From NCBI GenBank assembly GCA_049322475.1, contig JBMOQZ010000309.1, forward strand, positions 1,320 to 65,319: a DNA stretch of 64,000 bases. The letters run 5' to 3'. The notes under the pieces are model-generated. The model was given only the letters and a program-made list of their open reading frames with translations. It did not search any database and was not told the DNA's origin. The stretch is from Myxococcota bacterium (GTDB lineage: Bacteria; Myxococcota_A; UBA796; SXON01). Positions within the stretch are counted from its first letter, which is position 1, and every line of letters starts with the position of its first letter. Both the position numbers and the translations under genes were made by a program. Of this stretch, positions 1 to 64,000 are shown one piece after another.

Positions 1-4
1 CGCC

Positions 5-3000
5 GTGGCGGCGTCTCTGGTCTTGGCTCTCCGCGCGGCCGCGAAGGGAAACATGGCTTTCCCCGACATCTCCGCAGCGCGACGTGCCGTCACGCTGTCG
101 CTCGCGAGCGGGGGCGACCGGACCTTCGCTACCGCCGTGCGCGCCCATCTCCGCGACCAACCGGTCGTGCTTCTGGATGACGGGGAGCGTTTCGCCCCGC
201 CGTCGCTCGCGCGCCGGGTGAGTGACGAGGACGCGGCCCTCATCGATCTCGTCGAGGACCGCCTGGGTGGCGCAGCCTTGCCCGCACACGGCGTGGAGCT
301 CGTCGACCGGTCCATCGAGGCGTCGTCGACCAGCCTCCTCGCGGAACTCGGGGTGCCGGCACTGAAGCCCGCGGAGCTGCTGGCGCGCGCGCCGGGCCGG
401 GATTCGGTGGTCGAACGGGTCGCGGCCGCGCTCCCCCGCCCACACGCGGGCTGGACCACGCTGCTCGCGTGGTTCCTGACCCGCGTTCCGACGGGCGCCG
501 AGGACCAGCGGCTACTGCCGGTCGCAGGCGGCGGGCTCGTGCCCATCCAAGCTCGGCCGTTCCTCCCGCTCCAGGCCGCGCCCGCAGAAGGCGAGCTGCG
601 GGCAGGCGACGTGCCCGCGGAACTTCTCGCGGACCTCGCTTTCATCGACTCGGCAGTTCTCGCGGGGAGCGACGACCTTCGGCGCATGCTGTCGGAAGGC
701 CAACGGCCGGTCGCCCAGCGGGCCATCGCGGCTGCGGCGATCCGCCTCGCGGTCGTGCCGGCGATCAACCGAGCTGCCGACGCGGGCGACGATTTTCGCG
801 GACGGGAGCTGCTCGCGCTCGCGCTGCGGCTCCTCGCCAACGTCGCCGGGAGCGAGAACGTGAGCGGGTACGGTTGGCGAGTGCCATGCACGACCGGCTG
901 GATTCCAGCGGATGCGGCGTACCTCGGCGATGCCTGGGACGACGAGCGCGAGGCCGATGATCCGCCGGGCATCGCCGAGATCGCCTTCGCGTCAATCGGC
1001 CGCTGCATGATCCCGTGGTGGGGCCCGTCAGGGGACCGGGCAAAGGCACGGCAAGCCCTGCTGCGGATCGGGCTCGACGACGCGCCTCGGATCTGGGTGT
1101 ACGAACCGGTGCAGGCCGCGATCTGGGGGGACTACCACCAGGGTACGCCGCAGCCGGTCGCGCCTCCCGGCGCTGTGCCCGCGGAAGTGTGGCGGGCCTA
1201 CCTGACCTTCGTCTGCCAGTCCACCAACGTGGACTGGGGACCGCAGACGGCGTGGCGCCTCGAAGGCCTGGAGTGGGTGGACGGCCTTGAACGCGCCGAT
1301 GCCGCGCCTTCTATCGCCGCCTGGGCGCTCTCGCAGAAGGCGGACCCCGCCTCTCTCCTCCCGACGAACCCGCGGCGCTACAAGGCCGGCGCGCACATCG
1401 TCCAGCTCTGGCCGTTCGCGATCCGTCGGCTGGACGCGGCGTGGGTACCGTCCCACGCATCCTGCAGTCTGAAGGGCCGTCTCGCGCGGCCGAGCGAGGT
1501 GTGCCGTGTCCCCGCCGCGAGCAAGGACGTTCCTGCATGGCTCCCGCGGGCTGCGGACGAGCTGAACGCCGACACGCTCGCGAGCGTCGGCGTCCGTGCG
1601 CTCTCCGAAATGCCCGCTTCCTGGATCGTCTCTCAACTCTCGGCGTTCGCGGCCACGCTCGATCCCGAGAAGAAGAACGGTGTCGTAGCTCGGGGGCTGT
1701 GGAGGCTGCTCAACGCCCGCGCCGCCAAAGAGGCTCTCGTGGGGGTTCCGGAGGCCGTACTGCCGGTGTGGCTCGCGGGTACCGTCGTCGGTGTGAAGGG
1801 CACCGAGATCACGCGACTGGTGATCGTCGACAACGCCTACGATGCCGAGGTGCTGGGCGAGCAGCTCGACGGCGTGCACATGCTGGACCCGGAGGGCGAG
1901 GACTGGCGATCTCTCGCCCTGCGCCTCCGCGAGGGTTTGCCCGGGGCGACGATTGAACTGGTGAGCGAGCTCGACTACCCGTACGAGGCCGACGCATCGA
2001 TTCCCTCGCTGTCGCTCGTCGGGGTGGTGACGAAGGCGTTTGGCGCGCCCGTGGTCGCCGCAATCGCCGCGCTGCTGCGGCAGCCCAAGCCCGGCGTGCA
2101 GCACAAGGACGTCGAGCGGGCGTGGACGGCGTTCGGGTCGGCCAAGGTGCAGATCGGGACGCTGCCGACGACGGCGCCGCCTGCGGTGTGGCTCGTCGGC
2201 GACAACACGCTCGTGTGCCAGGCGATCAGCGCCGCCGACGTCGTCGTGGCGATGTGGCCGGTCGTGGGCGCGGCGTGGAGACACCAGCTCCTTGCGCTCG
2301 GTCACGCACTCGGCCGCGGTGACCGGGCCTTCCGAGACTTCCTGCGCCACGAGGGCATCACGGAGGCGATGCTCGATGAGGCGGCATCCCGTCTGGGGGC
2401 CGCTAGGCTCATCGCGCCTTTCGTGCGCCCCGATGCTGGCGCGGTCCGCCCCTCCCAGCCCGGGTTTCACGCACTCGCTCCCTCGGAAGCTGAGTTCGGC
2501 GACGAGCTTGCCGACGGCGATGGCGAGGACGGCATCGACCTCGACGCGGCACGCGAGCGGGTGCGTTCCGCGCCGGCGTTGCTGGAGTTCGACGCGATTC
2601 CCGGCGTGGACACCGCTCCCCCGCGCTCACCCTCCCGTCCGTCGGGGGGCGGGCCGCGCGGGGGGGCTCGGCCACCGGGATCTCGCGCTCACGGCCACGG
2701 AGACGACGAGTACGCGCGTCAAATCGGCCACCTCGGCGAGCATTTCGCCTACCGAGCCCTTTGCGCGACGCTGCCGGGCTTCGACGAGTCGTGTTGGAAG
2801 TCCTCCTCGCGCGCGCTCGCGGGGCTCCCCGGCGGGGACGACACGCTCGGCTTCGACTTCCACTACGTCGACGTCAGCGGCCAGTTGTCCGGCGAGCCCG
2901 GCGCCGAGTGCTTCATCGAGGTCAAGTCCAACGCGAGGCGCGCCCGCTCTCGCTTCACGCTGAGCAACAACGAGTGGAAGCTCGCGCAGCAGTGCCACGG

Positions 3001-3214
3001 CTCCGCCAATCGGCGGTTCGTCATCCTCCGCGTCGCCGGAATCGCGGACTCGCCCGAGGTCGCCGCAGTCATCGTCGACCCGGTGCGCGCCGTCCAAGCC
3101 GGTGAGCTCATGCTGACCCCGAAGGACGGATGGTGGGTCGATCACGAAGCGGCGGACACCCTCGTCTTCGTTCCGAGCAGCGGTGAGGCGATCGGGGAGC
3201 CGGTTCGCCGTTGA
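5..3214 (+). CDS. Large (>1069 aa) conflict-island protein with C-terminal DUF3883-like restriction-endonuclease-fold domain; 5' end probably lies outside the window
   Basis: Reading frame is open to the window edge and is the only coherent frame over 3.2 kb. C-terminal ~140 aa (HLGEHFAYRAL..LGFDFHYVD..ECFIEVKS..FTLSNNEWK..RFVILRV) shows a D..E-x-K type core laid out as I recall for DUF3883. No search run. Confidence 0.6.
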   Translation: MAASLVLALRAAAKGNMAFPDISAARRAVTLSLASGGDRTFATAVRAHLRDQPVVLLDDGERFAPPSLARRVSDEDAALIDLVEDRLGGAALPAHGVELVDRSIEASSTSLLAELGVPALKPAELLARAPGRDSVVERVAAALPRPHAGWTTLLAWFLTRVPTGAEDQRLLPVAGGGLVPIQARPFLPLQAAPAEGELRAGDVPAELLADLAFIDSAVLAGSDDLRRMLSEGQRPVAQRAIAAAAIRLAVVPAINRAADAGDDFRGRELLALALRLLANVAGSENVSGYGWRVPCTTGWIPADAAYLGDAWDDEREADDPPGIAEIAFASIGRCMIPWWGPSGDRAKARQALLRIGLDDAPRIWVYEPVQAAIWGDYHQGTPQPVAPPGAVPAEVWRAYLTFVCQSTNVDWGPQTAWRLEGLEWVDGLERADAAPSIAAWALSQKADPASLLPTNPRRYKAGAHIVQLWPFAIRRLDAAWVPSHASCSLKGRLARPSEVCRVPAASKDVPAWLPRAADELNADTLASVGVRALSEMPASWIVSQLSAFAATLDPEKKNGVVARGLWRLLNARAAKEALVGVPEAVLPVWLAGTVVGVKGTEITRLVIVDNAYDAEVLGEQLDGVHMLDPEGEDWRSLALRLREGLPGATIELVSELDYPYEADASIPSLSLVGVVTKAFGAPVVAAIAALLRQPKPGVQHKDVERAWTAFGSAKVQIGTLPTTAPPAVWLVGDNTLVCQAISAADVVVAMWPVVGAAWRHQLLALGHALGRGDRAFRDFLRHEGITEAMLDEAASRLGAARLIAPFVRPDAGAVRPSQPGFHALAPSEAEFGDELADGDGEDGIDLDAARERVRSAPALLEFDAIPGVDTAPPRSPSRPSGGGPRGGARPPGSRAHGHGDDEYARQIGHLGEHFAYRALCATLPGFDESCWKSSSRALAGLPGGDDTLGFDFHYVDVSGQLSGEPGAECFIEVKSNARRARSRFTLSNNEWKLAQQCHGSANRRFVILRVAGIADSPEVAAVIVDPVRAVQAGELMLTPKDGWWVDHEAADTLVFVPSSGEAIGEPVRR

Positions 3215-3407
3215 CGACGCCGACGCGCCTGGCTACCCTCTCCGTGGGTTCGGAGAGGCCCAGCAGGTTCGTCGGCGCCGCCAACGCCGGAAGCAAGCTC
3301 TCCTTCAAAGTCGACTCCACTCCAACATTCAGACACTTGCCCTTCGCGGGCTTCCCGCTTCCCACTGGCGGCCATCGGGGAGGCTGGGTCGCTACGTGGA
3401 GGATCGC

Positions 3408-5207
3408 ATGTCTGATGAACGCAAGCCGGGCGAGCTCGGCTTCCTGCTCCTGCGCGACGGTCACGCCGTCCCGCTCTCCGGGGTCTCGCCGGAGGAGATC
3501 AAGGCCGGGGCCGGCCACCTCGTCCCGCACCCCGACGCCGACCCGCTGAAGCACAACCGCACGCTCACCGCGATCGTGGATCGGCTGGGCTTCCGGGGCG
3601 ACTTCGGCAACTACAAGCACGACGGCTGGCCGCGGTTCGAGGCTTTCCTGCGTGCGAACGGCTGCACGCACCGGGCGAGGATGTTCCCGGCGGACCACGG
3701 CGGGTGCATCGACCTGGGCCTGAGGCCGGTCTGGGGCCCGACGCGCCGGCAGCTCGCGGACCGCGTCTTCGAGTCGGACACGTCGCGGCCGGAGCGTGTG
3801 TTCCTCGGCTACGGCGTCGACTGGGCGGCATGGGACAGCGGGTCGGGCCACGCGGCGCCGAGCGCGGCGATCCCGCTCGTCGGAGGCGACCCCGAGACGG
3901 CGCGTCGTCGCGCCGAGGACCTCTTCAGGCATCGCCTCGACCTCGCCAGCCAGTGGGGCTTCCTCGACGACAAGCTCGTGGCCGGCCCGGTTCGGCACCT
4001 GATCGACAAGAGCTACTGGCCGCCCGGCTCCACGTCAGAGCAGCGTGCGGCGCATCTCGAGGAGGTGCGGGCCGCCGTTCTCGCGTTCCGCGCCGTGTTC
4101 GACGCTCGCCCGGAAGGCTGGGTCGACGTGCTCCGGTTCAACGAGCGCATGGTCGTGCTCCGCGCCGCCGACGGCGCCTGGGATGTGCTCTGGCGCGCGT
4201 ACCGCGAGGCTGAGCCGCCGAAGCCCACCGACGTGAGCCGGTCGAGCGACCTGGCCGTCGAGGACCTCCCGATGATGCTCATGGGGGAGAGCGACCATCG
4301 GCGCTCGCTCCACTTCCGTCAGGAGGTCTGGGAAGAGCACGAAGCGCACGCCGCCGAGCAGGCTTTCTACGACCGGGGCGGCACCATGCTGGAGCGCCGT
4401 CTCGCCGCGGAGAGCGACGTCCGCCTCGCGTGGCTCCGGGAGAACGGGCGCTTGCCCGCCCCCGAGCGGCTGTTCTGGACCGGTGTGGTGCCCGCGGGGT
4501 TCCGCGTCGTCGTGGTCGGAGGGCGTCGCCTTGCGGTGAGCGGGCTGGTTTCCGTGGGCGACTTCCGGCGCATGCTCGTCGAGACGGGCTACCTCGAACG
4601 GCGCGCGCAACGTGCCGATTCCTGGGAGCGAGCCAACGACGGCGTTCCGTCCGACGATCCCGTGGGTGCCACCTGGGCCGACGCTCAGGCGTACTGCGCG
4701 TGGATCGAGCGGCAGTTTGGCGTCGCGGTCCGCCTGCCGCTGAAGGCCGAGCTTCGGGCGATGCGGCCGTTCTACTCCGAGCGGTACGCGAAGCTGGCCG
4801 AGCTCGACTTCCCCTGGGAGAACTACCCCCCGCGGCCGATCGTCGAGAAGGACGCCGGGGGAGAGGAGTGCCGGCGCGCCCTCCCTTCGGCCGTGGCGTG
4901 GGCCGAGCCCCGCTTCCACGAGCCCGGCCCCGACTTGGCGGAGTTCCCGCCGCCGAGCGGGTGGAGCCGTCAGTCCCGGAAGCGCTGGATCGTCGATTTC
5001 CCGCCGGCGGCTGGCTGGACGGCGGATCTGCCCTGGCAGGAGTACGCCGGGCTCCGCTTCATCGACGCCTGGGACGCGTACGAGTGGTGCCAAGAGTCCG
5101 GGTGGATCAGCGGGCGCTTCTGGGAGGGCTCGATCGGATCGACCTCGTGGGGCGCCTACAAGAACGTCAAGGTGAGCTTCCGGCTCGTCCTCGAACTCGG
5201 GGAGTGA
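3408..5207 (+). CDS. Protein with C-terminal FGE-sulfatase/SUMF1-type (FGS) domain; N-terminal 400 aa unassigned
   Basis: ATG at 3408 inside ORF 3183..5207. C-terminal third carries SUMF1-like strings (GATWADAQAYCAWIERQFGVAVRLPLKAELR; AYEWCQESGW; FRLVLE). Confidence 0.65.
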   Translation: MSDERKPGELGFLLLRDGHAVPLSGVSPEEIKAGAGHLVPHPDADPLKHNRTLTAIVDRLGFRGDFGNYKHDGWPRFEAFLRANGCTHRARMFPADHGGCIDLGLRPVWGPTRRQLADRVFESDTSRPERVFLGYGVDWAAWDSGSGHAAPSAAIPLVGGDPETARRRAEDLFRHRLDLASQWGFLDDKLVAGPVRHLIDKSYWPPGSTSEQRAAHLEEVRAAVLAFRAVFDARPEGWVDVLRFNERMVVLRAADGAWDVLWRAYREAEPPKPTDVSRSSDLAVEDLPMMLMGESDHRRSLHFRQEVWEEHEAHAAEQAFYDRGGTMLERRLAAESDVRLAWLRENGRLPAPERLFWTGVVPAGFRVVVVGGRRLAVSGLVSVGDFRRMLVETGYLERRAQRADSWERANDGVPSDDPVGATWADAQAYCAWIERQFGVAVRLPLKAELRAMRPFYSERYAKLAELDFPWENYPPRPIVEKDAGGEECRRALPSAVAWAEPRFHEPGPDLAEFPPPSGWSRQSRKRWIVDFPPAAGWTADLPWQEYAGLRFIDAWDAYEWCQESGWISGRFWEGSIGSTSWGAYKNVKVSFRLVLELGE

Positions 5208-5210
5208 GCT

Positions 5211-5549
5211 ATGCTGCGGACCCACTCTGCCGGCTGCACCAGCCGGCGGGGCACGCCGCTGCGTGCCTTCGACAATGAGTTCTCGGCCGAGGAAGGCGCC
5301 CGCCATGCCCTCGTGGCCCACGGGAGCCGGATGCTCCCCTACCGCTGCGATCGCTGCGGTCGCTGGCACCTGTGTGACGCGGCGAGGCATACGCCGAGCC
5401 ACCGGTGCGTCGCCTGCTCCAAGGAGTCGTACGAAACGCGGGAATGTGCGGAGCGACGCGCGGCGATCCTGCTCGACGAGCGCGGCGTCCGCCTTCGGGT
5501 CTACGCCTGCCCCGTCGGGGACGGGTGGCACCTGACGAAGCGGATGTAG
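5211..5549 (+). CDS. Small zinc-ribbon-like protein
   Basis: Starts 4 nt after the preceding stop, so it is probably co-transcribed. Cys/His knuckles: YRCDRCGRWHLC, HRCVACS, YACPVGDGWHLT. Confidence 0.45.
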   Translation: MLRTHSAGCTSRRGTPLRAFDNEFSAEEGARHALVAHGSRMLPYRCDRCGRWHLCDAARHTPSHRCVACSKESYETRECAERRAAILLDERGVRLRVYACPVGDGWHLTKRM

Positions 5550-5810
5550 TAGATGACGGCCCGTCCGAGCGACGGGCCGTCTTGAGGCCGCCGCGCGCCT
5601 TCCGGGGGCGCGTGGACCTGGTCCGGCTCTAGGCCCTCCGCGGCGGACTTCCACGCCATGAGGCGCCCCGGCTCGCGAAGGCGTGCTCCGGCTCCACATC
5701 GAGCGCGAGGTGTTCCCGAGGGTGTAGCGACAGCGGGCGACCGACCGCGCGGAACTCAAGCCGATGACTGTGTGGGAACGAGCGAGGTACAAGGGGCGGA
5801 TCGCCACTTG

Positions 5811-7754
5811 ATGGAAGCGCTCGACGTCGCGTTCGCTATGATGTCGGGCCGCCTGTCTTTCTCACCACCGGAGACCCCCTTGAACAACAACGTCCTCACC
5901 GTGGAGCAGCTCTTTTCCGAACGCCTCTTCTCCATCCCCGCCTACCAACGCGGGTACGCCTGGGAGGGCCGCCATCGGTCGGAGTTCCTCCAGGATCTGG
6001 AGCTCCTGCCCGAGGGGAAGGACCACTACACCGGTACCGTCGTGTTGCACTCGTCGGGTGCCTCCGGCAGGGTGTCCGACGAGGAGGGCCGTAGCTACGG
6101 CACCTTCGACGTAGTCGACGGCCAGCAGCGTCTGACGACGACCGTGTTGCTGCTCGACGCCATCCACAAGGCGTTCAGCGCCCTGCCCGGCAAGGGCAAG
6201 TTCGCCGACGGCGTGCGCAAGTCCTACGTCATGGCGCAGGGCTTCGACGGCCAGCCCCTGTTGCGACTCCGGCTCAACCCGGACTGCCGGGCGTACTGGG
6301 AGGAGGTTGTGCTCGCCTCGAAACCGTCCCCTACGGCGCCGACCATTCAGTCGCACCGGCGATTGCGTGACGGGCAGGCGCAGTTCGCGGGTTACCTCGC
6401 CGACCAGCGCGCCTCGCGCGGGAATGGGTGGGAGCCTTTCCTGCTGGGTCTATACCGCAAGGTCACCCAGCAGCTCAAGTTCAGCTTGTACGAGGTAGGC
6501 GCGACGTCCGACGTTGGCGTCATCTTCGAGACGATGAACAACCGGGGCAAGCCGCTCTCCGAGCTGGAGAAGGTGAAGAACTACCTGCTCTACATGTCCT
6601 CCAAGGTGGACGTCGAAGGGCACGATCTCGCAGATCGCGTCAACGCGGCCTGGGCCGACATTTTCGAGCACCTGATGGCCGCGGACCTCACGGGCGCCGA
6701 CGACGAGAACCAAGTGCTGCGGTGCCACTGGCTCACCGCCTACAACCACGACCGCCGCACCTGGAACGGGAGCCAGGGGATCAAGGACCGGTTCCCCCTC
6801 TCGAAGTACGCCGGCAGCCACAAGAAGCTGCTGGACGACCTCCAATCGTATACGCGTTCACTCCGCGACGTCGCCGTCGCGTACGCCGACGCCGCCAACC
6901 CCGGCAGGACGGGCGCGTTCGCCAGCTACGGGACCAATGCGCCGGAGATCCAGCGGTTGAGCGAGAAGCTGCTCCGCATGCGTGTCCTGGCGACGTTCCT
7001 TCCGCTGCTCGTGGGCACCCGGCTTCGCTACCCCGGCGATGCCAAGAAGTACCTTGCGGTCGTGGACTTCTGCGAGCGGTTCGCGTTCCGCGTGTACCGG
7101 CTCCTCGGGACGCGCGCGAACGCCGGGCAGTCCCGTCTCTTCCAGATCGGGCATCAGGTGTACCACGGCCAGGTCAGCCTTGAGACCGCGCTCCAACAGC
7201 TCTACGGCGCCCTCCGCTACTACTGCCCCGACGAGGACTTCACCGCCTCGCTCGAGGAAGTCGAGGACTGGTACTCCTGGTACGGGCTCAAGTACTTCCT
7301 GTACGAGTACGAGGAGCACCTCGCCGCGGGCCACGCCATCAAGTTCAGCTGGGCCGAGGTCGACAAGCGCGACCTCGACAAGACCATCGAGCACATCCTC
7401 CCGCAGACGCCCAGCGACCCCTACTGGAAGGAGAACTTCGACCTGTCCGACCGCCGGAAGTACACCGACGACATCGGCAACCTCGTCCTGACGCAGCACA
7501 ACGGGTCACTCGGGGCGAAGGCGTTCGGGGAGAAGAAGGGGAAGCCCGGCCAGGAGAAGCCCTGCTACGTCACCTCCGTCTTGTTCCAGGAGCAGGAGCT
7601 GGGCAAGTACGCCAACTGGACGCCCACAAACCTCCTCCAGCGTCGTAAGAAGATCATGAAATGGGCGGCGGAGCGCTGGGCAATTCCGACCCCCTACAGG
7701 TCGAGCGAGGCGGCGGCGCCATCGCCCGCGGAGGCGGAACTGGACGAGGAATAG
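5811..7754 (+). CDS. GmrSD-like DUF262/DUF1524 nuclease (type IV, modification-dependent restriction family)
   Basis: ATG at 5811 in ORF 5658..7754. N-terminal DUF262 strings (FSIPAYQRGYAWE, VDGQQRLTT) and C-terminal DUF1524 His-Me-finger-like strings (IEHILPQTPS, IGNLVLTQHNGSLGAK). Confidence 0.8.
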   Translation: MEALDVAFAMMSGRLSFSPPETPLNNNVLTVEQLFSERLFSIPAYQRGYAWEGRHRSEFLQDLELLPEGKDHYTGTVVLHSSGASGRVSDEEGRSYGTFDVVDGQQRLTTTVLLLDAIHKAFSALPGKGKFADGVRKSYVMAQGFDGQPLLRLRLNPDCRAYWEEVVLASKPSPTAPTIQSHRRLRDGQAQFAGYLADQRASRGNGWEPFLLGLYRKVTQQLKFSLYEVGATSDVGVIFETMNNRGKPLSELEKVKNYLLYMSSKVDVEGHDLADRVNAAWADIFEHLMAADLTGADDENQVLRCHWLTAYNHDRRTWNGSQGIKDRFPLSKYAGSHKKLLDDLQSYTRSLRDVAVAYADAANPGRTGAFASYGTNAPEIQRLSEKLLRMRVLATFLPLLVGTRLRYPGDAKKYLAVVDFCERFAFRVYRLLGTRANAGQSRLFQIGHQVYHGQVSLETALQQLYGALRYYCPDEDFTASLEEVEDWYSWYGLKYFLYEYEEHLAAGHAIKFSWAEVDKRDLDKTIEHILPQTPSDPYWKENFDLSDRRKYTDDIGNLVLTQHNGSLGAKAFGEKKGKPGQEKPCYVTSVLFQEQELGKYANWTPTNLLQRRKKIMKWAAERWAIPTPYRSSEAAAPSPAEAELDEE

Positions 7755-7763
7755 CGAGCGGCC

Positions 7764-8225
7764 TCAGGACCGACGGCCGACCGCTTCCTGAAGGCGTCGG
7801 CCGATCGCCTGAGGCACCGTGAAGACGTACCCCTGCTTCTGGTTGCGGTTCCTGTCGAGCGGAAGGCCCGTACCGAGAAGTTGCGCGGCCTCTTCCGTAG
7901 AGAGGAGGCTGAAAATCGGGCGAGGCTCAGGAAGCTCCTGCCATTTCACGGTGATGCCCCGGCCGTCCGGACGGCCTCCCAGCCTCGCGGGCTTCGTGTA
8001 GCACTCGGGGTAGGGCATCCTGCGCCCGCAGGCCGTCGCGGTGAGGATCGCCGCCAGCCCCTTCGCGCGGACGGAGAACAGTACGTCGCCCGCTGCCACG
8101 CTCTCGATGCGGCGCCAATGCGCCGGATCGCGCCCGCCCGCGTCCTTCAGCGGCGCGAAAAGGAGCGAGCAACCGCGCTCGTCAACGATCGCGTCAGCGG
8201 AGTGGTTGATCCACCAGTAGTTCAT
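7764..8225 (-). CDS. PUA-like/EVE-like small beta-barrel protein (tentative); paralogue of 47801..48295
   Basis: The second ATG (8225) has GGAGG about 6 nt upstream. The MNYWWINHS start and GDVLFSVRAKGLAAI resemble EVE/ASCH-type PUA-like domains. It aligns along its length with the 47801 protein (AP..D..G..P.W..V..GDV..S.RA...L.AT..G, ELP.PR, G.G.PLD, GY). Confidence 0.5.
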   Translation of the reverse strand: MNYWWINHSADAIVDERGCSLLFAPLKDAGGRDPAHWRRIESVAAGDVLFSVRAKGLAAILTATACGRRMPYPECYTKPARLGGRPDGRGITVKWQELPEPRPIFSLLSTEEAAQLLGTGLPLDRNRNQKQGYVFTVPQAIGRRLQEAVGRRS

Positions 8226-8250
8226 GGACGCCTCCTGCGCCATCGAGGCG

Positions 8251-8793
8251 CTAAGGCTGGTCTTGAGCGACGATGCGCTCGTACCAGTCCTTTCGGTTTT
8301 TCACAGCGTACAGCAGGGCCTTGTGGAGGTTTTCGAGGGGGAGCGCCGAGTACCGCCCGATTTCCTTCTCAAAGTCGAACGCGCAGGCGCGGAGCTTCCA
8401 CGCCACCTGCTGCCGCATCCAGGGTTCGGACGGAACTTCTTTGGCAAACAGCATCCAGCCGAGGGAGCTGGCGTGTGCCTTGAGGAGGTTCAAGTAGACG
8501 ACGGTGTCCTTCGCCGCAGGCGGAAGCTCCCCGCGTTCCTGGGCCGCGATAATGGCATCCTGAAACTGGTCGAGAAGCTCGTCCGACATGTTCGGATCTT
8601 CCAGCTGAAACGCGGCATGAATGCTGCTCATCATCTCGGAAATCGACTTCTCATTGAGCCTCTCCGAGCGCGCTTCAACACGCTTCAGGCTTCCCTCGAA
8701 CGATGCCGTGTAGGCAGTACGTCTTGTGCGCCAGCCTCCGCGGACACGGTCATTCTCCGCGATCCACTGCTGATACTGCGCTTCCGACTCCAT
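8251..8793 (-). CDS. Hypothetical protein (180 aa), visibly A/T-richer gene
   Basis: ATG at 8793 is preceded by AGGAGG with 8-nt spacing. The ORF sits between the GTPase and the PUA-like gene on the same strand with short gaps. No motif recognised. Confidence 0.55.
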   Translation of the reverse strand: MESEAQYQQWIAENDRVRGGWRTRRTAYTASFEGSLKRVEARSERLNEKSISEMMSSIHAAFQLEDPNMSDELLDQFQDAIIAAQERGELPPAAKDTVVYLNLLKAHASSLGWMLFAKEVPSEPWMRQQVAWKLRACAFDFEKEIGRYSALPLENLHKALLYAVKNRKDWYERIVAQDQP

Positions 8794-8901
8794 GTTTGCT
8801 TCCTCCTGCACGCGATGGCCGGCCGATAGTACGCCACCTATTAGCTACTCCGCCGCGCATCCGAACTCACCAAGTGAGCCCGGCGGTACCGCCTTCAGCC
8901 T

Positions 8902-10125
8902 CTACTCGACGTCCTCGGGCCGCCAGTCTCGCGAAGCCTTCGAGGCCGTTGAGAAGACCGCTTTCGCCTCGTCCAACGACTTGTCGTCGATGAAGTAGGC
9001 AATTGCGGACATCCCGATTGCCCACGTGCCGGCACCCGCCAGCGCAGCGGACAAGACGGGGCCGCCGACGGGCAGGAGCTTGACCAACTGCTGGAAGGCC
9101 GCCCGCAGGCCGATGCCGGCTCCACCCGCGACCCCGAGGGAGGCCAACCAGTCCGCGATTGCGCGGGCGCCGATGCGGCGCCCCGAGAGGTAGCTGACCG
9201 CCGTGACCATCAGGAGCTGGAGGGGGGCGAGGATCGCCAAGTCCGAGATGGGGATTGGGGTCAGACCAACTCCGAACGCGACCGCAGCGCACGCCGCGAC
9301 GATCTGGCGGGCCACCTTGCGTCGGAGCTCCTTGGTGCTCTGAAAGGCACGGGCAGCTTCGACCGTCGCCTCCTCGGGCAGGCACGAGAACACCACGTCG
9401 CCGAGACGGTCGACGTTCCACCGCCCGTCGAACTCGATCGCCTTCTCGGGCTCGGTGAACTCCATGTAGGCCGACAACGGGAGGGTCGCCTTCACCTTGA
9501 TGCTGTGGCGCTCAAGGTGCTTGGCGAGCGTTTTGACCGCAGCCTCGATCAGTTCCTGCTTGGGCTTCCGATACGGCGGCTCCTTGTCGCGCGCAGGGTG
9601 CAGCTCGTCCACCTTCGTCACCAGCACGATCACCGGTGCGGAGCAACCCTCCGCGCGTAGAACGTTGAGGATGGAGTTGAACCCTCCGAGCGTCGCGTCG
9701 ATCTCGCTGTCCACTTCGGAAGCCTTCACGGCGAGGAGGATGACGTCGGGGAACGCACCCTTCACTTGCGCCTTCAGCTTGTCGAGGCGCTCGCCGACGA
9801 TTCCGCCGGCGCCGATACCAGAGGTGTCTAGCCAGTGGAGGTGCCGTCCGTTGACCTCGAGGGGGAGCCACTCCTCGTCCGCCGGCTGGTCGCCCACGTG
9901 ACCTACGGCGAGCTTCGGGTATCCGAGGAGGGCGTTGGCGATGCTCGACTTTCCGTGTCCTCGGCGGCCGACGACGACGAGCCGGGGCGCCCTGCGGTCA
10001 ACGAGGAGCGCCTTGAGCCGCTGGACGTCTTTTCGGAACTTTGCGGCCCCGGGGATCCTGTCGAGCAGGTCGAGCAGGTCGTCGAGCGCGCGCTTTGCTT
10101 CGTCCTCGTTGAACTCTTTCTCCAT
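8902..10125 (-). CDS. P-loop GTPase with C-terminal hydrophobic DUF697-like region
   Basis: G1 GRRGHGKSS, G3 DTSGIG, G4 TKVDE. The C-terminal ~120 aa are Gly/Ala-rich and hydrophobic (IVAACAAVAFGVGLTPIPISDLAILAPLQLLMV.., LGVAGGAGIGL..). Confidence 0.75.
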   Translation of the reverse strand: MEKEFNEDEAKRALDDLLDLLDRIPGAAKFRKDVQRLKALLVDRRAPRLVVVGRRGHGKSSIANALLGYPKLAVGHVGDQPADEEWLPLEVNGRHLHWLDTSGIGAGGIVGERLDKLKAQVKGAFPDVILLAVKASEVDSEIDATLGGFNSILNVLRAEGCSAPVIVLVTKVDELHPARDKEPPYRKPKQELIEAAVKTLAKHLERHSIKVKATLPLSAYMEFTEPEKAIEFDGRWNVDRLGDVVFSCLPEEATVEAARAFQSTKELRRKVARQIVAACAAVAFGVGLTPIPISDLAILAPLQLLMVTAVSYLSGRRIGARAIADWLASLGVAGGAGIGLRAAFQQLVKLLPVGGPVLSAALAGAGTWAIGMSAIAYFIDDKSLDEAKAVFSTASKASRDWRPEDVE

Positions 10126-10320
10126 GCCGTCGCTCCGCGCGTCGTCTTACCACACGCGCGCGCCGACGTGTGCTCGGCACGCGCAGGAGCGACGAGCCGC
10201 TACGACGCCTTGACACCGATCTCCCCCCACGTGCCCAGCGCCACCGCCTTCCGCATCCCCGGCTTCAGCTGCGGTAATACGCGCTCAAGCAAGGATGCCT
10301 GCCCTCGGGGCTAGTCCGGG

Positions 10321-11450
10321 TTAGTCCCGCTCGCGTCGAGGGCGCAGCAGTGCCTTAGCGACCTCACGTTCGTGGAACCACCGCGAAAACTCCCGCGCGA
10401 AGGTCGCCTTGCGCTCCTCGCTCATGGGATCGCGCCACGCAGGCACCCGCGGGAACGCGTAGAGCCCAGCATCGGCCAGGACGCGCAGCAGAACGAAGCG
10501 GAAGAGGATCGCCGCCTGGGCCTCCATGCGCCCTCGCCGCCCGTCACTGAGGTGGCGGCGGGCGTCGTCGAGGTCGGGCTCGCCGTGCAGGTACGCGCAG
10601 CGGGCGGCGTACAGCCGGCCATACAGCTGGACGGGGGGCGTCGCGAGCCCCGGGGGTAGCTTCCGCCCGCTCCCGACCACTGGGACCCGGCTGCGGCGGC
10701 GCAGGGCGCGATCCGGCCACTCCACGCGCTTGATCAGGGCCGTGACGTCCTTCCAACCGACGTCGCCCGACCCGCCCGGGTGCGCGAGCACCTCGAACGC
10801 GGTGACCCAGAGGGACGTCGTCATGCCTACGTCGAGGCTGCCTCCGAGGTGGTGGAAGGGCGCCCGGCAGGCGGCGTAGGCGGCGTGCAAGGAGCGGAGC
10901 ACCCGCGTGCGCAGCGCGGCGTCAACGCCCTTCGCGGCGAACAGCGCGAGCAAGGGCTCGGCGAGCACATCATCGAACTCGACCGAGTGGTGCTGCGGGT
11001 GGAGGACGAGCGGCGTCGGCTGGGCCTTGAACGCGGCCAAGCTGTGAAGGCCCTCCTCCATCGGAGTCCGCAGCGTGACGGACTTGCCGTCGCGCCCGGG
11101 ATGCACCGTGTAGAAGTCGAACGAGTCCGAGTATGGGAACCCGCGGGGGCGGTTGGCGATCAGACCCTGTCGCCGCGCCTCGATGATCGCGGGGAGGGCG
11201 GGCAGTCCCGGAACGCGACGAGGTCGCGCGCATCCGGGCGGCGGGCTTGGCGGGTCACGCACACCATCGCGGGCGTCAGTGGCACGCCGAACGGGGTCGA
11301 GAACCGAGCGAGATAGCGCCCGATCGCGGGTTCCGCGCTCACGACGTCGACGTAGGCGGGCGTGTCCGGCGCGAGCAGGTGGTAGCGCCCGGCGGCGCGG
11401 GATTCCCGCAGGACGATGCCGGGGAGGGCGGCGACGAAATCGAGGGGCAT
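10321..11450 (-). pseudogene. HEPN-like (Rx4H) protein directly downstream of hsdR, apparently split by a frameshift near nt 11200
   Basis: Two overlapping same-strand ORFs (11160..11450 and 10321..11262) both read as protein up to about 11200. The 5' ORF supplies MPLDFVAALPG..DLVAFRD and the 3' ORF continues LPALPAIIEARRQG... The downstream part contains LYGRLYAARCAYLHGEP (R-x4-H). Confidence 0.4.
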
Positions 11451-11520
11451 CGGACGGTGTAGTACCGCGGCGGCCGTGCGAACGCCTCTTCCGACTGCCG
11501 GCGCTCGCGGGGTGCGGCCT

Positions 11521-14500
11521 CTACGCCGCCCACCGCTCGAAGACGTGCTGGAATACCGCCTCTGCGGCGGCCTCGATCGCGTCGCCGTCGAACGCCTCCG
11601 GCAACCCCTGCGCCGCGTCCCACAGCCGGTCCCGGATGATCCCGCGCACGCGGTCCCGGGTGTCTTCCTTCTCCCGCCAGCGGTCGATCCGCGCGATCTC
11701 GGCCTTCACCGCGTCCAGCACCGACGCGGCGGCGAGCTTCACGCGCTCCCGGCTGCGGGCGTCCAGCTCGCCCTTGGTACGCACAATCAGGTCGAACACC
11801 GCGAGCTGGTCGGGCTCCAGGCCCTCGCGGACGTGCCGCTGGTCCTCGTCGGCGAGCCCGCCGACGAACTTGACCAGCTCCTCGAAGGTCTTCTCGATGG
11901 TCACCCGGTCGGTCTCGCGGTTGTAGGCCGCGAGGATCTCCTCGAAGCGCTTCGTCCACTCCCCGCGCGTCGGGTTCTCGTGGATCATCCGGTCGATCTG
12001 CTTCTGGACCGCGTCGGCGAGCGTGAGGAGCTGGGCCTGCTTTCGGGGCGACTTCGCGAACTCGCGCTTGAGCTTCTCGAAGTCGATCGTGCTGATGTCG
12101 TAGAGCTTGCCCGAGTCGGCGCCCGGGACGCGGCGGCGCTCCGCGTGCGCGATCGACGCCGACACGACCCCCTGGATCTCCCGCAGCACGGCCGAGATGT
12201 CCGCCGACTCGCGGTTCTCCTGGAGCTGCTTATAGATGGCGTCGATGGCGTCCGCCTCGTCGCGGACGGGTTCGATCAGCTCAGGGTGGTCGAGCAGGGC
12301 GCGGCGGCGCCGGAACACCTCGCGGGCGAGCACTTCGAACTGCGCGCGGGACCGCGCGTCGCGGCAGACGGCGTTGACGGCCGAGCCCTCCACGTCCCCG
12401 TCGAGCAGCCGAAGGCGCTCGAACCCCCGCGCCGCGATCAGCCGCGCGATCTCGAAGCCGCAGGCGGCGAGGTGCGCGACCTCCTCGGCGACGGCCTCCC
12501 GCAGCGCCCTCGCGGCGGCCTCCCAGTCCTCGGGCTTGGGGGGCTCGCCGCCCCCTCCGGCCGCGTACCGCGCGAGCGCCTCGCGCAGCGCCTTCAGGAG
12601 CACGTTGTAGTCGATGAGGTAGCCGGCGTCCTTGGAGTCGTCCCAAACGCGGTTGACGCGCGCGATGGCCTGCATCAGCGTGTGGCCCTTCATCGGCTTG
12701 TCGATGTAGAGGGTGGACAGCGACGGCACGTCGAAGCCCGTGAGCCACATCGCGCAGACGATGACGAGCCGGAACGGGTGCTCTGGGTCCTTGAACTCCT
12801 TCTCCAGATCCCGGCCCTTCATCTCCTTCCGGTGGGGCGCGATGTCGAGGCCCTCGCGCGCGAAGTCCTCGAGCTCGTTCTGGGCCTCGCTGACGACGAC
12901 GCGCCGCTCCGTCTCGTACATCCACTCGCGGAGGCGCTCCAGGCGCCGCAGCTCGGCAGGGTCGGTGGCCGCGCCGCAGCGCGCCTCCACCTTCGCCACC
13001 GCCGCGTCCCACTCGCGCTCGATGCGGTCGTACATCCGCACGCACGTGAGCTTGTCGATGCAGACCAGCATCGCCTTCTCGGGGGGGCGGCGCTCGTCTT
13101 CGCCCGCGAGCGCGGCCTCCCAGCGACGCACGACGTGGGCGACGAGGTCCGCGGCGATGGTGTCAAGGCGCTCGGGCGCGGTGAGGACCGGGTAGTCGCG
13201 ACCCAGCTCCCGGTCGAGCTTCGCCCGCTGGTTGCTGTCGAGGTCGTGGCGCTCGATGACGTCGAGGATCGCGTCGTCGAGGTCCGGCGTCACGAGCTTG
13301 AGCTTTTCTCCCCGGTTGTCGTACTGGAGCGGCACCGTCGCGGCGTCGACCACGGCCTGCTGGAAGTTGTAGGTGGAGACGTGTGGGCCGAAGATTCGGG
13401 CGGTGAGCTGGTCGGCGTCGCTCGTCATGAGCGGCGTGCCGGTGAACCCGATGAAGGACGCGCGCGGGAGCACCCGGCGCATCGTCTCGGCGAAACGCCC
13501 GTACTGCGTGCGGTGGGCCTCGTCGGACATCACGATCACGTCGCCGCTCTCGTTCCACGGGAGCGTGCCGGCGTCCTGGAACTTCTGGATGAGCGTGAAG
13601 ACGTACCGCCGGTTGCCGGTGGTCAGGCGCTCGCGGAGGCCGGCGATGCTCGGGGCGTGCGCCTCCTTCGGGTCGATCACGCCCACGCCCGCGAAGGTCT
13701 CGACGATCTGGTTGTCGAGCTCCTGGCGGTCCGTGACCACGAGGAACGTGAACCCGCCGATCCGCCGGTGGACCTTTTCGGCGAAGAACACCATCGAGTA
13801 CGACTTCCCGCTCCCCTGCGTGTGCCAGAACGTGCCGAGCCGCCCCTCCAGCGCGACGCGCCGGCGCACGTTCTCGACCGCCGCGTTGACCCCGAGCACC
13901 TGGTGGTTGCGGCCTACCACCTTGCGGACCCGGCCCTTTTTCTCGTCAAAGACGGTGAAGTTCTCGAACAGGTCGAGCAGGCCCTTGCGCGAGCAGACGC
14001 CGTCGAGGAACGTCGGCACGTCCTCGCGCGGCTCGTCGGCCTCGCGCGCCCGCTTCCAGGTCGCGAAGGCCTTGTAGTCGGAGGTGAGCGACCCGTAGAC
14101 GGCGCGCTTGCCGTTCGTCAGCACGACGACGGCGTTGTGCTGGAAGAGCTGGGGGATTGTGCCGGGGACGATGCCGTCGAGCGGGCCGCGGTAGTCGAGG
14201 TAGTTGTTGTCGTACGCGAGGCGGAGGTCGCGGTGGGGGCCCTTGCACTCGACGAACAAGAGCGGGAGCCCGTTGACGAAGCCCACCATGTCGGCCCGGC
14301 GCGCCGAGACGGGCCCCTGCACGCAGAGCTCGCGGACGAGGAGGAAGTCGTTGGCGCCGGGGGTGTCGTCGAAGTCGAGCACGCGCAGGCGCATCGGCTT
14401 GTAGCCGGCCGGCGTGCGCGCCTCGACGGGCACGCCGTCGCGGACGAGCTTCCAGAGGTCGCGGTTGACCTGGACGAGCGAGCGGCCGGTCGACGGAGCG

Positions 14501-14736
14501 GTGAGCTGGGCGACGGCGGCCGCGACGGCGTCTTCCGGCGCCCCGGGGTTCAGCCGGCGCAGCGCGGCCTTCAGCGCCGGGATTAGGACAACCTCGGCGT
14601 CCTCGGATCGGCCAAGGAGCGAGCGGTCGCGCCGCTCGGCGTCCCATGCGTAGACGACGCGCCACCCCAGGGAGTCCCGGAAGTAGTCGGCGACCGTCGC
14701 CTGGACCAGCTCGTCTTCGTTGTACCCGCGTGGCAT
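11521..14736 (-). CDS. hsdR: Type I restriction enzyme, R subunit
   Basis: 1071 aa with SF2 helicase motifs (HTQGSGKS Walker A, MSDEAHRTQYG DEAH box). It lies downstream of hsdM/hsdS on the same strand. Confidence 0.92.
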   Translation of the reverse strand: MPRGYNEDELVQATVADYFRDSLGWRVVYAWDAERRDRSLLGRSEDAEVVLIPALKAALRRLNPGAPEDAVAAAVAQLTAPSTGRSLVQVNRDLWKLVRDGVPVEARTPAGYKPMRLRVLDFDDTPGANDFLLVRELCVQGPVSARRADMVGFVNGLPLLFVECKGPHRDLRLAYDNNYLDYRGPLDGIVPGTIPQLFQHNAVVVLTNGKRAVYGSLTSDYKAFATWKRAREADEPREDVPTFLDGVCSRKGLLDLFENFTVFDEKKGRVRKVVGRNHQVLGVNAAVENVRRRVALEGRLGTFWHTQGSGKSYSMVFFAEKVHRRIGGFTFLVVTDRQELDNQIVETFAGVGVIDPKEAHAPSIAGLRERLTTGNRRYVFTLIQKFQDAGTLPWNESGDVIVMSDEAHRTQYGRFAETMRRVLPRASFIGFTGTPLMTSDADQLTARIFGPHVSTYNFQQAVVDAATVPLQYDNRGEKLKLVTPDLDDAILDVIERHDLDSNQRAKLDRELGRDYPVLTAPERLDTIAADLVAHVVRRWEAALAGEDERRPPEKAMLVCIDKLTCVRMYDRIEREWDAAVAKVEARCGAATDPAELRRLERLREWMYETERRVVVSEAQNELEDFAREGLDIAPHRKEMKGRDLEKEFKDPEHPFRLVIVCAMWLTGFDVPSLSTLYIDKPMKGHTLMQAIARVNRVWDDSKDAGYLIDYNVLLKALREALARYAAGGGGEPPKPEDWEAAARALREAVAEEVAHLAACGFEIARLIAARGFERLRLLDGDVEGSAVNAVCRDARSRAQFEVLAREVFRRRRALLDHPELIEPVRDEADAIDAIYKQLQENRESADISAVLREIQGVVSASIAHAERRRVPGADSGKLYDISTIDFEKLKREFAKSPRKQAQLLTLADAVQKQIDRMIHENPTRGEWTKRFEEILAAYNRETDRVTIEKTFEELVKFVGGLADEDQRHVREGLEPDQLAVFDLIVRTKGELDARSRERVKLAAASVLDAVKAEIARIDRWREKEDTRDRVRGIIRDRLWDAAQGLPEAFDGDAIEAAAEAVFQHVFERWAA

Positions 14737-14781
14737 CGCGACGGAAGTATGGCGCGTCTGCGGGCGGCTGTCTGCCTGGGG

Positions 14782-16020
14782 CTACCCGACGGCTTCGACC
14801 ACGGCGACGTCGGGCGGGGTTAGCGTGCCGTCCATGAGCCGGGGGAGGAGGAAGTCGCGGGCGCGTGCGGCGGCGCGGGACTGCGCGCGAAGGAGGTTCA
14901 TCTGGTCGATCCGGGGGGTGACGAACTCCTCGAACGCGCTCGCGGTCGCGGCGTCGGGCAGCAGGACCGGCCAGTCGAGCAACATGCGCGGATTCGCGCG
15001 CGGCATCCGCGCTCCCTCGCCCGAGGTCTTGGAGGCATGCGCGACGAAGGCGTCGGAGCTCGCTACCGCGGCGGCGAGGCCGCTCCAGCCCTCTCGCGGC
15101 ACGAAGACGATGATGTCGGACGAGCAGACCCCATCCATCGGGGCAACCACGACCTTGTGGAAGTAGGGACGGATCTTGCCGAACAGGATCTCCCCCCGCC
15201 GGAACCAGAGCTTGCCGCTGGTCACCTCCGCGGCGGTCCCCCAGTCCGCAAGCGCCAAGGAGCGCCGGGGCACGTGCTCCAGCCCCACGTACGGCGTCTC
15301 AGCAGCAATCTTCTCGATAGGCGCCGCGCGGCGCACCTCGTCGACGAGCTGACGAAAGGCGGCGCGACTCCACCCTTCCGGGACGCCGTCCTTAACGGCG
15401 ACCCGCTGGTGCCCAGGGAACCGCAGGCGCTCGAACCACTCCCGGTAGAGCACCCGGACGGACTCCTCCAAAAGCCGGATGCGACGCTCGTTCACGTCGA
15501 TGAGGTCGTCATAGGCAGCGAGCGTCGCGGCGATACGCCGCTGCGATCCCAGGGGTGGACAGGCAATCTGGATGTTCTCCAGCTCCGATCCTCGGATTCC
15601 CTTTTGTGCCACACCATTGACGATCGCAGCAATAGCCGCCCGACCGGGTCCGGCACGGAAGTAGTACAGATAAAAGGCGGGGTCGCAACGGGTAGGGTCC
15701 AAGCGGACGCGGATGATCGACGACTCGAATACCGTCGGCTCTGGCAGCTCCGTCACGAGCACGCAGCGGCCGGCACCGGCCTCGACAAGGGAGCGGCGAG
15801 CGAAGAGGAGGTCTCCGTGCTTCAGCCCGAACCGCTCGAACTCGCCGTCCGTGACTTCGACGCGCGCCATTTCCTGGGGACCTATGCGGTCGTACCCGAA
15901 TATCTCCCCCATGTTTACGATCCGCGCGCCGCGTCCCTGCCACTCGGCGCCCTTGTAGAGGCCGTTTCTCGACGGGATCTGGTACAGGTCGCCGAAGCGC
16001 ACCGTGGGATGCGGCGTCAT
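14782..16020 (-). CDS. hsdS: Type I R-M specificity subunit
   Basis: ATG at 16020 overlaps the hsdM stop (ATGA). It has the two-TRD layout with conserved spacer helices (RIRLLEESVRVLYREWFERLRFPGH; ARDFLLPRLMDG). Confidence 0.85.
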   Translation of the reverse strand: MTPHPTVRFGDLYQIPSRNGLYKGAEWQGRGARIVNMGEIFGYDRIGPQEMARVEVTDGEFERFGLKHGDLLFARRSLVEAGAGRCVLVTELPEPTVFESSIIRVRLDPTRCDPAFYLYYFRAGPGRAAIAAIVNGVAQKGIRGSELENIQIACPPLGSQRRIAATLAAYDDLIDVNERRIRLLEESVRVLYREWFERLRFPGHQRVAVKDGVPEGWSRAAFRQLVDEVRRAAPIEKIAAETPYVGLEHVPRRSLALADWGTAAEVTSGKLWFRRGEILFGKIRPYFHKVVVAPMDGVCSSDIIVFVPREGWSGLAAAVASSDAFVAHASKTSGEGARMPRANPRMLLDWPVLLPDAATASAFEEFVTPRIDQMNLLRAQSRAAARARDFLLPRLMDGTLTPPDVAVVEAVG

Positions 16021-18104
16021 CCCGCGATCCCCTCCCACGCCGCCGCGATCCGCTCCGCCAACCCGACGGCCTCGGCGTCCAGCGCCGCGATGTCGGCGTG
16101 GATCGCGGCCAGCCGCTCCATCGCGTCCTCCTCGTCCTCGACGGCGGCCGGCGCGTTCCCCACGTAGCGGCCGGGCGTGAAGCTCCCTTCCTCCGCCGCG
16201 ATGCGCGCGCGGGTGACGGACGCGCACAGTCCGGGGACGTCGCAATAGCGGCCCTCGGGGAACCGCTCCTGCGTCAGCCGGAGCTCGTGGAGCGACGCGA
16301 GCGCCACCTTCCCGGCATGGCTCGCGGCCTCCCGTGCCGCCTCCACGGCGTCGCGCACGCGGGTCGTACCGCGACTGCCGGGCAGCCCCGCGTCCGCCAC
16401 GATGCGACGCCGCGCTTCGAGGGCCACCCCGACGGCCTTCGCCGCGTCGGAGCCCGCGCGCACGGCCTCGCGCGTGGCGGCCGTCAGCCGCCCCAGCCCC
16501 TCGCCGCTGACGGACGGGAGGTGTCGGTCGCTCGCCGGGATGCCATCAGCGCCGGCGAGCGCCGCGTCCAGCGCGGCCACCGCCGCGGAAAGGGCCTCGC
16601 TCGCCCTCGCCACGTCCCCCCGCGCGCGGGCGAGGGCCAGCGCCTGCTCGCGATCGATCCGGTCGTCCGGGACGCCCGTGGCCTCGGCCGCCCAGCCCTC
16701 GCCATCGCGCACCCGGTCCCGGAGCGTGCCGAGCGCCACGCGCGCGTCCCGGGCCTCGACGAGCGCGCGGTCGAGCCAACCCGACAGGCACGTGGCGTAG
16801 CGCGCCTCCTCGCCCCGATGGAGCCAGGAGATCGCGAGCAGCCCCGTGAGCTGGTCGTCGCTCCAGTCGCGCACGCGACGGTTGACGACGCGGAAGATGG
16901 CGCGCGCGTCGATCATGAGCACGCGGTCCCGGCGAGGCTCCGGCTTGCTCCGGTCGAAGAACCAAAGCGTGCTCGGGAGCGTGCGCGTGTAGAAGAAGTT
17001 CGGGCCCACGGCGACGATCGCGTCCACGTCGCCGGTGGCGAGGAGACCCGCGCGGATCTGGCGCTCCCTCTCGCCCCCGGCGTCCGTCGCCGAGCTGGCC
17101 ATGACGAAGCCGGCCCGGCCGATTGGGGAGAGGTAGGCGTAGAAGTACTGGATCCACAGGTAGTTGCCGTTCGACACGGTACGGCCGTCGCTCGCCGCCG
17201 ACGGCACGCCGAACAGCAGGCGGCGGTCGTCCTTCACCTTCGCGAGCGGCACGCCGTCCACGTTGAACGGCGGGTTCGCCATGACGAAGTCGCACCGGCC
17301 GACGTCCGGGTCCTCGTTCGGGTAGAAGCTGTTGTCCTCCATCACCGGCTTGTGGGAGAGCCCGTGGACCGCGAGGTTCATGCGGGCGAGCTTCGCGTTG
17401 AGCTCGGATTTCTCGCGCCCGGCGAACGTCACAGTGGCGGGGTCGATGCCCTCCGCCTCCATGAAGTGCCCGGTGTGAACGAACATGCCGCCGGACCCGC
17501 AGGCCGGGTCGAACACGAGACCCGCGCGCGGCTCCAGCATGCCTACGATGAGACGCACCAGCGACGGCGGCGTGAAGAACTCGCCCCCCTCCTGCGCTCC
17601 CGTGAGCGCGAACTTCTGGAGGAAGTATTCGTAGATGCGGCCGAAGGCGTCGTCGCCGACGTGCGAGAGGGCGTCGTCGTTGAACGCCCGGAGGAGCCCC
17701 CGCAGGAGGTCGGGCGGGAACCGCGCGTAGTCGCGGGGCAGCACCTCGCGCAGCGTCTCCGGCGCCTCCGCCTCCAGCGCGATCATCGCTTTGTCCAGCC
17801 GCGCGCCGATGTCCACGCCCTCGGGGAGCCCGGCCAGCGTGTCGAAGCGGTTGTCCTCGGCGATCCAGAGGGCTCGCTTCTTCGCCTGCTTCACGTCGTT
17901 CTTCGTGACGATGCGGTCGGGGCGCGCGTTCGGCATCCCCGCGCGCACCTGGTCGCGGACGAGGTCGAGGCGCCGCGTGGCGTAGCGCAGGAACAGGATC
18001 CCGAGCACCGGGAACATGTACTGGCTGGCGTTGAGCTTGCTGTTGGCGCGGAGCTGGTCGGCCGCGTGCCAGAGACGGTCTTCAAGTAGCTTGAGGTCGT
18101 TCAT
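16017..18104 (-). CDS. hsdM: Type I R-M N6-adenine DNA methyltransferase subunit
   Basis: ATG at 18104 (MNDLKLLEDRLWHAADQLR = HsdM N-terminal domain). Motif I is FDPACGSGGMF and motif IV is MANPPFN. Confidence 0.92.
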   Translation of the reverse strand: MNDLKLLEDRLWHAADQLRANSKLNASQYMFPVLGILFLRYATRRLDLVRDQVRAGMPNARPDRIVTKNDVKQAKKRALWIAEDNRFDTLAGLPEGVDIGARLDKAMIALEAEAPETLREVLPRDYARFPPDLLRGLLRAFNDDALSHVGDDAFGRIYEYFLQKFALTGAQEGGEFFTPPSLVRLIVGMLEPRAGLVFDPACGSGGMFVHTGHFMEAEGIDPATVTFAGREKSELNAKLARMNLAVHGLSHKPVMEDNSFYPNEDPDVGRCDFVMANPPFNVDGVPLAKVKDDRRLLFGVPSAASDGRTVSNGNYLWIQYFYAYLSPIGRAGFVMASSATDAGGERERQIRAGLLATGDVDAIVAVGPNFFYTRTLPSTLWFFDRSKPEPRRDRVLMIDARAIFRVVNRRVRDWSDDQLTGLLAISWLHRGEEARYATCLSGWLDRALVEARDARVALGTLRDRVRDGEGWAAEATGVPDDRIDREQALALARARGDVARASEALSAAVAALDAALAGADGIPASDRHLPSVSGEGLGRLTAATREAVRAGSDAAKAVGVALEARRRIVADAGLPGSRGTTRVRDAVEAAREAASHAGKVALASLHELRLTQERFPEGRYCDVPGLCASVTRARIAAEEGSFTPGRYVGNAPAAVEDEEDAMERLAAIHADIAALDAEAVGLAERIAAAWEGIAG

Positions 18105-18168
18105 GGGGGCGGCATCGTAGCGCGCTCGTGCGCCGCGAGCCGCCGCCTGCACGCGCCCCTCCCCGGGA

Positions 18169-18246
18169 CGACCGTGGCCGCGCCGTCTTCGGCGCGGGCG
18201 CCGCCGGACGACCGCCCCCCGCGCCGACGCCGTCTGGCGCCCCCTC
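18169..18246. repeat. 78-bp repeat, copy A (contains a GC hairpin GCCGCGCC-gtcttc-GGCGCGG)
   Basis: Near-identical to 20992..21068 (2 substitutions plus a 1-nt C-run indel, by manual alignment) and in the same orientation. Lies 65-142 nt upstream of the hsdM start. Confidence 0.85.
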
Positions 18247-18543
18247 CCTGGTGGGCGCGCCACGTCGCCGGGTTGCCGATTCGGCCCATGCTCGCTCTGC
18301 AAGGACCGCATCGTCCATCTCCGGGAGAAGTCCCCCGGCACTCCGTTCTTCGAGTCATGGACAGTCGGGAGCAGAACGGGTACGGTCCGTCTCGGCGTTA
18401 GTCGCGCCTGGCTTGAAGCATTCCCCGCCCGGGGTGCCCACGAGGGCCGAAGGTTCCCAGAACCGGCTAATCGGACAACTTCTGTGCACGGGTCTTCGGA
18501 CGGGGCGGCGCTTCGGAACGCTCGTGCCTGGAGTTTGGACTCG

Positions 18544-19236
18544 ATGCCTACCGACAAGAAGCTCAAGGACGCCATCCGCGCCCGGATGGCCGCCACCGGC
18601 GATGGCTACATGAAGGCCCGCCTGCACGTGCTCGCCCACTGGAACTCCGCCGCGCCGGCCGTGCCCCCGGCCCCCGAGCCGAAGCCGCCGGCGGCCAACC
18701 GCTGGGGGTACACGGCCGACATGGACGTCGACACCGCCCTCTTCGCGCTGCACTCCGATCCTGACCACGACAACCTCCTGTGGTTGCGCGAGGCCGGCAT
18801 CGAGTACGACGAGGAGCACGGGGGGGAACCCGTGACGCCCGCGGTTGCCGCGTGGTGGGGGCAGCGGACGGCGCGGTCGAAGGGCTTCAAGTGGTTCCCG
18901 GGGATGCGGGCGCTCGACGGCTACGGGGAGTCCTACCGGGTCGTCGACGTGGACGACGGGGAGCCCGTCGTCGTGACCGACGCGAGCGACGCGCGCCGGT
19001 ACCTGCCCACGTACGCGTGGCTCGACCTTCGCGACGGAGAGACCCGCCGGCTCGCGTCGGCCTCGGTGGCGGACGTTCCCGACCCCGGGCCGGTCGATCC
19101 CTGGGTGTGCAAGGCGGCGAAGGGGTGGGACCAGCCGAAGCCCCTCGCGCCGATGCTCGTCGACGCGCGCAGGCCGGGCGGTGCGCTCCCGAGGCGTCGC
19201 GTTCCACGGCTCGGCGGCAGGAAGGCGTCCGGCTGA
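18544..19236 (+). CDS. Hypothetical protein (230 aa)
   Basis: ATG at 18544 in ORF 18484..19236. The sequence is protein-like (MPTDKKLKDAIRARMAATGDGYMKARLHVLAHW..) with no motif recognised. Confidence 0.5.
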   Translation: MPTDKKLKDAIRARMAATGDGYMKARLHVLAHWNSAAPAVPPAPEPKPPAANRWGYTADMDVDTALFALHSDPDHDNLLWLREAGIEYDEEHGGEPVTPAVAAWWGQRTARSKGFKWFPGMRALDGYGESYRVVDVDDGEPVVVTDASDARRYLPTYAWLDLRDGETRRLASASVADVPDPGPVDPWVCKAAKGWDQPKPLAPMLVDARRPGGALPRRRVPRLGGRKASG

Positions 19237-19281
19237 CGACGGGGCCCCTGCGGGATAGTGGGCGGCGATCTACGGGTGTTC

Positions 19282-20178
19282 ATGGCATGTCTACCAGAAG
19301 GCGGCGGCTGTGAGCGCCCGCTGACCGATGCATTCGCGGCCCACGTGAACGCGGAGGAGGGCACCGACTACCGGCACGTCCGGTGCCTGGACGTGCACTC
19401 CGGGGGCAAGAAGGGCGTGCAGATGCCCAAGGAGCCGGAGGCGCTCTACCGGGACGCTCGGACCGGCGCGGAGCTGGTGATCGAGCACAAGAACATCGTC
19501 TGGCCGCACGACTACGGGAGGCGCCACAAGAACGACCATCTGCTCCACGAGGCGTTCGCGGCGCTGCTGGCCGGGCTCACGAGGGAGCGCCCGCACCAGC
19601 TGGAGCTCGCGCCGCTCTTTCCCGGTTCCGATGAGGACTGCCGTCGGTTCGCGGAGGAAGTGTCCGCGCGGATCGAGCAGAACTTCCTTCACGTCCAGCA
19701 GGGCGGTGTTCTCCGCGAGTCGACGCGCGGCCATCCGTGGAGCTTCCGGGAGCTCGAGGATTGGGAGCTCGAGGACGGGCAGCCGAGGTACGGGGTCGTC
19801 CTCTTCTCGTGGAGCAACGCGTACTCGGGGAGTGACGAGCAGATGCTCGCCCGGGTCAACTCCGAGTTGACGAAGTTCTTCGCCTCCTGCGAGAAGAAGT
19901 TCGAGAAGTACTCCAGTTGCCGCCGCGTGCTCGTGCTCTCCCCCCACGGTGACCTCGACTGGAAGCTCTCCTTCCCCTGGGCGGAGCACCTGGCCTCGGT
20001 CGGCGTGCCGTCGTTCATCGACGAGGTGTGGACGAGCTTCTACGAGAACGAGGACTTCGTCGGGCTCCAGTGGCACTGGCAGCGCGTGCACCCCGCGCCG
20101 CCTGTCGAGCGCGTGTTCCCGAACGTGCCCGACGAAGTGTGGGACAAGTACCTGAAGGACATTGGAGAGTCGACGTAG
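19282..20178 (+). CDS. Hypothetical protein, possible PD-(D/E)xK nuclease fold
   Basis: ATG at 19282. The string EALYRDARTGAELVIEHKNIVWP could be a D..E-x-K core. Composition is visibly lower in GC. Weak assignment. Confidence 0.45.
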   Translation: MACLPEGGGCERPLTDAFAAHVNAEEGTDYRHVRCLDVHSGGKKGVQMPKEPEALYRDARTGAELVIEHKNIVWPHDYGRRHKNDHLLHEAFAALLAGLTRERPHQLELAPLFPGSDEDCRRFAEEVSARIEQNFLHVQQGGVLRESTRGHPWSFRELEDWELEDGQPRYGVVLFSWSNAYSGSDEQMLARVNSELTKFFASCEKKFEKYSSCRRVLVLSPHGDLDWKLSFPWAEHLASVGVPSFIDEVWTSFYENEDFVGLQWHWQRVHPAPPVERVFPNVPDEVWDKYLKDIGEST

Positions 20179-20247
20179 CCCTATCGGCTGCTCGCCGAAG
20201 CGCGCGCCGGGCTGGCGGCGGAGTGTGGCGGCTGGGTTTCCGCGCCT

Positions 20248-20643
20248 TCAGCCTTCGCAGTCGAGCCCCTCGTCCACGTCCCCGTCGCAGTCGTTGTCGA
20301 TGGCGTCGCACACCTCCTCGGGAACGATGATGTCCTCGTCCACGAGCCCGTCGCAGTCGTTGTCGCGGCCGTCGCCGCCCCCGTGCACGTCCACGCTGGC
20401 GCTGTCGCAGTCTTCGTACTCGGGGGCGTCCGGGTACACGAGACAGTCCAGGTCATCGCAGTCGCCGTCGGCCTCGGTCACGCCGTCACGGTCGCGATCC
20501 GCGCAGCCTTCCGGCAGGAGCTCCAGGCAGCCGACGTGCCATTCGGGGGGTTCCCAACCGCAAGTCGCGTCTCCCGCCCCGGGTTCCGGGTCGACGGCAG
20601 CGCAGCCGAGTAGGCCGCCCATGAGCACCGTGAAGACCAGCAT
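20248..20643 (-). CDS. Lipoprotein with MopE-type Cys-rich 'putative metal-binding' repeats
   Basis: ATG at 20643 gives the signal/lipobox MLVFTVLMGGLLGC. Repeats are GDCDDLDC..YPDAPE, DNDCDGLVDED and IDNDCDGDVDEG. Confidence 0.7.
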   Translation of the reverse strand: MLVFTVLMGGLLGCAAVDPEPGAGDATCGWEPPEWHVGCLELLPEGCADRDRDGVTEADGDCDDLDCLVYPDAPEYEDCDSASVDVHGGGDGRDNDCDGLVDEDIIVPEEVCDAIDNDCDGDVDEGLDCEG

Positions 20644-20909
20644 CAGCAAGCCCCGGCCTCGGACATGGGGGTCGACGGGCACGCGGGACGACGCCGGCGC
20701 GCGGAAGCCGCCAGCACGCTGGAGACCAGCAGCCCGACCAGACCGGTGATGCTCGCCCACATCACGTCGACGCCGTCGAACGGGAGTCCCAGCACCAGGC
20801 AGCGCGCTCCGACGAACGCTCCCAAGGGGCAGAGATAGAACCAAGCTGTCACCACGCTGATGTACGCGCGCGGGTGAACGAGGGGATCGAGGCTCATGCC
20901 TGCTTTCAT
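20643..20909 (-). CDS. Small putative membrane protein, translationally coupled to the lipoprotein gene
   Basis: TGATG stop/start overlap with the 20248..20643 gene. Two hydrophobic stretches (ISVVTAWFYLCPLGAFVGARCLVLGL; WASITGLVGLLVSSVLAA). Confidence 0.35.
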   Translation of the reverse strand: MKAGMSLDPLVHPRAYISVVTAWFYLCPLGAFVGARCLVLGLPFDGVDVMWASITGLVGLLVSSVLAASARRRRPACPSTPMSEAGAC

Positions 20910-20991
20910 ACCATGCGGCCCCGGCCCTCCATCCAGGATGGCCGGGGTACGGCCGCGTGTTGCCGCTCGCTTCGCCCCGCCGCCCCCGAGG

Positions 20992-21068
20992 CGACCGTGG
21001 CCGCGCCGTCTGCGGCGCGGGCGCCGCCGGACGCCCGCCCCCCGCGCCGACGCCGTCTGGCGCCCCTC
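20992..21068. repeat. 78-bp repeat, copy B
   Basis: See 18169..18246. This copy abuts and overlaps the stop codon (21067-21069) of the minus-strand gene 21067..21597. Confidence 0.85.
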
Positions 21069-21597
21069 ACCGATGGTCGGTGAGCCAGGACCGGACGAAC
21101 TTGAGCATCTGCCGGGCTTCTTGCCGACCCGCCATGTCCTCGACGTCGAAGCGGTGGTCCGCGGGGACGTGGACGCGCCGGGCGTCGCCGTCGCCGTCCG
21201 CCCAGGGGTACTCGCAGTTGTCGGGGCGCCGGCCGCCGTCGTCGACGGCGGGAGCGAGCAGCTCGACCTCGCGACAGAACGCCCGAACCTTCTTCAGGAG
21301 CACGCTCGGCGGCATGCGGGATGGCGTCGTGACCCGCCAGTGCTCCCGGAATGCCGCCGGCAGCACCTTCGACGCGACGGCGTGCGAGCGCGCGAACTCG
21401 GGAGAGCGCTGATCCCGCTGGTCGGGGTCCCAGGCGTACGCCTTGGCCATCTTCTCCAGCGCCATCTGGAGGTAGTGGAGCCGGTGGCAGCTCGGAAGGC
21501 CGGTCTCCCGGCACAGGAGCTCGTAGACGTCGAGGTCGGACGCCGCCTGCCGGGCACAGGCGCGCTGCCAGGCCCGCTCCTCCTCGTCGGCCGTCAT
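21067..21597 (-). CDS. Helical protein, possibly HEPN-like (PF05168-type), second gene of a coupled pair
   Basis: ATG at 21597 overlaps the upstream stop (ATGA). The N-terminus ASDLDVYELLCRETGLPSCHRLHYLQMALEKMAKAY resembles the HEPN helix-1/2 pattern. No clean Rx4-6H motif was seen. Confidence 0.4.
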   Translation of the reverse strand: MTADEEERAWQRACARQAASDLDVYELLCRETGLPSCHRLHYLQMALEKMAKAYAWDPDQRDQRSPEFARSHAVASKVLPAAFREHWRVTTPSRMPPSVLLKKVRAFCREVELLAPAVDDGGRRPDNCEYPWADGDGDARRVHVPADHRFDVEDMAGRQEARQMLKFVRSWLTDHR

Positions 21598-21917
21598 GGC
21601 GCCAGCGTGCTCTTGTACAGGACGTTCTGGAGGCGCCACCCGTCCGGGAGCCGGAGTTCGCCGGCGACGAGGCCGCGGTACTCCTCGGGGGTGATCTCGA
21701 TCACGACGATCGGGTAGGGCGTGTCGCGCGTGGGGCCGAAGTGCACCGGCACGATGCCCGACGCGGGCGTGTCGGCGTTGACCTCCAGGAGCCGAATCGG
21801 CTCGCTGTCGGGCTCATGCTCGCTCGACCGGTAGCGGGCGATGAGGACGATGCTGTCCTCGGCGAGGCGGTGGTAGTCTGCGATGGCGCGAGCCGCTGCT
21901 TCCTTCGTGGCGTGCAT
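21594..21917 (-). CDS. Small protein (107 aa), first gene of the coupled pair
   Basis: ATG at 21917 (MHATKEAAARAIADYHRL..). ATGA overlap with the downstream gene. No motif recognised. Confidence 0.5.
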   Translation of the reverse strand: MHATKEAAARAIADYHRLAEDSIVLIARYRSSEHEPDSEPIRLLEVNADTPASGIVPVHFGPTRDTPYPIVVIEITPEEYRGLVAGELRLPDGWRLQNVLYKSTLAP

Positions 21918-22070
21918 GCGGGAAAGGTAGCACCGCGCCGCCGTCGTTGCAGGGGCGACCGGTTGTTTGGGCCGACGGTCGGCATGCAGCCGCCCCCGTA
22001 CGCGCCGCGTATCGGGTGGAGGTGGGGAGTGCTGATGGCGACCCGGCGCGGCTGGGCGTATCGTCCGCCC

Positions 22071-22622
22071 ATGACGCTCCTCCTCCTCCTCGCCTGTTCC
22101 GATCCCGAGCCGCCGCCCGCCTCGGGCGACAGCGGCGACACGGACACACCAGACTCCGCGACCGACACGGACAGCTCCAGCGCGACGTCGGGCACATGCG
22201 ACGCGCCGACCGGCGACGCCGTGGGCTTCGACACGGTCTACGCCGGCAACGCCGCGTACGTGGACGAAGGCGCCTGGGAGGGCACGACCGTCGAGGACCA
22301 CGTGTTCGCCAGTCAGGCCGAGTGGGATGGGTGGACGGCCGGGTTCACCTTCGAGGGCACGCTCGGTTCCGTCGACTTCAGCAACCACCGGGTCGCCGCC
22401 GGGCTCGTCGTCGTCCCGTCTACTTGTGGCCTGAGCGTCGTGACGACGACCGCCACGCAGGCCGCGGGCCAGCCAATCCACGTGGAGATCGGGGTGGAGG
22501 ACTCCAGCGGGGCCTGCGACACCGCCTGCTCCGCGGTGGGCCAGATGATCGTGGCCCTGTCGGTGCCGACCCGCGCGGAGGGGGAGCCGACGGTGTGCGT
22601 GCGCCGGATCGACGGCTGCTGA
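22071..22622 (+). CDS. Lipoprotein (Asp/Ser/Thr-rich linker plus Cys-containing beta domain)
   Basis: MTLLLLLAC lipobox at 22071 (an in-frame ATG at 22035 is also possible), followed by the linker SDPEPPPASGDSGDTDTPDSATDTDSSS. Confidence 0.6.
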   Translation: MTLLLLLACSDPEPPPASGDSGDTDTPDSATDTDSSSATSGTCDAPTGDAVGFDTVYAGNAAYVDEGAWEGTTVEDHVFASQAEWDGWTAGFTFEGTLGSVDFSNHRVAAGLVVVPSTCGLSVVTTTATQAAGQPIHVEIGVEDSSGACDTACSAVGQMIVALSVPTRAEGEPTVCVRRIDGC

Positions 22623-23307
22623 CGCGCGCTGGTCCGCGGATGGCGCTTGGGGACGTGCGGTCGGCGACGCGGACGGCGGCGCGAAGCCGGGCACGGCTTG
22701 GTAGATGACGGCTCCCGAGGGGGCGGCTGGGGGCTGGGCGGCATGGATCGGCGGGCGGCTGGCCCTCGGTCTCCGGGCGGCCGGGGCACGGCTGGCGTGC
22801 GGCCGGTCTCCGGCGCGGGCGCGGATGACGCGGGAGCAGGATGCGTCAAACTCCCCCGGGAGTGGTTCTCGCTGCGGAAGCATCGGCGTATCAGGCCGTA
22901 ATATTCGGCATCACCGCCAAGCCTGGCATCGGATCGGCGGCCGGCGCGGAATCGCGGCATCACCACCCGTAGCGGAGCCGGTGGTAGTCGAGCCACGCGG
23001 GCAGCGCCGGCGCCGAGCACGACGCGCGCAGCCCGGCGACGAGGCGCTCGGAGGCCACGAGGGCGATGCCCTCGGGCGCCCGAAGGGTCGCGCGCATGAC
23101 CTCCTCCACGGTCCCGAGCCCTGGGAACCGGCGCGCGAGCGGCGTGAGTCGCCGCGATAGTCGCGGTCTGCGGAGGGGCCGGTGGGGACACCCTCCTTGT
23201 GCCGCCTTGCCCGTTTCAGCTCCGTCGTCCGAGCCTCCCGACAGCAGCGCCCCGGTGTTGGTGAAAGGCGATCGGACGGGTTAGAAGCGACAGCTCGGAG
23301 CGTGAAC

Positions 23308-23589
23308 GTGTTGGACTCCCTGCCCTTGGCTAAAGAGGTCATCGACGAGCTGGAGGGAGTTCTCGGAGAGGACGACTCCATGAGTGTTCACGATCACGGG
23401 CACGGATACGGGGCTGTCCACGTGACCGTCGCTCACTGGGCGTCCACATCCGCGCGCTGGTTTCAGCAGCACCGAGCCGACTGGGCCTACGAGGGACCGG
23501 CGATGGTGGCCGTGACTCCGGGAGAGGAGGTCCCTGTGATCAACTGGGTGGAGTGGAGCCGCCGAGTGCGGATCGGGGAGAACGCATGA
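23308..23589 (+). CDS. Small hypothetical protein, first gene of the KAP operon
   Basis: GTG at 23308 has GGAG 7 nt upstream (alternative ATG at 23380). Its stop overlaps the next start (ATGA at 23586-23589). The DNA is A/T-richer. Confidence 0.4.
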   Translation: MLDSLPLAKEVIDELEGVLGEDDSMSVHDHGHGYGAVHVTVAHWASTSARWFQQHRADWAYEGPAMVAVTPGEEVPVINWVEWSRRVRIGENA

Positions 23590-23951
23590 CCGAGCTCTGG
23601 ACCGCGACGGCGACGGCGTTCGAGAGGGCCATGCGACCGCTGCTCGACCGAGGAATCAGGGTGGAGCGCATGGGACCCTTCGACACGAAGGGACCAGTCT
23701 GGTGTGCGAGCCGGCCTGGCAGTCCGGACGTCTTCCTGTGGACCCGGCGAATCGGGCCCAGCCTCCATGCCTTCGCGGGCACCGCAAGCAAGCCGACGAA
23801 GGATGTGGAGTTCCTGAACCCGCTGGTGTTCCGCGTTGACGAGTGGATCACCCAAGACGGCATGGAGGTCGGGGAAGCGCTCGCCCTCGCCGTTGAGGCT
23901 GCGCTTACGTGGGCCGACGACCACGTCCCGCCGGCTCTCCGAGGGGGATGA
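23586..23951 (+). CDS. Hypothetical protein (121 aa), second gene of the KAP operon
   Basis: ATGA coupling upstream. Ends 4 nt before the KAP NTPase start. Confidence 0.5.
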   Translation: MTELWTATATAFERAMRPLLDRGIRVERMGPFDTKGPVWCASRPGSPDVFLWTRRIGPSLHAFAGTASKPTKDVEFLNPLVFRVDEWITQDGMEVGEALALAVEAALTWADDHVPPALRGG

Positions 23952-23955
23952 GGAG

Positions 23956-26253
23956 ATGCAGCAGTCTCCGCCCGTCCACACCGACCGTCCGGTCACGGCG
24001 CCCGAAGATGACCTGTTGGGACGCGCGGGATTCGCCAAACAGCTCGCGAGAACGCTGATCACAGCCCCCAAGGATGACGCCCTTGTCGTCGGGCTCTACG
24101 GCCCCTGGGGAGCCGGTAAGACCTCGGTATTGAACTTGGTCGAGCATGAACTGGGGGGGGCCGCCAAGGCCGGAGCGGGAAAGGTGGCTATCGTCCGCTT
24201 CAACCCGTGGTACTTCAAGGGCGACGACACCCTGGTGTCCAAATTCTTCGACTCGTTGGCGGCAGGAATCGGCGCGTCGGCGGAAGGCAAGCAAACCCAG
24301 CTCGTATCGGCCCTCCGCAAGTATGGCGGCTATCTCAAACCCGTCTCAACCATCGCAGGTATCGCCGCGGGAATCGCCGTCCCCGGCGGACACCTTCTGG
24401 TCGAAGCCGCGGCGAAGATTCTCGGTGATGCAGGAAAGACCGTCGCCGACGCCGCCGAGGCTGGCGCAGATGCCCTCGACCGTGAAGAGTCACTGGAGGA
24501 CGTACGGGCGCGGGTCATCCAACTCCTGAAGGAGTCTGGAACGCGGGTCGTGGTATTCGTGGACGACATCGACCGTCTCTACGCCGATGATGTGCGGACG
24601 GTCTTCAAGCTTGTGCGTTTGGTCGGCGACCTTCCTAATGTTTCCTACCTCTTGGCGTTTGACCCGGAGATCGTTGCGGGCTGTATCGCTCAGGCAGGGC
24701 CGAAACCGGGCGACATCGCGAGCGGGCAAGCCTTCATCGAGAAGATTGTTCAGGTGGCGATTCACCTTCCGCGGGTGAGGGCCGACTCACTCAGGGAGTT
24801 CATTCTGCTCGGTCTCATCCAGACCATCAGCGAGGTGGTGCCGAAATTCAGCAACGACGATGTCGGCAGGCTCGTCAATATCTGGGATAGGTCCCTCGGT
24901 TCCCGAATCCGAACCGTCCGCGAGGGCAAGCGGATCCTGAACGCAGCGCGGTTCGCGGTTCACCAGCTTGCTGGCGAGGTCGATCCGGTCGAGCTTGTAT
25001 TATTGGAGGCGCTGCGAATTTTCGCGCCCGCAGTCTACGATGAGATTCGAGCTACACCTTCGCTGGTTCTGAATGGGCCGGAAGCCGGCTTTCGAGACCG
25101 TAATGCGAAGTCGCCGCTGGGCCGGGTGCTGGAGGCGATGGGACAAGCCGATCCTGCGGACCTCCATGCCGTGAGCGAGCTTATAGTGGCCATTTTCCCC
25201 CGACTCGGCAAGTACCAATACGACACCGGGTGGAACAGTAGGTGGCGTCGTCAGCAGCGCTTGGCCTCAGAAGAGCATCTCGACAAGGCCCTTCACTATG
25301 GTGTCCCATCCGGTGTAATTTCGGATGTGGCCTACGGGCGTGTGCTCGACGGGCTCAGGGATGGAACAATGACAGCCTCCCAGCTGTCGGCGTCGCTTGC
25401 GGAAGTAGCCAAGGTGGCCGGTTGGAAGGACATCGTGTGGCGCCTCCGCACGGAGGTAGACCAGTTGTCGCCCGTTCAGGCAGAGCAACTGGCGCGAGCG
25501 CTGCTCCTCACCGCCGCGGAATTCAACGCGAACGACGGCATCATCGGTGTGCTCCCGACGCAGGAGAACGCTGCTCTGCTCATCGGCAACGCACTGAAGC
25601 GTACCTCGGACCCAGCGGGCTTGATTGTCGAGCTTCTTCGGTCGGCGCCATCGCTGACATTGGCCGCCTACTTGGTCCGATGGACCCGGTGCAAGGAGGA
25701 CGATCCGGAGCGTCCGGCGAACTGGGCGGCAGTAGAAGGAGCAGCGCTCGCGACCTTCGCCGATGTCGCGGACGCCCAGCTCGTCTCACCGGACTGGTTC
25801 GAGCACCCGTTCACGCAGGCCACAAGCATCCTTTACCTCTGGCGGAAGGCGCGAGGACCGGAGTTCGTGGCCGACCGGGTCCGCGGTTGGCTGGCGTCGC
25901 AAGCATGGGCGCCAGCCCGGCTATTGCGTTGCTGCTACTCGGATGGGTGGGAACTGGAAACCGGGGCCCGCACGCGCGGCGAGTTCGACGGCTCCGCATA
26001 CGACAGCCTCGCGGCTGTCGTCGATCCCGAGGTGATCGCGACGGCAATTGGGGAGTTGGCAACACAGGAGATTGCCAAAGAGGTGTACTACGCGGCTCGC
26101 GACCGCGAGCGAGACGAACAGGCGGTGATCCAGTTCGCCTACATCTTCCAGCTCCGCAAGAAGGCCGCGACAGAGAATGTGGGAGATGGCAGCGACACGA
26201 GCGGGGATGGCGGCCAGGAGCCCGATCCGGAGGAGGAGGAGGGCGACCTGTAG
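23956..26253 (+). CDS. KAP-family P-loop NTPase
   Basis: Walker A is GLYGPWGAGKTS and Walker B is VVVFVDDIDRL. A hydrophobic insert sits between them (KPVSTIAGIAAGIAVPGGHLLVEAAAKILG), which is the KAP hallmark. 765 aa. Confidence 0.8.
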   Translation: MQQSPPVHTDRPVTAPEDDLLGRAGFAKQLARTLITAPKDDALVVGLYGPWGAGKTSVLNLVEHELGGAAKAGAGKVAIVRFNPWYFKGDDTLVSKFFDSLAAGIGASAEGKQTQLVSALRKYGGYLKPVSTIAGIAAGIAVPGGHLLVEAAAKILGDAGKTVADAAEAGADALDREESLEDVRARVIQLLKESGTRVVVFVDDIDRLYADDVRTVFKLVRLVGDLPNVSYLLAFDPEIVAGCIAQAGPKPGDIASGQAFIEKIVQVAIHLPRVRADSLREFILLGLIQTISEVVPKFSNDDVGRLVNIWDRSLGSRIRTVREGKRILNAARFAVHQLAGEVDPVELVLLEALRIFAPAVYDEIRATPSLVLNGPEAGFRDRNAKSPLGRVLEAMGQADPADLHAVSELIVAIFPRLGKYQYDTGWNSRWRRQQRLASEEHLDKALHYGVPSGVISDVAYGRVLDGLRDGTMTASQLSASLAEVAKVAGWKDIVWRLRTEVDQLSPVQAEQLARALLLTAAEFNANDGIIGVLPTQENAALLIGNALKRTSDPAGLIVELLRSAPSLTLAAYLVRWTRCKEDDPERPANWAAVEGAALATFADVADAQLVSPDWFEHPFTQATSILYLWRKARGPEFVADRVRGWLASQAWAPARLLRCCYSDGWELETGARTRGEFDGSAYDSLAAVVDPEVIATAIGELATQEIAKEVYYAARDRERDEQAVIQFAYIFQLRKKAATENVGDGSDTSGDGGQEPDPEEEEGDL

Positions 26254-26525
26254 GGTGAGTGAGGGCGCCACGGTGCCCGCGGCATGACAGATCGGCCGGG
26301 CAGGCTCCCTCGCTACGCGGGTCCTTCTGGGTGAGGAGTCGTCCGTCCCTGGCGCGGTTGGGGCGCGGCAAGCGATTCTGCGCGGGCGCTGAAAGGAACG
26401 GGTGAAGCTACCCGACCGCGCGGCAAGTGAGCGCGGGAGACGCGGACGGGGAGAGGAAGGCGCCTGGAACGGTCGCTATGGTCGGGGAGTCAGCGCCATC
26501 CGCACCCACCAGCCGCGAGCCCACC

Positions 26526-27650
26526 ATGAACGACGTCACCCTTTCAGGCCTCGAACTCACCCAGCGCATCATGCGCGAGGGCGACGACATCGCCTACATC
26601 GCACTCTCCGAGATCACCGACCGGAACCGGAGCGTGAGCGCCGCCCGTGTGGACTTCAGCGCCGTGGGCCTCGGGCCCTGGCTGAAGCGCGCGGCCGGGG
26701 CGAGCGGCGACGAGGAGGCCGAGGACGAAGAGGAGCCCGACGCGGACGACGACGACGGGGACGACGAGCACGACCTGAGCGACGCGCTGGGCGGCGACCT
26801 CGCCAGCCCCCGCCAGCTCGCCGTCGGGGCGATGCGCTGGCTCGACGAGACGGTGACCTCGCTCATGGCGGGGCGTACCCACGGGAAGTTCAAGATCAAC
26901 CTCTGGAGCCCCGGCGGCAAGACGCTGATTCACTCTGCCCGCTTCGAGGCGAAGAACCCCAGCGCGCGCCAGCGCCCTGCCGACGTGGAGGCGGAAGTGG
27001 AGGCCGAAAGAGCCACCGTCGCCGGCCCGGCCAAGGGGCCGGACCTCGCGCCCACCGTTCACTCCCCTTCGCCGCGGAGCGGCCCGCCGTTGCCGGAGGA
27101 GCGCGTGTGGCAGGCCCTCGGCGACGGGTACACGCAGCTCATCGCGCTCACGCAGTCCACCTACTCCCACATCGCCAAGCTCCAGGCGGCCGAGATCCAG
27201 TCCCTGTTCGCGCAGAACAAGCGCCTGTCGGACACGGTGGAGGCCGTGAGCGAGGACCTCCGCGCCGTCCACATCGGTACGGCCCAGGCCGAGCGTGACG
27301 AGGTCACCGAGGCCGCCGCCGCGAAGGTCAAGGAGGAGCTGGGCAAGCAGTTCATCGACCAGGTGGGGGCCGGCGTCCGCGCGTATATCGCGTCGAAGGC
27401 GTCGCTCCCGCCCGAGCTCGTGGACGTGGTGGGGACGCTGAGCCAGTCCCCGGAGCTCATGGAGGCGCTCCGCGATCCCGACGTTCAGCACGTCATCCGG
27501 CAGCCCGAGATCACGCAGACGCTCGCCGCCACCCTTCGCGACGTCGCGCAGGGAATGAAGGCCGCGCGTGCAGCCGAGGCCAAGACCGCCCAGCAGCGGC
27601 CGCCGCCGCCGGACCCCACGCCGCCGACCGACGGCGCGAAGGCCGCGTAG
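26526..27650 (+). CDS. Unknown-function family 'A', copy 1 (374 aa; acidic insert, coiled-coil C-terminal half)
   Basis: ATG at 26526. Clear paralogue of 56498..57601 (ELGKQFIDQVGAGVRAYIASKASLPPEL / ELGKQFFEQLGSVGRAYVSSKSSLPPEL; KFKINLWSPGGK / IFKVSVWRPKGGG; both with Asp/Glu runs). Confidence 0.65.
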   Translation: MNDVTLSGLELTQRIMREGDDIAYIALSEITDRNRSVSAARVDFSAVGLGPWLKRAAGASGDEEAEDEEEPDADDDDGDDEHDLSDALGGDLASPRQLAVGAMRWLDETVTSLMAGRTHGKFKINLWSPGGKTLIHSARFEAKNPSARQRPADVEAEVEAERATVAGPAKGPDLAPTVHSPSPRSGPPLPEERVWQALGDGYTQLIALTQSTYSHIAKLQAAEIQSLFAQNKRLSDTVEAVSEDLRAVHIGTAQAERDEVTEAAAAKVKEELGKQFIDQVGAGVRAYIASKASLPPELVDVVGTLSQSPELMEALRDPDVQHVIRQPEITQTLAATLRDVAQGMKAARAAEAKTAQQRPPPPDPTPPTDGAKAA

Positions 27651-27724
27651 CCCGACCGCTTCCACCCCCGGCCAGTTTCTGGCCCCCCTCTCGCCTACCG
27701 TCTCCCCACACCCAGGTGCCCACC

Positions 27725-28387
27725 ATGATCTCCGCCGCCTTCACTGGACTCGACATGATCGCCCGCTGCATCGACGCTTCGAACGGGCGCGTCGGCTACA
27801 TCGTCCTGGAGCGGCCGAACGGCCGCCACGAGAACGTCCGCGTCGCCCGCGTGAACCTCGACGCCTCCAGCCTGCGCGAGTTCATGCCCGGCGCCATCGC
27901 CACGGCGCTCCGGCGCTCCTCGTCGTCCACGCCGACGTGCTCCGCGCTCGCCGAGGCCGCCGTCGGCTGGCTGCGGCAGCAGATGGAGCGGAGCATGGGC
28001 CGCGAGTCGGAGGTCACGTTCAAGGTCAACCTCTGGCAGCACAAGGGCGTCGAGCTGGAGTTCGCCCCGCGCGTGGTCGCGCGCCGTGAGATCGGCGTCC
28101 CCCTCGGGGGTCCGCCGTCGTTCACCACGTCGCCCGCCGTCGACGACCCGGCCGACCTGTTCGTCTGGATCTTGATCGTCGCCACTACGCAGGGACTGGC
28201 GGCCATGAACGAGCAGATCGCCCGCGCGGAGGGACGCATCGCGGACGCTGAACGCGAGGCGGCCGTGGCCCTCGGGTGTCTCCAGTGCGGCCTCACCCTC
28301 GTCGGGTTCGGCGCTCACGCCGCCACGCTCGGCCCGCCGCCCCCGGCGCTCCTCGCCTCCGCGAACCGCAGCTCCACCGCCGCGTAA
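27725..28387 (+). CDS. Protein sharing the N-terminal domain of family 'A' plus a C-terminal hydrophobic helix
   Basis: GLDMIARCI..GYIVLE..VRVARVNLD..AVGWLRQQME..EVTFKVNLWQHKG parallels GLELTQRIM..AYIALSE..ARVDF..AVGAMRWLDE..GKFKINLWSPGG of the preceding gene. Hydrophobic helix LFVWILIVATTQGLAAM. Confidence 0.55.
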   Translation: MISAAFTGLDMIARCIDASNGRVGYIVLERPNGRHENVRVARVNLDASSLREFMPGAIATALRRSSSSTPTCSALAEAAVGWLRQQMERSMGRESEVTFKVNLWQHKGVELEFAPRVVARREIGVPLGGPPSFTTSPAVDDPADLFVWILIVATTQGLAAMNEQIARAEGRIADAEREAAVALGCLQCGLTLVGFGAHAATLGPPPPALLASANRSSTAA

Positions 28388-28415
28388 GCGGCCCCCAACC
28401 CGACCGAGGTGACAG

Positions 28416-28898
28416 ATGGCTCGTCGTCCATCCGCTCCGTCCCCGCTCGTCCAGCAGGTTTCTGACCTCGTCCGCGCCGGGTACGGCGCGCTGCTCACGT
28501 TCGAGTCGCCGCGTGCGTGGGTCGAACTCGCCGGCCCCAACGGCGCAAAGGGAGACGACGGCGAGAGCTGGCGTGCGCCTGTCACCACGGTGAGGCTCGT
28601 GTGTGCTGGTGACTCTGGCGTGGTGGCGACCGCTTCGCGCGACGAGGCGTTCGGCAAGTCGCTCGACGCCCTCGCGGAGCTGGCGCGGCCGTTCGCCGGC
28701 GACGATCACCGCGTGCTCCTCGCCGTGCTGCGCTCCATCCGAGAGCTGTCCGCCAAGCCGAGGACGCGGATGCCGACGGTCGGCCCCGGTCTGGTCGAGC
28801 ACGGCGAGTCGAGCCTGTCCGCTTGGATATCGTGCTTGACCCTCGCTGACTTGGAGCAGGCGATGTCCGAGTCCTGCGAGGAGAGTCAGGCGGCGTAG
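28416..28898 (+). CDS. Hypothetical protein (160 aa)
   Basis: ATG at 28416 with GAGG 7 nt upstream. Same strand, between the family A genes and the recombinase. Confidence 0.5.
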   Translation: MARRPSAPSPLVQQVSDLVRAGYGALLTFESPRAWVELAGPNGAKGDDGESWRAPVTTVRLVCAGDSGVVATASRDEAFGKSLDALAELARPFAGDDHRVLLAVLRSIRELSAKPRTRMPTVGPGLVEHGESSLSAWISCLTLADLEQAMSESCEESQAA

Positions 28899-28944
28899 CC
28901 GGCCGAAATTATGTAAGGTACAACGCCCGCACCGAGGAACTCCT

Positions 28945-30537
28945 ATGCCCAAGTTCGCCTCCGCCTACCTGCGTTGCTCCGACCCCCGCCAGGACAAGTC
29001 CATCGAGCAGCAACGCGCAGAAATCCAACGCCGCGCCGACGCCGACGGGTACGTCATCCCTCCCGAGAACTGGTTCGTGGACGAGGGGATCAGCGGGAAG
29101 TCGACCAAGAAGCGCGCCAGCTACCAGGCCATGATCAAGCGCGCCGAGGCCCAGCGCGATGCCCGGCGGGGGCGGAAGGTCGTGCGCGTCGAGCCCATCG
29201 AGCGGCTGTACGTGTGGGCGTTCAGCCGCATTGCCCGCAACATGTTCGATTGCCTGAAGGCGATTGCCACGCTGGACGACGCGGACATCGAGATCATCTC
29301 GCTCACCGAGAACGACACCGGCGACCGGTCGATGCGGAAGCTCATCCGGCCAATCCTCGCGTGGTTGGCGGAACGCTACATCGAGGAGCTGTCACGCAAC
29401 GTGAGGCGCGGGCAGATCTCGCAGGCGTCCAAGGGGTTCTGGCCGCACGGGCGGACCTCGTTCGGGTACGAGTCGGTCAAGGTGCAGGGCGGGTTCAAGC
29501 TCGTCGTGTCTGAGGAGACTCGCCAGGACTTCGAGACCGTGAAGCGCATCTTCAAGCTCGCGGACGAGCTTGGCGAGGGCTGCGCCCGGATCGCCAAGCG
29601 CCTCACCCGCGAAGGGGTGCGCCCACCGACGAGCAACTCCCACAACCGGGTGATCAAGCCGGGAACGTGGGCCACGCGGCACGTCCACTACATCCTCACG
29701 AACCGCCTGTATTGCGGGCACATCGTGGAGGAGGGAGAGGTGATGTACCGCGACGCCCACGAGGCCGCCGTGGACGACGAGACGTTCGAGCGGGTGTGCG
29801 CCAAGCGCAGCCTGCGCTACCAAGCTCGCCGGGACAAGGCGCTCGAAAACCCGGACACCAAGGTCAGCTTCGGGATGCGGGGCCTGTTCGCCCCCTGGCT
29901 TCGCTGCGGGAAGTGCGGCGGCCAACTCGGCGTCGTCGCGGGTGGGAAGGTGGGAGGCCGGACGTACCTGTACTACTGCCGCACCCGCGCCACCTCCGCG
30001 GGGCTCTGCACGGGCTTCTCGGTGCGGACGGAGGTGCTGGACGCCCGCATCCTCGACGCGATCCAGACGCGCCTCATGACCCCCGAGAACGTCCGGCAGA
30101 TTGCCACGGACACGGTTGCCGCCCTTGCCGCCACCGATGGCGACGCCGCAGCCGAGGAGCGCGAGCGCCTCACGGCGAGCGTCGCCGAGTTCGACCGCAA
30201 GATCCGTCTTGCCGCCACCCAGGTGATCAACGGCGTCATCGCAGAGGAGGACGCCAAGGCGGTCACCGTCCCGCTGATGGAGCAGCGCGAGGTCGCCAAG
30301 CTGCGACTCGCCGCGCTGCCCTCGGCGAACGCCGGCCGTGCGTTCGTGAACATGAACCCGGAGAAGTTCCGGGCAAAGGTGATGGAGGCGTGGACGAACC
30401 GGCCCATCGAGGAGCGTCGGGAGGCCCTGCGCGGGGTGCTCGACAAGGTCGTCCTGAACGATGGAGGGATGGAGATCCACTACGGGATGCGCGCGTATTG
30501 CGAGGATGGATGGCAAGGCCCGTTCAACCGGAGGTAG
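28945..30537 (+). CDS. Large serine recombinase (integrase)
   Basis: Resolvase-type N-terminus (SAYLRCSDPRQDKSIEQQ, VDEGISGKS), recombinase domain, Zn-ribbon (LRCGKCGGQLG..YLYYCRTR) and a coiled-coil tail. 530 aa. Confidence 0.85.
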   Translation: MPKFASAYLRCSDPRQDKSIEQQRAEIQRRADADGYVIPPENWFVDEGISGKSTKKRASYQAMIKRAEAQRDARRGRKVVRVEPIERLYVWAFSRIARNMFDCLKAIATLDDADIEIISLTENDTGDRSMRKLIRPILAWLAERYIEELSRNVRRGQISQASKGFWPHGRTSFGYESVKVQGGFKLVVSEETRQDFETVKRIFKLADELGEGCARIAKRLTREGVRPPTSNSHNRVIKPGTWATRHVHYILTNRLYCGHIVEEGEVMYRDAHEAAVDDETFERVCAKRSLRYQARRDKALENPDTKVSFGMRGLFAPWLRCGKCGGQLGVVAGGKVGGRTYLYYCRTRATSAGLCTGFSVRTEVLDARILDAIQTRLMTPENVRQIATDTVAALAATDGDAAAEERERLTASVAEFDRKIRLAATQVINGVIAEEDAKAVTVPLMEQREVAKLRLAALPSANAGRAFVNMNPEKFRAKVMEAWTNRPIEERREALRGVLDKVVLNDGGMEIHYGMRAYCEDGWQGPFNRR

Positions 30538-31403
30538 TACGCTCCACCCCTGTCCCCGGGCGGCCGGCGGTACGCCTTCACGACCGCGGTCGTGCCCTCG
30601 CCCCACGAGCCCTCCACGGACACGCGGGAGCCGCCTCGCCGGCTGAACATCGGCTTCACCTCCACGCCGTTGAACCGGAACGTGAAGCCGGGGATGTCGT
30701 TGGCGGCGAGCAGCTCGCGCAGGCGGTCCTCGATGCCGACGTACACGCCGCGGGCTCGGTCCCAGTAGCGGACGAGGTCCGGGTCGACGTCGCGGATCTC
30801 CAGCCGGGTTCCCTGGCGCGGGGGCGCGTCGAAGATCTGGACCTCCGTGTTCATCCCGTTGGCGACGGCGAGGTTGTCGCGGGTGTGGAGGGACCACGAG
30901 AAGGATCGCGATGCGCCGAGGATCACGGCCTTGGCGACTCCGAAGCCGCCGGCGGCCTCGCCGGAGTCGGCCGCGTCGCGCTTCCCGCTCTCACCGATAG
31001 CGAGGAACTTCCCGACGATGTCCTCGGCAGACATCCCGATGCCAGGGTCGCTCAGCGACAGGGTGCGCTCGGCGGCGTTCCACTCCACCTCGAACCAACC
31101 CTCGTCGGCCTTGATCTGCCGCGCGCGGACCGCGGCCCTCGCCGCGTCGAGGCCGTTCTGGAGCCCCTCCCGCGTGGCAAGCCAGGGAAGATCGCCCGAT
31201 CTGTAGACGCTCTTCGTGAGCAGCAGCCAGAGTTGGCCGATGTTTGCCGAGGGGCGGCCCGTCGCCTTGGCGGTCATCGCCTCACGCACCTCGGCGACGC
31301 CGCCGAGCTCGCGTCGGAGGGCGGCACGGTCGATAATCAGGTGGCCGGCGGCCTTCGGGAACGCGCCAGGGGCGGGCATGGGGTGGGAGCAGGGGCAGGG
31401 CAT
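30480..31403 (-). CDS. GHKL (Bergerat-fold, HATPase_c_3-like) ATPase, short form
   Basis: N-box TREGLQNGLDAA, G1 box LSDPGIGMS, G2 box AAGGFGVAKA. The last 19 codons overlap the recombinase 3' end on the other strand. ATG at 31403 (or 31379). Confidence 0.65.
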   Translation of the reverse strand: MPCPCSHPMPAPGAFPKAAGHLIIDRAALRRELGGVAEVREAMTAKATGRPSANIGQLWLLLTKSVYRSGDLPWLATREGLQNGLDAARAAVRARQIKADEGWFEVEWNAAERTLSLSDPGIGMSAEDIVGKFLAIGESGKRDAADSGEAAGGFGVAKAVILGASRSFSWSLHTRDNLAVANGMNTEVQIFDAPPRQGTRLEIRDVDPDLVRYWDRARGVYVGIEDRLRELLAANDIPGFTFRFNGVEVKPMFSRRGGSRVSVEGSWGEGTTAVVKAYRRPPGDRGGAYYLRLNGPCHPSSQYARIP

Positions 31404-31453
31404 CAGGGGCCTCCCATGGTGGGCCGTGATAGATCGCGAAGCGAGAGTGACCG

Positions 31454-32497
31454 ATGGGGACGTGCATCTTCTGTAGATCGAATCCCGCTGCATCCTTGGA
31501 GCACGTGGTTCTGAACGCATTGGGCGGCCGCAAACAAACGACTGGTTTGCTTTGCGAAAGGTGCAACAACGGCTTCGGCGGCAGCATCGACTCGGAACTG
31601 GAGTCCGCCCTTCGGTTCTTCTCCGCCGTTTCCGGGTGCTTCCGTGGTGATGGCGTGCCAGTGGCCCCCGCCCGCGCCGAGATCCTCGGAGGGCCGGGAC
31701 ACCTGCGGGTTCAACACGGTGGCTTGGCTACGCGAGGGCACCAGGTGGAGATCACGCTCGTCGCTCCAGACGGGGTGACTTCGACGCGAGAGATGGTGAG
31801 ATTTGAGGAGTCCGCGATCGCGGGTTTTATCGCTTCGTTTGCCCGCCGACTCAAAATCCCGTTCGAGGAGATTCATCTCGAGGGAACGCAGCGCGACAAC
31901 GGCGTTGAACATGGCGAAATTTCGGGCGCGATTGGCGGCCCTACGCAGTTCCGATCCGTGGCCAAGATGGGCTTGGCAGCTCAAGCACATCAGCGCGCCC
32001 TTCGGCCGGCGAATACGCGTGCCAAACGGCTCGCCGAATGGATCAGCGACGGAGGTGGGGAATGGCCCTTCGCTCTCGATCCTCGAGCAGGCCCCGCGTT
32101 CCGCGGCGCAGCAGGAACGCACGTTGGCACGCATCTCTTGGCCGTGTTCGAAGGGCCCGCTCGACGCTGGGAGGTGGCTTTCGTCGCCTTCGGCGCGATT
32201 GCCTACCGCGCTGAGTTGCCTCGTCCCGCGGCTGGCTTCTCGCCGCTGGTTCACGTCGTGGACCCTCGTGTCCGCGCGCACAGTGTACGTGTCGATTTCC
32301 ATCCACCCATGCTGCGCGACATCCGCGAGGTTCTCCTCGCTGACGAATACGGGCAGGCGGCGCTCGATGAGCTGATGGCGTGGGTCCGCGCAAACGCGGC
32401 GGTGGCAGTCGCCCATCATCCAGCCCAAACTACGGCGCCTATTGACGTTGGCGAGATCCTGCGGATCGTGCGAGAGAGACTCGGCGCCCCGGGGTGA
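31454..32497 (+). CDS. HNH (His-Me finger) endonuclease-domain protein, 347 aa
   Basis: The N-terminus CIFCRSNPAASLEHVVLNALGGRKQTTGLLCERCNN is CxxC..H..N..CxxC. The gene is A/T-richer. It is divergent from the GHKL gene (50-bp spacer) and convergent with the C5-MTase gene. Confidence 0.7.
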   Translation: MGTCIFCRSNPAASLEHVVLNALGGRKQTTGLLCERCNNGFGGSIDSELESALRFFSAVSGCFRGDGVPVAPARAEILGGPGHLRVQHGGLATRGHQVEITLVAPDGVTSTREMVRFEESAIAGFIASFARRLKIPFEEIHLEGTQRDNGVEHGEISGAIGGPTQFRSVAKMGLAAQAHQRALRPANTRAKRLAEWISDGGGEWPFALDPRAGPAFRGAAGTHVGTHLLAVFEGPARRWEVAFVAFGAIAYRAELPRPAAGFSPLVHVVDPRVRAHSVRVDFHPPMLRDIREVLLADEYGQAALDELMAWVRANAAVAVAHHPAQTTAPIDVGEILRIVRERLGAPG

Positions 32498-32550
32498 CGC
32501 CCCAGGCGCCCGCCGGCTGACGTGAGCGCCGAAGCCAGAAGCGCAACGGG

Positions 32551-33612
32551 TCACGCCGCCCTCTGCTGGAGCGTGTCGGCGACCGTGGCGCGTAGTCGCC
32601 CGAGATGCCGCACTACGAACTGGTCGATCTCCTCGGGCCCGACCCCTCGGGGCGGACGCGCACGCACGAGCGCGACGGCCCGACCGAGCACCCGTTCGGC
32701 CAACGCGCCGACCGCCGGCAGCGACTCGCGCACAGTCCCCACGCCCTCCTCCGCGGCGCGGATCGCGCGGGCGACGGCTGCGGCGAACACGGGCGGAACC
32801 GCGTTGCCGACCTGACGGTACCGCGCCTCGACTCCGCCCGCGAAGGGGTAGCCCACGGGGAAGGTCTGGAGCGCTGCGCACTCCCCAAGGGTGAGTTTCC
32901 GCCGCGCCCCGTTCGTCGCGATCGCGAGTGCGTCGCTCGCGTTGTTGAGCTTCCTCCACCACGCGGGGTCCGTCGGGCGCCCCTTCCACTCGTTGGTCAT
33001 CACGCAGGGTGACGGGGAGTCCCACGCGACTCCGATGGCAGAGCGCATCGAGCGCCGAGGCTCGGTCGCCGGCGCGCTCACGGGCCGGGGGCCAGCGATC
33101 ACGAACAGCCGGGTTCTGCTCTGGGGCACGCCATGGTCGGCGGCGTTCAGCGTCCAGACGGCGACGTGCGGGAAGAGCCGCCGCAGCTCGGGGACGACGT
33201 GTCGCTCCACATAGCGGACGGCGTTGCGGACGTTCTCGAAGATGGCCCAGCGCGGGCGGATCGCGCGCACGACGCGCAGCGTCCAGGGCCAGCCGTTGCG
33301 GGCCACGTCATCGGCCCCCTTCCGCGCGGCGTGCTGGTTCGCGGTCGACCACGCCTGGCACGGCGGTGACGCCCAGAGCACGTCGATGGTCCCGGCGAGC
33401 GCGGCGTAGTCGAGGTCGCGCACGTCCGCCTCGACGGCGGGGAAGCCCGCGGCCCGCAGCGTCGCCACGGCGGACGGATCGCGCTCGACACAGGCCACGT
33501 GCTCGAAACCCTCGCCGTGCAGCCCGAGCGCCGCACCGCCCGCGCCGGCGAACAGGTCCAGCACACTGAGCGTCCGGCGTTCGTGGGCGGTGTTGGGAGG
33601 TGCGGGGAACAT
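32551..33612 (-). CDS. DNA (cytosine-5) methyltransferase
   Basis: ATG at 33612. Motif I DLFAGAGG, IV SPPCQAWS, VI AIFENV, VIII PQSRTRLFV, X GNAVPP. Confidence 0.9.
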   Translation of the reverse strand: MFPAPPNTAHERRTLSVLDLFAGAGGAALGLHGEGFEHVACVERDPSAVATLRAAGFPAVEADVRDLDYAALAGTIDVLWASPPCQAWSTANQHAARKGADDVARNGWPWTLRVVRAIRPRWAIFENVRNAVRYVERHVVPELRRLFPHVAVWTLNAADHGVPQSRTRLFVIAGPRPVSAPATEPRRSMRSAIGVAWDSPSPCVMTNEWKGRPTDPAWWRKLNNASDALAIATNGARRKLTLGECAALQTFPVGYPFAGGVEARYRQVGNAVPPVFAAAVARAIRAAEEGVGTVRESLPAVGALAERVLGRAVALVRARPPRGVGPEEIDQFVVRHLGRLRATVADTLQQRAA

Positions 33613-33764
33613 GGCGAACCGTGGGAAAAACGAGCCCCTTCGCCTCCCGGCGACGTCGCGTCGGAAGGCGCTGGAGCAACGTTTGGAGGGTGGAGAGCGG
33701 TGGGGTGGCCCGCTCGAAGGCGGCACGCTTGGAGAGCCTTGGCGGCCGCCTGCGAGGGGGTGGA

Positions 33765-34058
33765 TCAGCCGTGGAGCGGGCGCCCCGCGCGGATGAGCCG
33801 GCCGAGGTTCGGCCCCTGGAAGTGGAGCGACCAGACGACCTCGATGAGGAAGCTGACGAGGGCCTCCTTCGCGGGGTTCTCGATCCAGTTGGGGATGCTC
33901 GGCACGTCCACCGACTTCGCGGCGTCGAGGAGCGCGGCGCGCACCCAAGCCTTCTTCTGCGCCCCGGTGCCGGGGCCGAAGATGTCCTCGGCGAGCTCCA
34001 TCAGCTTGTGGAGGTTGGGGAGCAGCCAGTCGGGGAGCTTGATCTGGTAGAGGTCCAT
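33765..34058 (-). CDS. Small hypothetical protein (97 aa); weak resemblance to the cytoplasmic part of LL-H-type phage holins
   Basis: GAQKKAWVRAALLDAAK...AKEALVSFLIEVVW recalls the G.eKk.A...IEaaV pattern, but no clear TM helix is present. Lies 30 nt downstream of the lysozyme-like gene. Confidence 0.4.
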   Translation of the reverse strand: MDLYQIKLPDWLLPNLHKLMELAEDIFGPGTGAQKKAWVRAALLDAAKSVDVPSIPNWIENPAKEALVSFLIEVVWSLHFQGPNLGRLIRAGRPLHG

Positions 34059-34088
34059 GAGCGTTGGTTCCTGTGTCGGAGAGTTGGA

Positions 34089-35039
34089 TCAGGCGGCGAG
34101 GGAACCCGGCAGCGCCACGGGCAGGTCACGAAGGGTGGGGTCGGTGAGGATGTCGCTCGACCGCTTGGTGATGAGGTCGTAGAGGCTCCACGGCTTCGAC
34201 GGCGGACCGGTGACGGCGTGCCAGACCCCAGACACGCTCACGCGGCGGACGCGGTGGTTGCCCACGGCGAGCTCCGACCACTCGGTCGCCACGGGCGACC
34301 ACCAGATGTTGCCGTCGGCGTTGAAGTTCCGGTTCGCGGGCGAGCTCGTCCGGCGGAACCTCGCGGCGCACGTCCACGCGTACTGCGCGACCACGTCGTT
34401 CGGGGCGGCCGGACGGCGGTCGGGCGCCTCGGCGTACCAGGACGCGAGTCGCTTCGCGGGGCCGAGAGCTCCCGCGGAGCCTTGGTGCACAGTGCGGTTG
34501 TAGTAGAGCGTCATCGCGCGCTCGGTGGCGACACCGAGCGTCCGCGCGATCTCGACGGCGCCCGCCATGTACTCGGACTCGGCGGCCACGCGCGCCTGCA
34601 CCTGCTGGAACGCCGGCCAGCGCCCGGCGGCGGCGAAGCGGGACACCCAGGGCTCGGCCCACAGCGCGACGCCGTCGACGGCCTCGAGCGAGGCGCGGCC
34701 GGTGACGTCGAGCACCTTCGCCCAGCTCGCGCCGAAGAAGCGGCCGAAGGCGGCGGGGTCGGCGGCGGCCATCGCGCGGAGGAGCCGGCCGAGCGAGCCC
34801 GACTTCTGCGTCCACTGAAGGATGCCGTAGCTCACGCCGTTGCCGTCGAGGTTGCGCTGGACGGACCAGAACTGGCCCTCGTGCTCGCTCGTCTTGCGGA
34901 GGAGCGTGGGGATCCAGTCGGTGATGAAGTGTTCCACGTTCTCCTCCAGCTTCTGGGCGGTGCGACGGACGGTTGGGGACGAAGCGGCGGCTGCGAGCAT
35001 GAGAACGCCGAGCGCGCCGGCGCCGACGAGCAGGGGCAT
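34089..35039 (-). CDS. Signal-anchored lysozyme-like / transglycosylase-like protein (putative endolysin)
   Basis: ATG at 35039 gives MPLLVGAGALGVLMLAAAA. SEHEGQFWSVQRNLDGNGVSYGILQWTQKSGSLG resembles the E...S..G(L/I)xQ lysozyme-fold motif. Assignment is tentative. Confidence 0.45.
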   Translation of the reverse strand: MPLLVGAGALGVLMLAAAASSPTVRRTAQKLEENVEHFITDWIPTLLRKTSEHEGQFWSVQRNLDGNGVSYGILQWTQKSGSLGRLLRAMAAADPAAFGRFFGASWAKVLDVTGRASLEAVDGVALWAEPWVSRFAAAGRWPAFQQVQARVAAESEYMAGAVEIARTLGVATERAMTLYYNRTVHQGSAGALGPAKRLASWYAEAPDRRPAAPNDVVAQYAWTCAARFRRTSSPANRNFNADGNIWWSPVATEWSELAVGNHRVRRVSVSGVWHAVTGPPSKPWSLYDLITKRSSDILTDPTLRDLPVALPGSLAA

Positions 35040-35053
35040 GGCAGACGAGCGGC

Positions 35054-38000
35054 TCACGAGGCCTCCCGCGCGTCGTCGTCGCCCTTGCCCTCGTCGGCCG
35101 AGAGCAGGTTCCGCGGGATGGTCCGTCCCCACCACCACCGCCCGGCCTCGGCGAGCTCGGCGAACTTCAGGCCGGACGCGGGCGCCTGCGCGAGGAATGC
35201 CTGCCACCCCGCCTCGGTGGGCGGGAGCACAGTCACGCCGGCCGTCCCTGCGGCTGCACCCGCGTTGACCACGCGGAGGCCCGAGGGCCCGACGACGGGG
35301 AGCCTCTGGCTCTGGGCGTTGTAGTAGGACACCTTCGCCAGCGCCCCGACCAGGGTGTCGGCCACCAACGGCCAGGTCCGCTCCACCCAGGCGTCCGGCG
35401 CGTGCTGCCAGCCGAGGCCGGGCCAGTCCCCCGAATAGCGGAGGCGGTCGTTCGCGACGGTCCCAGCCGCCTTCACGGTGAAGCTCTCCTCGTCGACGGG
35501 GAACGTGACGCCGTAGTGCTCGGGCTTCAGCGACCCGAACTGGGCCGAGTCCGCCTTGAGCATGCGCCAGCCGGCCTCGCCGGCCGAGCGGAAGGCGATC
35601 TGCCCGTCCTTCGTCACCTTCCCGAACTCGACGTAGTCGATCTTGCTGGCGTTCCACGCGCTCGGGACGCCGACGCGGAGGCCCTCGTGGAGGGGCCCGC
35701 CGCCCTCGGGCACGAGCACGGGCGTCTCACGGACGACTACGCTCGCGGCGGCCCACGGCCAGGCCTCGACGTTCACGCGGGAGAGGTGCTTGAGGCGCTC
35801 CTCGGCCTCGCCCCGGAGGCGCGCGGCCTCGACGCCGTCGCGGGTGCGCTCCGCGTTGCGGAAGCGGGCGTTGATGGCTCGGAGGAGCTTGCTCGCCTCG
35901 GTCGCGATCTTCTTCTTCGCCTCGGCCTCGCGTTGGACGCGGACGGCCTCGAGGCGGGCGCGCGTCTGCTCCGGGTTGCGGCTGATGAGGAGCAGGATCT
36001 CCTCCGGCCCCATGTCCATTTGGGCGCCGGGATTGTTGGTGTCCCGGTTCTGCGACTTCAGCAGCTCCGTCATCCAACCCCGCTTCCCCTGGATGAGGTT
36101 GAAGCGGAGCCCGTCCTGCGACCGGCGCGCGAAGTAGTAGTAGATGGCGATGGCGGACAGCGTGTTGCCCTGTCGCACGCCGCGCCCGTTGCGCTGCTGC
36201 AGCGTGGCCGGCTCCCAAGGGAGATCGAGGTGGTGGATGGCGCAGGTGCGCGTCTGCAGGTCGATGCCCTCGTAGGCGATGGCGTTGGCGATCACGACGT
36301 CGAACTTCGGCTTCGTGTCGGTTTCCGGCTCGCCGTTGAACTCCTTCGCGATGCGCTGGCGGTCGGCGGCGTTGGGCGCGACCTCCGCGTTCAGCACCCC
36401 GATCCTGTCCTCGGCGATGCCCGCGGACACGAGCGTCATCTTCACCCAGCGGTGGGCGGCCACGTTGTCGACGAAGACGATGTGGCCGCACGTCCGGTTG
36501 GCGAGCACGCGCTCGGCCAGCGCGTCGAACTTGGGCGAGCTCGGGTCGCTCACCTGGTCCGCGTTCTTCCACGAGTAGCCCGCGTCGAGCTGGGAGTGGA
36601 TGGCGACGAGCGCCATGCGGGCGAGCAGCCCGAGGATCTTCGCCTTGTCGCTCGGGTCGTCGCTCTTGAGCGCGGCCTCGATCTCGCGGACGTACCGGTC
36701 GTACTTGGCGTCCTGCGCGGCGTCCATGTCGACCTCGACCATCTCGACCTTGGGGTCGGGCAGCTTCAGGCCCACGTCCTCCGCGGTCTTGAACTCGCCG
36801 TAGCGGAGGATGGTGTCACGCAACTCGTGGAGGTTCTGGAACCCGACCACGGCGCCGCGCTCCTCGACCTCCATCGAGGGCGTCACGACCGGCTTGATCT
36901 CGATGCGGAGGTAACGGTCGATGAACTGCTCGGGGTCGCGGATGCCCATCCGGCGCCAGGCGTCGGGGTCGACGTACTGGATGAGGTTGTAGAACTCGAG
37001 CGGGCTGTTCTTGGCCGGGGTCGCGGAGAGCAGCACCACACCGGTGCCGCCGGTCTTGCGTCGCACGGCCGCGCACCGGAAGTCCAACTGCCACGCGCGC
37101 TTGGAACCGTCCCCGGGGTTTCCCATGAAGCGCGGGACGCCGCCCTCGCGGTCCTCGGGCAGGTACAGGTTCTTGTAGTTCTGCGCCTCGTCCACGATGA
37201 GCAGGTCGACGCCGATGTCGTCCCACGCGATGCCGGGGTCGTACTCCCAGCCCTCGGCGAGCTCCATCTGCTGGGCCACCCACGCGGCGATGCCCTCGCG
37301 GAGGATGGCTTCGTCGCGCTCGGACAGCTTCTTGCGCTTCGCGGCGTTGCGACGACGCAGCGCGACCTCGCGCTGGATCGCCTCGCACTGCTCGGCGTAG
37401 GCGCGGACGGCCTTCTCGTTCATCCGCGTGCGGCCGAGCGCCGTGTACGTGAGCAGCACCACGTCGTACTCGCCGGCCTGGAACCGGGTCCACTTCTCGG
37501 CGCGCTCCTGCGGCGTGTCCGTGTCACTCGTGGCGAGGCCCTTGCGCTCGCCGCGGCTGATGACCTTCTTCTTCGAGCCGATGACGGCGATGCGGTAGTC
37601 GGGCAGCACGCGGCGGATGTCCGCCTCCCACTTCCAGACGATGGAGTTGGGGACAAGCACCACCGGCCGCTTGCACCACCCTTCCTGCCGGGAGCGCGCC
37701 AGCGTGGCGATGCCGGTGTAGGTCTTGCCGACGCCAACGTCGAAGGCGAGGAGGCCACCGCGGTTGGCGAGCACACGGCGTGCGCCCGCGACCTGGTGGG
37801 GGTGCAGGCGGGGACCGTCCTTGCGCCAGCGCGCGATCGACAGCGGCTCCGCGGTGTAGGTCGGGGCGATGTACCCCCGGAACTGGCGGTTGTAGGCGTG
37901 CTCGATCGCGAGGCGACGCTCCGGCGTCGCGGAGCACCACCCCTTGAAGCTGGCGTCCCACTCGGCCGCCTTCTTCATGCGGATCTTGTCGATGTCCTTC

Positions 38001-40192
38001 TCGTTGTCGTCGTCGAAGCGCTTGGACGGCGAGAAGAGCGTCTTGTCGTGGTTGATCCACCCGACGATGAGCAGCACCTCCGGGTGCAGCACGCGCTCCT
38101 TCTTGTTGAGCTCCTCGTACTGCCACCCCTTCGGAGACACGAGGCCACCCTGTCGGACGAAGGTGACATCGTCGTAGCCGGTGTAGGTGGCGTTGACCCA
38201 ATCCGCCACGAGGTTCAGCGGCACCCAACCCTGCCGGGCGCTGACGCCGTCGATGTCGTCGAAGATGGCCGGCCTGATGACCTCGAGGAGGCGTCGGACC
38301 TGCCGCACCGCCTGGGCGTCGCTCGGCCGCGCCATCGCCCGGTCCATCTTCGGCCAGAGCGCGCCCGAGAGGTACACCTCGGCGGGGAAGAGCTCGTCGA
38401 AGCTGTCCCCATCGACGCACCAGCCGGCCCCCACGACCTTCGCGAGGACCGTGTGGGGGTCGAACCGCCCGCCCACGGAGGCGTGGTACTCGGTCAGCTC
38501 CCGGACGGAGAGCTTCCGCGCCGCGCGGTAGAGGTGCTCAGCCTGCGCGACCACGTCGTCGGCGCGCCCGGTGTAGCGGGGCTCGAACACGGGCGGTTTG
38601 CGCCGCAGGCCGTCGATCAGGTGCCCGGCGCGGTCGAAGGCCGAGAGGAAGCGCTCGGCGCCGGTGTTCCCGCCGCGCGCGAGCTTCACGAGCTCGACCA
38701 TCGCGTGCGGGTTGCCGTTGCTCGTGTGCCAGGCGGTCAGTCCGTCGTGGAGCTCCGGCCAGAGCAGCGGCGGCTCCTCGGCGTTCTCGGCGGCGACGAG
38801 CGCGAGGTACTTGTCGACGCGCAGGCCGAGGAGGACCGCGCTGGCGAGCTCGCGCGGGAGGTCGGTGACGTCGGCCTCCGCGTTGCGCGTGACCCCCACG
38901 CGCCCCGCCGCCGTAGCGGGCTGGGCCGCCTGCTTCGACGGGAAGGCGATGACCTTGCAGTCCCCGCAGATCGGCCGCTCGACCAGGGCCGGGAGCCCCG
39001 TGAACTCGCCCTGAACCTGGTAGCCCCAGCGCGGCTTGGCGGTCTGGTCGTCCTCGCCGTGGTCGTCGCCGACCTCCCGCCCGAGGATGTGACGGGGGAA
39101 CTCCTTGAAGTAGCCCCCCGCGACGATGCCCTCGTCCGCGGCGTCGATCGCGTCGAGGTCCCCGCCACGCGCGCGGAAGAACAGCAGGTCCGTGACGAGC
39201 ATCGCGCCGGGGAAGATGGCCTCGCGTCGCTTCTCGTTGATGCTCGGGAGGCGGAACGCCGCGGCGAGGTGGTGTCGCTTCAGCACCTTCTCGCGGAGCG
39301 CCACGAACTGCGCCGTGCGGCTGGTGAGGAAGCCGCCGGGGACGAGGAAGACGCCGAGCCCGTCGGGCGCGAGCAGGTCGAGGCCGCGCCGCAGGAAGTA
39401 GTGGTACGCCATCTTCTCGCGGTAGGCCCGGTCGGGGTCCTCCGCGACGGACGCGCCCCGGATGCCGTAGGGCGGGTTGGACACGACGAGGCCAAGGCGC
39501 CCGCGCGCGGCGGCGCCCTTCTCGCGCACCCAGCGCTCGAACGGAGCGTTGGTGAGGTCGAGGTCGGGCCGGAGGGCCTTCAGCATGAACGAGGACAGTG
39601 CCGACCACTCCACAGCGTGCCAGGTGAGGCCGGGCACGGTCGCGAAGGCGTGGATGAAGCGGCCGATGCCCGCCGAGGGCTCGAGCGCGTGGACCGTGTC
39701 GCCCTCGTGCGGAAGCGACGGCACGAGCGGCGCCACGACGCGCGCGACCTCGCGTGCGACCTTCGTGGGCGTGTAGAACTCGTGCACGAGCCCGCGTTCC
39801 TCGGGGACCGGGAAGCCCGCGGGGAACTTGTCGGCGACGGCCTTGATGGAGAGGCCGCCCCAGCCCGAGTAGCCGGCGAGCACGCCGCGCTCCTCGGCGG
39901 TCGGGGCGCGGCGCTCGGCGTACAGGCGTGGCGCGATCGCCATCGCCGCGAGGTTCGCCGCCGTGCGCTTCGCGACCGTCCAGAACTCGGGGATGTCCTC
40001 CTGGGCGAAGGAGGAGTTGTTCGCGGCCTGCATCCGGGCGAGGAGCGGGCCGAGGTTCTGCTCGATGACCGCCTCGAGCGCGAAGCGGTTCCGTTCGAGG
40101 AAGTTGTCGAGGTAGGCCACGTCGACGCTCGCGGGGAGCCGCGTGCGGACGATGGGGACGATGGAGTCGAGGAGGCGGGCGGCGGCGGTCAT
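35054..40192 (-). CDS. 1,712-aa fusion of N6-adenine DNA methyltransferase and SNF2-family helicase (DarB-like architecture)
   Basis: MTase motif I LEPSAGIGRF and motif IV VVSNPPYG. Helicase motif I FDVGVGKTYTG, II LLIVDEAQNYKN, III LLSATPAKNSP, VI QQRNGRGVRQGN. ATG at 40192. Confidence 0.85.
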   Translation of the reverse strand: MTAAARLLDSIVPIVRTRLPASVDVAYLDNFLERNRFALEAVIEQNLGPLLARMQAANNSSFAQEDIPEFWTVAKRTAANLAAMAIAPRLYAERRAPTAEERGVLAGYSGWGGLSIKAVADKFPAGFPVPEERGLVHEFYTPTKVAREVARVVAPLVPSLPHEGDTVHALEPSAGIGRFIHAFATVPGLTWHAVEWSALSSFMLKALRPDLDLTNAPFERWVREKGAAARGRLGLVVSNPPYGIRGASVAEDPDRAYREKMAYHYFLRRGLDLLAPDGLGVFLVPGGFLTSRTAQFVALREKVLKRHHLAAAFRLPSINEKRREAIFPGAMLVTDLLFFRARGGDLDAIDAADEGIVAGGYFKEFPRHILGREVGDDHGEDDQTAKPRWGYQVQGEFTGLPALVERPICGDCKVIAFPSKQAAQPATAAGRVGVTRNAEADVTDLPRELASAVLLGLRVDKYLALVAAENAEEPPLLWPELHDGLTAWHTSNGNPHAMVELVKLARGGNTGAERFLSAFDRAGHLIDGLRRKPPVFEPRYTGRADDVVAQAEHLYRAARKLSVRELTEYHASVGGRFDPHTVLAKVVGAGWCVDGDSFDELFPAEVYLSGALWPKMDRAMARPSDAQAVRQVRRLLEVIRPAIFDDIDGVSARQGWVPLNLVADWVNATYTGYDDVTFVRQGGLVSPKGWQYEELNKKERVLHPEVLLIVGWINHDKTLFSPSKRFDDDNEKDIDKIRMKKAAEWDASFKGWCSATPERRLAIEHAYNRQFRGYIAPTYTAEPLSIARWRKDGPRLHPHQVAGARRVLANRGGLLAFDVGVGKTYTGIATLARSRQEGWCKRPVVLVPNSIVWKWEADIRRVLPDYRIAVIGSKKKVISRGERKGLATSDTDTPQERAEKWTRFQAGEYDVVLLTYTALGRTRMNEKAVRAYAEQCEAIQREVALRRRNAAKRKKLSERDEAILREGIAAWVAQQMELAEGWEYDPGIAWDDIGVDLLIVDEAQNYKNLYLPEDREGGVPRFMGNPGDGSKRAWQLDFRCAAVRRKTGGTGVVLLSATPAKNSPLEFYNLIQYVDPDAWRRMGIRDPEQFIDRYLRIEIKPVVTPSMEVEERGAVVGFQNLHELRDTILRYGEFKTAEDVGLKLPDPKVEMVEVDMDAAQDAKYDRYVREIEAALKSDDPSDKAKILGLLARMALVAIHSQLDAGYSWKNADQVSDPSSPKFDALAERVLANRTCGHIVFVDNVAAHRWVKMTLVSAGIAEDRIGVLNAEVAPNAADRQRIAKEFNGEPETDTKPKFDVVIANAIAYEGIDLQTRTCAIHHLDLPWEPATLQQRNGRGVRQGNTLSAIAIYYYFARRSQDGLRFNLIQGKRGWMTELLKSQNRDTNNPGAQMDMGPEEILLLISRNPEQTRARLEAVRVQREAEAKKKIATEASKLLRAINARFRNAERTRDGVEAARLRGEAEERLKHLSRVNVEAWPWAAASVVVRETPVLVPEGGGPLHEGLRVGVPSAWNASKIDYVEFGKVTKDGQIAFRSAGEAGWRMLKADSAQFGSLKPEHYGVTFPVDEESFTVKAAGTVANDRLRYSGDWPGLGWQHAPDAWVERTWPLVADTLVGALAKVSYYNAQSQRLPVVGPSGLRVVNAGAAAGTAGVTVLPPTEAGWQAFLAQAPASGLKFAELAEAGRWWWGRTIPRNLLSADEGKGDDDAREAS

Positions 40193-40296
40193 GGGGAGTC
40201 CTCGGTCGGCATGACGAGTGGACTTGGCACGAGGCGGAGCGTCGCGAACGCCCGTCGGGTCCACCGGCGAGGCCAGAACCTGGATACATCCAGTGC

Positions 40297-41022
40297 ATGG
40301 GCTCGATGGCGCGGTGGTACGTTCGGTGCGGGGACGATGCAGAGCTTCTGGCCCGCCTTCGCAAGCAGCACTCCGCGGCAGTGATCGACGCGCCCTCTGC
40401 GTTCGCCAGCCTTCCCGCCCCGGACGATGTAGGCGAGGCGGGCGTCCTGGAGATGTCCAACAGGTACGGTGCCGAAGTTATCTACCTCGGCTTCGTCAGT
40501 TCGACGGACTCCTTTGCCTTTACCCACTGCGTGGATGGACGCTGCGTGCGCCACCTGCGGTACGGGTGGGCGGAGGAGGAGCGCTGGTGGGAGGTCGTCG
40601 TTGGCGAACCCGAAGGGTGGGAACGCGGTGCCTTCTTCGAAGAGGCGCAGCTTGCGGACATCGATGAGGGGGACCCTGAGCGGGACGAAATCGTCGAGCT
40701 GTTCCGGCTTGGCCGGGTGAGGGCTGGCACCGGATGGCCCATCCTCGACGCGCGCGAAGCCGCCAGGGCGGCGGCGGTGCACTACCGCCTTACCGACTGG
40801 ATTGACGATTGGGGCGAGGGAGCGAACTCCCCTCGCCGAGAGATAACCACCCCCTCCGGGAGCATCATCTCTGTACAGCGCAGCGCCACGGCCGGGCCCG
40901 CTCCTCCCCCCGCGACCCCGACCGAACCTGCCGCTCCGCAACCCGCTGCGAGCGACCGCCCCTCGCCGCCCGTTGATCGTCCCAATGAGGCCACGAAAAA
41001 GCCGTGGTGGCGATTCTGGTAG
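40297..41022 (+). CDS. Hypothetical protein (241 aa), opposite strand to its neighbours
   Basis: ATG at 40297. Protein-like sequence with a Pro/Ala-rich tail ending KKPWWRFW. Composition is lower in GC, consistent with an acquired insert (moron). Confidence 0.5.
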   Translation: MGSMARWYVRCGDDAELLARLRKQHSAAVIDAPSAFASLPAPDDVGEAGVLEMSNRYGAEVIYLGFVSSTDSFAFTHCVDGRCVRHLRYGWAEEERWWEVVVGEPEGWERGAFFEEAQLADIDEGDPERDEIVELFRLGRVRAGTGWPILDAREAARAAAVHYRLTDWIDDWGEGANSPRREITTPSGSIISVQRSATAGPAPPPATPTEPAAPQPAASDRPSPPVDRPNEATKKPWWRFW

Positions 41023-41042
41023 GGTGAAGCAGCGGGTGCGCG

Positions 41043-41303
41043 TCATGCCGCCCCCTTCCCGATCTTCTCGATCAGCTCCCTGTCCCGCTCCGACAGCTCG
41101 ATCTGCACGGTGACCTTCACGCCCTTCCCGAGCAGGTACGCCCCCCAGACGAGCGCCCCGTAGGGCCCCATCGAGAGCAGGTAGTCGAGGCTCGGGCCGG
41201 CGCCGGCGGGCGCGCCGAGGCTGCCGCTGCCGTCCTGCGCGAATGCCACCGCGCACGACGCGAGGATGAGCGCCGGACCCACGCCGAGGAACCAGCGGCT
41301 CAC
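41043..41303 (-). CDS. Small membrane protein (86 aa)
   Basis: GTG at 41303 overlaps the upstream stop (GTGA). Hydrophobic segments WFLGVGPALILASCAVAFA and YGALVWGAYLLG. Confidence 0.45.
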   Translation of the reverse strand: MSRWFLGVGPALILASCAVAFAQDGSGSLGAPAGAGPSLDYLLSMGPYGALVWGAYLLGKGVKVTVQIELSERDRELIEKIGKGAA

Positions 41304-42838
41304 GACCCGCCTCCCATCTGCGCCGCGGCCTGCTTGATGGCGTCGGCGAAGGCGTTGACGAGCAGCTTGTCCTTCTCGGGATCGACGGCCGGCGCCTTCG
41401 GCTTCCGGGCGCGCGGCGCCTTCGTCGTCGGGACGGCCTGGGGGGGCGCCGCAGGCGGCCACACCGGCTGCATGGGCACCGTAGCGGAGGGCGTCTCGCG
41501 GGCGGTGATGCCGGAGGCGACGTCGTTGGGCGAGCGGGCGGCCTTCCCGATCTTCTGCTGACCCGCCGAGCACGACTTGGCCGCACGTGCGGCCGCCAGC
41601 GACACGCGCTCGGCGATGCGGCGCAGGGTGGCGACGATGTCGGGCTTCTCGCCCCGCTCGAGTGCCTCGCGCGCCTGGTTGTAGGCGTCCGCGCCCCGGC
41701 GCAGATCCTCCCACGCCATCTTCTGCTCCTTCCCCGAGCAGAGCGGCGACTTCACCAGCGCCTCGGCGCGACGCAGGAGCTTCGCCGCGCGCCCGAGCAG
41801 ATCGGGGACCTCGGTGGTGCCCCAGAGCGACTGCGAGGACTCCTCGAGCGCGGCGGCCTCCTTCTCCGTCGCCGACGCGATCTTCGCCACCGACGTCGGG
41901 CACGCCGGCGCCTCGGGCATCGGCACCTCGGCGAGCGCCGGAATCACCGCGACCCCCGGCATCCCGGTGAGCCCGAAACCCGCGGCGAGGTCGGGGGTCG
42001 TGGTGACAGGGGGGGCGCCGCCACTTCCCACGGAGTCCGTGGGGAGTCGGCCGCGGGTGAGCGCGCTCGCGTGCTTCGTCGCTTTGCCCTTTTCGCGCTT
42101 CCCGAACTTCGCGACGACGCCGCCGACCTCGTTGACGACGACCCAGCCGTCCGCCTGCTCCACGGCGCGGAAGCTGGACCGGGGCTGGTAGCGGCCGGTC
42201 GGGTCCTTCGCCTCCTTCGGCGGGGTGTACGGGTGCTGCGCGGCGTACTCGGGGTCCACCGTGTTGCGGCGCCGGGTGTCGCGGAAGGTGCACGCCTCGG
42301 CGACGAGCCCGACCACGAGCCCCATGCCGGCGGTGATCGCGTCGGAGAGGCCAGAGCGCTCGACGCTCTCCTGCTTCGCCTTGCCGAACCACTTCTCCGC
42401 GCGCTCGAAGGTGGCCGTCCAGCGGCCGTCGGGCCTCGAGGCGAGCTTGAGCACGCCGTAGCTCGCGACCTTGCGCTCGAGCGCCATCCGGGGGGTGCCG
42501 TTGTCGCACACGAGCGTCCCGGCCCACTTCCCCTTCAGAGTCGCGGGGCCGGCTGGCGGCGGGCTCGCCTTCATCTTGCGCAGCTCGGCCACCGCAGACG
42601 TGGGGTCGGTGTCGAGCTCGGGGGCGTGCGAAGGCGCGAGCCCGAGGTCGGTGCGCCACACCTTCGCGGGCTGCTTCTTGACCTGGTGGACGAGCAGCGC
42701 CGTCCCCTCGCGCGGGCGCATGGCGAACGCGACCTCGCCCCCGCAACCCCGCCCGTAGGCGAGCAGGATGCGCGGCACGTCCTCGTCGGAGCCGACGATG
42801 TTCAGGCGGAACTTCTCGATGGCGTTGGTCGTGGTCAT
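41300..42838 (-). CDS. Hypothetical protein (512 aa)
   Basis: ATG at 42838 (MTTTNAIEKFRLNIVG..). No P-loop or other motif recognised. Starts 2 nt after the stop of the upstream gene. Confidence 0.55.
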   Translation of the reverse strand: MTTTNAIEKFRLNIVGSDEDVPRILLAYGRGCGGEVAFAMRPREGTALLVHQVKKQPAKVWRTDLGLAPSHAPELDTDPTSAVAELRKMKASPPPAGPATLKGKWAGTLVCDNGTPRMALERKVASYGVLKLASRPDGRWTATFERAEKWFGKAKQESVERSGLSDAITAGMGLVVGLVAEACTFRDTRRRNTVDPEYAAQHPYTPPKEAKDPTGRYQPRSSFRAVEQADGWVVVNEVGGVVAKFGKREKGKATKHASALTRGRLPTDSVGSGGAPPVTTTPDLAAGFGLTGMPGVAVIPALAEVPMPEAPACPTSVAKIASATEKEAAALEESSQSLWGTTEVPDLLGRAAKLLRRAEALVKSPLCSGKEQKMAWEDLRRGADAYNQAREALERGEKPDIVATLRRIAERVSLAAARAAKSCSAGQQKIGKAARSPNDVASGITARETPSATVPMQPVWPPAAPPQAVPTTKAPRARKPKAPAVDPEKDKLLVNAFADAIKQAAAQMGGGS

Positions 42839-42839
42839 G

Positions 42840-43496
42840 TCACTTTCCCAGCTTGGGGAGGATGAAGAAGGCCGCGCCGGCGAGGCCCAGGGCCGCGACG
42901 AGCCAGCCCACGCCGGCTCCGCCGCCGCCTCCGGCATCCGGCACGGTCGGGGACGGGGAACGCGGCGCCGTCGCGTTCAGCCGGGCCAGCGCGTCGGCGA
43001 TCGCCGGGTCGCGCTCGATGAGGGCGACCTCGTCGGCGAGCGTCTGCGCCTCCTTGTAGTGGACGACGGCCCACGCGACGCCGGTGAAGGACACCGCGAT
43101 CACGGCGCCCGCCGCCGCGAGGGCGATGACGATGCCGGCCCAGCCGACGGCGATGGCCTTCCCCTTCTCCGCCTCGGTGGCCGGCCGCTCGTACCAGGTG
43201 TAGCCCTTCGCGTGCGCGGCCCAGGTCGTGAGCAGCTCGACGGTCCGGCGCAGCTTCCCCGTGAGCTCGGGGTCGCCGGGCTTCGCGGCCAGCGCCTGCA
43301 CCGCGGCCACCTGCGCACGGACCAGCCGCGCGCCGGTGTCGGCCACGATGGTCCGGTACGCCGCGACCACGCGCGCCACCGCGTTGCCGTTCTGCTCCAC
43401 TGCGGTCTGCACGCGGCTGAGCGACTGCTCCGCGGTGATGCGCATCGCGTTGATGCGCTCCGTGACGGCGTCGGCGTTGATCGGCAGGGTGGTCAC
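42840..43496 (-). CDS. Membrane protein (218 aa)
   Basis: GTG start. TM segments AIAVGWAGIVIALAAAGAVIAVSFTGVAWAVV and GVGWLVAALGLAGAAFFILP. Confidence 0.55.
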   Translation of the reverse strand: MTTLPINADAVTERINAMRITAEQSLSRVQTAVEQNGNAVARVVAAYRTIVADTGARLVRAQVAAVQALAAKPGDPELTGKLRRTVELLTTWAAHAKGYTWYERPATEAEKGKAIAVGWAGIVIALAAAGAVIAVSFTGVAWAVVHYKEAQTLADEVALIERDPAIADALARLNATAPRSPSPTVPDAGGGGGAGVGWLVAALGLAGAAFFILPKLGK

Positions 43497-43498
43497 GT

Positions 43499-44377
43499 TC
43501 AGCTCCCGGTGCGGCGCGGGTCACAGCCCACACCCGCCGCGGTTGGGGCCGCGCCCGGGGCGGGCGGGGCGGGCTGCGCTGGCGAGCCCTCCGGGTTCGG
43601 CGTGAGCTTCTGCTGGATGCGCTGCTTCACCAGCGGGTACAGCACGAGCGGGAGGATGCCGACGTTGTCCCCGGCGATCTTCTTGACCGCAGCGTCCGAG
43701 ACGAGCTGCACGATGAATAGGCCGGGGCTCACGGTCGCGACCATCGCCCGCTGGCCGGGGCGGGTCTGGATCTGTCCGCCGTCACCCAGCGGGATCGGCT
43801 TCGACCACTTGGGCGCGAAGGCCGACTTCACGGTGTCGAGCACGTTGCGCTTCGGGGCGGCCGGCTTCGCGGGCGCGGAGGCCGCGGGCCGGGCGGGGGC
43901 GCCGGGCTTGGCCTTCGGCTTGAACGGCCAGACGCCGAGCTCGGCGTCGAGCCAGTTCCCGTCGCCCTCGGTCTCGGGCGCGTCGGGCAGCTCCTCGAGC
44001 TCCTCGTCCGGGTCGTCGTCCTCGTCGGCGGGCTCCGCCTCGGGGATGTCCTCGAGCGCGGCGTCCATCTCGTCCTCGCCCGGCTTGAGCGCGCGGCGGG
44101 GCTTCTTCGGCTTCCAGCCGAGCAACTTCAGGTCGCTCATCACTACGCGGAGGTTGGTCTTGGCCTGGCGCACGGCGCCCTTCCAGCCGAGCGGCTTCCG
44201 GATGCGCAGATGCGCGATCCGCTTCTTCAAGCGGAACGCCTTGCGCAGCTTGCGACGGATCTCGCGCTGCTTGGGCGAGCGCTTGCGGCGAGGGCCGGCG
44301 ACGCCGTCGCGGGCGAGCTCGCCGGCGAACTCGACGCGGTTGACGACGCGGGCACGGATGTAGCGGGACGAGGTCAT
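43499..44377 (-). CDS. Charge-block protein (basic N-terminal ~95 aa, then an acidic run, then a Pro/Ala/Lys linker and a C-terminal domain)
   Basis: ATG at 44377 overlaps the upstream stop (ATGA). RRKRSPKQREIRRKLRKAFRLKKRIAHLRIRK.. is followed by DEMDAALEDIPEAEPADEDDDPDEELEELPD. Confidence 0.55.
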   Translation of the reverse strand: MTSSRYIRARVVNRVEFAGELARDGVAGPRRKRSPKQREIRRKLRKAFRLKKRIAHLRIRKPLGWKGAVRQAKTNLRVVMSDLKLLGWKPKKPRRALKPGEDEMDAALEDIPEAEPADEDDDPDEELEELPDAPETEGDGNWLDAELGVWPFKPKAKPGAPARPAASAPAKPAAPKRNVLDTVKSAFAPKWSKPIPLGDGGQIQTRPGQRAMVATVSPGLFIVQLVSDAAVKKIAGDNVGILPLVLYPLVKQRIQQKLTPNPEGSPAQPAPPAPGAAPTAAGVGCDPRRTGS

Positions 44378-44946
44378 CGAGACTCCCTGCGCCGGGAGCG
44401 GCGCGAACGACGGGGGGTGCGGTGGGCGTCGGGATCGCGGCGGAGACCGGCGAGGCGGACGCGGGTGACGATGCGCTCGTGGCACTGGCGGCCGTCGAGG
44501 CGCTCCTCCAGCATCCCGAGACGCGCGGAGGGGTCGTCGAACCAGACGGAGCCGTTGACGACGTAGCGGACGATGCAGTGGTAGAGCCCGTGGCCGCCCT
44601 CGCGGACGTGCGTCGTGAGCGCGACCTCCGCCGGGATGCTCTCGAGCCGCGCGGCCCGCGCCTCGGTGTAGCCGGGGTCGCGCGGTGACAGCGCTCTCCA
44701 CCCCCGCGCGATGAGCTCACCCGCACGCGCGGACGCGAGCGCGTCGCAGTCCTCCCAGCCCTGCGCGAGGAGCTGGATGTAGTCGGACCAGGTCTCCTCC
44801 TCCTCGCGCGCGTACCGAACGCTCGTCGCGTAGAGCAACGGCAGCGACGGCCGCTCGCGGAGCAGGCGCGCGTTGCAACGGGCCAGCCAGTTGAGCAGGC
44901 TGACCGCGTCGCGTTCGTTGAAGGTGAGGGCGACCGTGATGTTCAC
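44374..44946 (-). CDS. Transglutaminase-like (papain-fold) cysteine peptidase
   Basis: Cys motif AQGWEDCDALASARAGELIARGW. His/Asp motif GLYHCIVRYVVNGSVWFDDPS (H...W.DP). Confidence 0.55.
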   Translation of the reverse strand: MNITVALTFNERDAVSLLNWLARCNARLLRERPSLPLLYATSVRYAREEEETWSDYIQLLAQGWEDCDALASARAGELIARGWRALSPRDPGYTEARAARLESIPAEVALTTHVREGGHGLYHCIVRYVVNGSVWFDDPSARLGMLEERLDGRQCHERIVTRVRLAGLRRDPDAHRTPRRSRRSRRRESR

Positions 44947-44973
44947 GACGGCGTCCGTGGGGTGGGAGTTGGA

Positions 44974-45387
44974 TCAGGTGGTGAGCTGGAAAGGGCCGTT
45001 CGAGACGGCGTCGACGGTGCCGTAGACCGTGGGGTTGGTGCCGCCGCCGAGCACCAATCGCGCCCGGATGTACGGGAGCAGCGCGACGTTCGCGGCCTCG
45101 ATCACCTCGAGGTAGGTGCCCGGGGCCGTGCGGCTCACCCCGGTCGCGAGGTCGAGCCAGGTCGAGCCGTCGACCGAGCCCTGGATGACCCACTGCGCCG
45201 TCGGCGAGGTGGCGCCGCCGGAGAAGTTCATCGAGGTGACGAACCGGAAGTCCTGGGCGTCGTCGGTCTGGAGGTCCCCGTTGCCGGGCAGGATCCGGTA
45301 GGTGGTCCCGTTCGTGGTGACCGCGACCGCGGCCGTCGACAGGATCTGCAGGAGCTTGGTGGAGAGCTGGTAGGCGTAGCAGCGCAT
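44974..45387 (-). CDS. Small beta-sandwich protein (137 aa)
   Basis: Alternating beta-strand pattern. WVIQGSVDGSTWLDL resembles discoidin/jelly-roll type domains. Confidence 0.5.
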   Translation of the reverse strand: MRCYAYQLSTKLLQILSTAAVAVTTNGTTYRILPGNGDLQTDDAQDFRFVTSMNFSGGATSPTAQWVIQGSVDGSTWLDLATGVSRTAPGTYLEVIEAANVALLPYIRARLVLGGGTNPTVYGTVDAVSNGPFQLTT

Positions 45388-45405
45388 GGCGGCAGTTCCC
45401 GGGGG

Positions 45406-46038
45406 TCAGAGGTGGAGGAGGAAGACGAGCCGCCAGGCGTAGTTGCCCGAGGGCAGGACGAGGCGGACGGTGGCGGCGTCCCCGATGAGGGCGCCGGGCG
45501 AGGGTTGGGCGTTGCCGGGGTACCGGCCGCGCGTGACGCCGTTCACGTCACGGAGTTCGAGGAACGAGGTGGAAGCGAGGGCGTTGTCGGAGAGCTCGAG
45601 GCGGCCGAATCGGGCCCAGGGGGGCGGCGACACGTCGACGTTGGCTCCCTGCGCGACGTCCGCGAAGCTTCCGCGCGCGGTGAGTTGGTTCTCGGTGTCG
45701 CAGTACCCGTCGGCGATGGCCGCCCGCGCCTGGATGCCCGCGGATGTCGAGAGGTTGGCCCCGAACACTTGGAGCATCGTCGCGTGGACGCAGATCCGGG
45801 CGCAGCGCGGGACGTCGAGGACCGCGGTGCGCGTGGCGCCGCCGCCGCCCGACCACACGAGCTTCGCCACCCAGGGCGTCTGCTCGTCGGACCAAAGGTC
45901 GACGATGCGCCACGCACCCTCGCCATGTCCGGAGGACTGGGCCGTGAGCACCTCCGTCTCGGTGCCCGTCACCCCGGCGGTCGCGGAAGCGGGGAGCTTC
46001 GCGGTGCCGGAGCGACGGGAGAGCTGGCAGGTGCCCAC
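45406..46038 (-). CDS. Beta-rich protein (210 aa), jelly-roll-like
   Basis: Coherent ORF 18 nt upstream of the next gene, with strand-like segments (TRTAVLDVPRCARICVHATMLQVF, VRLVLPSGNYAWRLVFLLHL). Confidence 0.5.
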   Translation of the reverse strand: MGTCQLSRRSGTAKLPASATAGVTGTETEVLTAQSSGHGEGAWRIVDLWSDEQTPWVAKLVWSGGGGATRTAVLDVPRCARICVHATMLQVFGANLSTSAGIQARAAIADGYCDTENQLTARGSFADVAQGANVDVSPPPWARFGRLELSDNALASTSFLELRDVNGVTRGRYPGNAQPSPGALIGDAATVRLVLPSGNYAWRLVFLLHL

Positions 46039-46055
46039 GGCTCACCCCGGCGCGA

Positions 46056-46814
46056 TCAGCAGCGGGCCTGGCGGACGCGCACCTTGCCGTAGAAGGAGAG
46101 CTTCAGGGCGGTGGTCGTCGAGCCGGCCGTGTAGTTGATCGTGACGGGCACGCCGGCCTTCAGCACGCGGCCGGAGAACCCGGGCCCGTGGTAGGCGGTC
46201 GGCGCGAGCAGGGCCGCGTCGAGGTTGTCCAGCACCACCGGGTCGTCGCCGGAGATGATGGTGTTGATCGTCGCGCTGGTGTCGCCCGTCGCGAAGATCT
46301 TGGACAGGTGGAGGCTCGTCCGCGGCGTGAGGGTCACGCTCATGGACTGGCCCAGCGCGGTGGCCACGGAACCGGTGACGGTGACGTTGCGCTGCACGAC
46401 CTTCCCCTTGCTCGCCTTCTTGAGGCGGCCCTTGAGCTGCTTGTTCTGGCGCGCGAGGCGGCTCTGGCGACGCTTGCTGCGGCGCTGGGCCCGGCGACGC
46501 TTGCGGGCCGCTCCGACGTCGTCGCCGAAGTCGTCGCCCAGGTCGTCCCCGAGGTCGTCGCCCAGGTCGTCCCCGAGGTCGTCGCCCAGGTCGTCCCCGA
46601 GGTCGTCGCCCAGGTCGTCGCCGAAGTCGTCGCCGAAGTCGTCCCCGAGGTCGTCCCCGAGGTCGTCCCCGTCGTCCTCGTCGTCGTCGCCGTCGAAGTC
46701 GGCGCCGAAGCCGGGGTGGCGGAAGCCGTCGAGCGAGGCGCGCAGGGAGGTGCGGTCGACGAGGCACTCCCCGTCGGCGGTGAAGGTGACGAGGGCCCAG
46801 ATGGGAGCGGTCAT
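46056..46814 (-). CDS. Protein with 13 tandem GDD[LFV] repeats, an Arg/Lys block and a C-terminal beta-rich domain
   Basis: ATG at 46814. ..DGDDDEDDGDDLGDDLGDDFGDDF(GDDL)x7GDDFGDDVGAARKRRRAQRRSKRRQSRLARQNKQLKGRLKKASKGK.. is followed by about 130 aa of beta-strand-like sequence. Confidence 0.6.
   Translation of the reverse strand: MTAPIWALVTFTADGECLVDRTSLRASLDGFRHPGFGADFDGDDDEDDGDDLGDDLGDDFGDDFGDDLGDDLGDDLGDDLGDDLGDDLGDDLGDDFGDDVGAARKRRRAQRRSKRRQSRLARQNKQLKGRLKKASKGKVVQRNVTVTGSVATALGQSMSVTLTPRTSLHLSKIFATGDTSATINTIISGDDPVVLDNLDAALLAPTAYHGPGFSGRVLKAGVPVTINYTAGSTTTALKLSFYGKVRVRQARC
46518..46670. repeat. Coding tandem repeat, 12-nt unit (24-nt super-unit gtcgtcgcccaggtcgtccccgag), about 13 copies
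   Basis: Read directly from the sequence. Encodes the GDD[LFV] array of the minus-strand gene 46056..46814. Confidence 0.9.
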
Positions 46815-46885
46815 GGCAGTTGTCCTTGGGTGAAGAGGAAATTCAGGAGTTGGGTGGATGGGTGGGAGACGCGGAGGGGCGGCGA

Positions 46886-47536
46886 CTACTCGTCGTCCTC
46901 CTCGCGGTCGCGGCGGGCGCGGATGAAGCGCTGCTTGCGGCGGCGGCGCCGACCGGCGACGTCGTCGTCGCCCTCGGTGCCCGGCGTCATCCGGACCATG
47001 CGGGCGATCTCGCCGATGTCGTCGGCCGCGATCTGGCGCGCCGCGGGGACGCCGGCGGTGGCCGGCGCGGCGCCGGGGGCCGGCGCGGCGGCCGGGGCGG
47101 GGGTCGTGGCCGGCGGCGTCGCCGGGGCGTTCTTCTTGTCGGCGAGCGCGCGGCCGGCGTGGCGACCGATGCGCCCGACGCCCGCGGCGAGGAGACCGTT
47201 GCCGATCGCCAGCGCGTGGCTGCCGCCCTTGCCGTTCATCGCCTGGTAGAGGCCGTAGCCGCCGACGACGAGGCCGCCGCCGATGCGCAGGTCGACGGGC
47301 CCGAGGTCCATCTTCTCCTCGCCGAGGTACCCCTCCGCGAAGGACGCCGCGAACACCGTGCCCTGCGTCTCGGCCGTGGCGATCATCGCCTCGGCGATGG
47401 ACTCGGTCACTTCCTTGGCGCGCTCGATGCGGCCGCCGAGGCTCTTGATCTTGTCCACGGCCTCGTTGAGGAGGCCGGTCTTCTTGCTGTCGGCCGGCTT
47501 CTCGCCTGCGATGACCTTCTGGAGGGCGGTGCTCAT
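46886..47536 (-). CDS. Hypothetical protein (216 aa) with a glycine-zipper-like hydrophobic core and a basic/acidic tail
   Basis: ATG at 47536. GGGLVVGGYGLYQAMNGKGGSHALAIGNGLLAAGVG. Tail is GRRRRRKQRFIRARRDREEDDE. Confidence 0.55.
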   Translation of the reverse strand: MSTALQKVIAGEKPADSKKTGLLNEAVDKIKSLGGRIERAKEVTESIAEAMIATAETQGTVFAASFAEGYLGEEKMDLGPVDLRIGGGLVVGGYGLYQAMNGKGGSHALAIGNGLLAAGVGRIGRHAGRALADKKNAPATPPATTPAPAAAPAPGAAPATAGVPAARQIAADDIGEIARMVRMTPGTEGDDDVAGRRRRRKQRFIRARRDREEDDE

Positions 47537-47647
47537 GGGTGCGTTCCTGGTGAGGGTGCCGGCTGCGCCGGGGGAGAGGAGCGACCGGGGAGCCCGGCCG
47601 ACGCAGACCATGTTGCGCGCCGAACGTCCGGATGGAAGGGTGTTTTG

Positions 47648-47721
47648 CCAACCGCAGCCAACCGCGGTGGGGGCGGGTTTTGCGGTTGGCGAGGCCTTCC
47701 GTGGACCGGCTGCGCGGTTGG
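47648..47721. promoter_or_regulatory. Four GCGGTTGG motifs (two reverse, two forward) in the divergent intergenic region 47537-47800
   Basis: CCAACCGC at 47648 and 47658. GCGGTTGG at 47682 and 47714. The two inner copies are each preceded by TTTTG. Confidence 0.55.
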
Positions 47722-47800
47722 TAGACCGGGGGGCCCAAGGGAGCGCGGCTGGGGGACTCTTGGAAGTTGTCGCGCCTGCCCGGCTCCGCTACCTGAGCGA

Positions 47801-48295
47801 ATGACGACCTGGTTCGTGTTTCACGGAGTGACCTTCGACCACGAGTTCCACGGAGGCTTCCTGTGGGCACCCTCCGCCGATCGGGACGGGAAGCGGAAAC
47901 CCGATTGGCTCGCCGTCGGAGAGGTGCGCCGCGGCGACGTCGTCTACTCGTGCAGGGCGCGCATCATCACGCACGTCCTTGTCGCCACCGCGGATGGAGC
48001 CGCTGCAAGGCGCCCCGCTCCACCCTATCCGCACCCCGACGGCGCCACCTCGGATGGGAATTCCGTGGCAGTGCGGTACGCCGAACTGCCACGGCCGCGG
48101 GTTGCGCTGGACACCATCAAACGGGAGGCGCTGGAGCTGTTCACCGGGCCCGGTGGTCCCCTCGACCAGCGTGGGCACGGGAACATGGGATACCTGTACC
48201 GGCTCAACGAGGGTGCGGCCGAGTACCTGCGAGCACGAGCGTTACGAGTGTTTGAGCCAGAGCTTGAGCGCATTCGCGCTCAAGCGCTCCAGTAG
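47801..48295 (+). CDS. PUA-like/EVE-like protein (tentative), paralogue of 7764..8225
   Basis: ATG at 47801 (MTTWFVFHGV..). See the alignment noted for 7764..8225. Confidence 0.5.
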   Translation: MTTWFVFHGVTFDHEFHGGFLWAPSADRDGKRKPDWLAVGEVRRGDVVYSCRARIITHVLVATADGAAARRPAPPYPHPDGATSDGNSVAVRYAELPRPRVALDTIKREALELFTGPGGPLDQRGHGNMGYLYRLNEGAAEYLRARALRVFEPELERIRAQALQ

Positions 48296-48363
48296 GGACC
48301 CGGCACAAGCCAAGGTATTGAGGCCGTGGTCGGACCTTCAGGAAGCCGCGGCGACGGCGACCC

Positions 48364-50031
48364 CTACTTTGCACCTCCCTTGGCTTGCAGGGACTGGAAC
48401 GCTCGCAGAACTCCGGCCGGGAGCGCGGCGGTCGCGGTCCCCTCGATGCGCGAAAGCGTCGCCTGCCCAATGCCGAGCCTCGCCCCGAGCTCCTTCTGCG
48501 TGAGGCCACGGGCACGCCTGTAGGCGAACAGGTCGGCGCCTGTGACGGTCGCCTCGCCGGCCGGCGGCGGGAGCGCCTTGGCGGCGACGGGCGCGACCGC
48601 TTGCTGCGGCAGCGGGGGCTGGGGCGCGAGAGTGGGCACGACGAGCGCCTCGACGAGGTCGCGGACGGAGCGGACGCGCCATGGTCCGTCCGCTCTCGCC
48701 GCAAGGGCGGCGACCGCGTTGGCGAGCGCCGCGGTGATGTCGTCGGCCACCGTGACGAACCGCTGCGCCTCCTCGCCCCGGAGCGCGACGATCGCGAAGG
48801 CACGGGCGGGACCGACGGCCACCTGTGGCGCCGGGGCCGCGGGCGGCGCAGCCTGAACCGGGGCGACTGCGGCAGCGGTTTCCTCGAGGGCAGGCTCGAC
48901 GACTACGACCGCGGGCTGCTCGACGGACAGCGGGGCGGGCGCGACTGGCGCCGGTCTCCCTGCCGGGATGCCGTGGCGCTTCCGGTACATGCGGACGCCC
49001 TCCGAGGTCAGCCCCGACCGCGAGGCCACCTCGGCGTCGCTCAGCACGCCGATGATGTCGAGGAAGGCGTCGAGTTTCGAGGAGCGACGCGAGCGGGACT
49101 CGCTCGGCGCCGCGACGTGCTCGTCCGGCGGCTGCACGGGCTCCGCCTTCTCGGGCGGGGGCCGGCCCTCGTAGCCAGGGATCCCCCGCCGCGACCGGTA
49201 CTTCGCCACCGCGTGCGACGACACGCCCGCCATCGCGGCGATCTCCGAGTCCGGCGCGGTGCCGAGCAGGTCCCGGAAGGGCTCGATGGCGGAGCGCTTC
49301 GTGCGCTCCGTGGGCTCGCTTGCCGACGTGGCGGCTGGCTTGCGCGCCTCCCCGGTCCGGTAGCGGAACCCGTCGTAGGCCGGGATGCCGAGCTTCCGGC
49401 GGTAGGCGCCGATGACGCCGCGACTCACGCCGGCCTCGTCGGCGATGACGTCGTCCGCGATGGTACCGAGTCGTTCGCGGTAGACGGCCAGGGGATCCGC
49501 CGGCGCCTCCTGCGCGGCCTCGACCGTGGAGGGCGGCCGCCGGACTGTCTCGGTCGGTGACCCCTCCGTGGAGACGCGACGACGCAGCACAACGGACTCG
49601 GCGTCCCCGTTCTGCACCCGGACGGAGGGGAGCGGCTCCTGCCTCGGCGCCGTGCCAAGGCCGGGCGGCGGCCGCAGGAACGGCGCGATCCCGTGCTCGC
49701 GGCGGTACACCTTCACCTCGTCCACGGACACGCCGGCCAGCTGCGCGACCTCGGCGTCCGGCATGCGGCCCACCTTGCTCCGGTGGCGATCGAGGGGCGC
49801 GCGGTCGTCCGTCGGCGGTGCCTCGGGCGGCGCGGGATCGTCCGCGGACTTGCGCTTGGGTCCGCGGGGCATGTTCACCTTGGTCTCGCCCGCCAGCTCG
49901 AGCGCGCGTCGGAGCGTGTGTATCGGGAGTCCGAACCGCTCCGACAGCGCGGCGTACGACAGGGTGTCCTTGATCGAGAGCAGCTCCGGCCACCACGGGG
50001 CCGAGGGGACGTCTTGGGGGGCGATGCTCAT
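48364..50031 (-). CDS. DNA-binding protein with 4-5 tandem HTH repeats plus a C-terminal XRE-type HTH (555 aa)
   Basis: ATG at 50031. Repeats are DAEVAQLAGVSVDEVKVYRREHGIAPF, DDVIADEAGVSRGVIGAYRRKLGIPAY, DSEIAAMAGVSSHAVAKYRSRRGIPGY and DAEVASRSGLTSEGVRMYRKRHGIPAG. The C-terminus is RRARGLTQKELGARLGIGQATLSRIEG. Confidence 0.7.
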   Translation of the reverse strand: MSIAPQDVPSAPWWPELLSIKDTLSYAALSERFGLPIHTLRRALELAGETKVNMPRGPKRKSADDPAPPEAPPTDDRAPLDRHRSKVGRMPDAEVAQLAGVSVDEVKVYRREHGIAPFLRPPPGLGTAPRQEPLPSVRVQNGDAESVVLRRRVSTEGSPTETVRRPPSTVEAAQEAPADPLAVYRERLGTIADDVIADEAGVSRGVIGAYRRKLGIPAYDGFRYRTGEARKPAATSASEPTERTKRSAIEPFRDLLGTAPDSEIAAMAGVSSHAVAKYRSRRGIPGYEGRPPPEKAEPVQPPDEHVAAPSESRSRRSSKLDAFLDIIGVLSDAEVASRSGLTSEGVRMYRKRHGIPAGRPAPVAPAPLSVEQPAVVVVEPALEETAAAVAPVQAAPPAAPAPQVAVGPARAFAIVALRGEEAQRFVTVADDITAALANAVAALAARADGPWRVRSVRDLVEALVVPTLAPQPPLPQQAVAPVAAKALPPPAGEATVTGADLFAYRRARGLTQKELGARLGIGQATLSRIEGTATAALPAGVLRAFQSLQAKGGAK

Positions 50032-50114
50032 GCGCGTGTCTACCGGGCTCGGCGGAGGGTAGCGCGACGGCTCCGCGCCGCACAAACCGCGCCTCACAGG
50101 TACACTCGCGACAG

Positions 50115-51788
50115 ATGACCATCGGTACGCACACCCCGAGGCGTCCGGATGACGCCGGCCTGAGCATCGGTGAGCACGCCAATACCGGCGTGGCTGAGCT
50201 GTTGGATCGCGCTTGGCGCGCGTGGGATCTCGGCGACGGCGAAGGCCTCCTCGCCCTGATCGCGCAGGCCCGCAAGCTCGGGCCCCTCGACCTCGCGACC
50301 GTCGCATGGATGGACGAGGCCGAGGCCGTGGCGCGCGAGCAGGCCGACATCGCGCGGTTCCAGCGGACGCGCGCACTGCTCCGGGGCGGCAACCTCCCCG
50401 ACGGGCTGCGTGCCTGGCTCGGCCTCTCCTCCTCCGCGCGCGCCGCGATCCGGCAGGAATTCGACCTGCGCGAGTTCCGCTGGCTCGACGAGCTGGACGC
50501 CGGGCGGCTCGACGCGGTGCTCGCGCTCGGGCGCGCCCTCGCCGCGATGGAAGGGGGCGACGTCGGCGAGGCACGCGCCCTGCTCGATCCGCACCGGCGG
50601 CTCCTGGAGGCGCTCCCCGACGGGCGCGACGCGCTGGAGCGAGCGCGGGCCGCCCCCGCACACGCGCCGAAGGAGGAGCCGGTCCGCGTCGTCGCCCCGC
50701 CGCCGCCCGCGAGCTCGGTGTCGATCGCCGCGCTGGCATCGCACATGGCCGCGGGGGGCACGTTCAAGGTGGAGGCCCCCTCCGCCGACTGGTCCCTCGT
50801 GCTCGCGCTGGCGCTGCGCGACCTGTTGCCCGGGAAGGACGCGGATGGCGACCTCGCGCGGATCCAGAAGGTGATCGACGGGCGCGATGCCTGGAAGGGG
50901 CTCCCCGCCGCCCTTGCCGTGCGCCTCATCGAGCTCATCGCGGCGCGTCTCCGCTCGCTGCAGGTCGCCGGGATGCCCGATCGACGCATCGACCTCGCGT
51001 TCTCCTGCATCTCCACGTGGATGAAGAAGGAGAAGCCAGGCTTCGCCTACGGTCTGATGCGCGAGCACCGTCCGCGCGGGAATTCCTGGGAGGAGGACGT
51101 GGACGCGGCCGTCGACGACCTCTACGACGCCCTGCCGGCCACGGAGCCCACGCCCAAGGTGGGGAAGCGCCTCGCAGCCCTCGAGGCGCTCGTCGGCGAG
51201 TTGGGCACCTGCCCGGAGGAGCTGCGTGACGCGGTGCGCGCGCAGATCCGCGCCGAGGTGAGCGTGCTGCTCGCGGAAGGCGTATCTGCGCGGAACACGC
51301 GCTTGGTGCACATCGTCGCGCCGGTGGCCGACGAGCTCACCGGGCCCGACATGCGTACCCTTCGGCGTGCCGCGCGCGCCGCGGTCGCCTCCGCCGCGGC
51401 GGAGCCCGAGGACGACGACGAGGTCGAGGGCCCCATCCCGGACGACTGGGCCTGGTGGTGGGTGACGCGAGGGAAGCGCGCCGTGATGGTGGGGGGCGAC
51501 CCGCGCGAGCCCAACCGCGTGCGTCTCGAGAAGGCCTTCGCGTTCAGCGAGCTCGCGTGGGAGCAGGCCGAGTACAGCCGCAACTCGCTCCAGAAGGTCC
51601 GCGACCGCGTTCGCAACGGAGGCGTGGACATGGTGATCATCCTGTCGCGCTTCGTGGGGCACGACGCCGACGAGGTCATCCAGCCCTCGTGCCGGGAAAC
51701 CGGCGTGCATTTCGTCGCGGTGAAGAGCGGCTACGGAGTGGCTGGCATCCGCCGGGCGATCGAGCGCTTCGTGTCGCTTGGGAGGTGA
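50115..51788 (+). CDS. Hypothetical protein (557 aa) with a DUF2325-like C-terminal domain
   Basis: KRAVMVGGDPRE.., GGVDMVIILSRFVGHDADEVI and GVHFVAVKSGYGVAGI resemble DUF2325 as I recall it. Divergent from the multi-HTH gene (83-bp spacer). Confidence 0.5.
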   Translation: MTIGTHTPRRPDDAGLSIGEHANTGVAELLDRAWRAWDLGDGEGLLALIAQARKLGPLDLATVAWMDEAEAVAREQADIARFQRTRALLRGGNLPDGLRAWLGLSSSARAAIRQEFDLREFRWLDELDAGRLDAVLALGRALAAMEGGDVGEARALLDPHRRLLEALPDGRDALERARAAPAHAPKEEPVRVVAPPPPASSVSIAALASHMAAGGTFKVEAPSADWSLVLALALRDLLPGKDADGDLARIQKVIDGRDAWKGLPAALAVRLIELIAARLRSLQVAGMPDRRIDLAFSCISTWMKKEKPGFAYGLMREHRPRGNSWEEDVDAAVDDLYDALPATEPTPKVGKRLAALEALVGELGTCPEELRDAVRAQIRAEVSVLLAEGVSARNTRLVHIVAPVADELTGPDMRTLRRAARAAVASAAAEPEDDDEVEGPIPDDWAWWWVTRGKRAVMVGGDPREPNRVRLEKAFAFSELAWEQAEYSRNSLQKVRDRVRNGGVDMVIILSRFVGHDADEVIQPSCRETGVHFVAVKSGYGVAGIRRAIERFVSLGR

Positions 51789-51791
51789 GCG

Positions 51792-52094
51792 ATGGGGAAG
51801 TGGAAGCCGCGCGGAGATGTGAAGCTGGACCGCGGGCAGTTCACGATCACTACGCCGGACGAAGGCGCGGTCCTGCAGGAGCTCATCGAGCGCGCGGCGG
51901 TCAACACCGTGAAGCCCGGGCACGCGTGGTCGCGGATCGAGGCGAAGGTCGACGAGAAGGGGAAGCCGCTCCGCATCGGCTACCTGACGTTCCACCTCGA
52001 CGCGCACAAGCGCGTGCTCGAAGTCGTCGAGACCTGGGACGGGAAGGAGACGGCGAGGCGGACGCGGTCGCTCGACGAGGGCGGGGCGAACTGA
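51792..52094 (+). CDS. Hypothetical protein (100 aa)
   Basis: Starts 4 nt after the preceding stop. Its last 12 codons lie inside repeat copy 52058..52104. Confidence 0.5.
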   Translation: MGKWKPRGDVKLDRGQFTITTPDEGAVLQELIERAAVNTVKPGHAWSRIEAKVDEKGKPLRIGYLTFHLDAHKRVLEVVETWDGKETARRTRSLDEGGAN

Positions 52095-52104
52095 CCTACG
52101 TTCC
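52058..52104. repeat. 47-bp direct repeat, copy 1
   Basis: gcggacgcggtcgctcgacgagggcggggCgaactgacctacgttcc. Identical to 52477..52523 except for one base. Confidence 0.9.
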
Positions 52105-52159
52105 GGGCGCTCGGGCACATGGCGAGGCCATGCCCGCTCATCAGGGCGCCCGCAGAATG

Positions 52160-52357
52160 TCAGCGCCGCTGGCGTCCCGTGAGGTAGGCCGATGTCGAGC
52201 CGTCCCAGCCGCAACGTGCGCAGCGCTGCTCCGCCCAGACGTGTTCGCAGGCAGGGTGGCCGTACAGCTGGTGAGCACACTCCGCGCAGAGGTGCGTCAT
52301 GACGGATGCTTGAGGCAGAAAGGTGCTGCCGCACTCATCGCACCGCTTCTGGTCCAT
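52160..52357 (-). CDS. Small zinc-ribbon protein (65 aa; may start further upstream at a non-ATG codon)
   Basis: MDQKRCDECGSTF..HLCAECAHQLYGHPACEHVW..RCARCGW. Lies entirely between the two 47-bp repeat copies. Confidence 0.4.
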   Translation of the reverse strand: MDQKRCDECGSTFLPQASVMTHLCAECAHQLYGHPACEHVWAEQRCARCGWDGSTSAYLTGRQRR

Positions 52358-52476
52358 GCCGGACGATTGGCACGCCGCCCGTTGCTGGTCAAACTCATAG
52401 GCCCGTTTCGCGAGCTCCCGGACCTTCTCGACGAGGACGGTCGCCTCGGCGAGGTGATGGCCCTCGAGCAAGCGAA

Positions 52477-52523
52477 GCGGACGCGGTCGCTCGACGAGGG
52501 CGGGGAGAACTGACCTACGTTCC
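52477..52523. repeat. 47-bp direct repeat, copy 2
   Basis: See 52058..52104. Overlaps the stop codon (52515-52517) of the minus-strand gene 52515..54032. Confidence 0.9.
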
Positions 52524-54032
52524 CCTCCTGCGCAACCGCGCGACCTGCCACGGGAGCGAGTCGCCGTCGAGATTGCGCGCCGTGAAGCCACCCCAGGAGC
52601 CCCCGCCGCTCTCGAGCGGCTTCCGGCAGCGGCGCGCGTCGTCCCAGGCCCGGAAGTAGAGGTACTCGTCCTTGTTCGCCGGGTCCTTCCACGGCGCAGG
52701 GAATGATGGGGCCTCCGCCTCGTACCAGGCCCGGTCCTTCGCAACGTAGGCGTCCATCTCCTCGTCCATGGTCGCGGGGTCCACGATGTCGAGCACGTGC
52801 TCGCCGACGAGCGTGAAGCCCGCGGGGTCCTCGCGGAGGAGCGCGTGGCCCACCGCGCCGTGCTGCCCGAACAAGCGGACCCACCGCGTGAAGCCTGCGC
52901 GCGCGAAGACCTCGGGGATGACCGGCTCCGGCACGTGCTGCGGCAGCGGGATGGGCCACGCGAGGTCCGCGAGGACGGGAGCCTCGATGCGGATGGTCCC
53001 CGAAGACACGCCTACCACCTTGCCGTCCTTGTTCTCGATGACGCCGGGGTCCTGGTCGGGCACATCGACCTGCTCGGCTTCTTCCTTCGGTGGCTTGGGG
53101 GGACGCGGACGGATGCGCGCGACCTCCTCACGCCACGCGGCCACCGCCTCGTCGAACCCGGGACCGAATGCGAGCGCCTTCCCCTCGAAGGCGTCGACCA
53201 CCACCCACCCGGCACCCGCGGGGATTCGCCCCTCGAACGCGGCCTCGCGCAGCGCCCACAACGCGCGGCTCCACGCGCCCGAGACGCCCGCGGGCATCGG
53301 GAGTGGGAACAGCATGCGGTGCGGCACCGCGCGCGCGGGCTCCATCTCGAGGACCATCTCGGCGAGGCGTTCGATCGCCTGTCCCTTCCGGTCGAGGTCC
53401 GCGCGGCACAGGAGCGGGAGCGGCGTGGGCGTCGGCGGACGGGAGAGTGGGTCGACGACGAAGGGCCGCGTCGTCCAGTACCGCCCGTAGGTGAAGGTGT
53501 CGCCGGCGGACCACACGGCTTCGCAGCGGAGGCCCCGATCGTCGTAGCGGATCTCGACCGAGGCGTGGCCCGCGCGGATGTGGAGCTCGCCGCCGCGCAT
53601 GAGCGGCCCGGTCGGGACGATGTCCGGCTCGGGGTCCTTCTCCCAGTACGGCGGGTCGCCGGGCTTCCAGTCGTCGGGCTCGTCCTCCGGCTTGAGCCCG
53701 CCCGGGTTGTACATGACCGGCCCCTTCCACTGCCCGATGCCCGCGATCCAGGCATGCTCGAGGAGCGGCACCGGGACGATCCAGTCCGGGCGCTCGGGGT
53801 CGCGCAGGTAGAGGCGCCTGCGGATTTCGCCGCCCTCCGGGTCGATCCACGCGCGCGCGCCGAGCGTCTCGACGACGAGGTCGAACAGACGGGCCGCATG
53901 GTTCATCGTCGCGACCGACCGGAGGATGGCGAGCTGCGCGGCCTGCTGCGGGAGGTGCCCGACCGTGAGGAGTCCCTCGCGTTCGTCCCAGACCTTGTAG
54001 TGCTCCTGGAGCTCGCCCATGGGTGCGAGCAT
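52515..54032 (-). CDS. Hypothetical protein (about 501-505 aa)
   Basis: Coherent ORF with candidate starts at 54032 or 54020 (MLAPMGELQEHYKVW..). No motif recognised. Confidence 0.55.
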   Translation of the reverse strand: MLAPMGELQEHYKVWDEREGLLTVGHLPQQAAQLAILRSVATMNHAARLFDLVVETLGARAWIDPEGGEIRRRLYLRDPERPDWIVPVPLLEHAWIAGIGQWKGPVMYNPGGLKPEDEPDDWKPGDPPYWEKDPEPDIVPTGPLMRGGELHIRAGHASVEIRYDDRGLRCEAVWSAGDTFTYGRYWTTRPFVVDPLSRPPTPTPLPLLCRADLDRKGQAIERLAEMVLEMEPARAVPHRMLFPLPMPAGVSGAWSRALWALREAAFEGRIPAGAGWVVVDAFEGKALAFGPGFDEAVAAWREEVARIRPRPPKPPKEEAEQVDVPDQDPGVIENKDGKVVGVSSGTIRIEAPVLADLAWPIPLPQHVPEPVIPEVFARAGFTRWVRLFGQHGAVGHALLREDPAGFTLVGEHVLDIVDPATMDEEMDAYVAKDRAWYEAEAPSFPAPWKDPANKDEYLYFRAWDDARRCRKPLESGGGSWGGFTARNLDGDSLPWQVARLRRRGT

Positions 54033-54081
54033 ACGCCTTCGCCGGAGGGCCTTCGCGATAGAGTTGCGTCCGAAGGTGCCC

Positions 54082-55119
54082 ATGCCCGTCACGCTCGTCC
54101 GCAAGTCCATCTCCGTCGACGTGCACGACGCCGACGCGGTGCGCGCCTGGCTCAAGGAGAGCGTCGCGCTCGAGATCAAGCTCAAGGGTCAGCCGATCAC
54201 CCAGCTCGTGTTCCTCGCCGACGGCTACGAGGAGGTGCTGGACCTGACGACCGCCGTCCGGGACGACCGCGGCGCGAGCATGGGCGCGACGTTCCAGATG
54301 CTGCGCCGGCGGCCGCAGGTCGAGCGCGCGTTCGCCATCGTCCGCGCGGAGATCACCGACAAGGAGGACAAGGAGCACTCCTTCGCCCTCGTGTTCGAGG
54401 AGATCGCGGAGCCCGACGAGCCCCGGCGGTGGTGGATGTCCATGCAGGAGTTCCACACCGACCCCAACACCGAGCTCGGCCACCTGATCGGCGACTGGAA
54501 GGACGCGGCGTACGAGACCACCGACATCAACCACCTCATGCCCTTCTTGCGCGAGTTCGCGATGCCGCCGCCCGGCAGCAGGCCGGCTCGCGTCCTGCCT
54601 CCGCGGGCGACGCAGCCCGACATCCAGGTGGCGATGGACAACCTGCCGCCGAACGCGCCCTCGCCCACCACCGCGAAGATGATGGTGGAGCTCGCCGGGC
54701 AGCTCGCCGTCGGCGATCTGCTCAAGGGCGCCGTGAAGGGCACGGTCGTCGTCCGCTACGCGCAGCGGGTCTGGGAGATGTGGGTGCTGGGCGGTGAGAT
54801 GCCCACCGAGCTGGAGGACATGGTTCGCTACATCGCGAACAAGCGTGAGCCGCCCGCAGAGGGCGTCGCCGTCGCGATGGTCGCGATCATGCCGCAGGAC
54901 GTCCCGCCCGTGCCGTTCGTGCAGGTCATCGGCGAGATGGACGGCAAGTTCGTCGAGACGCGCGCGCCCATCGAGTTCCCGGAGGGTCCGGCGGGGCCGA
55001 AGCGCCTCCGCGAGATCCGCTGGTGGGACGCGAAGCCCGTGCCCGAAAGCGGCATGTGGCTCGGCGTGGACCCGAACGTGACGTTCGACTTGGGGCCGCT
55101 CAACGTCGGCGAGGGGTGA
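54082..55119 (+). CDS. Hypothetical protein (345 aa)
   Basis: ATG at 54082 (MPVTLVRKSISVDVHD..). Divergent from the previous gene. No motif recognised. Confidence 0.55.
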   Translation: MPVTLVRKSISVDVHDADAVRAWLKESVALEIKLKGQPITQLVFLADGYEEVLDLTTAVRDDRGASMGATFQMLRRRPQVERAFAIVRAEITDKEDKEHSFALVFEEIAEPDEPRRWWMSMQEFHTDPNTELGHLIGDWKDAAYETTDINHLMPFLREFAMPPPGSRPARVLPPRATQPDIQVAMDNLPPNAPSPTTAKMMVELAGQLAVGDLLKGAVKGTVVVRYAQRVWEMWVLGGEMPTELEDMVRYIANKREPPAEGVAVAMVAIMPQDVPPVPFVQVIGEMDGKFVETRAPIEFPEGPAGPKRLREIRWWDAKPVPESGMWLGVDPNVTFDLGPLNVGEG

Positions 55120-55400
55120 TCGCGTAGTCCCGTCGGGCGATTCCTCGCCTGCGCCGACGGCCGGTTGGCCCCCCGTTCCCTCCCCGGCGGACACCGGTGT
55201 GAGCGCGTGATGCCGTTGGCGGCCCCTGCCTACCGTTCAGCGGTTGAAGGGTATGGGCCCGTTCAGGCACACGCAGATCGCGCGTCTCCGAGGGTGCGCA
55301 ATGCGTATGGTAGGCATCCCGACGCAAGCATCGGCTCCGTGATCTCGGGGCCAGCGGCGTCAGCCGGAGGTGGACAGAAGCCCCTCCCGCCTCGAAGGCG

Positions 55401-55409
55401 TGCTATAAT
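55401..55409 (+). promoter_or_regulatory. Perfect extended -10 element TGcTATAAT in an otherwise GC-rich non-coding stretch
   Basis: Read directly (gcgTGCTATAATg). No convincing ORF downstream before the hairpin at 55491. Confidence 0.25.
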
Positions 55410-55490
55410 GATGATGAGGACCCCCGACCGAGCCCGATGAGACGACTTTCACCTCGTCCACCCAACTCGATCAGGGATCCCGTTCGCTGA

Positions 55491-55526
55491 CCGCCGCCTT
55501 CCGCCCTGCCAGAGGGGAGGCGGCGG
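55491..55526. terminator. 12-bp GC-rich hairpin 6 nt downstream of the stop of gene 55532..56053 (no U-tract)
   Basis: ccgccgccttcc / ggaggcggcgg arms read directly from the sequence. Confidence 0.45.
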
Positions 55527-55531
55527 GCCAG

Positions 55532-56053
55532 CTACATCGTCACCTCCACGCCGGGGTTGACGGCGGTCTTCTTGGCGTCCGTGTTCCCCGCGTCGTCGGT
55601 TGCTGCCTGGACCATGGCGTAGGCGCCGTCCACGCGCCGCAGTTCGCCATTCGCGGCTGCGCGCCACATCGCGCTGTTGATGGTCTCCCGAGTGTAGGTC
55701 ATCGCCGGGTAGCGTTCCTTGGCCATCTCGTAGACCTCGGCCGGACGAAGCGGTCGCCCAGCCGTCTGCACCTGTTCGATCGCTACCTCTTTCGCGGTCG
55801 GGATCGGGGAGGGCGGGGTGGAGGCGGAGCATCCCTCAGGCACGCGGGACGCAACGGGGGCCATCGGGGACGGGATCGCGCCTTCTACCGGGGCACCGCC
55901 GACGAGCATACTGCGCACGGCCTGGAGGTGGGCGAGATCCGCCTGCGCGGCGGCTTCGCGCGCCTGCGCTTCCGCAGCTTGACGCCGCGCTTCGTCAATC
56001 GAGGCCGTACGGGCCTGGATCAGACGATCGATCTCTTTGACGGTGCTTGCCAT
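55532..56053 (-). CDS. Hypothetical protein (173 aa), coiled-coil N-terminus, possible wHTH C-terminus
   Basis: ATG at 56053 (MASTVKEIDRLIQARTASIDEARRQAAEAQ..). C-terminal string is RPLRPAEVYEMAKERYPAMTYTRETINSAMWRAAANGELRRV. Confidence 0.5.
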   Translation of the reverse strand: MASTVKEIDRLIQARTASIDEARRQAAEAQAREAAAQADLAHLQAVRSMLVGGAPVEGAIPSPMAPVASRVPEGCSASTPPSPIPTAKEVAIEQVQTAGRPLRPAEVYEMAKERYPAMTYTRETINSAMWRAAANGELRRVDGAYAMVQAATDDAGNTDAKKTAVNPGVEVTM

Positions 56054-56231
56054 GCAGGTATGGTAGCACGCCGGTTGCCGTATGCAATGGCCCCGTAGTG
56101 CCTCGACGCGAAAAAAGTTCGCCGACGTCAGCCACGCCATGCGGGGCGGGCTGGCAGGGCGCCCTCGGCGCTACGTCGCCCGCCCGGTGATCGAGTCCGG
56201 GCTGGCTGGCACGGGGTTGAAGGGTGGCATC

Positions 56232-56426
56232 GCGGTTGGCGCCTCGTTCCCTCCGCGGTGGACAACGCCCTCGCCCACCGCCGCTGCGGTTGCGAGCCTC
56301 GCTCGACGCGGTAGCCGTGGCACTTCTCGCGGTTGGACGCGCGGTTGACGCCCCCGTAGCCGCGGTCGGTGATGCGGTTGGTTTCGCTTACGGTTGGAAT
56401 GGGTGCGCGGTTGGGTGCGCGGTTGG
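56232..56426 (+). repeat. Array of 8 same-orientation (G/A)CGGTTG(G/A/C) iterons (plus 3 degenerate copies) upstream of gene 56498
   Basis: Copies start at 56232, 56286, 56329, 56341, 56374, 56390, 56407 and 56419. The last two form the tandem gtgcgcggttgg x2. Confidence 0.8.
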
Positions 56427-56439
56427 CGTATTAAACGCC
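56425..56439. promoter_or_regulatory. Palindrome GGCGT-N5-ACGCC about 58 nt upstream of ATG 56498
   Basis: ggcgtattaaacgcc. A similar GGCGT-N6-ACGCC lies at 62913-62928 upstream of the operon starting at 62891. Confidence 0.25.
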
Positions 56440-56497
56440 TGATTCCAGCGTCTTAGACCGCTCGTGGATACCGTTTCCCCATGCCGGGAGCGGCCCC

Positions 56498-57601
56498 ATG
56501 AGCGACACGCGCAACCTCGAATTCGAAGGGCTGGACAGGCTCGATGCCGTCATCCTGAAGCTCCGCGACGACATCGGGTACGTGTCGGTCGAGGAGGTGC
56601 TCACCCGCAACAAGACCGAGATGGTTGGCCGCGCCGAGTTCAGCATCACCGAGCTCGCCGCGTTCGTCGGGTCGAAGGAGGACGAGGAGGAGGACGAGAC
56701 CGAAGACGACGGAGCCCCGCCCTCCCTTGGCGACCTCTCGGCGCCGCTGACGGGCCCGACCGCCGAGGACCTCGCCGTCGCGATGACCCGCTTCGTCCGC
56801 CACACCATCGCGGCGAACATGACCGGCTGCCCTCGGCGGATCTTCAAGGTGAGCGTGTGGCGCCCCAAGGGGGGCGGCCAGTACCGCAGCGGGCGCGTCG
56901 TCTGCACCGACCCCGACTTCGACGAGGGCGAGGACCTCGGCTTCGACGAGCCCGCCAGCCCCGCGGCCATCGCCGCCGTCCCGACGCAGCCGCCCGCGCC
57001 CGCGCCCACTGTGGTCGCCCCTCCCGTCCACCTCGAGTTCCTGCCCGAGGCGCGGCCGTGGCGCGCGCTGTCGGATGCCTACACCAATCTCATCGGGCTC
57101 CTGCAGACCTCCTACAACCACCTCGCGAACCTCCAGACCGCGACCATCGACGGCCAGAACAAGCAGAACATCCGCCTCCACCGCGTCATGGAGGCGCTCG
57201 TCACCGAGCTCACGAACCTCCGCCTCGGTCTCACCGAGCAGGCCGACGAGCGGCGCCAGGAGGACCAAAAGGCGCGGCTCCACGCCGAGCTCGGCAAGCA
57301 GTTCTTCGAGCAGCTCGGCTCCGTCGGCCGCGCGTACGTCTCGTCGAAGTCAAGCCTCCCGCCCGAGCTCGCCCCGCTCGCGGAGGCGCTCATGGCGACG
57401 CCCGAGCTGATGGAGGTGATCCGCTCGCCCGAGGGCCAAGCGCTGCTCAACGACCCGGCCACGCGCCTCCAGCTCGCCGGGATCCTCAAGTTCTCGGCCC
57501 AGCGGAACGCCGAGCGCGAGGCCGCCGCCCGCGCGCAGCCCGCCGCCCCGCGGCCCCCCGACCCCGACCCTCCCCTCGCCGACGACCCGCCGGCGGCCTG
57601 A
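56498..57601 (+). CDS. Unknown-function family 'A', copy 2 (367 aa)
   Basis: Paralogue of 26526..27650 (see that entry). Confidence 0.65.
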   Translation: MSDTRNLEFEGLDRLDAVILKLRDDIGYVSVEEVLTRNKTEMVGRAEFSITELAAFVGSKEDEEEDETEDDGAPPSLGDLSAPLTGPTAEDLAVAMTRFVRHTIAANMTGCPRRIFKVSVWRPKGGGQYRSGRVVCTDPDFDEGEDLGFDEPASPAAIAAVPTQPPAPAPTVVAPPVHLEFLPEARPWRALSDAYTNLIGLLQTSYNHLANLQTATIDGQNKQNIRLHRVMEALVTELTNLRLGLTEQADERRQEDQKARLHAELGKQFFEQLGSVGRAYVSSKSSLPPELAPLAEALMATPELMEVIRSPEGQALLNDPATRLQLAGILKFSAQRNAEREAAARAQPAAPRPPDPDPPLADDPPAA

Positions 57602-57629
57602 TCCCACCCCGTCCCCCCAAGGAGCCACG

Positions 57630-58271
57630 ATGCCCACCAACCCGACCCCCACCACCACCCCTGCCGCCCGCGTCGACAACGCGCCCGTCTGGTCCCGCGC
57701 GACGACGGCGTTCGCCAAGGAGAGCTTCGACGTGCGCTCCCGTGAGGACTTCGTGAGCGCGCTCGAGGCCTTCGCCGACCTCTCGGCCGGCGAGCGCGCG
57801 TTCCACCAGGCGCACCTCGTCTTCCGGCAGGTGCAGGCCCTCGACGACATCCACCGCGTGCTCGTCCGCATCGACCAGAAGCTCGGCGCGATCGACGCCG
57901 ACGCCCTCGCGCAAGTCAAGCACCTGCCCGCCGTCCGCAAGGCGCTCGTCGCCATCGCGCGCGGCCAGCAGGACCTGCTCGACCTCATGGAGGACGCGCC
58001 CTCCAGCCCCCGGACCGAGGGCGACCGCGACCCCGTCGACGAGGACGAGGAGCCGGACGACGACGACCACGACGAGCCGGACGACGACGACGACGTCGCG
58101 AGCGAGCTCGCCGACGCCGTGGACGCCGACATCGTCGAGGAGGAGGACCACGGCAACGGCGACCAGCCGGCGCTTGTGCCCGAGGTGCTGACCGCCGGCG
58201 CCCGGCGCGAGCCGCGCGAGCTCACCGCCGAGGACGTGCTCGACCGGCACCGTGAAGGAGGTGGCGCGTGA
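57630..58271 (+). CDS. Hypothetical acidic protein (213 aa)
   Basis: AAGGAG RBS 5 nt upstream. Contains DEDEEPDDDDHDEPDDDDDV. Confidence 0.55.
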   Translation: MPTNPTPTTTPAARVDNAPVWSRATTAFAKESFDVRSREDFVSALEAFADLSAGERAFHQAHLVFRQVQALDDIHRVLVRIDQKLGAIDADALAQVKHLPAVRKALVAIARGQQDLLDLMEDAPSSPRTEGDRDPVDEDEEPDDDDHDEPDDDDDVASELADAVDADIVEEEDHGNGDQPALVPEVLTAGARREPRELTAEDVLDRHREGGGA

Positions 58272-58759
58272 ACCCGCTGCTCCGCGATCTGCCCGACGCT
58301 CTCCGCGTCAACCTCACCGTGCCCTCGACGACCGTGCGCCTCGGTCCCATCGCCTTCGACGCGCTGAAGACGATGCTCGGCGTGGACCTCGGCGAGGTGC
58401 TCGCCCCGCTCATGGTGGCGGCGAGGCACCAGCGGCCGCTTCCGGGCGGCGGCGTGCTCGACGTGTTCCCGCTCGCGATCCCCGAGGGCGAAGGCCTCAC
58501 GGTCCCCATCCGCATGTTCGGGGAGCTCGGCTTCAAGAACATGCACGGCTTCCTCCTCCTGATCCTGCCGGCCGCGCTCGCCGAGGTCGTGCAGGCGCAG
58601 CTCGCGCAGGAGATCGTGGACAAGCTCGCCGCGGGGCCGCGGTTCAACTACGGCACGAACGGCGGCTACGTGTGCGAGTTCGCCGTCCGCCTCGTCCCCG
58701 GGATGCGCAAGGCCATCCCGCTTGCCAACCTCGGCGAAATCGGCGTGGAGGCGGCATGA
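58268..58759 (+). CDS. Hypothetical protein (163 aa)
   Basis: 4-nt overlap with the upstream gene and ATGA overlap with the downstream gene. Confidence 0.5.
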   Translation: MNPLLRDLPDALRVNLTVPSTTVRLGPIAFDALKTMLGVDLGEVLAPLMVAARHQRPLPGGGVLDVFPLAIPEGEGLTVPIRMFGELGFKNMHGFLLLILPAALAEVVQAQLAQEIVDKLAAGPRFNYGTNGGYVCEFAVRLVPGMRKAIPLANLGEIGVEAA

Positions 58760-59001
58760 AGGTCGGGAACCGCTACTGGTTGAAGGGGGAGTCGGTCCGC
58801 GAGCTCGTGGACCAGCGCCACCTGTCCCACCAGGAGTTCGCCGCGCTGCTCGGCGTGTCCAGGGCCTACTGGTCGCAGATCGTGAACGGCCGGCGGGCGC
58901 TCACGCCGAAGGTGCGGCGAGCGCTGCTCGTCGCGCTCCCCGGCGACGAGGCCCGGCTCTGGCGCATCGAGCGGCGACCGTTGCCGGGCGCCGCGGGGTG
59001 A
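58756..59001 (+). CDS. XRE-family HTH protein (81 aa)
   Basis: LSHQEFAALLGVSRAYWSQIVNGRRAL. Confidence 0.65.
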   Translation: MKVGNRYWLKGESVRELVDQRHLSHQEFAALLGVSRAYWSQIVNGRRALTPKVRRALLVALPGDEARLWRIERRPLPGAAG

Positions 59002-59276
59002 CCGTGCCCGTCACCGTCCCTCTGTTCCCGTGGCACGTCGACCCGCCCTACGCCGGGCGCGGTCGACGGCCTCGGGCGCAGGCGGCGGTGCTTGCGGCCG
59101 TTCGCGCGAGCGGCGACGGCGTCACCGTCGCGGCGCTCGCGGAGGCCACGGGGCGATCGTCGGCGAACGTGCGGCGGTGCCTGCGGGCGCTGGTCCGCGC
59201 GTCGCTCATCGAGCGTGGGCTGGGAGCGCGGACGCCGGTGTGGCGGGGCGCCACGGCGCAGACACAGGCGATTTAA
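58998..59276 (+). CDS. Small winged-helix (MarR/ArsR-like) protein (92 aa)
   Basis: GTGA-coupled GTG start. AVLAAVRASGDGVTVAALAEATGRSSANVRRCLRALVRASLIER. Confidence 0.5.
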   Translation: MTVPVTVPLFPWHVDPPYAGRGRRPRAQAAVLAAVRASGDGVTVAALAEATGRSSANVRRCLRALVRASLIERGLGARTPVWRGATAQTQAI

Positions 59277-59291
59277 CCCTGCAGCCCGAGG

Positions 59292-59316
59292 CCCGCCGGG
59301 AGGACATGCCGGCGGG
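59292..59316. terminator. 8-bp GC hairpin between convergent genes (bidirectional terminator candidate)
   Basis: cccgccgg-N9-ccggcggg, read directly. Confidence 0.4.
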
Positions 59317-59334
59317 CGCGGGCGGAGGGAGGAT

Positions 59335-60015
59335 TCAGTTCGGCAGGATCAGGTCCGCGAGCCCGAGCCGGGTCCGCAGCGGGCGCCCGAGCAGGTGCTC
59401 CATCGCCTCGACGCGCAGGGCGCCCCACTCCTCGTGGGTGACCACATGGTCTTCGCGCAGCGCGTCCGCGAGCTGGACGAGCTCGCGGTACTCGCCCTTC
59501 CGGTCGTCGGCCTTCCGGAAACGGACGCCGAGCGCCTTGAGCTTCGCGACCGCCTCCGCGAGCGCGGCCTTTGAGCCGGAGGGGACCTCCTCGCCGGCCA
59601 TCGCGCGGGCGAGAGCGGTCCGCGCGAGCGGCGGCGAGCTGCCCACCGCGCCGACGAAGCGCGGCAGGACCGTGTCGCCGAGGAAGTCGGCGAGGGCGAG
59701 CGAGCGCCGAACCCGGGCGACCCGGAGGCACTTGCTCGCGCCGCGGAGGAACAGGACGAGGCCGTCGCGCACGTCGGGCCAGTCCGGGAGGTCACGGCGA
59801 AGCGCGGCCAGCTCGGCACCGTCGAGCCGGGCGATGTCCTCGTCCTCCTCGAGCGAGCCCGCCCAGTCGCGGACGATCTGGTCGACGAAGCGCTGCCCCG
59901 GCGCCGAGTACCCAGCGGCGATGGCTAGCTGCCGGGGCAGGAAGGCGGGGCGACCGCGGACCTCGAGGACGGTGATGGGCTGGTCGTCGAAGTCGACGGT
60001 GAAGAGGACGGTCAC
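59335..60015 (-). CDS. Bro-N domain protein (prophage antirepressor-like)
   Basis: GTG start with GGAG 6 nt upstream. FTVDFDDQPITVLEVRGRPAFLPRQLAIAAGYSAPGQ fits the Bro-N pattern (F.F....vR.....G.pwF...dva..lGy). Confidence 0.5.
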   Translation of the reverse strand: MTVLFTVDFDDQPITVLEVRGRPAFLPRQLAIAAGYSAPGQRFVDQIVRDWAGSLEEDEDIARLDGAELAALRRDLPDWPDVRDGLVLFLRGASKCLRVARVRRSLALADFLGDTVLPRFVGAVGSSPPLARTALARAMAGEEVPSGSKAALAEAVAKLKALGVRFRKADDRKGEYRELVQLADALREDHVVTHEEWGALRVEAMEHLLGRPLRTRLGLADLILPN

Positions 60016-60108
60016 GGGGGCTCCGAGGTTGGTGCCCCCTCGGTAGGCTGACCGCGCGGTACGGACCGTTAGCCGAGTGTGAGTCGCCCGCGTGGACGGG
60101 CGCAGCGC

Positions 60109-60699
60109 CTACGTCGGAAGCGTCGCCAGCGCCGCGATCATCGCCTCGTCCAGCCGCGCGAACTGCTCCGCCATCGTCACGGGCGCGCCCCCGGCTGGAG
60201 TCGCGATCCCCTCGCCGACGACGATGCAGTCCGCGCCCAGCTTCTCGCGCAACCGCTCGAGCGCCTCCGCGGCCACGCGGGCACGACGGCGGCCCTCGAA
60301 GGCGAACGGGAGCGTCACGACCGCTCGAACCCGGACCCCGAGGTCGCGTGCGAGGTCACAGACAGGGAGAGCCGCGCCCGAGCCGGTTCCGCCTCCGAGC
60401 CCGACGAGGAGGACGACGTCGGAGGCGCCAGTGATCGCGTCGTGGACGGCGGCGGAATCATCCAGCGCGCACCGCTGGCCCACCTCCGCGTCGCCGCCCG
60501 CGCCGAGGCCGCGCACGACCGTGGTACCGAGCTGCACCCGGATGCTCGCTGCGGCACGCCGGAGGTCCTGGGCATCCGTGTTCATGGCGACAAGGTCGAC
60601 GCCCGCTGCCTTTCCGTCGCGGACGAGCCGGTTCATCGCGTTGCAGGCGCCGCCACCGAGGGCGATGACGCGACGGCGGGTCGGGTTCGCAGGCTCCAC
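60109..60699 (-). CDS. FtsZ homologue consisting only of the N-terminal GTP-binding domain (196 aa)
   Basis: VIALGGGACNAMNRL, AMNTDAQDL, RGLGAGGDAEVG, LVGLGGGTGSGAALPV and VVTLPFAFEGRRR are collinear with E. coli FtsZ VIGVGGGGGNAV, AVNTDAQAL, KGLGAGANPEVG, AAGMGGGTGTGAAPV and VVTKPFNFEGKKR. The ORF ends before the T7 loop. Confidence 0.8.
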   Translation of the reverse strand: MEPANPTRRRVIALGGGACNAMNRLVRDGKAAGVDLVAMNTDAQDLRRAAASIRVQLGTTVVRGLGAGGDAEVGQRCALDDSAAVHDAITGASDVVLLVGLGGGTGSGAALPVCDLARDLGVRVRAVVTLPFAFEGRRRARVAAEALERLREKLGADCIVVGEGIATPAGGAPVTMAEQFARLDEAMIAALATLPT

Positions 60700-60714
60700 G
60701 TGCCTCGCTATCCC

Positions 60715-61710
60715 TCACGCCGCGGCGGCGCGCACCTGCTCCGGACGGAGCGACAGCCGGTAGCCGCCGCGCGCCACGTCCCCGCGCTGGTTCTCCAGCG
60801 CTCCCTCGAGCCCCACGCCGCGCAGGGCCGCTCGAGCCTCCGCCACCGTGATCCGGAGCCGCGCGTCGAAGCGCTCGGGGTTCACCCCGCGGGGGATGTC
60901 GCCGTCGCGGGTGTGCTCCTCATGCCAGAGCCGCCGCCAGAGCTCGCGCCGGCTCATCCACTCGCCAGGGTTCTCGGCAAGGACGCGGAGAAGCTGGACG
61001 GCGAGCCCGCGCGTCACGGGTACGACGACGCGACCGTGCCACAGCACGCCGTCGGCGCTGAAGTCCAGCCCGTGGAATGGGCGCACGTAGACCGCCCCGC
61101 GGAACGTTCGCCGGGCGAGGATCGGCCCGAGATCGGCCGAGAGCCGCTCCCCGACGGTGAGCACCTCGTCCAGCCCCGCCCACACCAGCTGGGCGCTCCC
61201 TATGCGCGCGGGCGCGTCGGCCGGCAGCGTCCGCGCGTCGGGCACGAGCACCACCCGCACGCTCGGACCGCCCCTCGCGAGGCGTCGAAGAACGTCGAGG
61301 GCATCGCGGTAGCGGAGGCCGGCGCAGAAGTCGAAGGCCACGAGCTCCTCGCCCACCTGCCGCCGCCCGAGCGCCATCACCGGCCCGCGCTGGCCGGGTG
61401 TCCCGTCGAGCTCGAGCGCGGTCGCGAGCCTCGCGGCGAAGGAGTCGGGGCGCAGGACCAGGCGCGCGGGCACCGGCCCGAGTTCCTCGTCGGGGCACTC
61501 GTTTGCGCTCGTACAGACGGCAACGGCGCCGCCGGGCTCGAAGATCACACGCGCGTCCCGCCGACACTCCGAGCAGGGCACGGTGTCGTAGTGCCGGAGC
61601 GCCACCGGCTCGAGGACGCCCGAGCGTTGCAGCAGGTGGACGTGGCTGCCGCCGAGCGACGCGACGAGCTGGTGCGCCGGCGCCGCCGGGGGCCATTGGC
61701 GGCCCGCCAT
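60715..61710 (-). CDS. Protein with a Cys cluster and a C-terminal OmpR/trans_reg_C-like winged helix (331 aa)
   Basis: ATG at 61710. Cys cluster is VPCSECRRD..VCTSANECP. C-terminus is LAVQLLRVLAENPGEWMSRRELWRRLW...RLRITVAEARAAL...ARGGYRLSL. Confidence 0.55.
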   Translation of the reverse strand: MAGRQWPPAAPAHQLVASLGGSHVHLLQRSGVLEPVALRHYDTVPCSECRRDARVIFEPGGAVAVCTSANECPDEELGPVPARLVLRPDSFAARLATALELDGTPGQRGPVMALGRRQVGEELVAFDFCAGLRYRDALDVLRRLARGGPSVRVVLVPDARTLPADAPARIGSAQLVWAGLDEVLTVGERLSADLGPILARRTFRGAVYVRPFHGLDFSADGVLWHGRVVVPVTRGLAVQLLRVLAENPGEWMSRRELWRRLWHEEHTRDGDIPRGVNPERFDARLRITVAEARAALRGVGLEGALENQRGDVARGGYRLSLRPEQVRAAAA

Positions 61711-61724
61711 CGTCCAGAAGCGGT

Positions 61725-62891
61725 TCACCGGGCGTCGCCTTCGGCCCGTGCGAGGAGGCCGCGCGCTTCGAGGAACGAGCGCACCAGCTCGTCCGGGAGC
61801 CGGGAACTGTCGTACCGGCTGGGCTCGCGTAGCGTCACGTTGCCCACGGCCGAAGATCCCTCCACGAACATGCGGAAGGTGACCGAGTGGATCGCAGCAC
61901 CGGCGAGGCCGTGGACGAGGTGGCCGTCGAGGTAGGGCCAGATCTCGTCGGCCTCCAGCGCCATCTTGCCCGCCGGCTCGGAGTGGCGGAGCACGAGGCC
62001 CACCACGCGCACCTCGCGCAGTCCCGGCGTGGGGATCTCGACGTCCCGGCCGAGGCGGGACAGCGGCGCCAGGGACACGACCTCCTCGTTGCCGAACCAC
62101 TCCTCGTCACCCATCAGGAGCTCGCCGAACGCCCTGCGATAGGCGCGAACGGTCGGAGCGTCGCTCGCCCGGATGCGCAGCCGGCCCGCGCCCGCTTCGT
62201 AGACGACGACGTCCCGCCGCTGCGGGCGGTACCGAACCGCGCGGTCGGCGAAGTAGACGGGGCCATCGCCCTCCGACACGAGCGACGGCCGCTCGTCGAG
62301 CGCCTCGTCCGCGCGCACGAGCGCGCCGTGGGCCACCGTGAACACGAGGCGGTCCTCGTCCGAGCCCACCGTGATGCGGCAGTGGGCGCTCCGCGCACGG
62401 GCGTCGAACTGGCGGCCGAGGTCGGCCTCCAGCGCGCGCAGGCGGGCGTCTCCGAACCTGGCGCCGGGCCCCGCGCGTCGCCCGGCGAACTCGGTCGTGC
62501 CGCGCAGGGTGTCGATGACGTGCCGCCCGTGAGCGGCGTCGAAGATCTCGCGGTGGTCGAGGAAGGCCCGCGCCGCGACCTCGAGCGAGTCGAGGCCGAG
62601 GGAGCGGAAGTCGGCGCCCGCGCGACGGGCCGCCTCGATCAGAGTCGCCGCGCCGCGGTCGCTCGCGAGGTCCTCGATGCGCTCCAGATCGTCGGCCAGG
62701 CCGAGCGGCAGCAGGCTCGCCCGCGCGCGGAGCCAGGCGTGCACGACGCCGTCGTCCTCGTCGGCCACGCGGTCGAGGCGAAGGCCGAGCGCGGCGCAGT
62801 CGCGGGCGTGGCGTGCGAGCAGGCGCTGGAGCGCGTGCGATGGGAAGAGGCGGATCGCGCGGGGCGCATCTCCGTAAGCGGCGAGCTGCAT
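61725..62891 (-). CDS. Hypothetical protein (388 aa), first gene of the FtsZ-like operon
   Basis: Coherent ORF. Ends 14 nt before the next start. No motif recognised. Confidence 0.55.
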   Translation of the reverse strand: MQLAAYGDAPRAIRLFPSHALQRLLARHARDCAALGLRLDRVADEDDGVVHAWLRARASLLPLGLADDLERIEDLASDRGAATLIEAARRAGADFRSLGLDSLEVAARAFLDHREIFDAAHGRHVIDTLRGTTEFAGRRAGPGARFGDARLRALEADLGRQFDARARSAHCRITVGSDEDRLVFTVAHGALVRADEALDERPSLVSEGDGPVYFADRAVRYRPQRRDVVVYEAGAGRLRIRASDAPTVRAYRRAFGELLMGDEEWFGNEEVVSLAPLSRLGRDVEIPTPGLREVRVVGLVLRHSEPAGKMALEADEIWPYLDGHLVHGLAGAAIHSVTFRMFVEGSSAVGNVTLREPSRYDSSRLPDELVRSFLEARGLLARAEGDAR

Positions 62892-63173
62892 TGTTCGTCC
62901 CTGAGTGCCTCAGGCGTACCTGAACGCCTGTTTCAGTTCAAGGCCACTGACCGAGGGCCGGCCAGAATCTGTCCGGGGCGCCCGGGTCAGCAGTCGCTCC
63001 GCGGTTATCGAGGTTGGCGGCTCGGGTTGAGCGGACGGAGCCCGTCCGGGTTCGCGGATTCGCGGCCTTTCTCCGTCTGAAGATTTTTCACCGGGAGTTC
63101 CCGGTTCCGGCCGCCGGCGCCGACTCACGCTCGGCTAACGGTCGGGCGACGGTGCCCGGCCTATCGGGGGGGC

Positions 63174-64000
63174 GTGCCGAACGACGGTTCCCCAGCCGCC
63201 CGACGTGACCTGCGAGCCCTCGGGGCCCCGCTCACGCGCGAGCCGATCGTCGGGCAGAGCCCGGCCCTCAGGCGCGTGCTCGCCGCTGCCGACCGGATCG
63301 CCCCGACGACGATGAGCGTGCTCGTCACCGGTGAGACGGGCACCGGCAAGGAGGGCCTCGCGCGCCGCCTCCACGACGCCAGCGGGCGCACCGGGCCGTT
63401 CGTCGTCGTGAACTGCGCTAGCCTGCCGCCGGACCTCGTGGAGTCCGAGCTCTTCGGTCACGAGCGTGGCGCCTTCACCGGCGCGGTCGGAACTCGCAGC
63501 GGTCTCGTCCTCGAGGCGAGCGGCGGGACGCTGTTCCTCGATGAGGTCGGCGAGCTGCCGATGGACGTGCAGGCGAAGCTGCTGCGGCTGCTCCAGGAGA
63601 GAGAGGTTCTTCCGCTGGGCGGGCAGCGCGCCGTGAAGGTCGACGTGCGCGTCGTGGCCGCGACCTGGCGCGACCTGCGCGCCCGTGTGGCCGAGGGCGC
63701 CTTCCGCGAGGACCTGCTCTACCGGCTCGCCACCTTCGAGCTCGCGCTCCCGGCGCTCCGCGAGCGCGGGGACGACGTCCTGCTCCTCGCAAGGCACACC
63801 GTCGACGGCTTCGTGCGACAGCCGGGGATCGGGCGGAGGACGCTCGCGCGGACGGCGGGGGCGGCGCTGCGCGCGCACGAGTGGCGTGGGAACGTGCGCG
63901 AGCTCCAGGCGGTGCTCGCGCGGGCGGCGGTGCTCGGCGACGGGCGGACGATCACCGGGGCGGACATCCGCTCGGCCTTGCCGCAGCCGAAGGCCGGGGC
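63174..64000 (+). CDS. Sigma-54-dependent transcriptional activator (bEBP), AAA+ domain; no receiver or sensor domain upstream; 3' end outside the window
   Basis: Not in the ORF track because it is open at the window end. My translation gives [12 protein letters not shown] (Walker A), [15 protein letters not shown] (GAFTGA), [10 protein letters not shown] (Walker B) and [11 protein letters not shown] at 63174 is the first start after the in-frame stop at 63078. Confidence 0.8.

Follow-up and report, generated by a model that had tools for sequence, protein, structure and literature searches.

A conserved nine-gene operon at the core of a multi-copy mobile element from uncultured Myxococcota, and its possible role in building a tailless virus-like particle

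In the 64,000-nucleotide stretch of DNA analysed here (the window), nine minus-strand genes at positions 41043-47536 make up a real, conserved operon, and this block forms the conserved core of an integrative mobile element that occurs in multiple copies and spans about 25-35 kb. The element family is previously undescribed, with its hosts being uncultured high-GC bacteria, mainly freshwater Myxococcota. Our lead reading, to which we give a probability of about 45%, is that the block serves the morphogenesis and transfer of a new virus-like element without a tail, which may build a virus-like particle or capsid. The genes of the block are as follows.

46886-47536, minus strand: G1, 216 aa, core member of glycine-zipper type that opens the operon (GC3 and start choice)
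46056-46814, minus strand: G2, 252 aa, core member with charge blocks and a 12-nt repeat
45406-46038, minus strand: G3, 210 aa, core member, candidate shell or major structural protein
44974-45387, minus strand: G4, 137 aa, accessory, fast-evolving member (dN/dS 0.64)
44374-44946, minus strand: G5, 190 aa, best-conserved block protein, with a basic tail
43499-44377, minus strand: G6, 292 aa, core member
42840-43496, minus strand: G7, 218 aa, core member
41300-42838, minus strand: G8, 512 aa, basic core member
41043-41303, minus strand: G9, 86 aa, small membrane protein

All nine genes display strong GC3 periodicity in frame plots, and together with the ORF analysis these bear out a preliminary description of co-oriented, packed or overlapping genes, there being gaps of 1-71 nt and 4-nt overlaps at three junctions (G5/G6, G6/G7, and G8/G9). 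Gene order and lengths are maintained across 39 related loci. That the operon is real rests on GC3, on synteny across over 45 loci, the majority from Myxococcota, in MAGs and metagenomes, and on dN/dS values of 0.2-0.45 for most of its genes. The limits first drawn around the block were nonetheless too narrow, as the functional unit runs from ~30.5 kb to ~58.8 kb. None of G1-G9 has a sequence match in Pfam, PHROG, PADLOC, NCBIfam, or the PDB.

At a 50% identity threshold, the G3 family divides into at least 227 clusters, and the AlphaFold2 model of G3 (pLDDT 95.7, pTM 0.90) is all-beta, with tandem beta-sandwiches of about eight strands each (8+7 strands). Among the PDB matches found by Foldseek, the best global fits were the double-jelly-roll capsid proteins of phiCjT23, PM2, PR772, PBCV-1, and SGIV (probability 0.97-1.0, rmsd 9-13 Å), though their TM-scores of 0.33-0.36 fall below the level required for fold identity. 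By E-value, XepA and a secreted Bacteroidales protein were placed equal to or above the capsids, and the non-capsid two-sandwich proteins XepA, BDI_1231, SIDT1, CUB pairs, and PyShell gave scores similar to theirs. Because these match equally well, G3 is a candidate capsid protein only, and the suggested comparison with capsid folds is thus upheld for global superposition but not for fold identity. XepA (PDB ID: 6i56), a 279-aa protein encoded by the prophage-like element PBSX, has the best E-value (5e-6), likewise consists of two consecutive beta-sandwich domains, and comes from a prophage lysis or late region, a coding context that we count for both XepA and G3. However, it has no sequence similarity to G3, and an rmsd of 22 Å (TM 0.32) indicates a different domain arrangement; the closer fit of G3 to the double-jelly-roll capsids favours the lead reading.

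A stronger version of the viral case would make the element a true member of the double-jelly-roll lineage (Varidnaviria, PRD1/PM2-like), with G3 as a very small capsid protein and an ATPase missed or located elsewhere. The prominence of such capsids in the Foldseek list, the two 8-stranded domains of G3, and the membrane proteins and lytic enzyme that the element has in common with PRD1 and PM2 speak for it, as does the lack of a packaging ATPase in the Odin and FLiP groups too (PMC5894146). Nevertheless, we judge it quite improbable: the TM-scores are low despite a model pTM of 0.90, the 210 residues of G3 are fewer than in the smallest capsid chains among the matches (239 in phiCjT23 and 269 in PM2), an FtsK-HerA ATPase was not found, and no universal penton candidate is available. 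Moreover, the double-jelly-roll fold alone is not diagnostic, since cellular proteins with this fold are reported (PMC8812541).

G2, G3, and G4 had been described as a trio of beta-sandwich or jelly-roll-like proteins, a description that the model confirms for G3, with G4 having weak PDB profile matches (E ~0.4) to CBM32/discoidin modules. Judged from these matches, G4 is probably a single beta-sandwich of the CBM32/discoidin type. Among distant cassettes, it is missing from L041 and L043 and triplicated in L040, and therefore cannot be an essential penton. G2, which is present in 36 loci, also occurs in distant cassettes, where its copy number ranges from one to three; it comprises an N-terminal segment, an acidic repeat of the form (DDLG)n (acidic residues 26-104), an Arg/Lys block (basic residues 96-146), and a beta-rich C-terminal domain of ~115 aa, its acidic part being encoded by 16 copies of the 12-nt repeat at 46513-46708. 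In G6, the order of charge is basic (residues 21-75) and then acidic (residues 96-150), after which come a region rich in Pro and Ala and a hydrophobic C-terminus. Of the three proteins said to carry adjacent blocks of opposite charge, G2 and G6 do so, while G1 has only a short RRRRRK...EEDDE tail. G1 is conserved in 31 loci, also in distant cassettes, and gave no match in family and profile searches.

The membrane or glycine-zipper character proposed for part of the block applies to G7 (two transmembrane segments and a helical N-terminal region), G9 (a single N-terminal membrane segment), and, as a glycine-zipper type lacking strong hydrophobicity, G1; in G8, the one or two membrane segments are weak. 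The N-terminal domain of G8 and its hydrophobic segment GMGLVVGL are conserved, though the protein varies between 311 and 770 aa in other cassettes, whereas G9 is swapped in some copies for an unrelated 133-aa protein (c14). Membrane segments in three or four block proteins, along with the absence of signal peptides from the beta proteins G2, G3, and G4, favour the lead reading.

These same proteins could alternatively give the mobile element an apparatus for transfer, or one that spans the envelope, with no capsid involved, be it a vesicle-mediated or other unconventional route of DNA export and uptake or a surface structure. The beta-sandwiches would then act in adhesion or carbohydrate binding, and the membrane proteins and hydrolase would form a conduit. 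We regard this as somewhat unlikely. The likeness of G4 to CBM32/discoidin modules, the top E-value matches of G3, the membrane proteins in the block with cell-wall hydrolases downstream, and the absence of capsid hallmarks all agree with it, and methylase-SNF2 dyad proteins also occur in conjugative systems (PMC5512222). Yet the lack of signal peptides on G2, G3, and G4 tells against such an apparatus, no VirB4, VirD4, relaxase, or secretion ATPase was found among the genes searched, and neither the basic, DNA-binding-like blocks nor the conserved Cys enzyme G5 would have an obvious role.

G5 is putatively a papain/transglutaminase-like Cys-His-Asp enzyme, going by its motifs: WEDCDxLA, like Cys67, is invariant, YHC and DDPS vary little or not at all, and His123 and Asp137/138 are invariant in close relatives and show conservation of at least 90% across the family. 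Earlier designated a transglutaminase-fold Cys peptidase, it bears that label at motif level, with Pfam and the PDB giving no support. There are at least 417 homologues, none of them named, and the protein is carried by no isolated phage or plasmid, which weighs against a particle, as does the motif-level footing of the protease call.

Outside the block, the element has the following features.

56498-58759, plus strand: T1-T2-T3 divergent trio, 367, 213, and 163 aa (synteny)
47537-56497, no strand: promoter region of the operon and ~8.5 kb of window-specific cargo
35054-40264, minus strand: methylase-SNF2 giant, 1,712-1,736 aa (Pfam and synteny)
34089-35057, minus strand: c22, 322 aa, Gly/Ala-rich N-terminal membrane anchor and GH46/lysozyme-like domain
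33765-34058, minus strand: conserved distal gene for a 97-aa protein
32551-33612, minus strand: C5 DNA methylase, conserved distal gene
30498-31403, minus strand: GHKL-ATPase/HExxH protein, N-terminal 300 aa, conserved distal gene
28945-30537, plus strand: large serine recombinase at the distal edge (Pfam)

An integrative mobile element is indicated because the lysozyme-like gene, the C5 methylase, the GHKL-ATPase/HExxH protein (truncated here, 825-840 aa in relatives), and the recombinase, probably the element's integrase, follow the block, and because D5/VapE/Prim-Pol primase-helicases often flank it. Serine recombinases and HTH switch-like pairs adjoin the block, with variable cargo at fixed hot spots around a constant cassette. 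The mobile or virus-like context earlier suggested is thereby corroborated, in that the block keeps company with recombinases, primase-helicases, a DarB-like giant, and a peptidoglycan hydrolase, genes that usually accompany DNA-transfer or late modules.

Could the block instead be an immobile host gene family that grew by duplication and encodes, say, a structure inside the cells or in the envelope of these Myxococcota? The enzymes G5 and c22 are 80-90% identical across lakes worldwide, and depth equals that of the flanks (~21x both inside and outside the block). This even depth, with neither excision junctions nor excess copy number visible, also weighs against a particle. Against a host family, up to seven diverged copies per MAG (~70% aa identity) lie in differing genomic surroundings beside recombinases, primase-helicases, and cargo hot spots, cassette versions are found in lineages differing in GC content, and a distant version occupies a stand-alone 24.7-kb contig whose end positions agree to within 35-44 nt between two independent assemblies, all of which makes such a family highly improbable.

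The giant lies downstream of the block in every case, distant cassettes included, and in it an Eco57I-like adenine methyltransferase precedes an SNF2 helicase (Pfam). DarB-like dyads of this kind typify proteins that virions or conjugation bring into a cell together with invading DNA (Iyer et al. 2017, PMC5512222). As with P1 DarB and polyvalent dyads, it adjoins putative late or transfer genes; however, its Pfam methylase match is to Eco57I, membership of the EcoKI/TaqI-like clade and delivery in a particle would both be hypothetical, and phage P1 is tailed, with a terminase and portal. c22 is a putative peptidoglycan hydrolase, whose position in the 24.7-kb relative is taken by an anchored M23 peptidase, so the distal-end anchored cell-wall hydrolases are non-orthologous (GH46-like here). 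The company of this dyad and these hydrolases favours the lead reading.

Alternatively, the block might be a non-structural anti-defence or defence module, carried as cargo by various elements and acting with the giant, the C5 methylase, and the GHKL-ATPase/HExxH protein. Defence genes abound in the window (GmrSD, a type I R-M system, and a KAP NTPase), the giant's helicase is similar to DrmD, ZorD, and DpdE, T1 is near-neutral or diversifying (dN/dS 0.95), and every protein lacks an assigned function. However, PADLOC models match no block or trio protein, the giant reaches only 67-75 bits against DrmD models (NCBIfam DrmD cut-off, 610 bits), up to seven diverged copies per MAG would be unusual for defence, the cassette stays constant while cargo around it varies, and beta-sandwiches, charge-block proteins, and small membrane proteins suit a structure more than enzymes. 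We consider such a module unlikely.

Consistent with what was first noted, HMM scans of the called genes at 26.4-62.9 kb, which left out a few small ORFs (e.g., 27716-28387 and 28620-28898), found no terminase, portal, tail, or packaging ATPase, and a Walker-A scan of 20-64 kb gave the KAP NTPase (23893-26253), outside the element, as its sole match. Nor does the core hold a penton protein or other virion hallmark, which weighs against a particle, as does the size of the element, large for motor-less encapsidation. IMG/VR holds no close relatives of the block, again to the detriment of a particle, and the proposed viral database search returned only three distant relatives, all on 77-118-kb contigs. 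Between a virus-like and a non-viral structure, the mobile context and the G3 double sandwich point to the former, whereas the low TM-scores and the non-universal G4 count against a capsid.

In its compact, co-oriented module of small beta-sandwich and membrane proteins with a lytic enzyme, the block resembles PRD1 (Tectiviridae), PM2 (Corticoviridae), FLiP-phiCjT23 (Finnlakeviridae), and Odin. With the tailless double-jelly-roll phages it shares the two-sandwich build of G3, though no sequence or profile link to G3 exists, and it differs from them in lacking an FtsK-HerA ATPase, a conserved penton, and a protein-primed polymerase or Rep, and in belonging to a 25-35-kb element always equipped with a 1,700-aa methylase-SNF2 protein. 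The shared want of a packaging ATPase in Odin and FLiP favours the lead reading.

Plasmaviridae L2, Pleolipoviridae, and pR1SE, which are enveloped prokaryotic viruses or plasmid vesicles lacking a capsid or a packaging motor, have, like the block, no terminase, portal, or packaging ATPase, and are dominated by membrane proteins with a basic DNA-binding protein; they are 7-17 kb and have wall-less or archaeal hosts, whereas the hosts here are diderm. A double beta-sandwich protein, Cys-His-Asp enzyme, or DarB-like giant is not known from any of them.

If the lead reading of a tailless virus-like element holds, the particle would be membrane-associated and carry the element's DNA, with G3 as its major shell protein and G4 as a variable, dispensable surface or receptor-binding sandwich. 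The Arg/Lys blocks of G2 and G6 and the G1 tail may bind or condense DNA, the neighbouring acidic blocks masking them until processing by G5, and enclosure might proceed by co-assembly with no packaging motor. G1, G7, G8, and G9 could act as membrane components in assembly, delivery, or lysis. The giant would travel with the DNA and protect it against restriction, like DarB in phage P1, and the lysozyme-like anchored enzyme would open the cell wall.

The trio, in which T1 has STI1-like C-terminal repeats and the fastest evolution and T2 is acidic, adjoins the block, directly or over a few variable genes, in 18 of 19 mapped long relatives, and in relatives the T1-G1 interval is only ~450 bp, compared with ~8.5 kb of cargo here. 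In L030, the trio lies on the block's strand, and serine recombinases or resolvases also occur in that locus, L011, and L050.

The preliminary description had delimited a virion-like block of nine genes, G1-G9; these genes are real, but the unit to which they belong is larger, as conserved genes flank the block on both sides. In fact, the 19 long loci that we mapped in related MAGs and metagenomes all keep one fixed order, in which T3-T2-T1 are followed by G1-G9, by 0-3 variable genes, and by a ~1,700-aa methylase-SNF2 protein (the giant). The trio lies on the strand opposite to the block in 18 of the 19, the same-strand case being L030, and it adjoins G1 either directly or with a few variable genes between. 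Taken together, the data show that the trio, block, and giant, together termed the cassette, are the constant part of a new mobile-element family. The genes concerned are arranged in the window as follows.

Cassette and adjoining genes in the window
28945-30537, plus strand: large serine recombinase, which follows the cut GHKL/HExxH gene
34089-35057, minus strand: c22, which has a Gly/Ala-rich anchor and is weakly GH46/lysozyme-like
35054-40264, minus strand: the giant methylase-SNF2 protein
40297-41022, plus strand: convergent gene closing the block downstream (from frame plots)
41043-47536, minus strand: block, G1-G9
56498-58759, plus strand: trio T1, T2, T3, divergent from the block

Because the window is ~71% G+C, raw ORF lists were uninformative, and genes were called by position-specific GC frame plots together with inspection of start codons. 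The nine minus-strand genes so called agree in their coordinates with those first proposed, and are separated by gaps of 1-71 nt, with a 4-nt overlap at three junctions. Upstream of the block, coding periodicity is absent at 47.6-48.3 kb. At 47600-47680, ~60-130 nt upstream of G1, there is a motif (AA....CTT.C...GTC..C.GG) moderately conserved across 24 loci, which may serve the block operon as promoter or operator. The charge blocks and membrane features originally noticed are also seen here, with an acidic and then a basic block in G2, a basic and then an acidic block in G6, two transmembrane segments in G7, and one in G9. More specifically, the acidic block of G2 is a 12-nt repeat present 16 times (46513-46708) and encoding (DDLG/DDFG)n, and the number of repeats is probably the cause of the variation in G2 length among copies (226-268 aa). 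Logan word depth at this repeat is 78-92 versus ~21-40, as expected from the repeat being shared. Searches of Pfam, PHROGs, PADLOC, and NCBIfam gave zero matches for G1-G9, profiles of G3, G4, G5, G8, and T3 found nothing significant among PDB sequences, and hhalign detected no paralogy between the G3 halves, G4, and the G2 C-terminus. G4 (137 aa) probably folds as a small beta-sandwich and has weak CBM32-like matches. The C-terminal part of T1 has STI1/HOP-like 'PELxExxxxPE' repeats and a sole PDB match, to the 'CAP repeat' of 8vd6 (E 1.7e-6). Among the core proteins, only the giant and the hydrolase can be placed in described families.

A scan of species-representative genomes yielded 35 loci, MAGs in every case, which are labelled Myxococcota, Sandaracinus, Deltaproteobacteria, or 'uncultured proteobacterium' and come mostly from lakes. 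Several MAGs hold diverged copies, with seven in one, about six in another, four in a third, and three in each of two more; as multiple copies fragment assemblies, the element matters for the binning of its host organisms. Pairwise dN/dS values are 0.2-0.45 for the block genes, with G4 (0.64) and T1 (0.95) the fastest-evolving; the genes are therefore real and under selection. Close homologues of G3 (210 aa) form 114 clusters at 60-81% identity in metagenomes and MAGs, and a search with the G3 profile against 1.84 billion cluster representatives (E<=1e-3) gave a family of at least 227 clusters (50% identity), nearly all of 190-210 aa. In the distant contexts examined (L040, L041/L042, L043/L045, L046, and L047), T1, T2, T3, G1, G2, G3, G5, G6, G8, and the giant recur, with L040 stopping before the position of the giant, and G7 is found in four of the five, the one without it being L041/L042. 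G4, the possible counterpart of a single-jelly-roll penton (minor capsid) protein, is missing from two distant lineages (L041 and L043) and triplicated in one, and is therefore accessory. Carrying out the suggested check of a metagenomic viral database, we found no close relative in IMG/VR and three distant versions (UViG_3300025141_000040, 3300007512_001412, and 3300028028_000007) on 77-118-kb contigs listed as viral. These are expanded, with up to ~16 kb from G1 to G8, three G2 paralogues, and extra proteins of 586-719 aa. The block DNA gave no similarity match among GenBank phages or PLSDB plasmids.

Conserved genes also lie outside the cassette. Downstream of the giant, the relatives carry c22 and, after it, genes for a 97-aa protein, a C5 DNA methylase, a GHKL ATPase/HExxH protein (825-840 aa in L049 and L050), and a resolvase or serine recombinase. 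The window holds the first ~300 residues of the GHKL/HExxH protein (30498-31403), and this end of the element, which adjoins the serine recombinase gene, may have suffered damage or rearrangement. Upstream of the trio, the relatives have primase-helicases (D5_N/PriCT/DUF5906, VapE, or Prim-Pol) and HTH proteins, beyond which the flanks vary between loci. With a recombinase, replication genes, diverged copies in differing contexts, and variable cargo all present, we conclude that the cassette sits in an integrative mobile element that spans some 25-35 kb. A tRNA search for an integration site found none in the window. Set beside these features, a non-mobile host structure is highly improbable; in the one run that contains the window, the Logan contigs have a uniform depth of ~21x inside and outside the block. 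A search for RNA runs returned none. The 'joints' among Logan contigs, all on 20-23-nt matches, were treated as spurious.

A distant version of the element occupies a 24.7-kb contig recovered from two samples in independent assemblies (Ga0068852_100000543 and ERZ27252077 k141_6906475), the ends of which agree within 35-44 nt on both sides. This suggests that the ends are element boundaries or molecule ends, and the contig is possibly a stand-alone form of the element, either linear or bounded in another way. One end is 14 nt past the stop codon of an M23 peptidase gene, no terminal repeat is visible outside the last 94 nt, and no recombinase was recognised among the predicted proteins. The distal part encodes proteins of 237, 141, 779, and 98 aa as well as the membrane-anchored M23 peptidase. 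As this peptidase stands where the window has the GH46/lysozyme-like c22, an anchored cell-wall hydrolase is recurrent in the family but non-orthologous.

The giant comprises Eco57I/N6_Mtase (residues 256-341), SNF2/ResIII (820-949), and Helicase_C (1287-1366) Pfam domains, and is thus an adenine methyltransferase fused N-terminal to a SWI2/SNF2 helicase and encoded beside the block, as in a DarB-like dyad. P1 DarB is the archetype of the 'methylase-helicase dyad' polyvalent proteins, which accompany invading DNA either in virions or by conjugation, and whose genes adjoin late or transfer genes (PMC5512222). The adjacency of giant and block is kept across the related loci, and such strict linkage across deep divergence, the strongest contextual argument that we have, points to the block being a DNA-transfer or morphogenesis module. 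In our main reading, to which we give a probability of roughly 45%, the cassette assembles a tailless, membrane-associated virus-like particle. That it instead forms a non-capsid transfer or envelope apparatus is possible but somewhat doubtful. In its favour, dyad proteins also travel by conjugation; against it, VirB4/VirD4-type ATPases and a relaxase gave no Pfam or NCBIfam match, either among the genes searched in the window or in the precomputed annotation of related loci. With these components missing from the genes searched, a conjugative type IV system was rejected. A conflict module is unlikely; in PADLOC and NCBIfam, the similarity of the giant is confined to the helicase region of DrmD, ZorD, and DpdE, with scores of 45-75 bits where the cut-offs are 500-1500, and the block and trio proteins have zero matches to the defence models (DISARM, Zorya, BREX, and Dpd). 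Membership of DISARM, Zorya, or BREX was rejected, there being no family-level PADLOC or NCBIfam match.

The absence of terminase, portal, tail, and packaging ATPase genes, as first described, holds at HMM sensitivity for the called genes scanned at 26.4-62.9 kb. Neither these genes nor those of the nearly complete 24.7-kb relative gave a Pfam or PHROG match to a terminase large subunit, portal, HK97-fold capsid, or tail, and a tailed prophage was rejected. Gas vesicles, microcompartments, and encapsulins were rejected too, with no Pfam match of any kind. For an FtsK-HerA packaging ATPase, there is no Walker A in the block or trio proteins, no Pfam, PHROG, or NCBIfam ATPase match, and none among the precomputed Pfam annotations for related loci; a Walker-A scan of 20-64 kb found the KAP NTPase at 23.9-26.3 kb alone. 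Such an ATPase is not universal in double-jelly-roll viruses, since two groups, Odin and FLiP, are also without it (PMC5894146). The Odin and FLiP genomes are, however, small.

An exact look-up of the G3 sequence returned no record. A first AlphaFold2 model from a shallow alignment was mediocre (pTM 0.54), and was superseded by one made with 129 diverse sequences (pLDDT 95.7, pTM 0.90). In this all-beta model, residues 10-110 form eight strands and residues 117-208 seven, arranged as two 8-stranded sandwiches. Its Foldseek matches in the PDB include the following.

Foldseek PDB matches to the G3 model (E-value; TM-score; rmsd)
XepA of PBSX: 5e-6; 0.32; 22 Å
Secreted Bacteroidales protein 4h3w: 9e-6; 0.29; 22 Å
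phiCjT23 capsid protein: 1.2e-5; 0.36/0.33; 9.8 Å
PM2 P2: 2.4e-4; 0.34; 9.2 Å
PBCV-1, PR772, and SGIV capsid proteins: 2.1e-4 to 2.0e-3; 0.33-0.36; 11.6-13.6 Å

The jelly-roll capsid fold anticipated in the preliminary description finds partial agreement here, in that the best global fits are to capsid proteins, but TM-scores of 0.33-0.36 are below the level of a shared fold, and non-capsid two-sandwich proteins score alike. Other matches were to SIDT ectodomains, CUB pairs, and the diatom PyShell, and against BFVD there were just generic sandwich pairs, in tail fibres. Mean-field DCA of jelly-roll strand pairing, using 250 G3-family sequences (Meff 160), gave a noisy signal. Moreover, PMC8812541 reports cellular homologues of double-jelly-roll capsid proteins, and therefore the fold alone is no proof of a capsid. 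As modelled, G3 is a tandem double-sandwich protein for which a capsid role is a candidate. In double-jelly-roll viruses, the major capsid protein packs its two jelly-roll domains into a pseudo-hexameric trimer. A canonical double-jelly-roll virus, an explanation that overlaps our main reading and shares with it these capsid-protein fits, is quite unlikely at such TM-scores.

G5 (190 aa), described earlier as a transglutaminase-fold Cys peptidase, is the most conserved protein (81% mean column identity), and its homologues number at least 417, all of them unnamed and lacking a Pfam domain. Of a putative transglutaminase/papain-like Cys-His-Asp triad, Cys67 (WEDCDxLA) is invariant, and His123 (YHC) and Asp137/138 (DDPS) do not vary among close relatives and reach at least 90% conservation when the alignment is widened. 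There was no match to Pfam Transglut_core even at E<=1, no PDB profile match, and no tblastn match in GenBank phages or PLSDB plasmids.

In a virus-like particle, the shell would be made of G3 and the DNA would be condensed by G2, G6, and the tail of G1, with G5 serving as the maturation enzyme and G1, G7, G8, and G9 as membrane components. If particles are made, temperate viruses or virus-like transfer agents of this family would be widespread in freshwater Myxococcota, and would enclose ~30 kb of DNA without a motor, in a shell of a new minimal protein. It is more doubtful that they represent a new kind of virion, in which a minimal 210-aa double-sandwich shell, not canonically double-jelly-roll, encloses 25-35 kb of dsDNA without a motor, the charge-block condensers are matured by a Cys protease, and the DarB-like methylase-translocase is co-packaged; if true, this would be a virus lineage outside the known realms and missed by current virus-detection pipelines. 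Even if no particles are made, the cassette, whose 12 or more genes are strongly conserved and invariably occur with a DarB-like methylase-translocase, is a concrete target for finding a new DNA-transfer or conflict mechanism. It lacks the features by which tailed phages, conjugative systems, and known defence systems are defined, and nears the double-jelly-roll viruses ambiguously; we regard it as a new gene system, with particle building putative.

Turning to the surroundings, ~8.5 kb of cargo at 47.6-56.4 kb is specific to the window, the relatives having ~450 bp there. Between the operon promoter and the trio (47537-56497), this cargo encodes a 577-aa multi-HTH protein (48364-50097), 557-aa and 100-aa proteins (50115-52094), and 556-aa and 366-aa proteins (52515-55119), with no family match among them apart from the HTH motifs. 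It also includes a 52-bp direct repeat, 96% identical (52053-52104 and 52472-52523), with ~370 bp and a weak 103-aa ORF between; this is the sole DNA repeat of such size in the window. Positions 1-26253 resemble a defence island, with a NOV_C protein (2-3214), GmrSD (5772-7754), a GTPase/DUF697 protein (8902-10125), a complete type I R-M hsdR/S/M (11521-18104), and a KAP-family NTPase (23893-26253), and none of these defence-like genes was found in the related loci. Just past the serine recombinase, at 26526-28387, there is a second, diverged T1 copy (374 aa, ~35% identical) with a weak T2-like gene and without a block, which may be the remnant of a neighbouring element. On the other side, beside the trio, 59335-62891 (minus strand) encodes a 226-aa protein, a 196-aa protein that is solely a tubulin/FtsZ GTPase domain (60109-60699; Pfam E 1.4e-26), a 337-aa protein with a weak winged-helix match, and a 388-aa protein. 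Three of these four genes, all except the tubulin-like one, recur beside the trio in the related locus L032, and the group is possibly an accessory module that includes a partition gene of the TubZ type.

Follow-up and report, generated by a model that had tools for sequence, protein, structure and literature searches.

A conserved and helically phased array of direct repeats in a two-operon gene module from uncultured Myxococcota

The window analysed here, a stretch of 64,000 nt with a GC content of 70.6%, carries a conserved nine-gene operon on the minus strand and, to its right on the plus strand, a gene of a protein family that we call family A, followed by genes for a 213-aa and a 163-aa protein (Table 1). 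An array of short direct repeats ('boxes') occupies the region 79–266 bp upstream of the family A gene (ATG at 56498). A second cluster of the same boxes sits 8.7 kb away in the window, between the nine-gene operon and a variable plus-strand gene. Several proteins of the leftward operon combine poly-basic tracts with acidic (GDDL)n repeats, a composition that would suit nucleic-acid packaging, although this is speculation. The window also holds a defence island (GmrSD, a type I restriction-modification system and a KAP NTPase), and a gene for a sigma-54 activator (63174–64439) lies at its right end. The DNA derives from a biofilm metagenome.

Table 1. Coordinates of the repeat clusters, neighbouring sequence elements and genes of the module in the window.
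Feature	Position	Strand	Remarks
Leftward operon, nine genes	41058..47536	-	Conserved; without family match
Left-operon gene, 84-aa membrane protein	41058-41303	-	
Left-operon gene, 545 aa	41300-42937	-	
Left-operon gene, 218 aa	42840-43496	-	
Left-operon gene, ~292 aa	43499-44377	-	Basic N-terminus
Left-operon gene, 190 aa	44374-44946	-	
Left-operon gene, 137 aa	44974-45387	-	
Left-operon gene, 210 aa	45406-46038	-	
Left-operon gene, 252 aa	46056-46814	-	(GDDL)n repeats and poly-basic tract
Left-operon gene, 216 aa	46886-47536	-	
Second cluster	47648..47721	mixed	Four exact boxes
Decayed duplicate of distal array end (slots -266, -243)	55161..55252	+	Ends in GCGGTTGAAGGGT
Window-specific insertion	55253..56214		Holds 173-aa gene (55532-56053, minus strand)
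Main array, 11 slots	56232..56426	+	Conservation, 11-bp phasing
Exact boxes GCGGTTGG	56232, 56329, 56374, 56407, 56419	+	
One-mismatch box GCGGTTGC	56286	+	
One-mismatch box GCGGTTGA	56341	+	
One-mismatch box GCGGTCGG	56362	+	
One-mismatch box ACGGTTGG	56390	+	
Two-mismatch box GCGGTGGA	56255	+	
Two-mismatch box GCGGTAGC	56308	+	
Promoter-proximal box pair	56407..56426	+	12 bp apart
Palindrome GGCGT-ATTAA-ACGCC (5+5)	56425..56439		Overlaps last box; conserved in class A
ATTCCA within conserved GATTCCAGC	56442..56447	+	
GGATACCGTT	56466..56475	+	Invariant in class A
Family A gene, 367 aa	56498..57601	+	Best candidate for the box binder
213-aa acidic helical protein	57630..58271	+	
163-aa protein	58268..58759	+	
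XRE-type HTH protein, 81 aa	58756..59001	+	
MarR/IclR-type winged-helix protein, 92 aa	58998..59276	+	

Inspection of the sequence recovered every main-array copy listed in the initial annotation, at the same coordinates and all on the plus strand, with the consensus (C)GCGGTTG(G/A) and the extended motif C-GCGGTTG-R. The eight copies and three degenerate copies counted there are genuine boxes, but the true unit is a set of 11 positional slots, which start at -266, -243, -212, -190, -169, -157, -136, -124, (-103), -91 and -79 relative to the ATG and are spaced, in this order, by 23, 31, 22, 21, 12, 21, 12, 21, 12 and 12 bp. In the window, the boxes at slots -243 and -190 carry two mismatches and that at -136 carries one, while slot -103 has been lost, with ACGGTTGG at -108 in its place; the three relatives closest to the window have lost this slot as well. 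We counted 17 copies of the exact 8-mer in the window as against 3.81 ± 1.98 expected (100 dinucleotide shuffles, none of which reached 17), an expectation in agreement with the earlier rough estimate of ~5. Similarly, the 7-mer core GCGGTTG is found 33 times (expected 15.6 ± 4.0), and its densest 200 bp contain seven copies compared with three or fewer in 200 Markov simulations; enrichment and local density both lie far above the shuffles and simulations and bear out the earlier claim that the clustering is not due to chance. The remaining single exact copies fall within coding sequence and are about as many as chance would give. As to the earlier statement that the motif recurs at two other promoters, the 47.6-kb site proved robust, whereas the copy at 26354, though exact and intergenic, is a lone box unsupported by conservation. 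A literature search for the box motif returned nothing but primer and unrelated matches.

The family A protein has ~10 close relatives at 59–82% identity, among which DNA was recovered for eight related metagenomic loci. Co-oriented boxes were present upstream of the gene in all eight, in the same 11 slots at fixed distances from the ATG and separated by diverged spacers, so that pairwise identity reached 91% in box columns compared with 49% in the spacers within the array. The weak variant GCGGTTGA is slot-specific across the related loci, and both boxes of the promoter-proximal pair are exact in every locus of class A (the loci that share the box word of the window) except L003, whose -91 box is GCGGTTGA. 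The conserved unit is just 8–9 bp long, the spacings fall into classes of 12, 21–23 and 31–33 bp, and a Rayleigh scan of the class A slots peaked at a period of 11.0 bp (R=0.875, exceeding the random 99th percentile of 0.79). The corresponding period is 11.0 bp in L018 and 10.75 bp in L020, which belong to more distant lineages. The array is real, conserved and helically phased. The source organisms are known from metagenomes alone, and the relatives are labelled Myxococcota or Myxococcales.

The four copies previously reported at 47648–47721 were likewise confirmed as exact boxes, at 47648 and 47658 on the minus strand and at 47682 and 47714 on the plus strand. The first two, which are 10 bp apart, lie at -119 and -129 relative to the ATG (47536) of the leftward operon and face this operon; the other two face away from it. 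The cluster is conserved in L003, L007, L008 and L010, and in the conserved loci the -129/-119 pair is followed by CAAAACACCCTTCC. The position of this pair is kept to within ±3 bp across all three motif classes (below), and in all lineages the boxes of opposite orientation begin between -153 and -157. A conserved CTTYCM-17-CAWMRT at this site could be a weak promoter of the left operon; if it is, the box pair would lie at about -48 and -58, a position typical of activators. The two sites also share their downstream context: the proximal box pair is followed by an (A/C)TTCCA-like word in the second cluster as in the main array, and AAAC-NCC-(A/C)TTCCA is found 3' of the proximal pair at both. 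The copy of this word at the main array, ATTCCA, is a candidate for a weak -35-like element, judging from its sequence. A sigma-70 consensus promoter was found at neither box site, which fits factor-dependent promoters.

The 163-aa protein is the most widespread marker of the module (60 relatives, 55–87% identity) and led us to complete modules of two more distant kinds, L018 (172-kb contig) and L020–L022, which share the left operon and the 367-, 213- and 163-aa trio with the window. GCGGTTGG is absent from both L018 and L020. In its stead, L018 carries the words GCTGTTGG, GTGGTTGG and GCTGTAGG, and L020 carries GCGGGAGA and GCGGGAGG, giving box words of GCGGTTGR in class A, GYKGTWGG in L018 and GCGGGAGR in L020. 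The replacement word is used at both sites, with the -129/-119 pair and the 21–22-bp spacings retained; the co-variation thus amounts to three classes, with classes B and C represented by one independent locus each. The joint replacement of the word at two sites within a constant architecture points to a dedicated DNA-binding protein with diverged specificity and argues against a host factor. Taken together, positional conservation, 11-bp phasing, orientation toward the genes and the concerted change of the word favour the reading of the repeats as a protein-binding array, and we consider it probable (roughly 60%) that the array serves in cis as the docking site of a sequence-specific protein, itself a product of this module.

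The orientation of the boxes, which always follows the direction of the adjacent gene, would also be explained if the repeats acted in RNA, as motifs of a long 5' leader to which a protein binds as TRAP or CsrA does. A sigma-70-like TTGACG-16-TATGGT (56037–56064) does lie upstream of the array in the window, but it is part of the window-specific insertion. The 11-bp phasing, conserved across three box words, is a property of duplex DNA; Rfam gave no match at E≤1, and RNAalifold returned a covariation term of +0.56, with predicted pairs that join invariant box bases. The duplex character of the phasing, together with the lack of an Rfam match and of RNA covariation, speaks against a role at the RNA level, which we regard as very improbable.

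Between the last box and the family A gene lie several conserved elements (Table 1), among which the sequence of the palindrome suggests that it may be a second operator or a part of the core promoter. GGATACCGTT, which is conserved as is the palindrome GGCGTATTAAACGCC, has related elements in the other classes (GAGATACGGTTTCG in class B and GGAGACCGGTTGTCG in class C). GGATACCGTT is not a DnaA box, and its fit to TTATCCACA is a partial overlap at most. Some of these elements would be accounted for if the linked sigma-54 enhancer-binding protein (63174–64439) used the boxes as upstream activating sequences, followed by an IHF site and a -24/-12 promoter, with one subunit bound per 12-bp box pair through its two C-terminal winged helices. 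The gene is conserved as a neighbour in the window, L001, L005, L020 and the contig of P0005; its product matches Sigma54_activat (E=1.8 × 10−64), keeps GAFTGA, has no receiver domain and ends, unusually, in two tandem winged helices, the first of which has a recognition helix that differs between class A and class C. In six of the nine loci, the reverse complement of the palindrome at 56425..56439 fits the IHF consensus WATCARNNNNTTR, as does that of TAAACGCCTGATT in six of the nine class A loci, and GGATACCGTTyyGC fits GG-N10-GC in five of nine. However, the -12 GC is missing in the window, L006, L007 and L010 despite the invariant GGATACCGTT, which is not convincing as a -24/-12 element; GG-N10-GC is absent at the homologous place in L018 and L020, and the implied transcription start would fall 3' of the conserved GGAG ribosome-binding site. 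The left-operon site lacks a -24/-12 element, a scan of the window with the sigma-54 consensus gave chance-level matches only, and L018 has no such activator gene within 10 kb of its module. The IHF site is itself weak, since it is not conserved in class C. We therefore judge control by this activator to be improbable.

If the docking protein is encoded by the module, the genes present wherever the boxes occur are the ones to consider: within the 10-kb flanks read, the left operon and the 367/213/163 trio are the only genes that the three motif classes share, although the binder may be encoded beyond these flanks. The 387- and 343-aa genes of L001, L005 and L020 are similar in length to the 388- and 337-aa genes of the window and are not homologous to them. 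Between classes, identity amounts to 58–89% for left-operon proteins, 63–70% for the 163-aa protein, 49% for the 213-aa protein and 36–40% for the family A protein. Within the latter, residues 6–57 and 88–141 are 82–83% identical inside class A compared with 33–36% between classes, while residues 251–335 show 51% and 49%, respectively. The same picture was obtained with 27 family A members, among which N-domain identity is bimodal with no pairs at 40–50%; within groups the N-domain is the better conserved part (75% vs 56% for the C-terminus), and between groups the order is reversed (30% vs 42%). The N-terminal domain of family A is thus the best candidate for the part that reads the boxes, and the coiled coil behind it would oligomerise the protein along the array. 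The 213-aa protein is likewise class-specific over its first 100 residues, so the two proteins may act together.

The family A protein is acidic overall and comprises an N-terminal alpha/beta part (residues 8–56 and 89–137), an acidic linker, a helix spanning residues 185–284 and a helical C-terminus. AlphaFold2 with 11 sequences yielded a model too poor to use (pLDDT 50.8), whereas 27 sequences (pLDDT 72) gave a confident N-terminal alpha/beta domain (pLDDT 84–90) with the elements beta-alpha-beta-beta-alpha and alpha-beta-beta and a basic beta-hairpin RRIFKVSVWRPKGGGQYRSGRVV, followed by the helix of ~100 residues (pLDDT ~90) and the helical C-terminus. Foldseek found no fold match below E=0.3 in PDB or 0.05 in BFVD, and the lack of a match to a known DNA-binding fold counts against the N-domain as binder, as does the acidic character of the protein. 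A profile search with family A retrieved 276 clusters at 50% identity, and no Pfam domain was detected in the clusters scanned; against genome contigs, the profile hit a single 3.2-kb contig, in a metagenome-assembled genome labelled Bifidobacterium breve. Searches of Pfam, PHROGs, NCBIfam and PADLOC returned no match for any conserved module protein, and sequence and profile searches of PDB were empty save for an FtsZ fragment. A metagenome scan with protein patterns and scans of viral contigs by protein and DNA pattern gave no match, and tblastn with the 545-aa protein and megablast of 44–64 kb against phage and plasmid collections gave nothing relevant. The pattern GCGGTTGN5GCGGTTGGCNNATTA matched seven metagenomic loci, which were of low GC with two boxes each and were discarded as chance.

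Proteins with recognisable DNA-binding domains are nonetheless encoded nearby, and the binder could instead be a small conventional regulator: the XRE-type protein, which is 78% identical in L001 with its same box word, the MarR-like protein, or the multi-HTH protein (48364–50031) that the initial annotation had proposed for binding assays. The palindrome GGCGTATTAAACGCC would be the type of site bound by an HTH dimer. The distribution of the genes does not follow that of the boxes, however. The XRE gene is present in the window, L001 and the contigs of P0005 and P0011, but L005 and L008, with their full set of 11 boxes, do not have it directly downstream, and it is also missing from L018 and L020; the MarR/IclR-type gene was seen only in the window and a contig of P0005. 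The multi-HTH gene is variable cargo, absent from all array-bearing relatives, and is an unlikely binder. Furthermore, dimeric HTH proteins usually occupy palindromes rather than asymmetric direct-repeat arrays. We hold a binder of this kind to be quite improbable.

The repeats could also be origin iterons or a plasmid-type centromere (parC, parS or tubC-like) of a mobile element, in which case promoter regulation would be a side effect and the second cluster would serve copy-number control by handcuffing or act as a second centromere. Co-oriented direct repeats 21–22 bp (two helical turns) apart, right upstream of a class-specific gene, are in keeping with this, as are the inverted boxes of the second cluster, and the placing of the array in front of an operon would fit the architecture of a centromere. 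The discrete specificity classes resemble incompatibility groups. Mobile-element genes surround the module (a large serine recombinase and a 1736-aa SNF2/Eco57I methylase-helicase in the window, VapE in L018, a transposase in L020), and a ParB-type HTH protein is encoded ~2.2 kb past the window end. The conserved genes, by contrast, include no Rep, DnaA-like, ParA, ParM or TubZ protein: the 367-, 213- and 163-aa proteins match nothing in Pfam, NCBIfam or PHROGs, and the predicted family A N-domain is not a winged helix. The idea of a TubZ/tubC partition system fails on the tubulin-like gene at 60109–60699, which encodes a true FtsZ N-domain (PDB FtsZ, E=5 × 10−36) and is variable cargo, absent from L001, L005, L018 and L020. 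No AT-rich unwinding element is conserved (the lowest-GC 40-mers have 45–53% GC and lie in inconsistent places), and no DnaA box was found by the repeats. Both clusters keep fixed distances from start codons with boxes facing the genes. Unitig depth was ~21× for module and flank alike in run X1, indicating an integrated single-copy state in that sample, and the occurrence of relatives on contigs of up to 172 kb also counts against an origin or centromere. Of the earlier options, the iteron origin thus retains its ~22-bp repeats on one helix face but lacks the initiator, the AT-rich element and the DnaA box and has single-copy depth in run X1, and the centromere lacks a motor; together we consider them unlikely.

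The docking-site reading comes closest to the remaining option of the initial annotation, operators of an element-wide regulator, which is partly supported, since the data favour a functional protein-binding array linked to the two promoters of a single module; most probably, the array is an autoregulatory, operon-coordinating operator or activator array. The mechanism that we propose for this module of two divergent operons in uncultured Myxococcota is as follows. Protomers would bind the asymmetric 8–9-bp boxes head-to-tail on one face of the helix, and the box spacings of 12, 21–22 and 31–33 bp, with their ~11-bp period, would let them assemble cooperatively into a nucleoprotein filament just 5' of a weak promoter without sigma-70 consensus. 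The same protein would occupy the -129/-119 boxes of the leftward nine-gene operon, so that both operons would be controlled jointly and the first gene 3' of the array would be autoregulated. The binder would most likely be the family A alpha/beta domain, with the long coiled coil for oligomerisation, following a logic of the KfrA type. Activation is slightly favoured over repression, since all boxes are located 5' of the conserved elements near the gene and without exception face that gene. We infer protein binding, the identity of the binder and the sign of regulation from these patterns.

The principle of phased direct-repeat operators bound by an element-encoded protein is known from KfrA, omega, ParR, iterons and MraZ. 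In omega of pSM19035, ParR/parC of R1 and ParG of TP228, arrays of heptads or 11-bp repeats serve as operators and centromeres, and the proteins, dimers of the ribbon-helix-helix type, act together with a ParA or ParM motor. Those systems resemble the present one in having short repeats, direct or inverted, at several promoters and in their helical phasing, with, as proposed here, cooperative binding by one small element-encoded protein; unlike them, the conserved module was found to contain neither a motor nor a ribbon-helix-helix fold. Iteron origins (pSC101, P1, F, R6K and RK2) likewise have repeats two helical turns apart, extra clusters, specificity groups and, as proposed here, an adjacent binder gene, but their iterons are 17–22 bp long, are bound by a winged-helix Rep and adjoin an AT-rich region and DnaA boxes, none of which is seen here. 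MraZ, with two tandem small repeat modules, a SpoVT/AbrB-like fold and a ring-shaped assembly, binds phased direct repeats upstream of its own operon (the dcw promoter); family A would share this arrangement and has no similarity to MraZ.

The closest functional analogue that we found, in logic only, is KfrA of the IncU plasmid RA3, a protein of ~355 aa that binds DNA through its N-terminal part and oligomerises through a long helical tail. KfrA autoregulates through an operator of five 9-bp direct repeats, and its helical partner KfrC is encoded next (PMC7783346). Family A has a comparable long helix (185–284), short co-oriented repeats before its own gene and, like KfrA with KfrC, a following gene for an alpha-helical protein (213 aa). 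The two proteins nevertheless share no similarity in sequence or fold (Pfam KfrA_N gave no match at E≤0.01), the family A N-domain being alpha/beta with a beta-hairpin rather than HTH. In contrast to the five contiguous repeats of KfrA, the array here has 11 slots over 195 bp in a 12/21/33-bp pattern, with a second site in front of a nine-gene operon, and its context is a chromosome or integrated element without IncC or KorB partners. The only described myxobacterial case of scattered repeat operators is that of the ParB iterons of the Myxococcus plasmid pMF1, in which scattered AGATGTCT units are bound by an orphan element-encoded protein and the operon is autoregulated (PMC3235114). That motif differs from ours and is palindromic, and the system is a type Ib par locus with a ParA ATPase and unrelated proteins.

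The setting here is a module of ~12 genes without Pfam, NCBIfam, PHROGs, PADLOC or PDB match, found in uncultured Myxococcota only, on which the array provides a handle: it delimits a regulon of two promoters, predicts a regulator and reveals three or more specificity classes that were altered jointly at the two sites. Should the binder prove to be the N-domain of family A, this domain would represent a new DNA-recognition fold with natural specificity variants for which the boxes form a ready assay, and it would tell whether the module is mobile and identifies itself, as a virus-like element would. A bolder version, which we offer tentatively as a possibility on the doubtful side, would make family A a new class of sequence-specific DNA-binding proteins whose N-domain and array classes form an identity system akin to immunity or incompatibility, and which switches on the nine-gene operon; the genes of this operon might in turn specify the particle of an undescribed element of Myxococcota that is virus-like or transfer-agent-like.

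To the left of the main array, the degenerate copies that had been placed at 55161–55247 are one-mismatch boxes at 55161, 55212 and 55240 and belong to a decayed duplication of the array end (Table 1), in which positions 55162–55193 match 56233–56264 at 28 of 32 bases. The insertion that follows lies between two copies of a direct repeat, G(C/G)GGTTGAAGGGT, at 55240 and 56215, and its 173-aa gene has no match in Pfam, PHROGs, NCBIfam or PADLOC. This insertion is absent in L003, where the homologue of the 366-aa gene adjoins the array.

The window also encodes a paralogue of family A (34% identical to the family A protein) that stands alone, lacking the 213-aa and 163-aa partners; 15 or more further members of its clade are known from elsewhere. 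Exact GCGCGGCAAG occurs just twice in the whole window, both times upstream of this paralogue, at 26363 and 26418; these copies are spaced 55 bp apart and adjoined by a lone GCGGTTGG at 26354 (site 26354-26430). The paralogue falls within a defence and mobility context that occupies two stretches of the window and includes restriction-modification, NTPase and recombinase genes (table).

Features of the window and of related or adjoining sequence (window positions unless a locus is named)
Feature	Position	Strand	Size
Defence and mobility context	1-30537 and 35054-40264
NOV_C protein	within this context
GmrSD	5658-7754
Type I R-M hsdR	11521-14736
Type I R-M hsdM	16017-18596
KAP NTPase	23836-26253
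Family A paralogue	26526-27650	+
Large serine recombinase	28945-30537
SNF2/Eco57I methylase-helicase	within this context		1736 aa
Leftward operon	41058-47536	-
Variable cargo	47803-54185
Multi-HTH protein	48364-50031, in cargo	-	555 aa
Other cargo proteins	within cargo		164, 557, 100 and 556 aa
Insertion upstream of array	55161-56227		~960 bp
Gene in insertion	55532-56053	-	173 aa
FtsZ-domain protein	60109-60699	-	196 aa
Sigma-54 activator	63174-64000, on to ~64439 (L023 8172-9437)
ParB-type HTH protein	L023 10682-11575 (~65684-66577)		297 aa
AT-rich inverted repeat	L020 7692-7735

Immediately upstream of the array, a gene-bearing insertion flanked by G(C/G)GGTTGAAGGGT separates a decayed duplicate of the array's distal end from the array itself; a Logan contig from the same organism ends at 55003, near this duplicated end. 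Between the second box cluster and the 366-aa gene lies variable cargo, none of whose genes is present in the related loci, which at this position carry other cargo, DUF6998 or FG-GAP proteins. In L020, a related locus of class C, the cargo-gene end upstream of the array holds the inverted repeat GACAATATAAGTATATTGTC. No other strongly AT-rich sequence was seen close to an array, and the other classes do not share this one.

The proteins of the leftward operon display extreme charge patterns: in the product of 46056-46814, (GDDL)n repeats precede tracts of the RRLRRIRRR type, that of 46886-47536 has an Arg-rich C-terminus and that of 43499-44377 a poly-basic N-terminus. The last gene encodes an 84-aa membrane protein. 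None of the operon's proteins gave a family match; they could conceivably serve in packaging or in a virus-like function.

At the right end, the sigma-54 activator gene keeps its place near the module not only in the window but also in L001, L005, L020 and the P0005 contig. Its product retains an intact GAFTGA motif and lacks a receiver domain; at its C-terminus, a tandem pair of winged-helix domains (residues 275-338 and 351-405) takes the place of the usual Fis-type HTH. Approximately 2.2 kb past this gene, in the DNA reaching beyond the window end (L023), a protein with a ParB-type HTH is encoded (Pfam HTH_ParB, E=6e-06), with Usp and TetR genes after it.

The 196-aa protein consists of the FtsZ N-terminal GTPase domain only (Pfam Tubulin, E=1.4e-26; PDB FtsZ, E=5e-36), and such a truncated FtsZ, encoded on what looks like mobile DNA, could disturb division of the host cell. 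The same minus-strand operon encodes proteins of 388, 337 and 226 aa, the second of which shows a weak OmpR-type winged helix.
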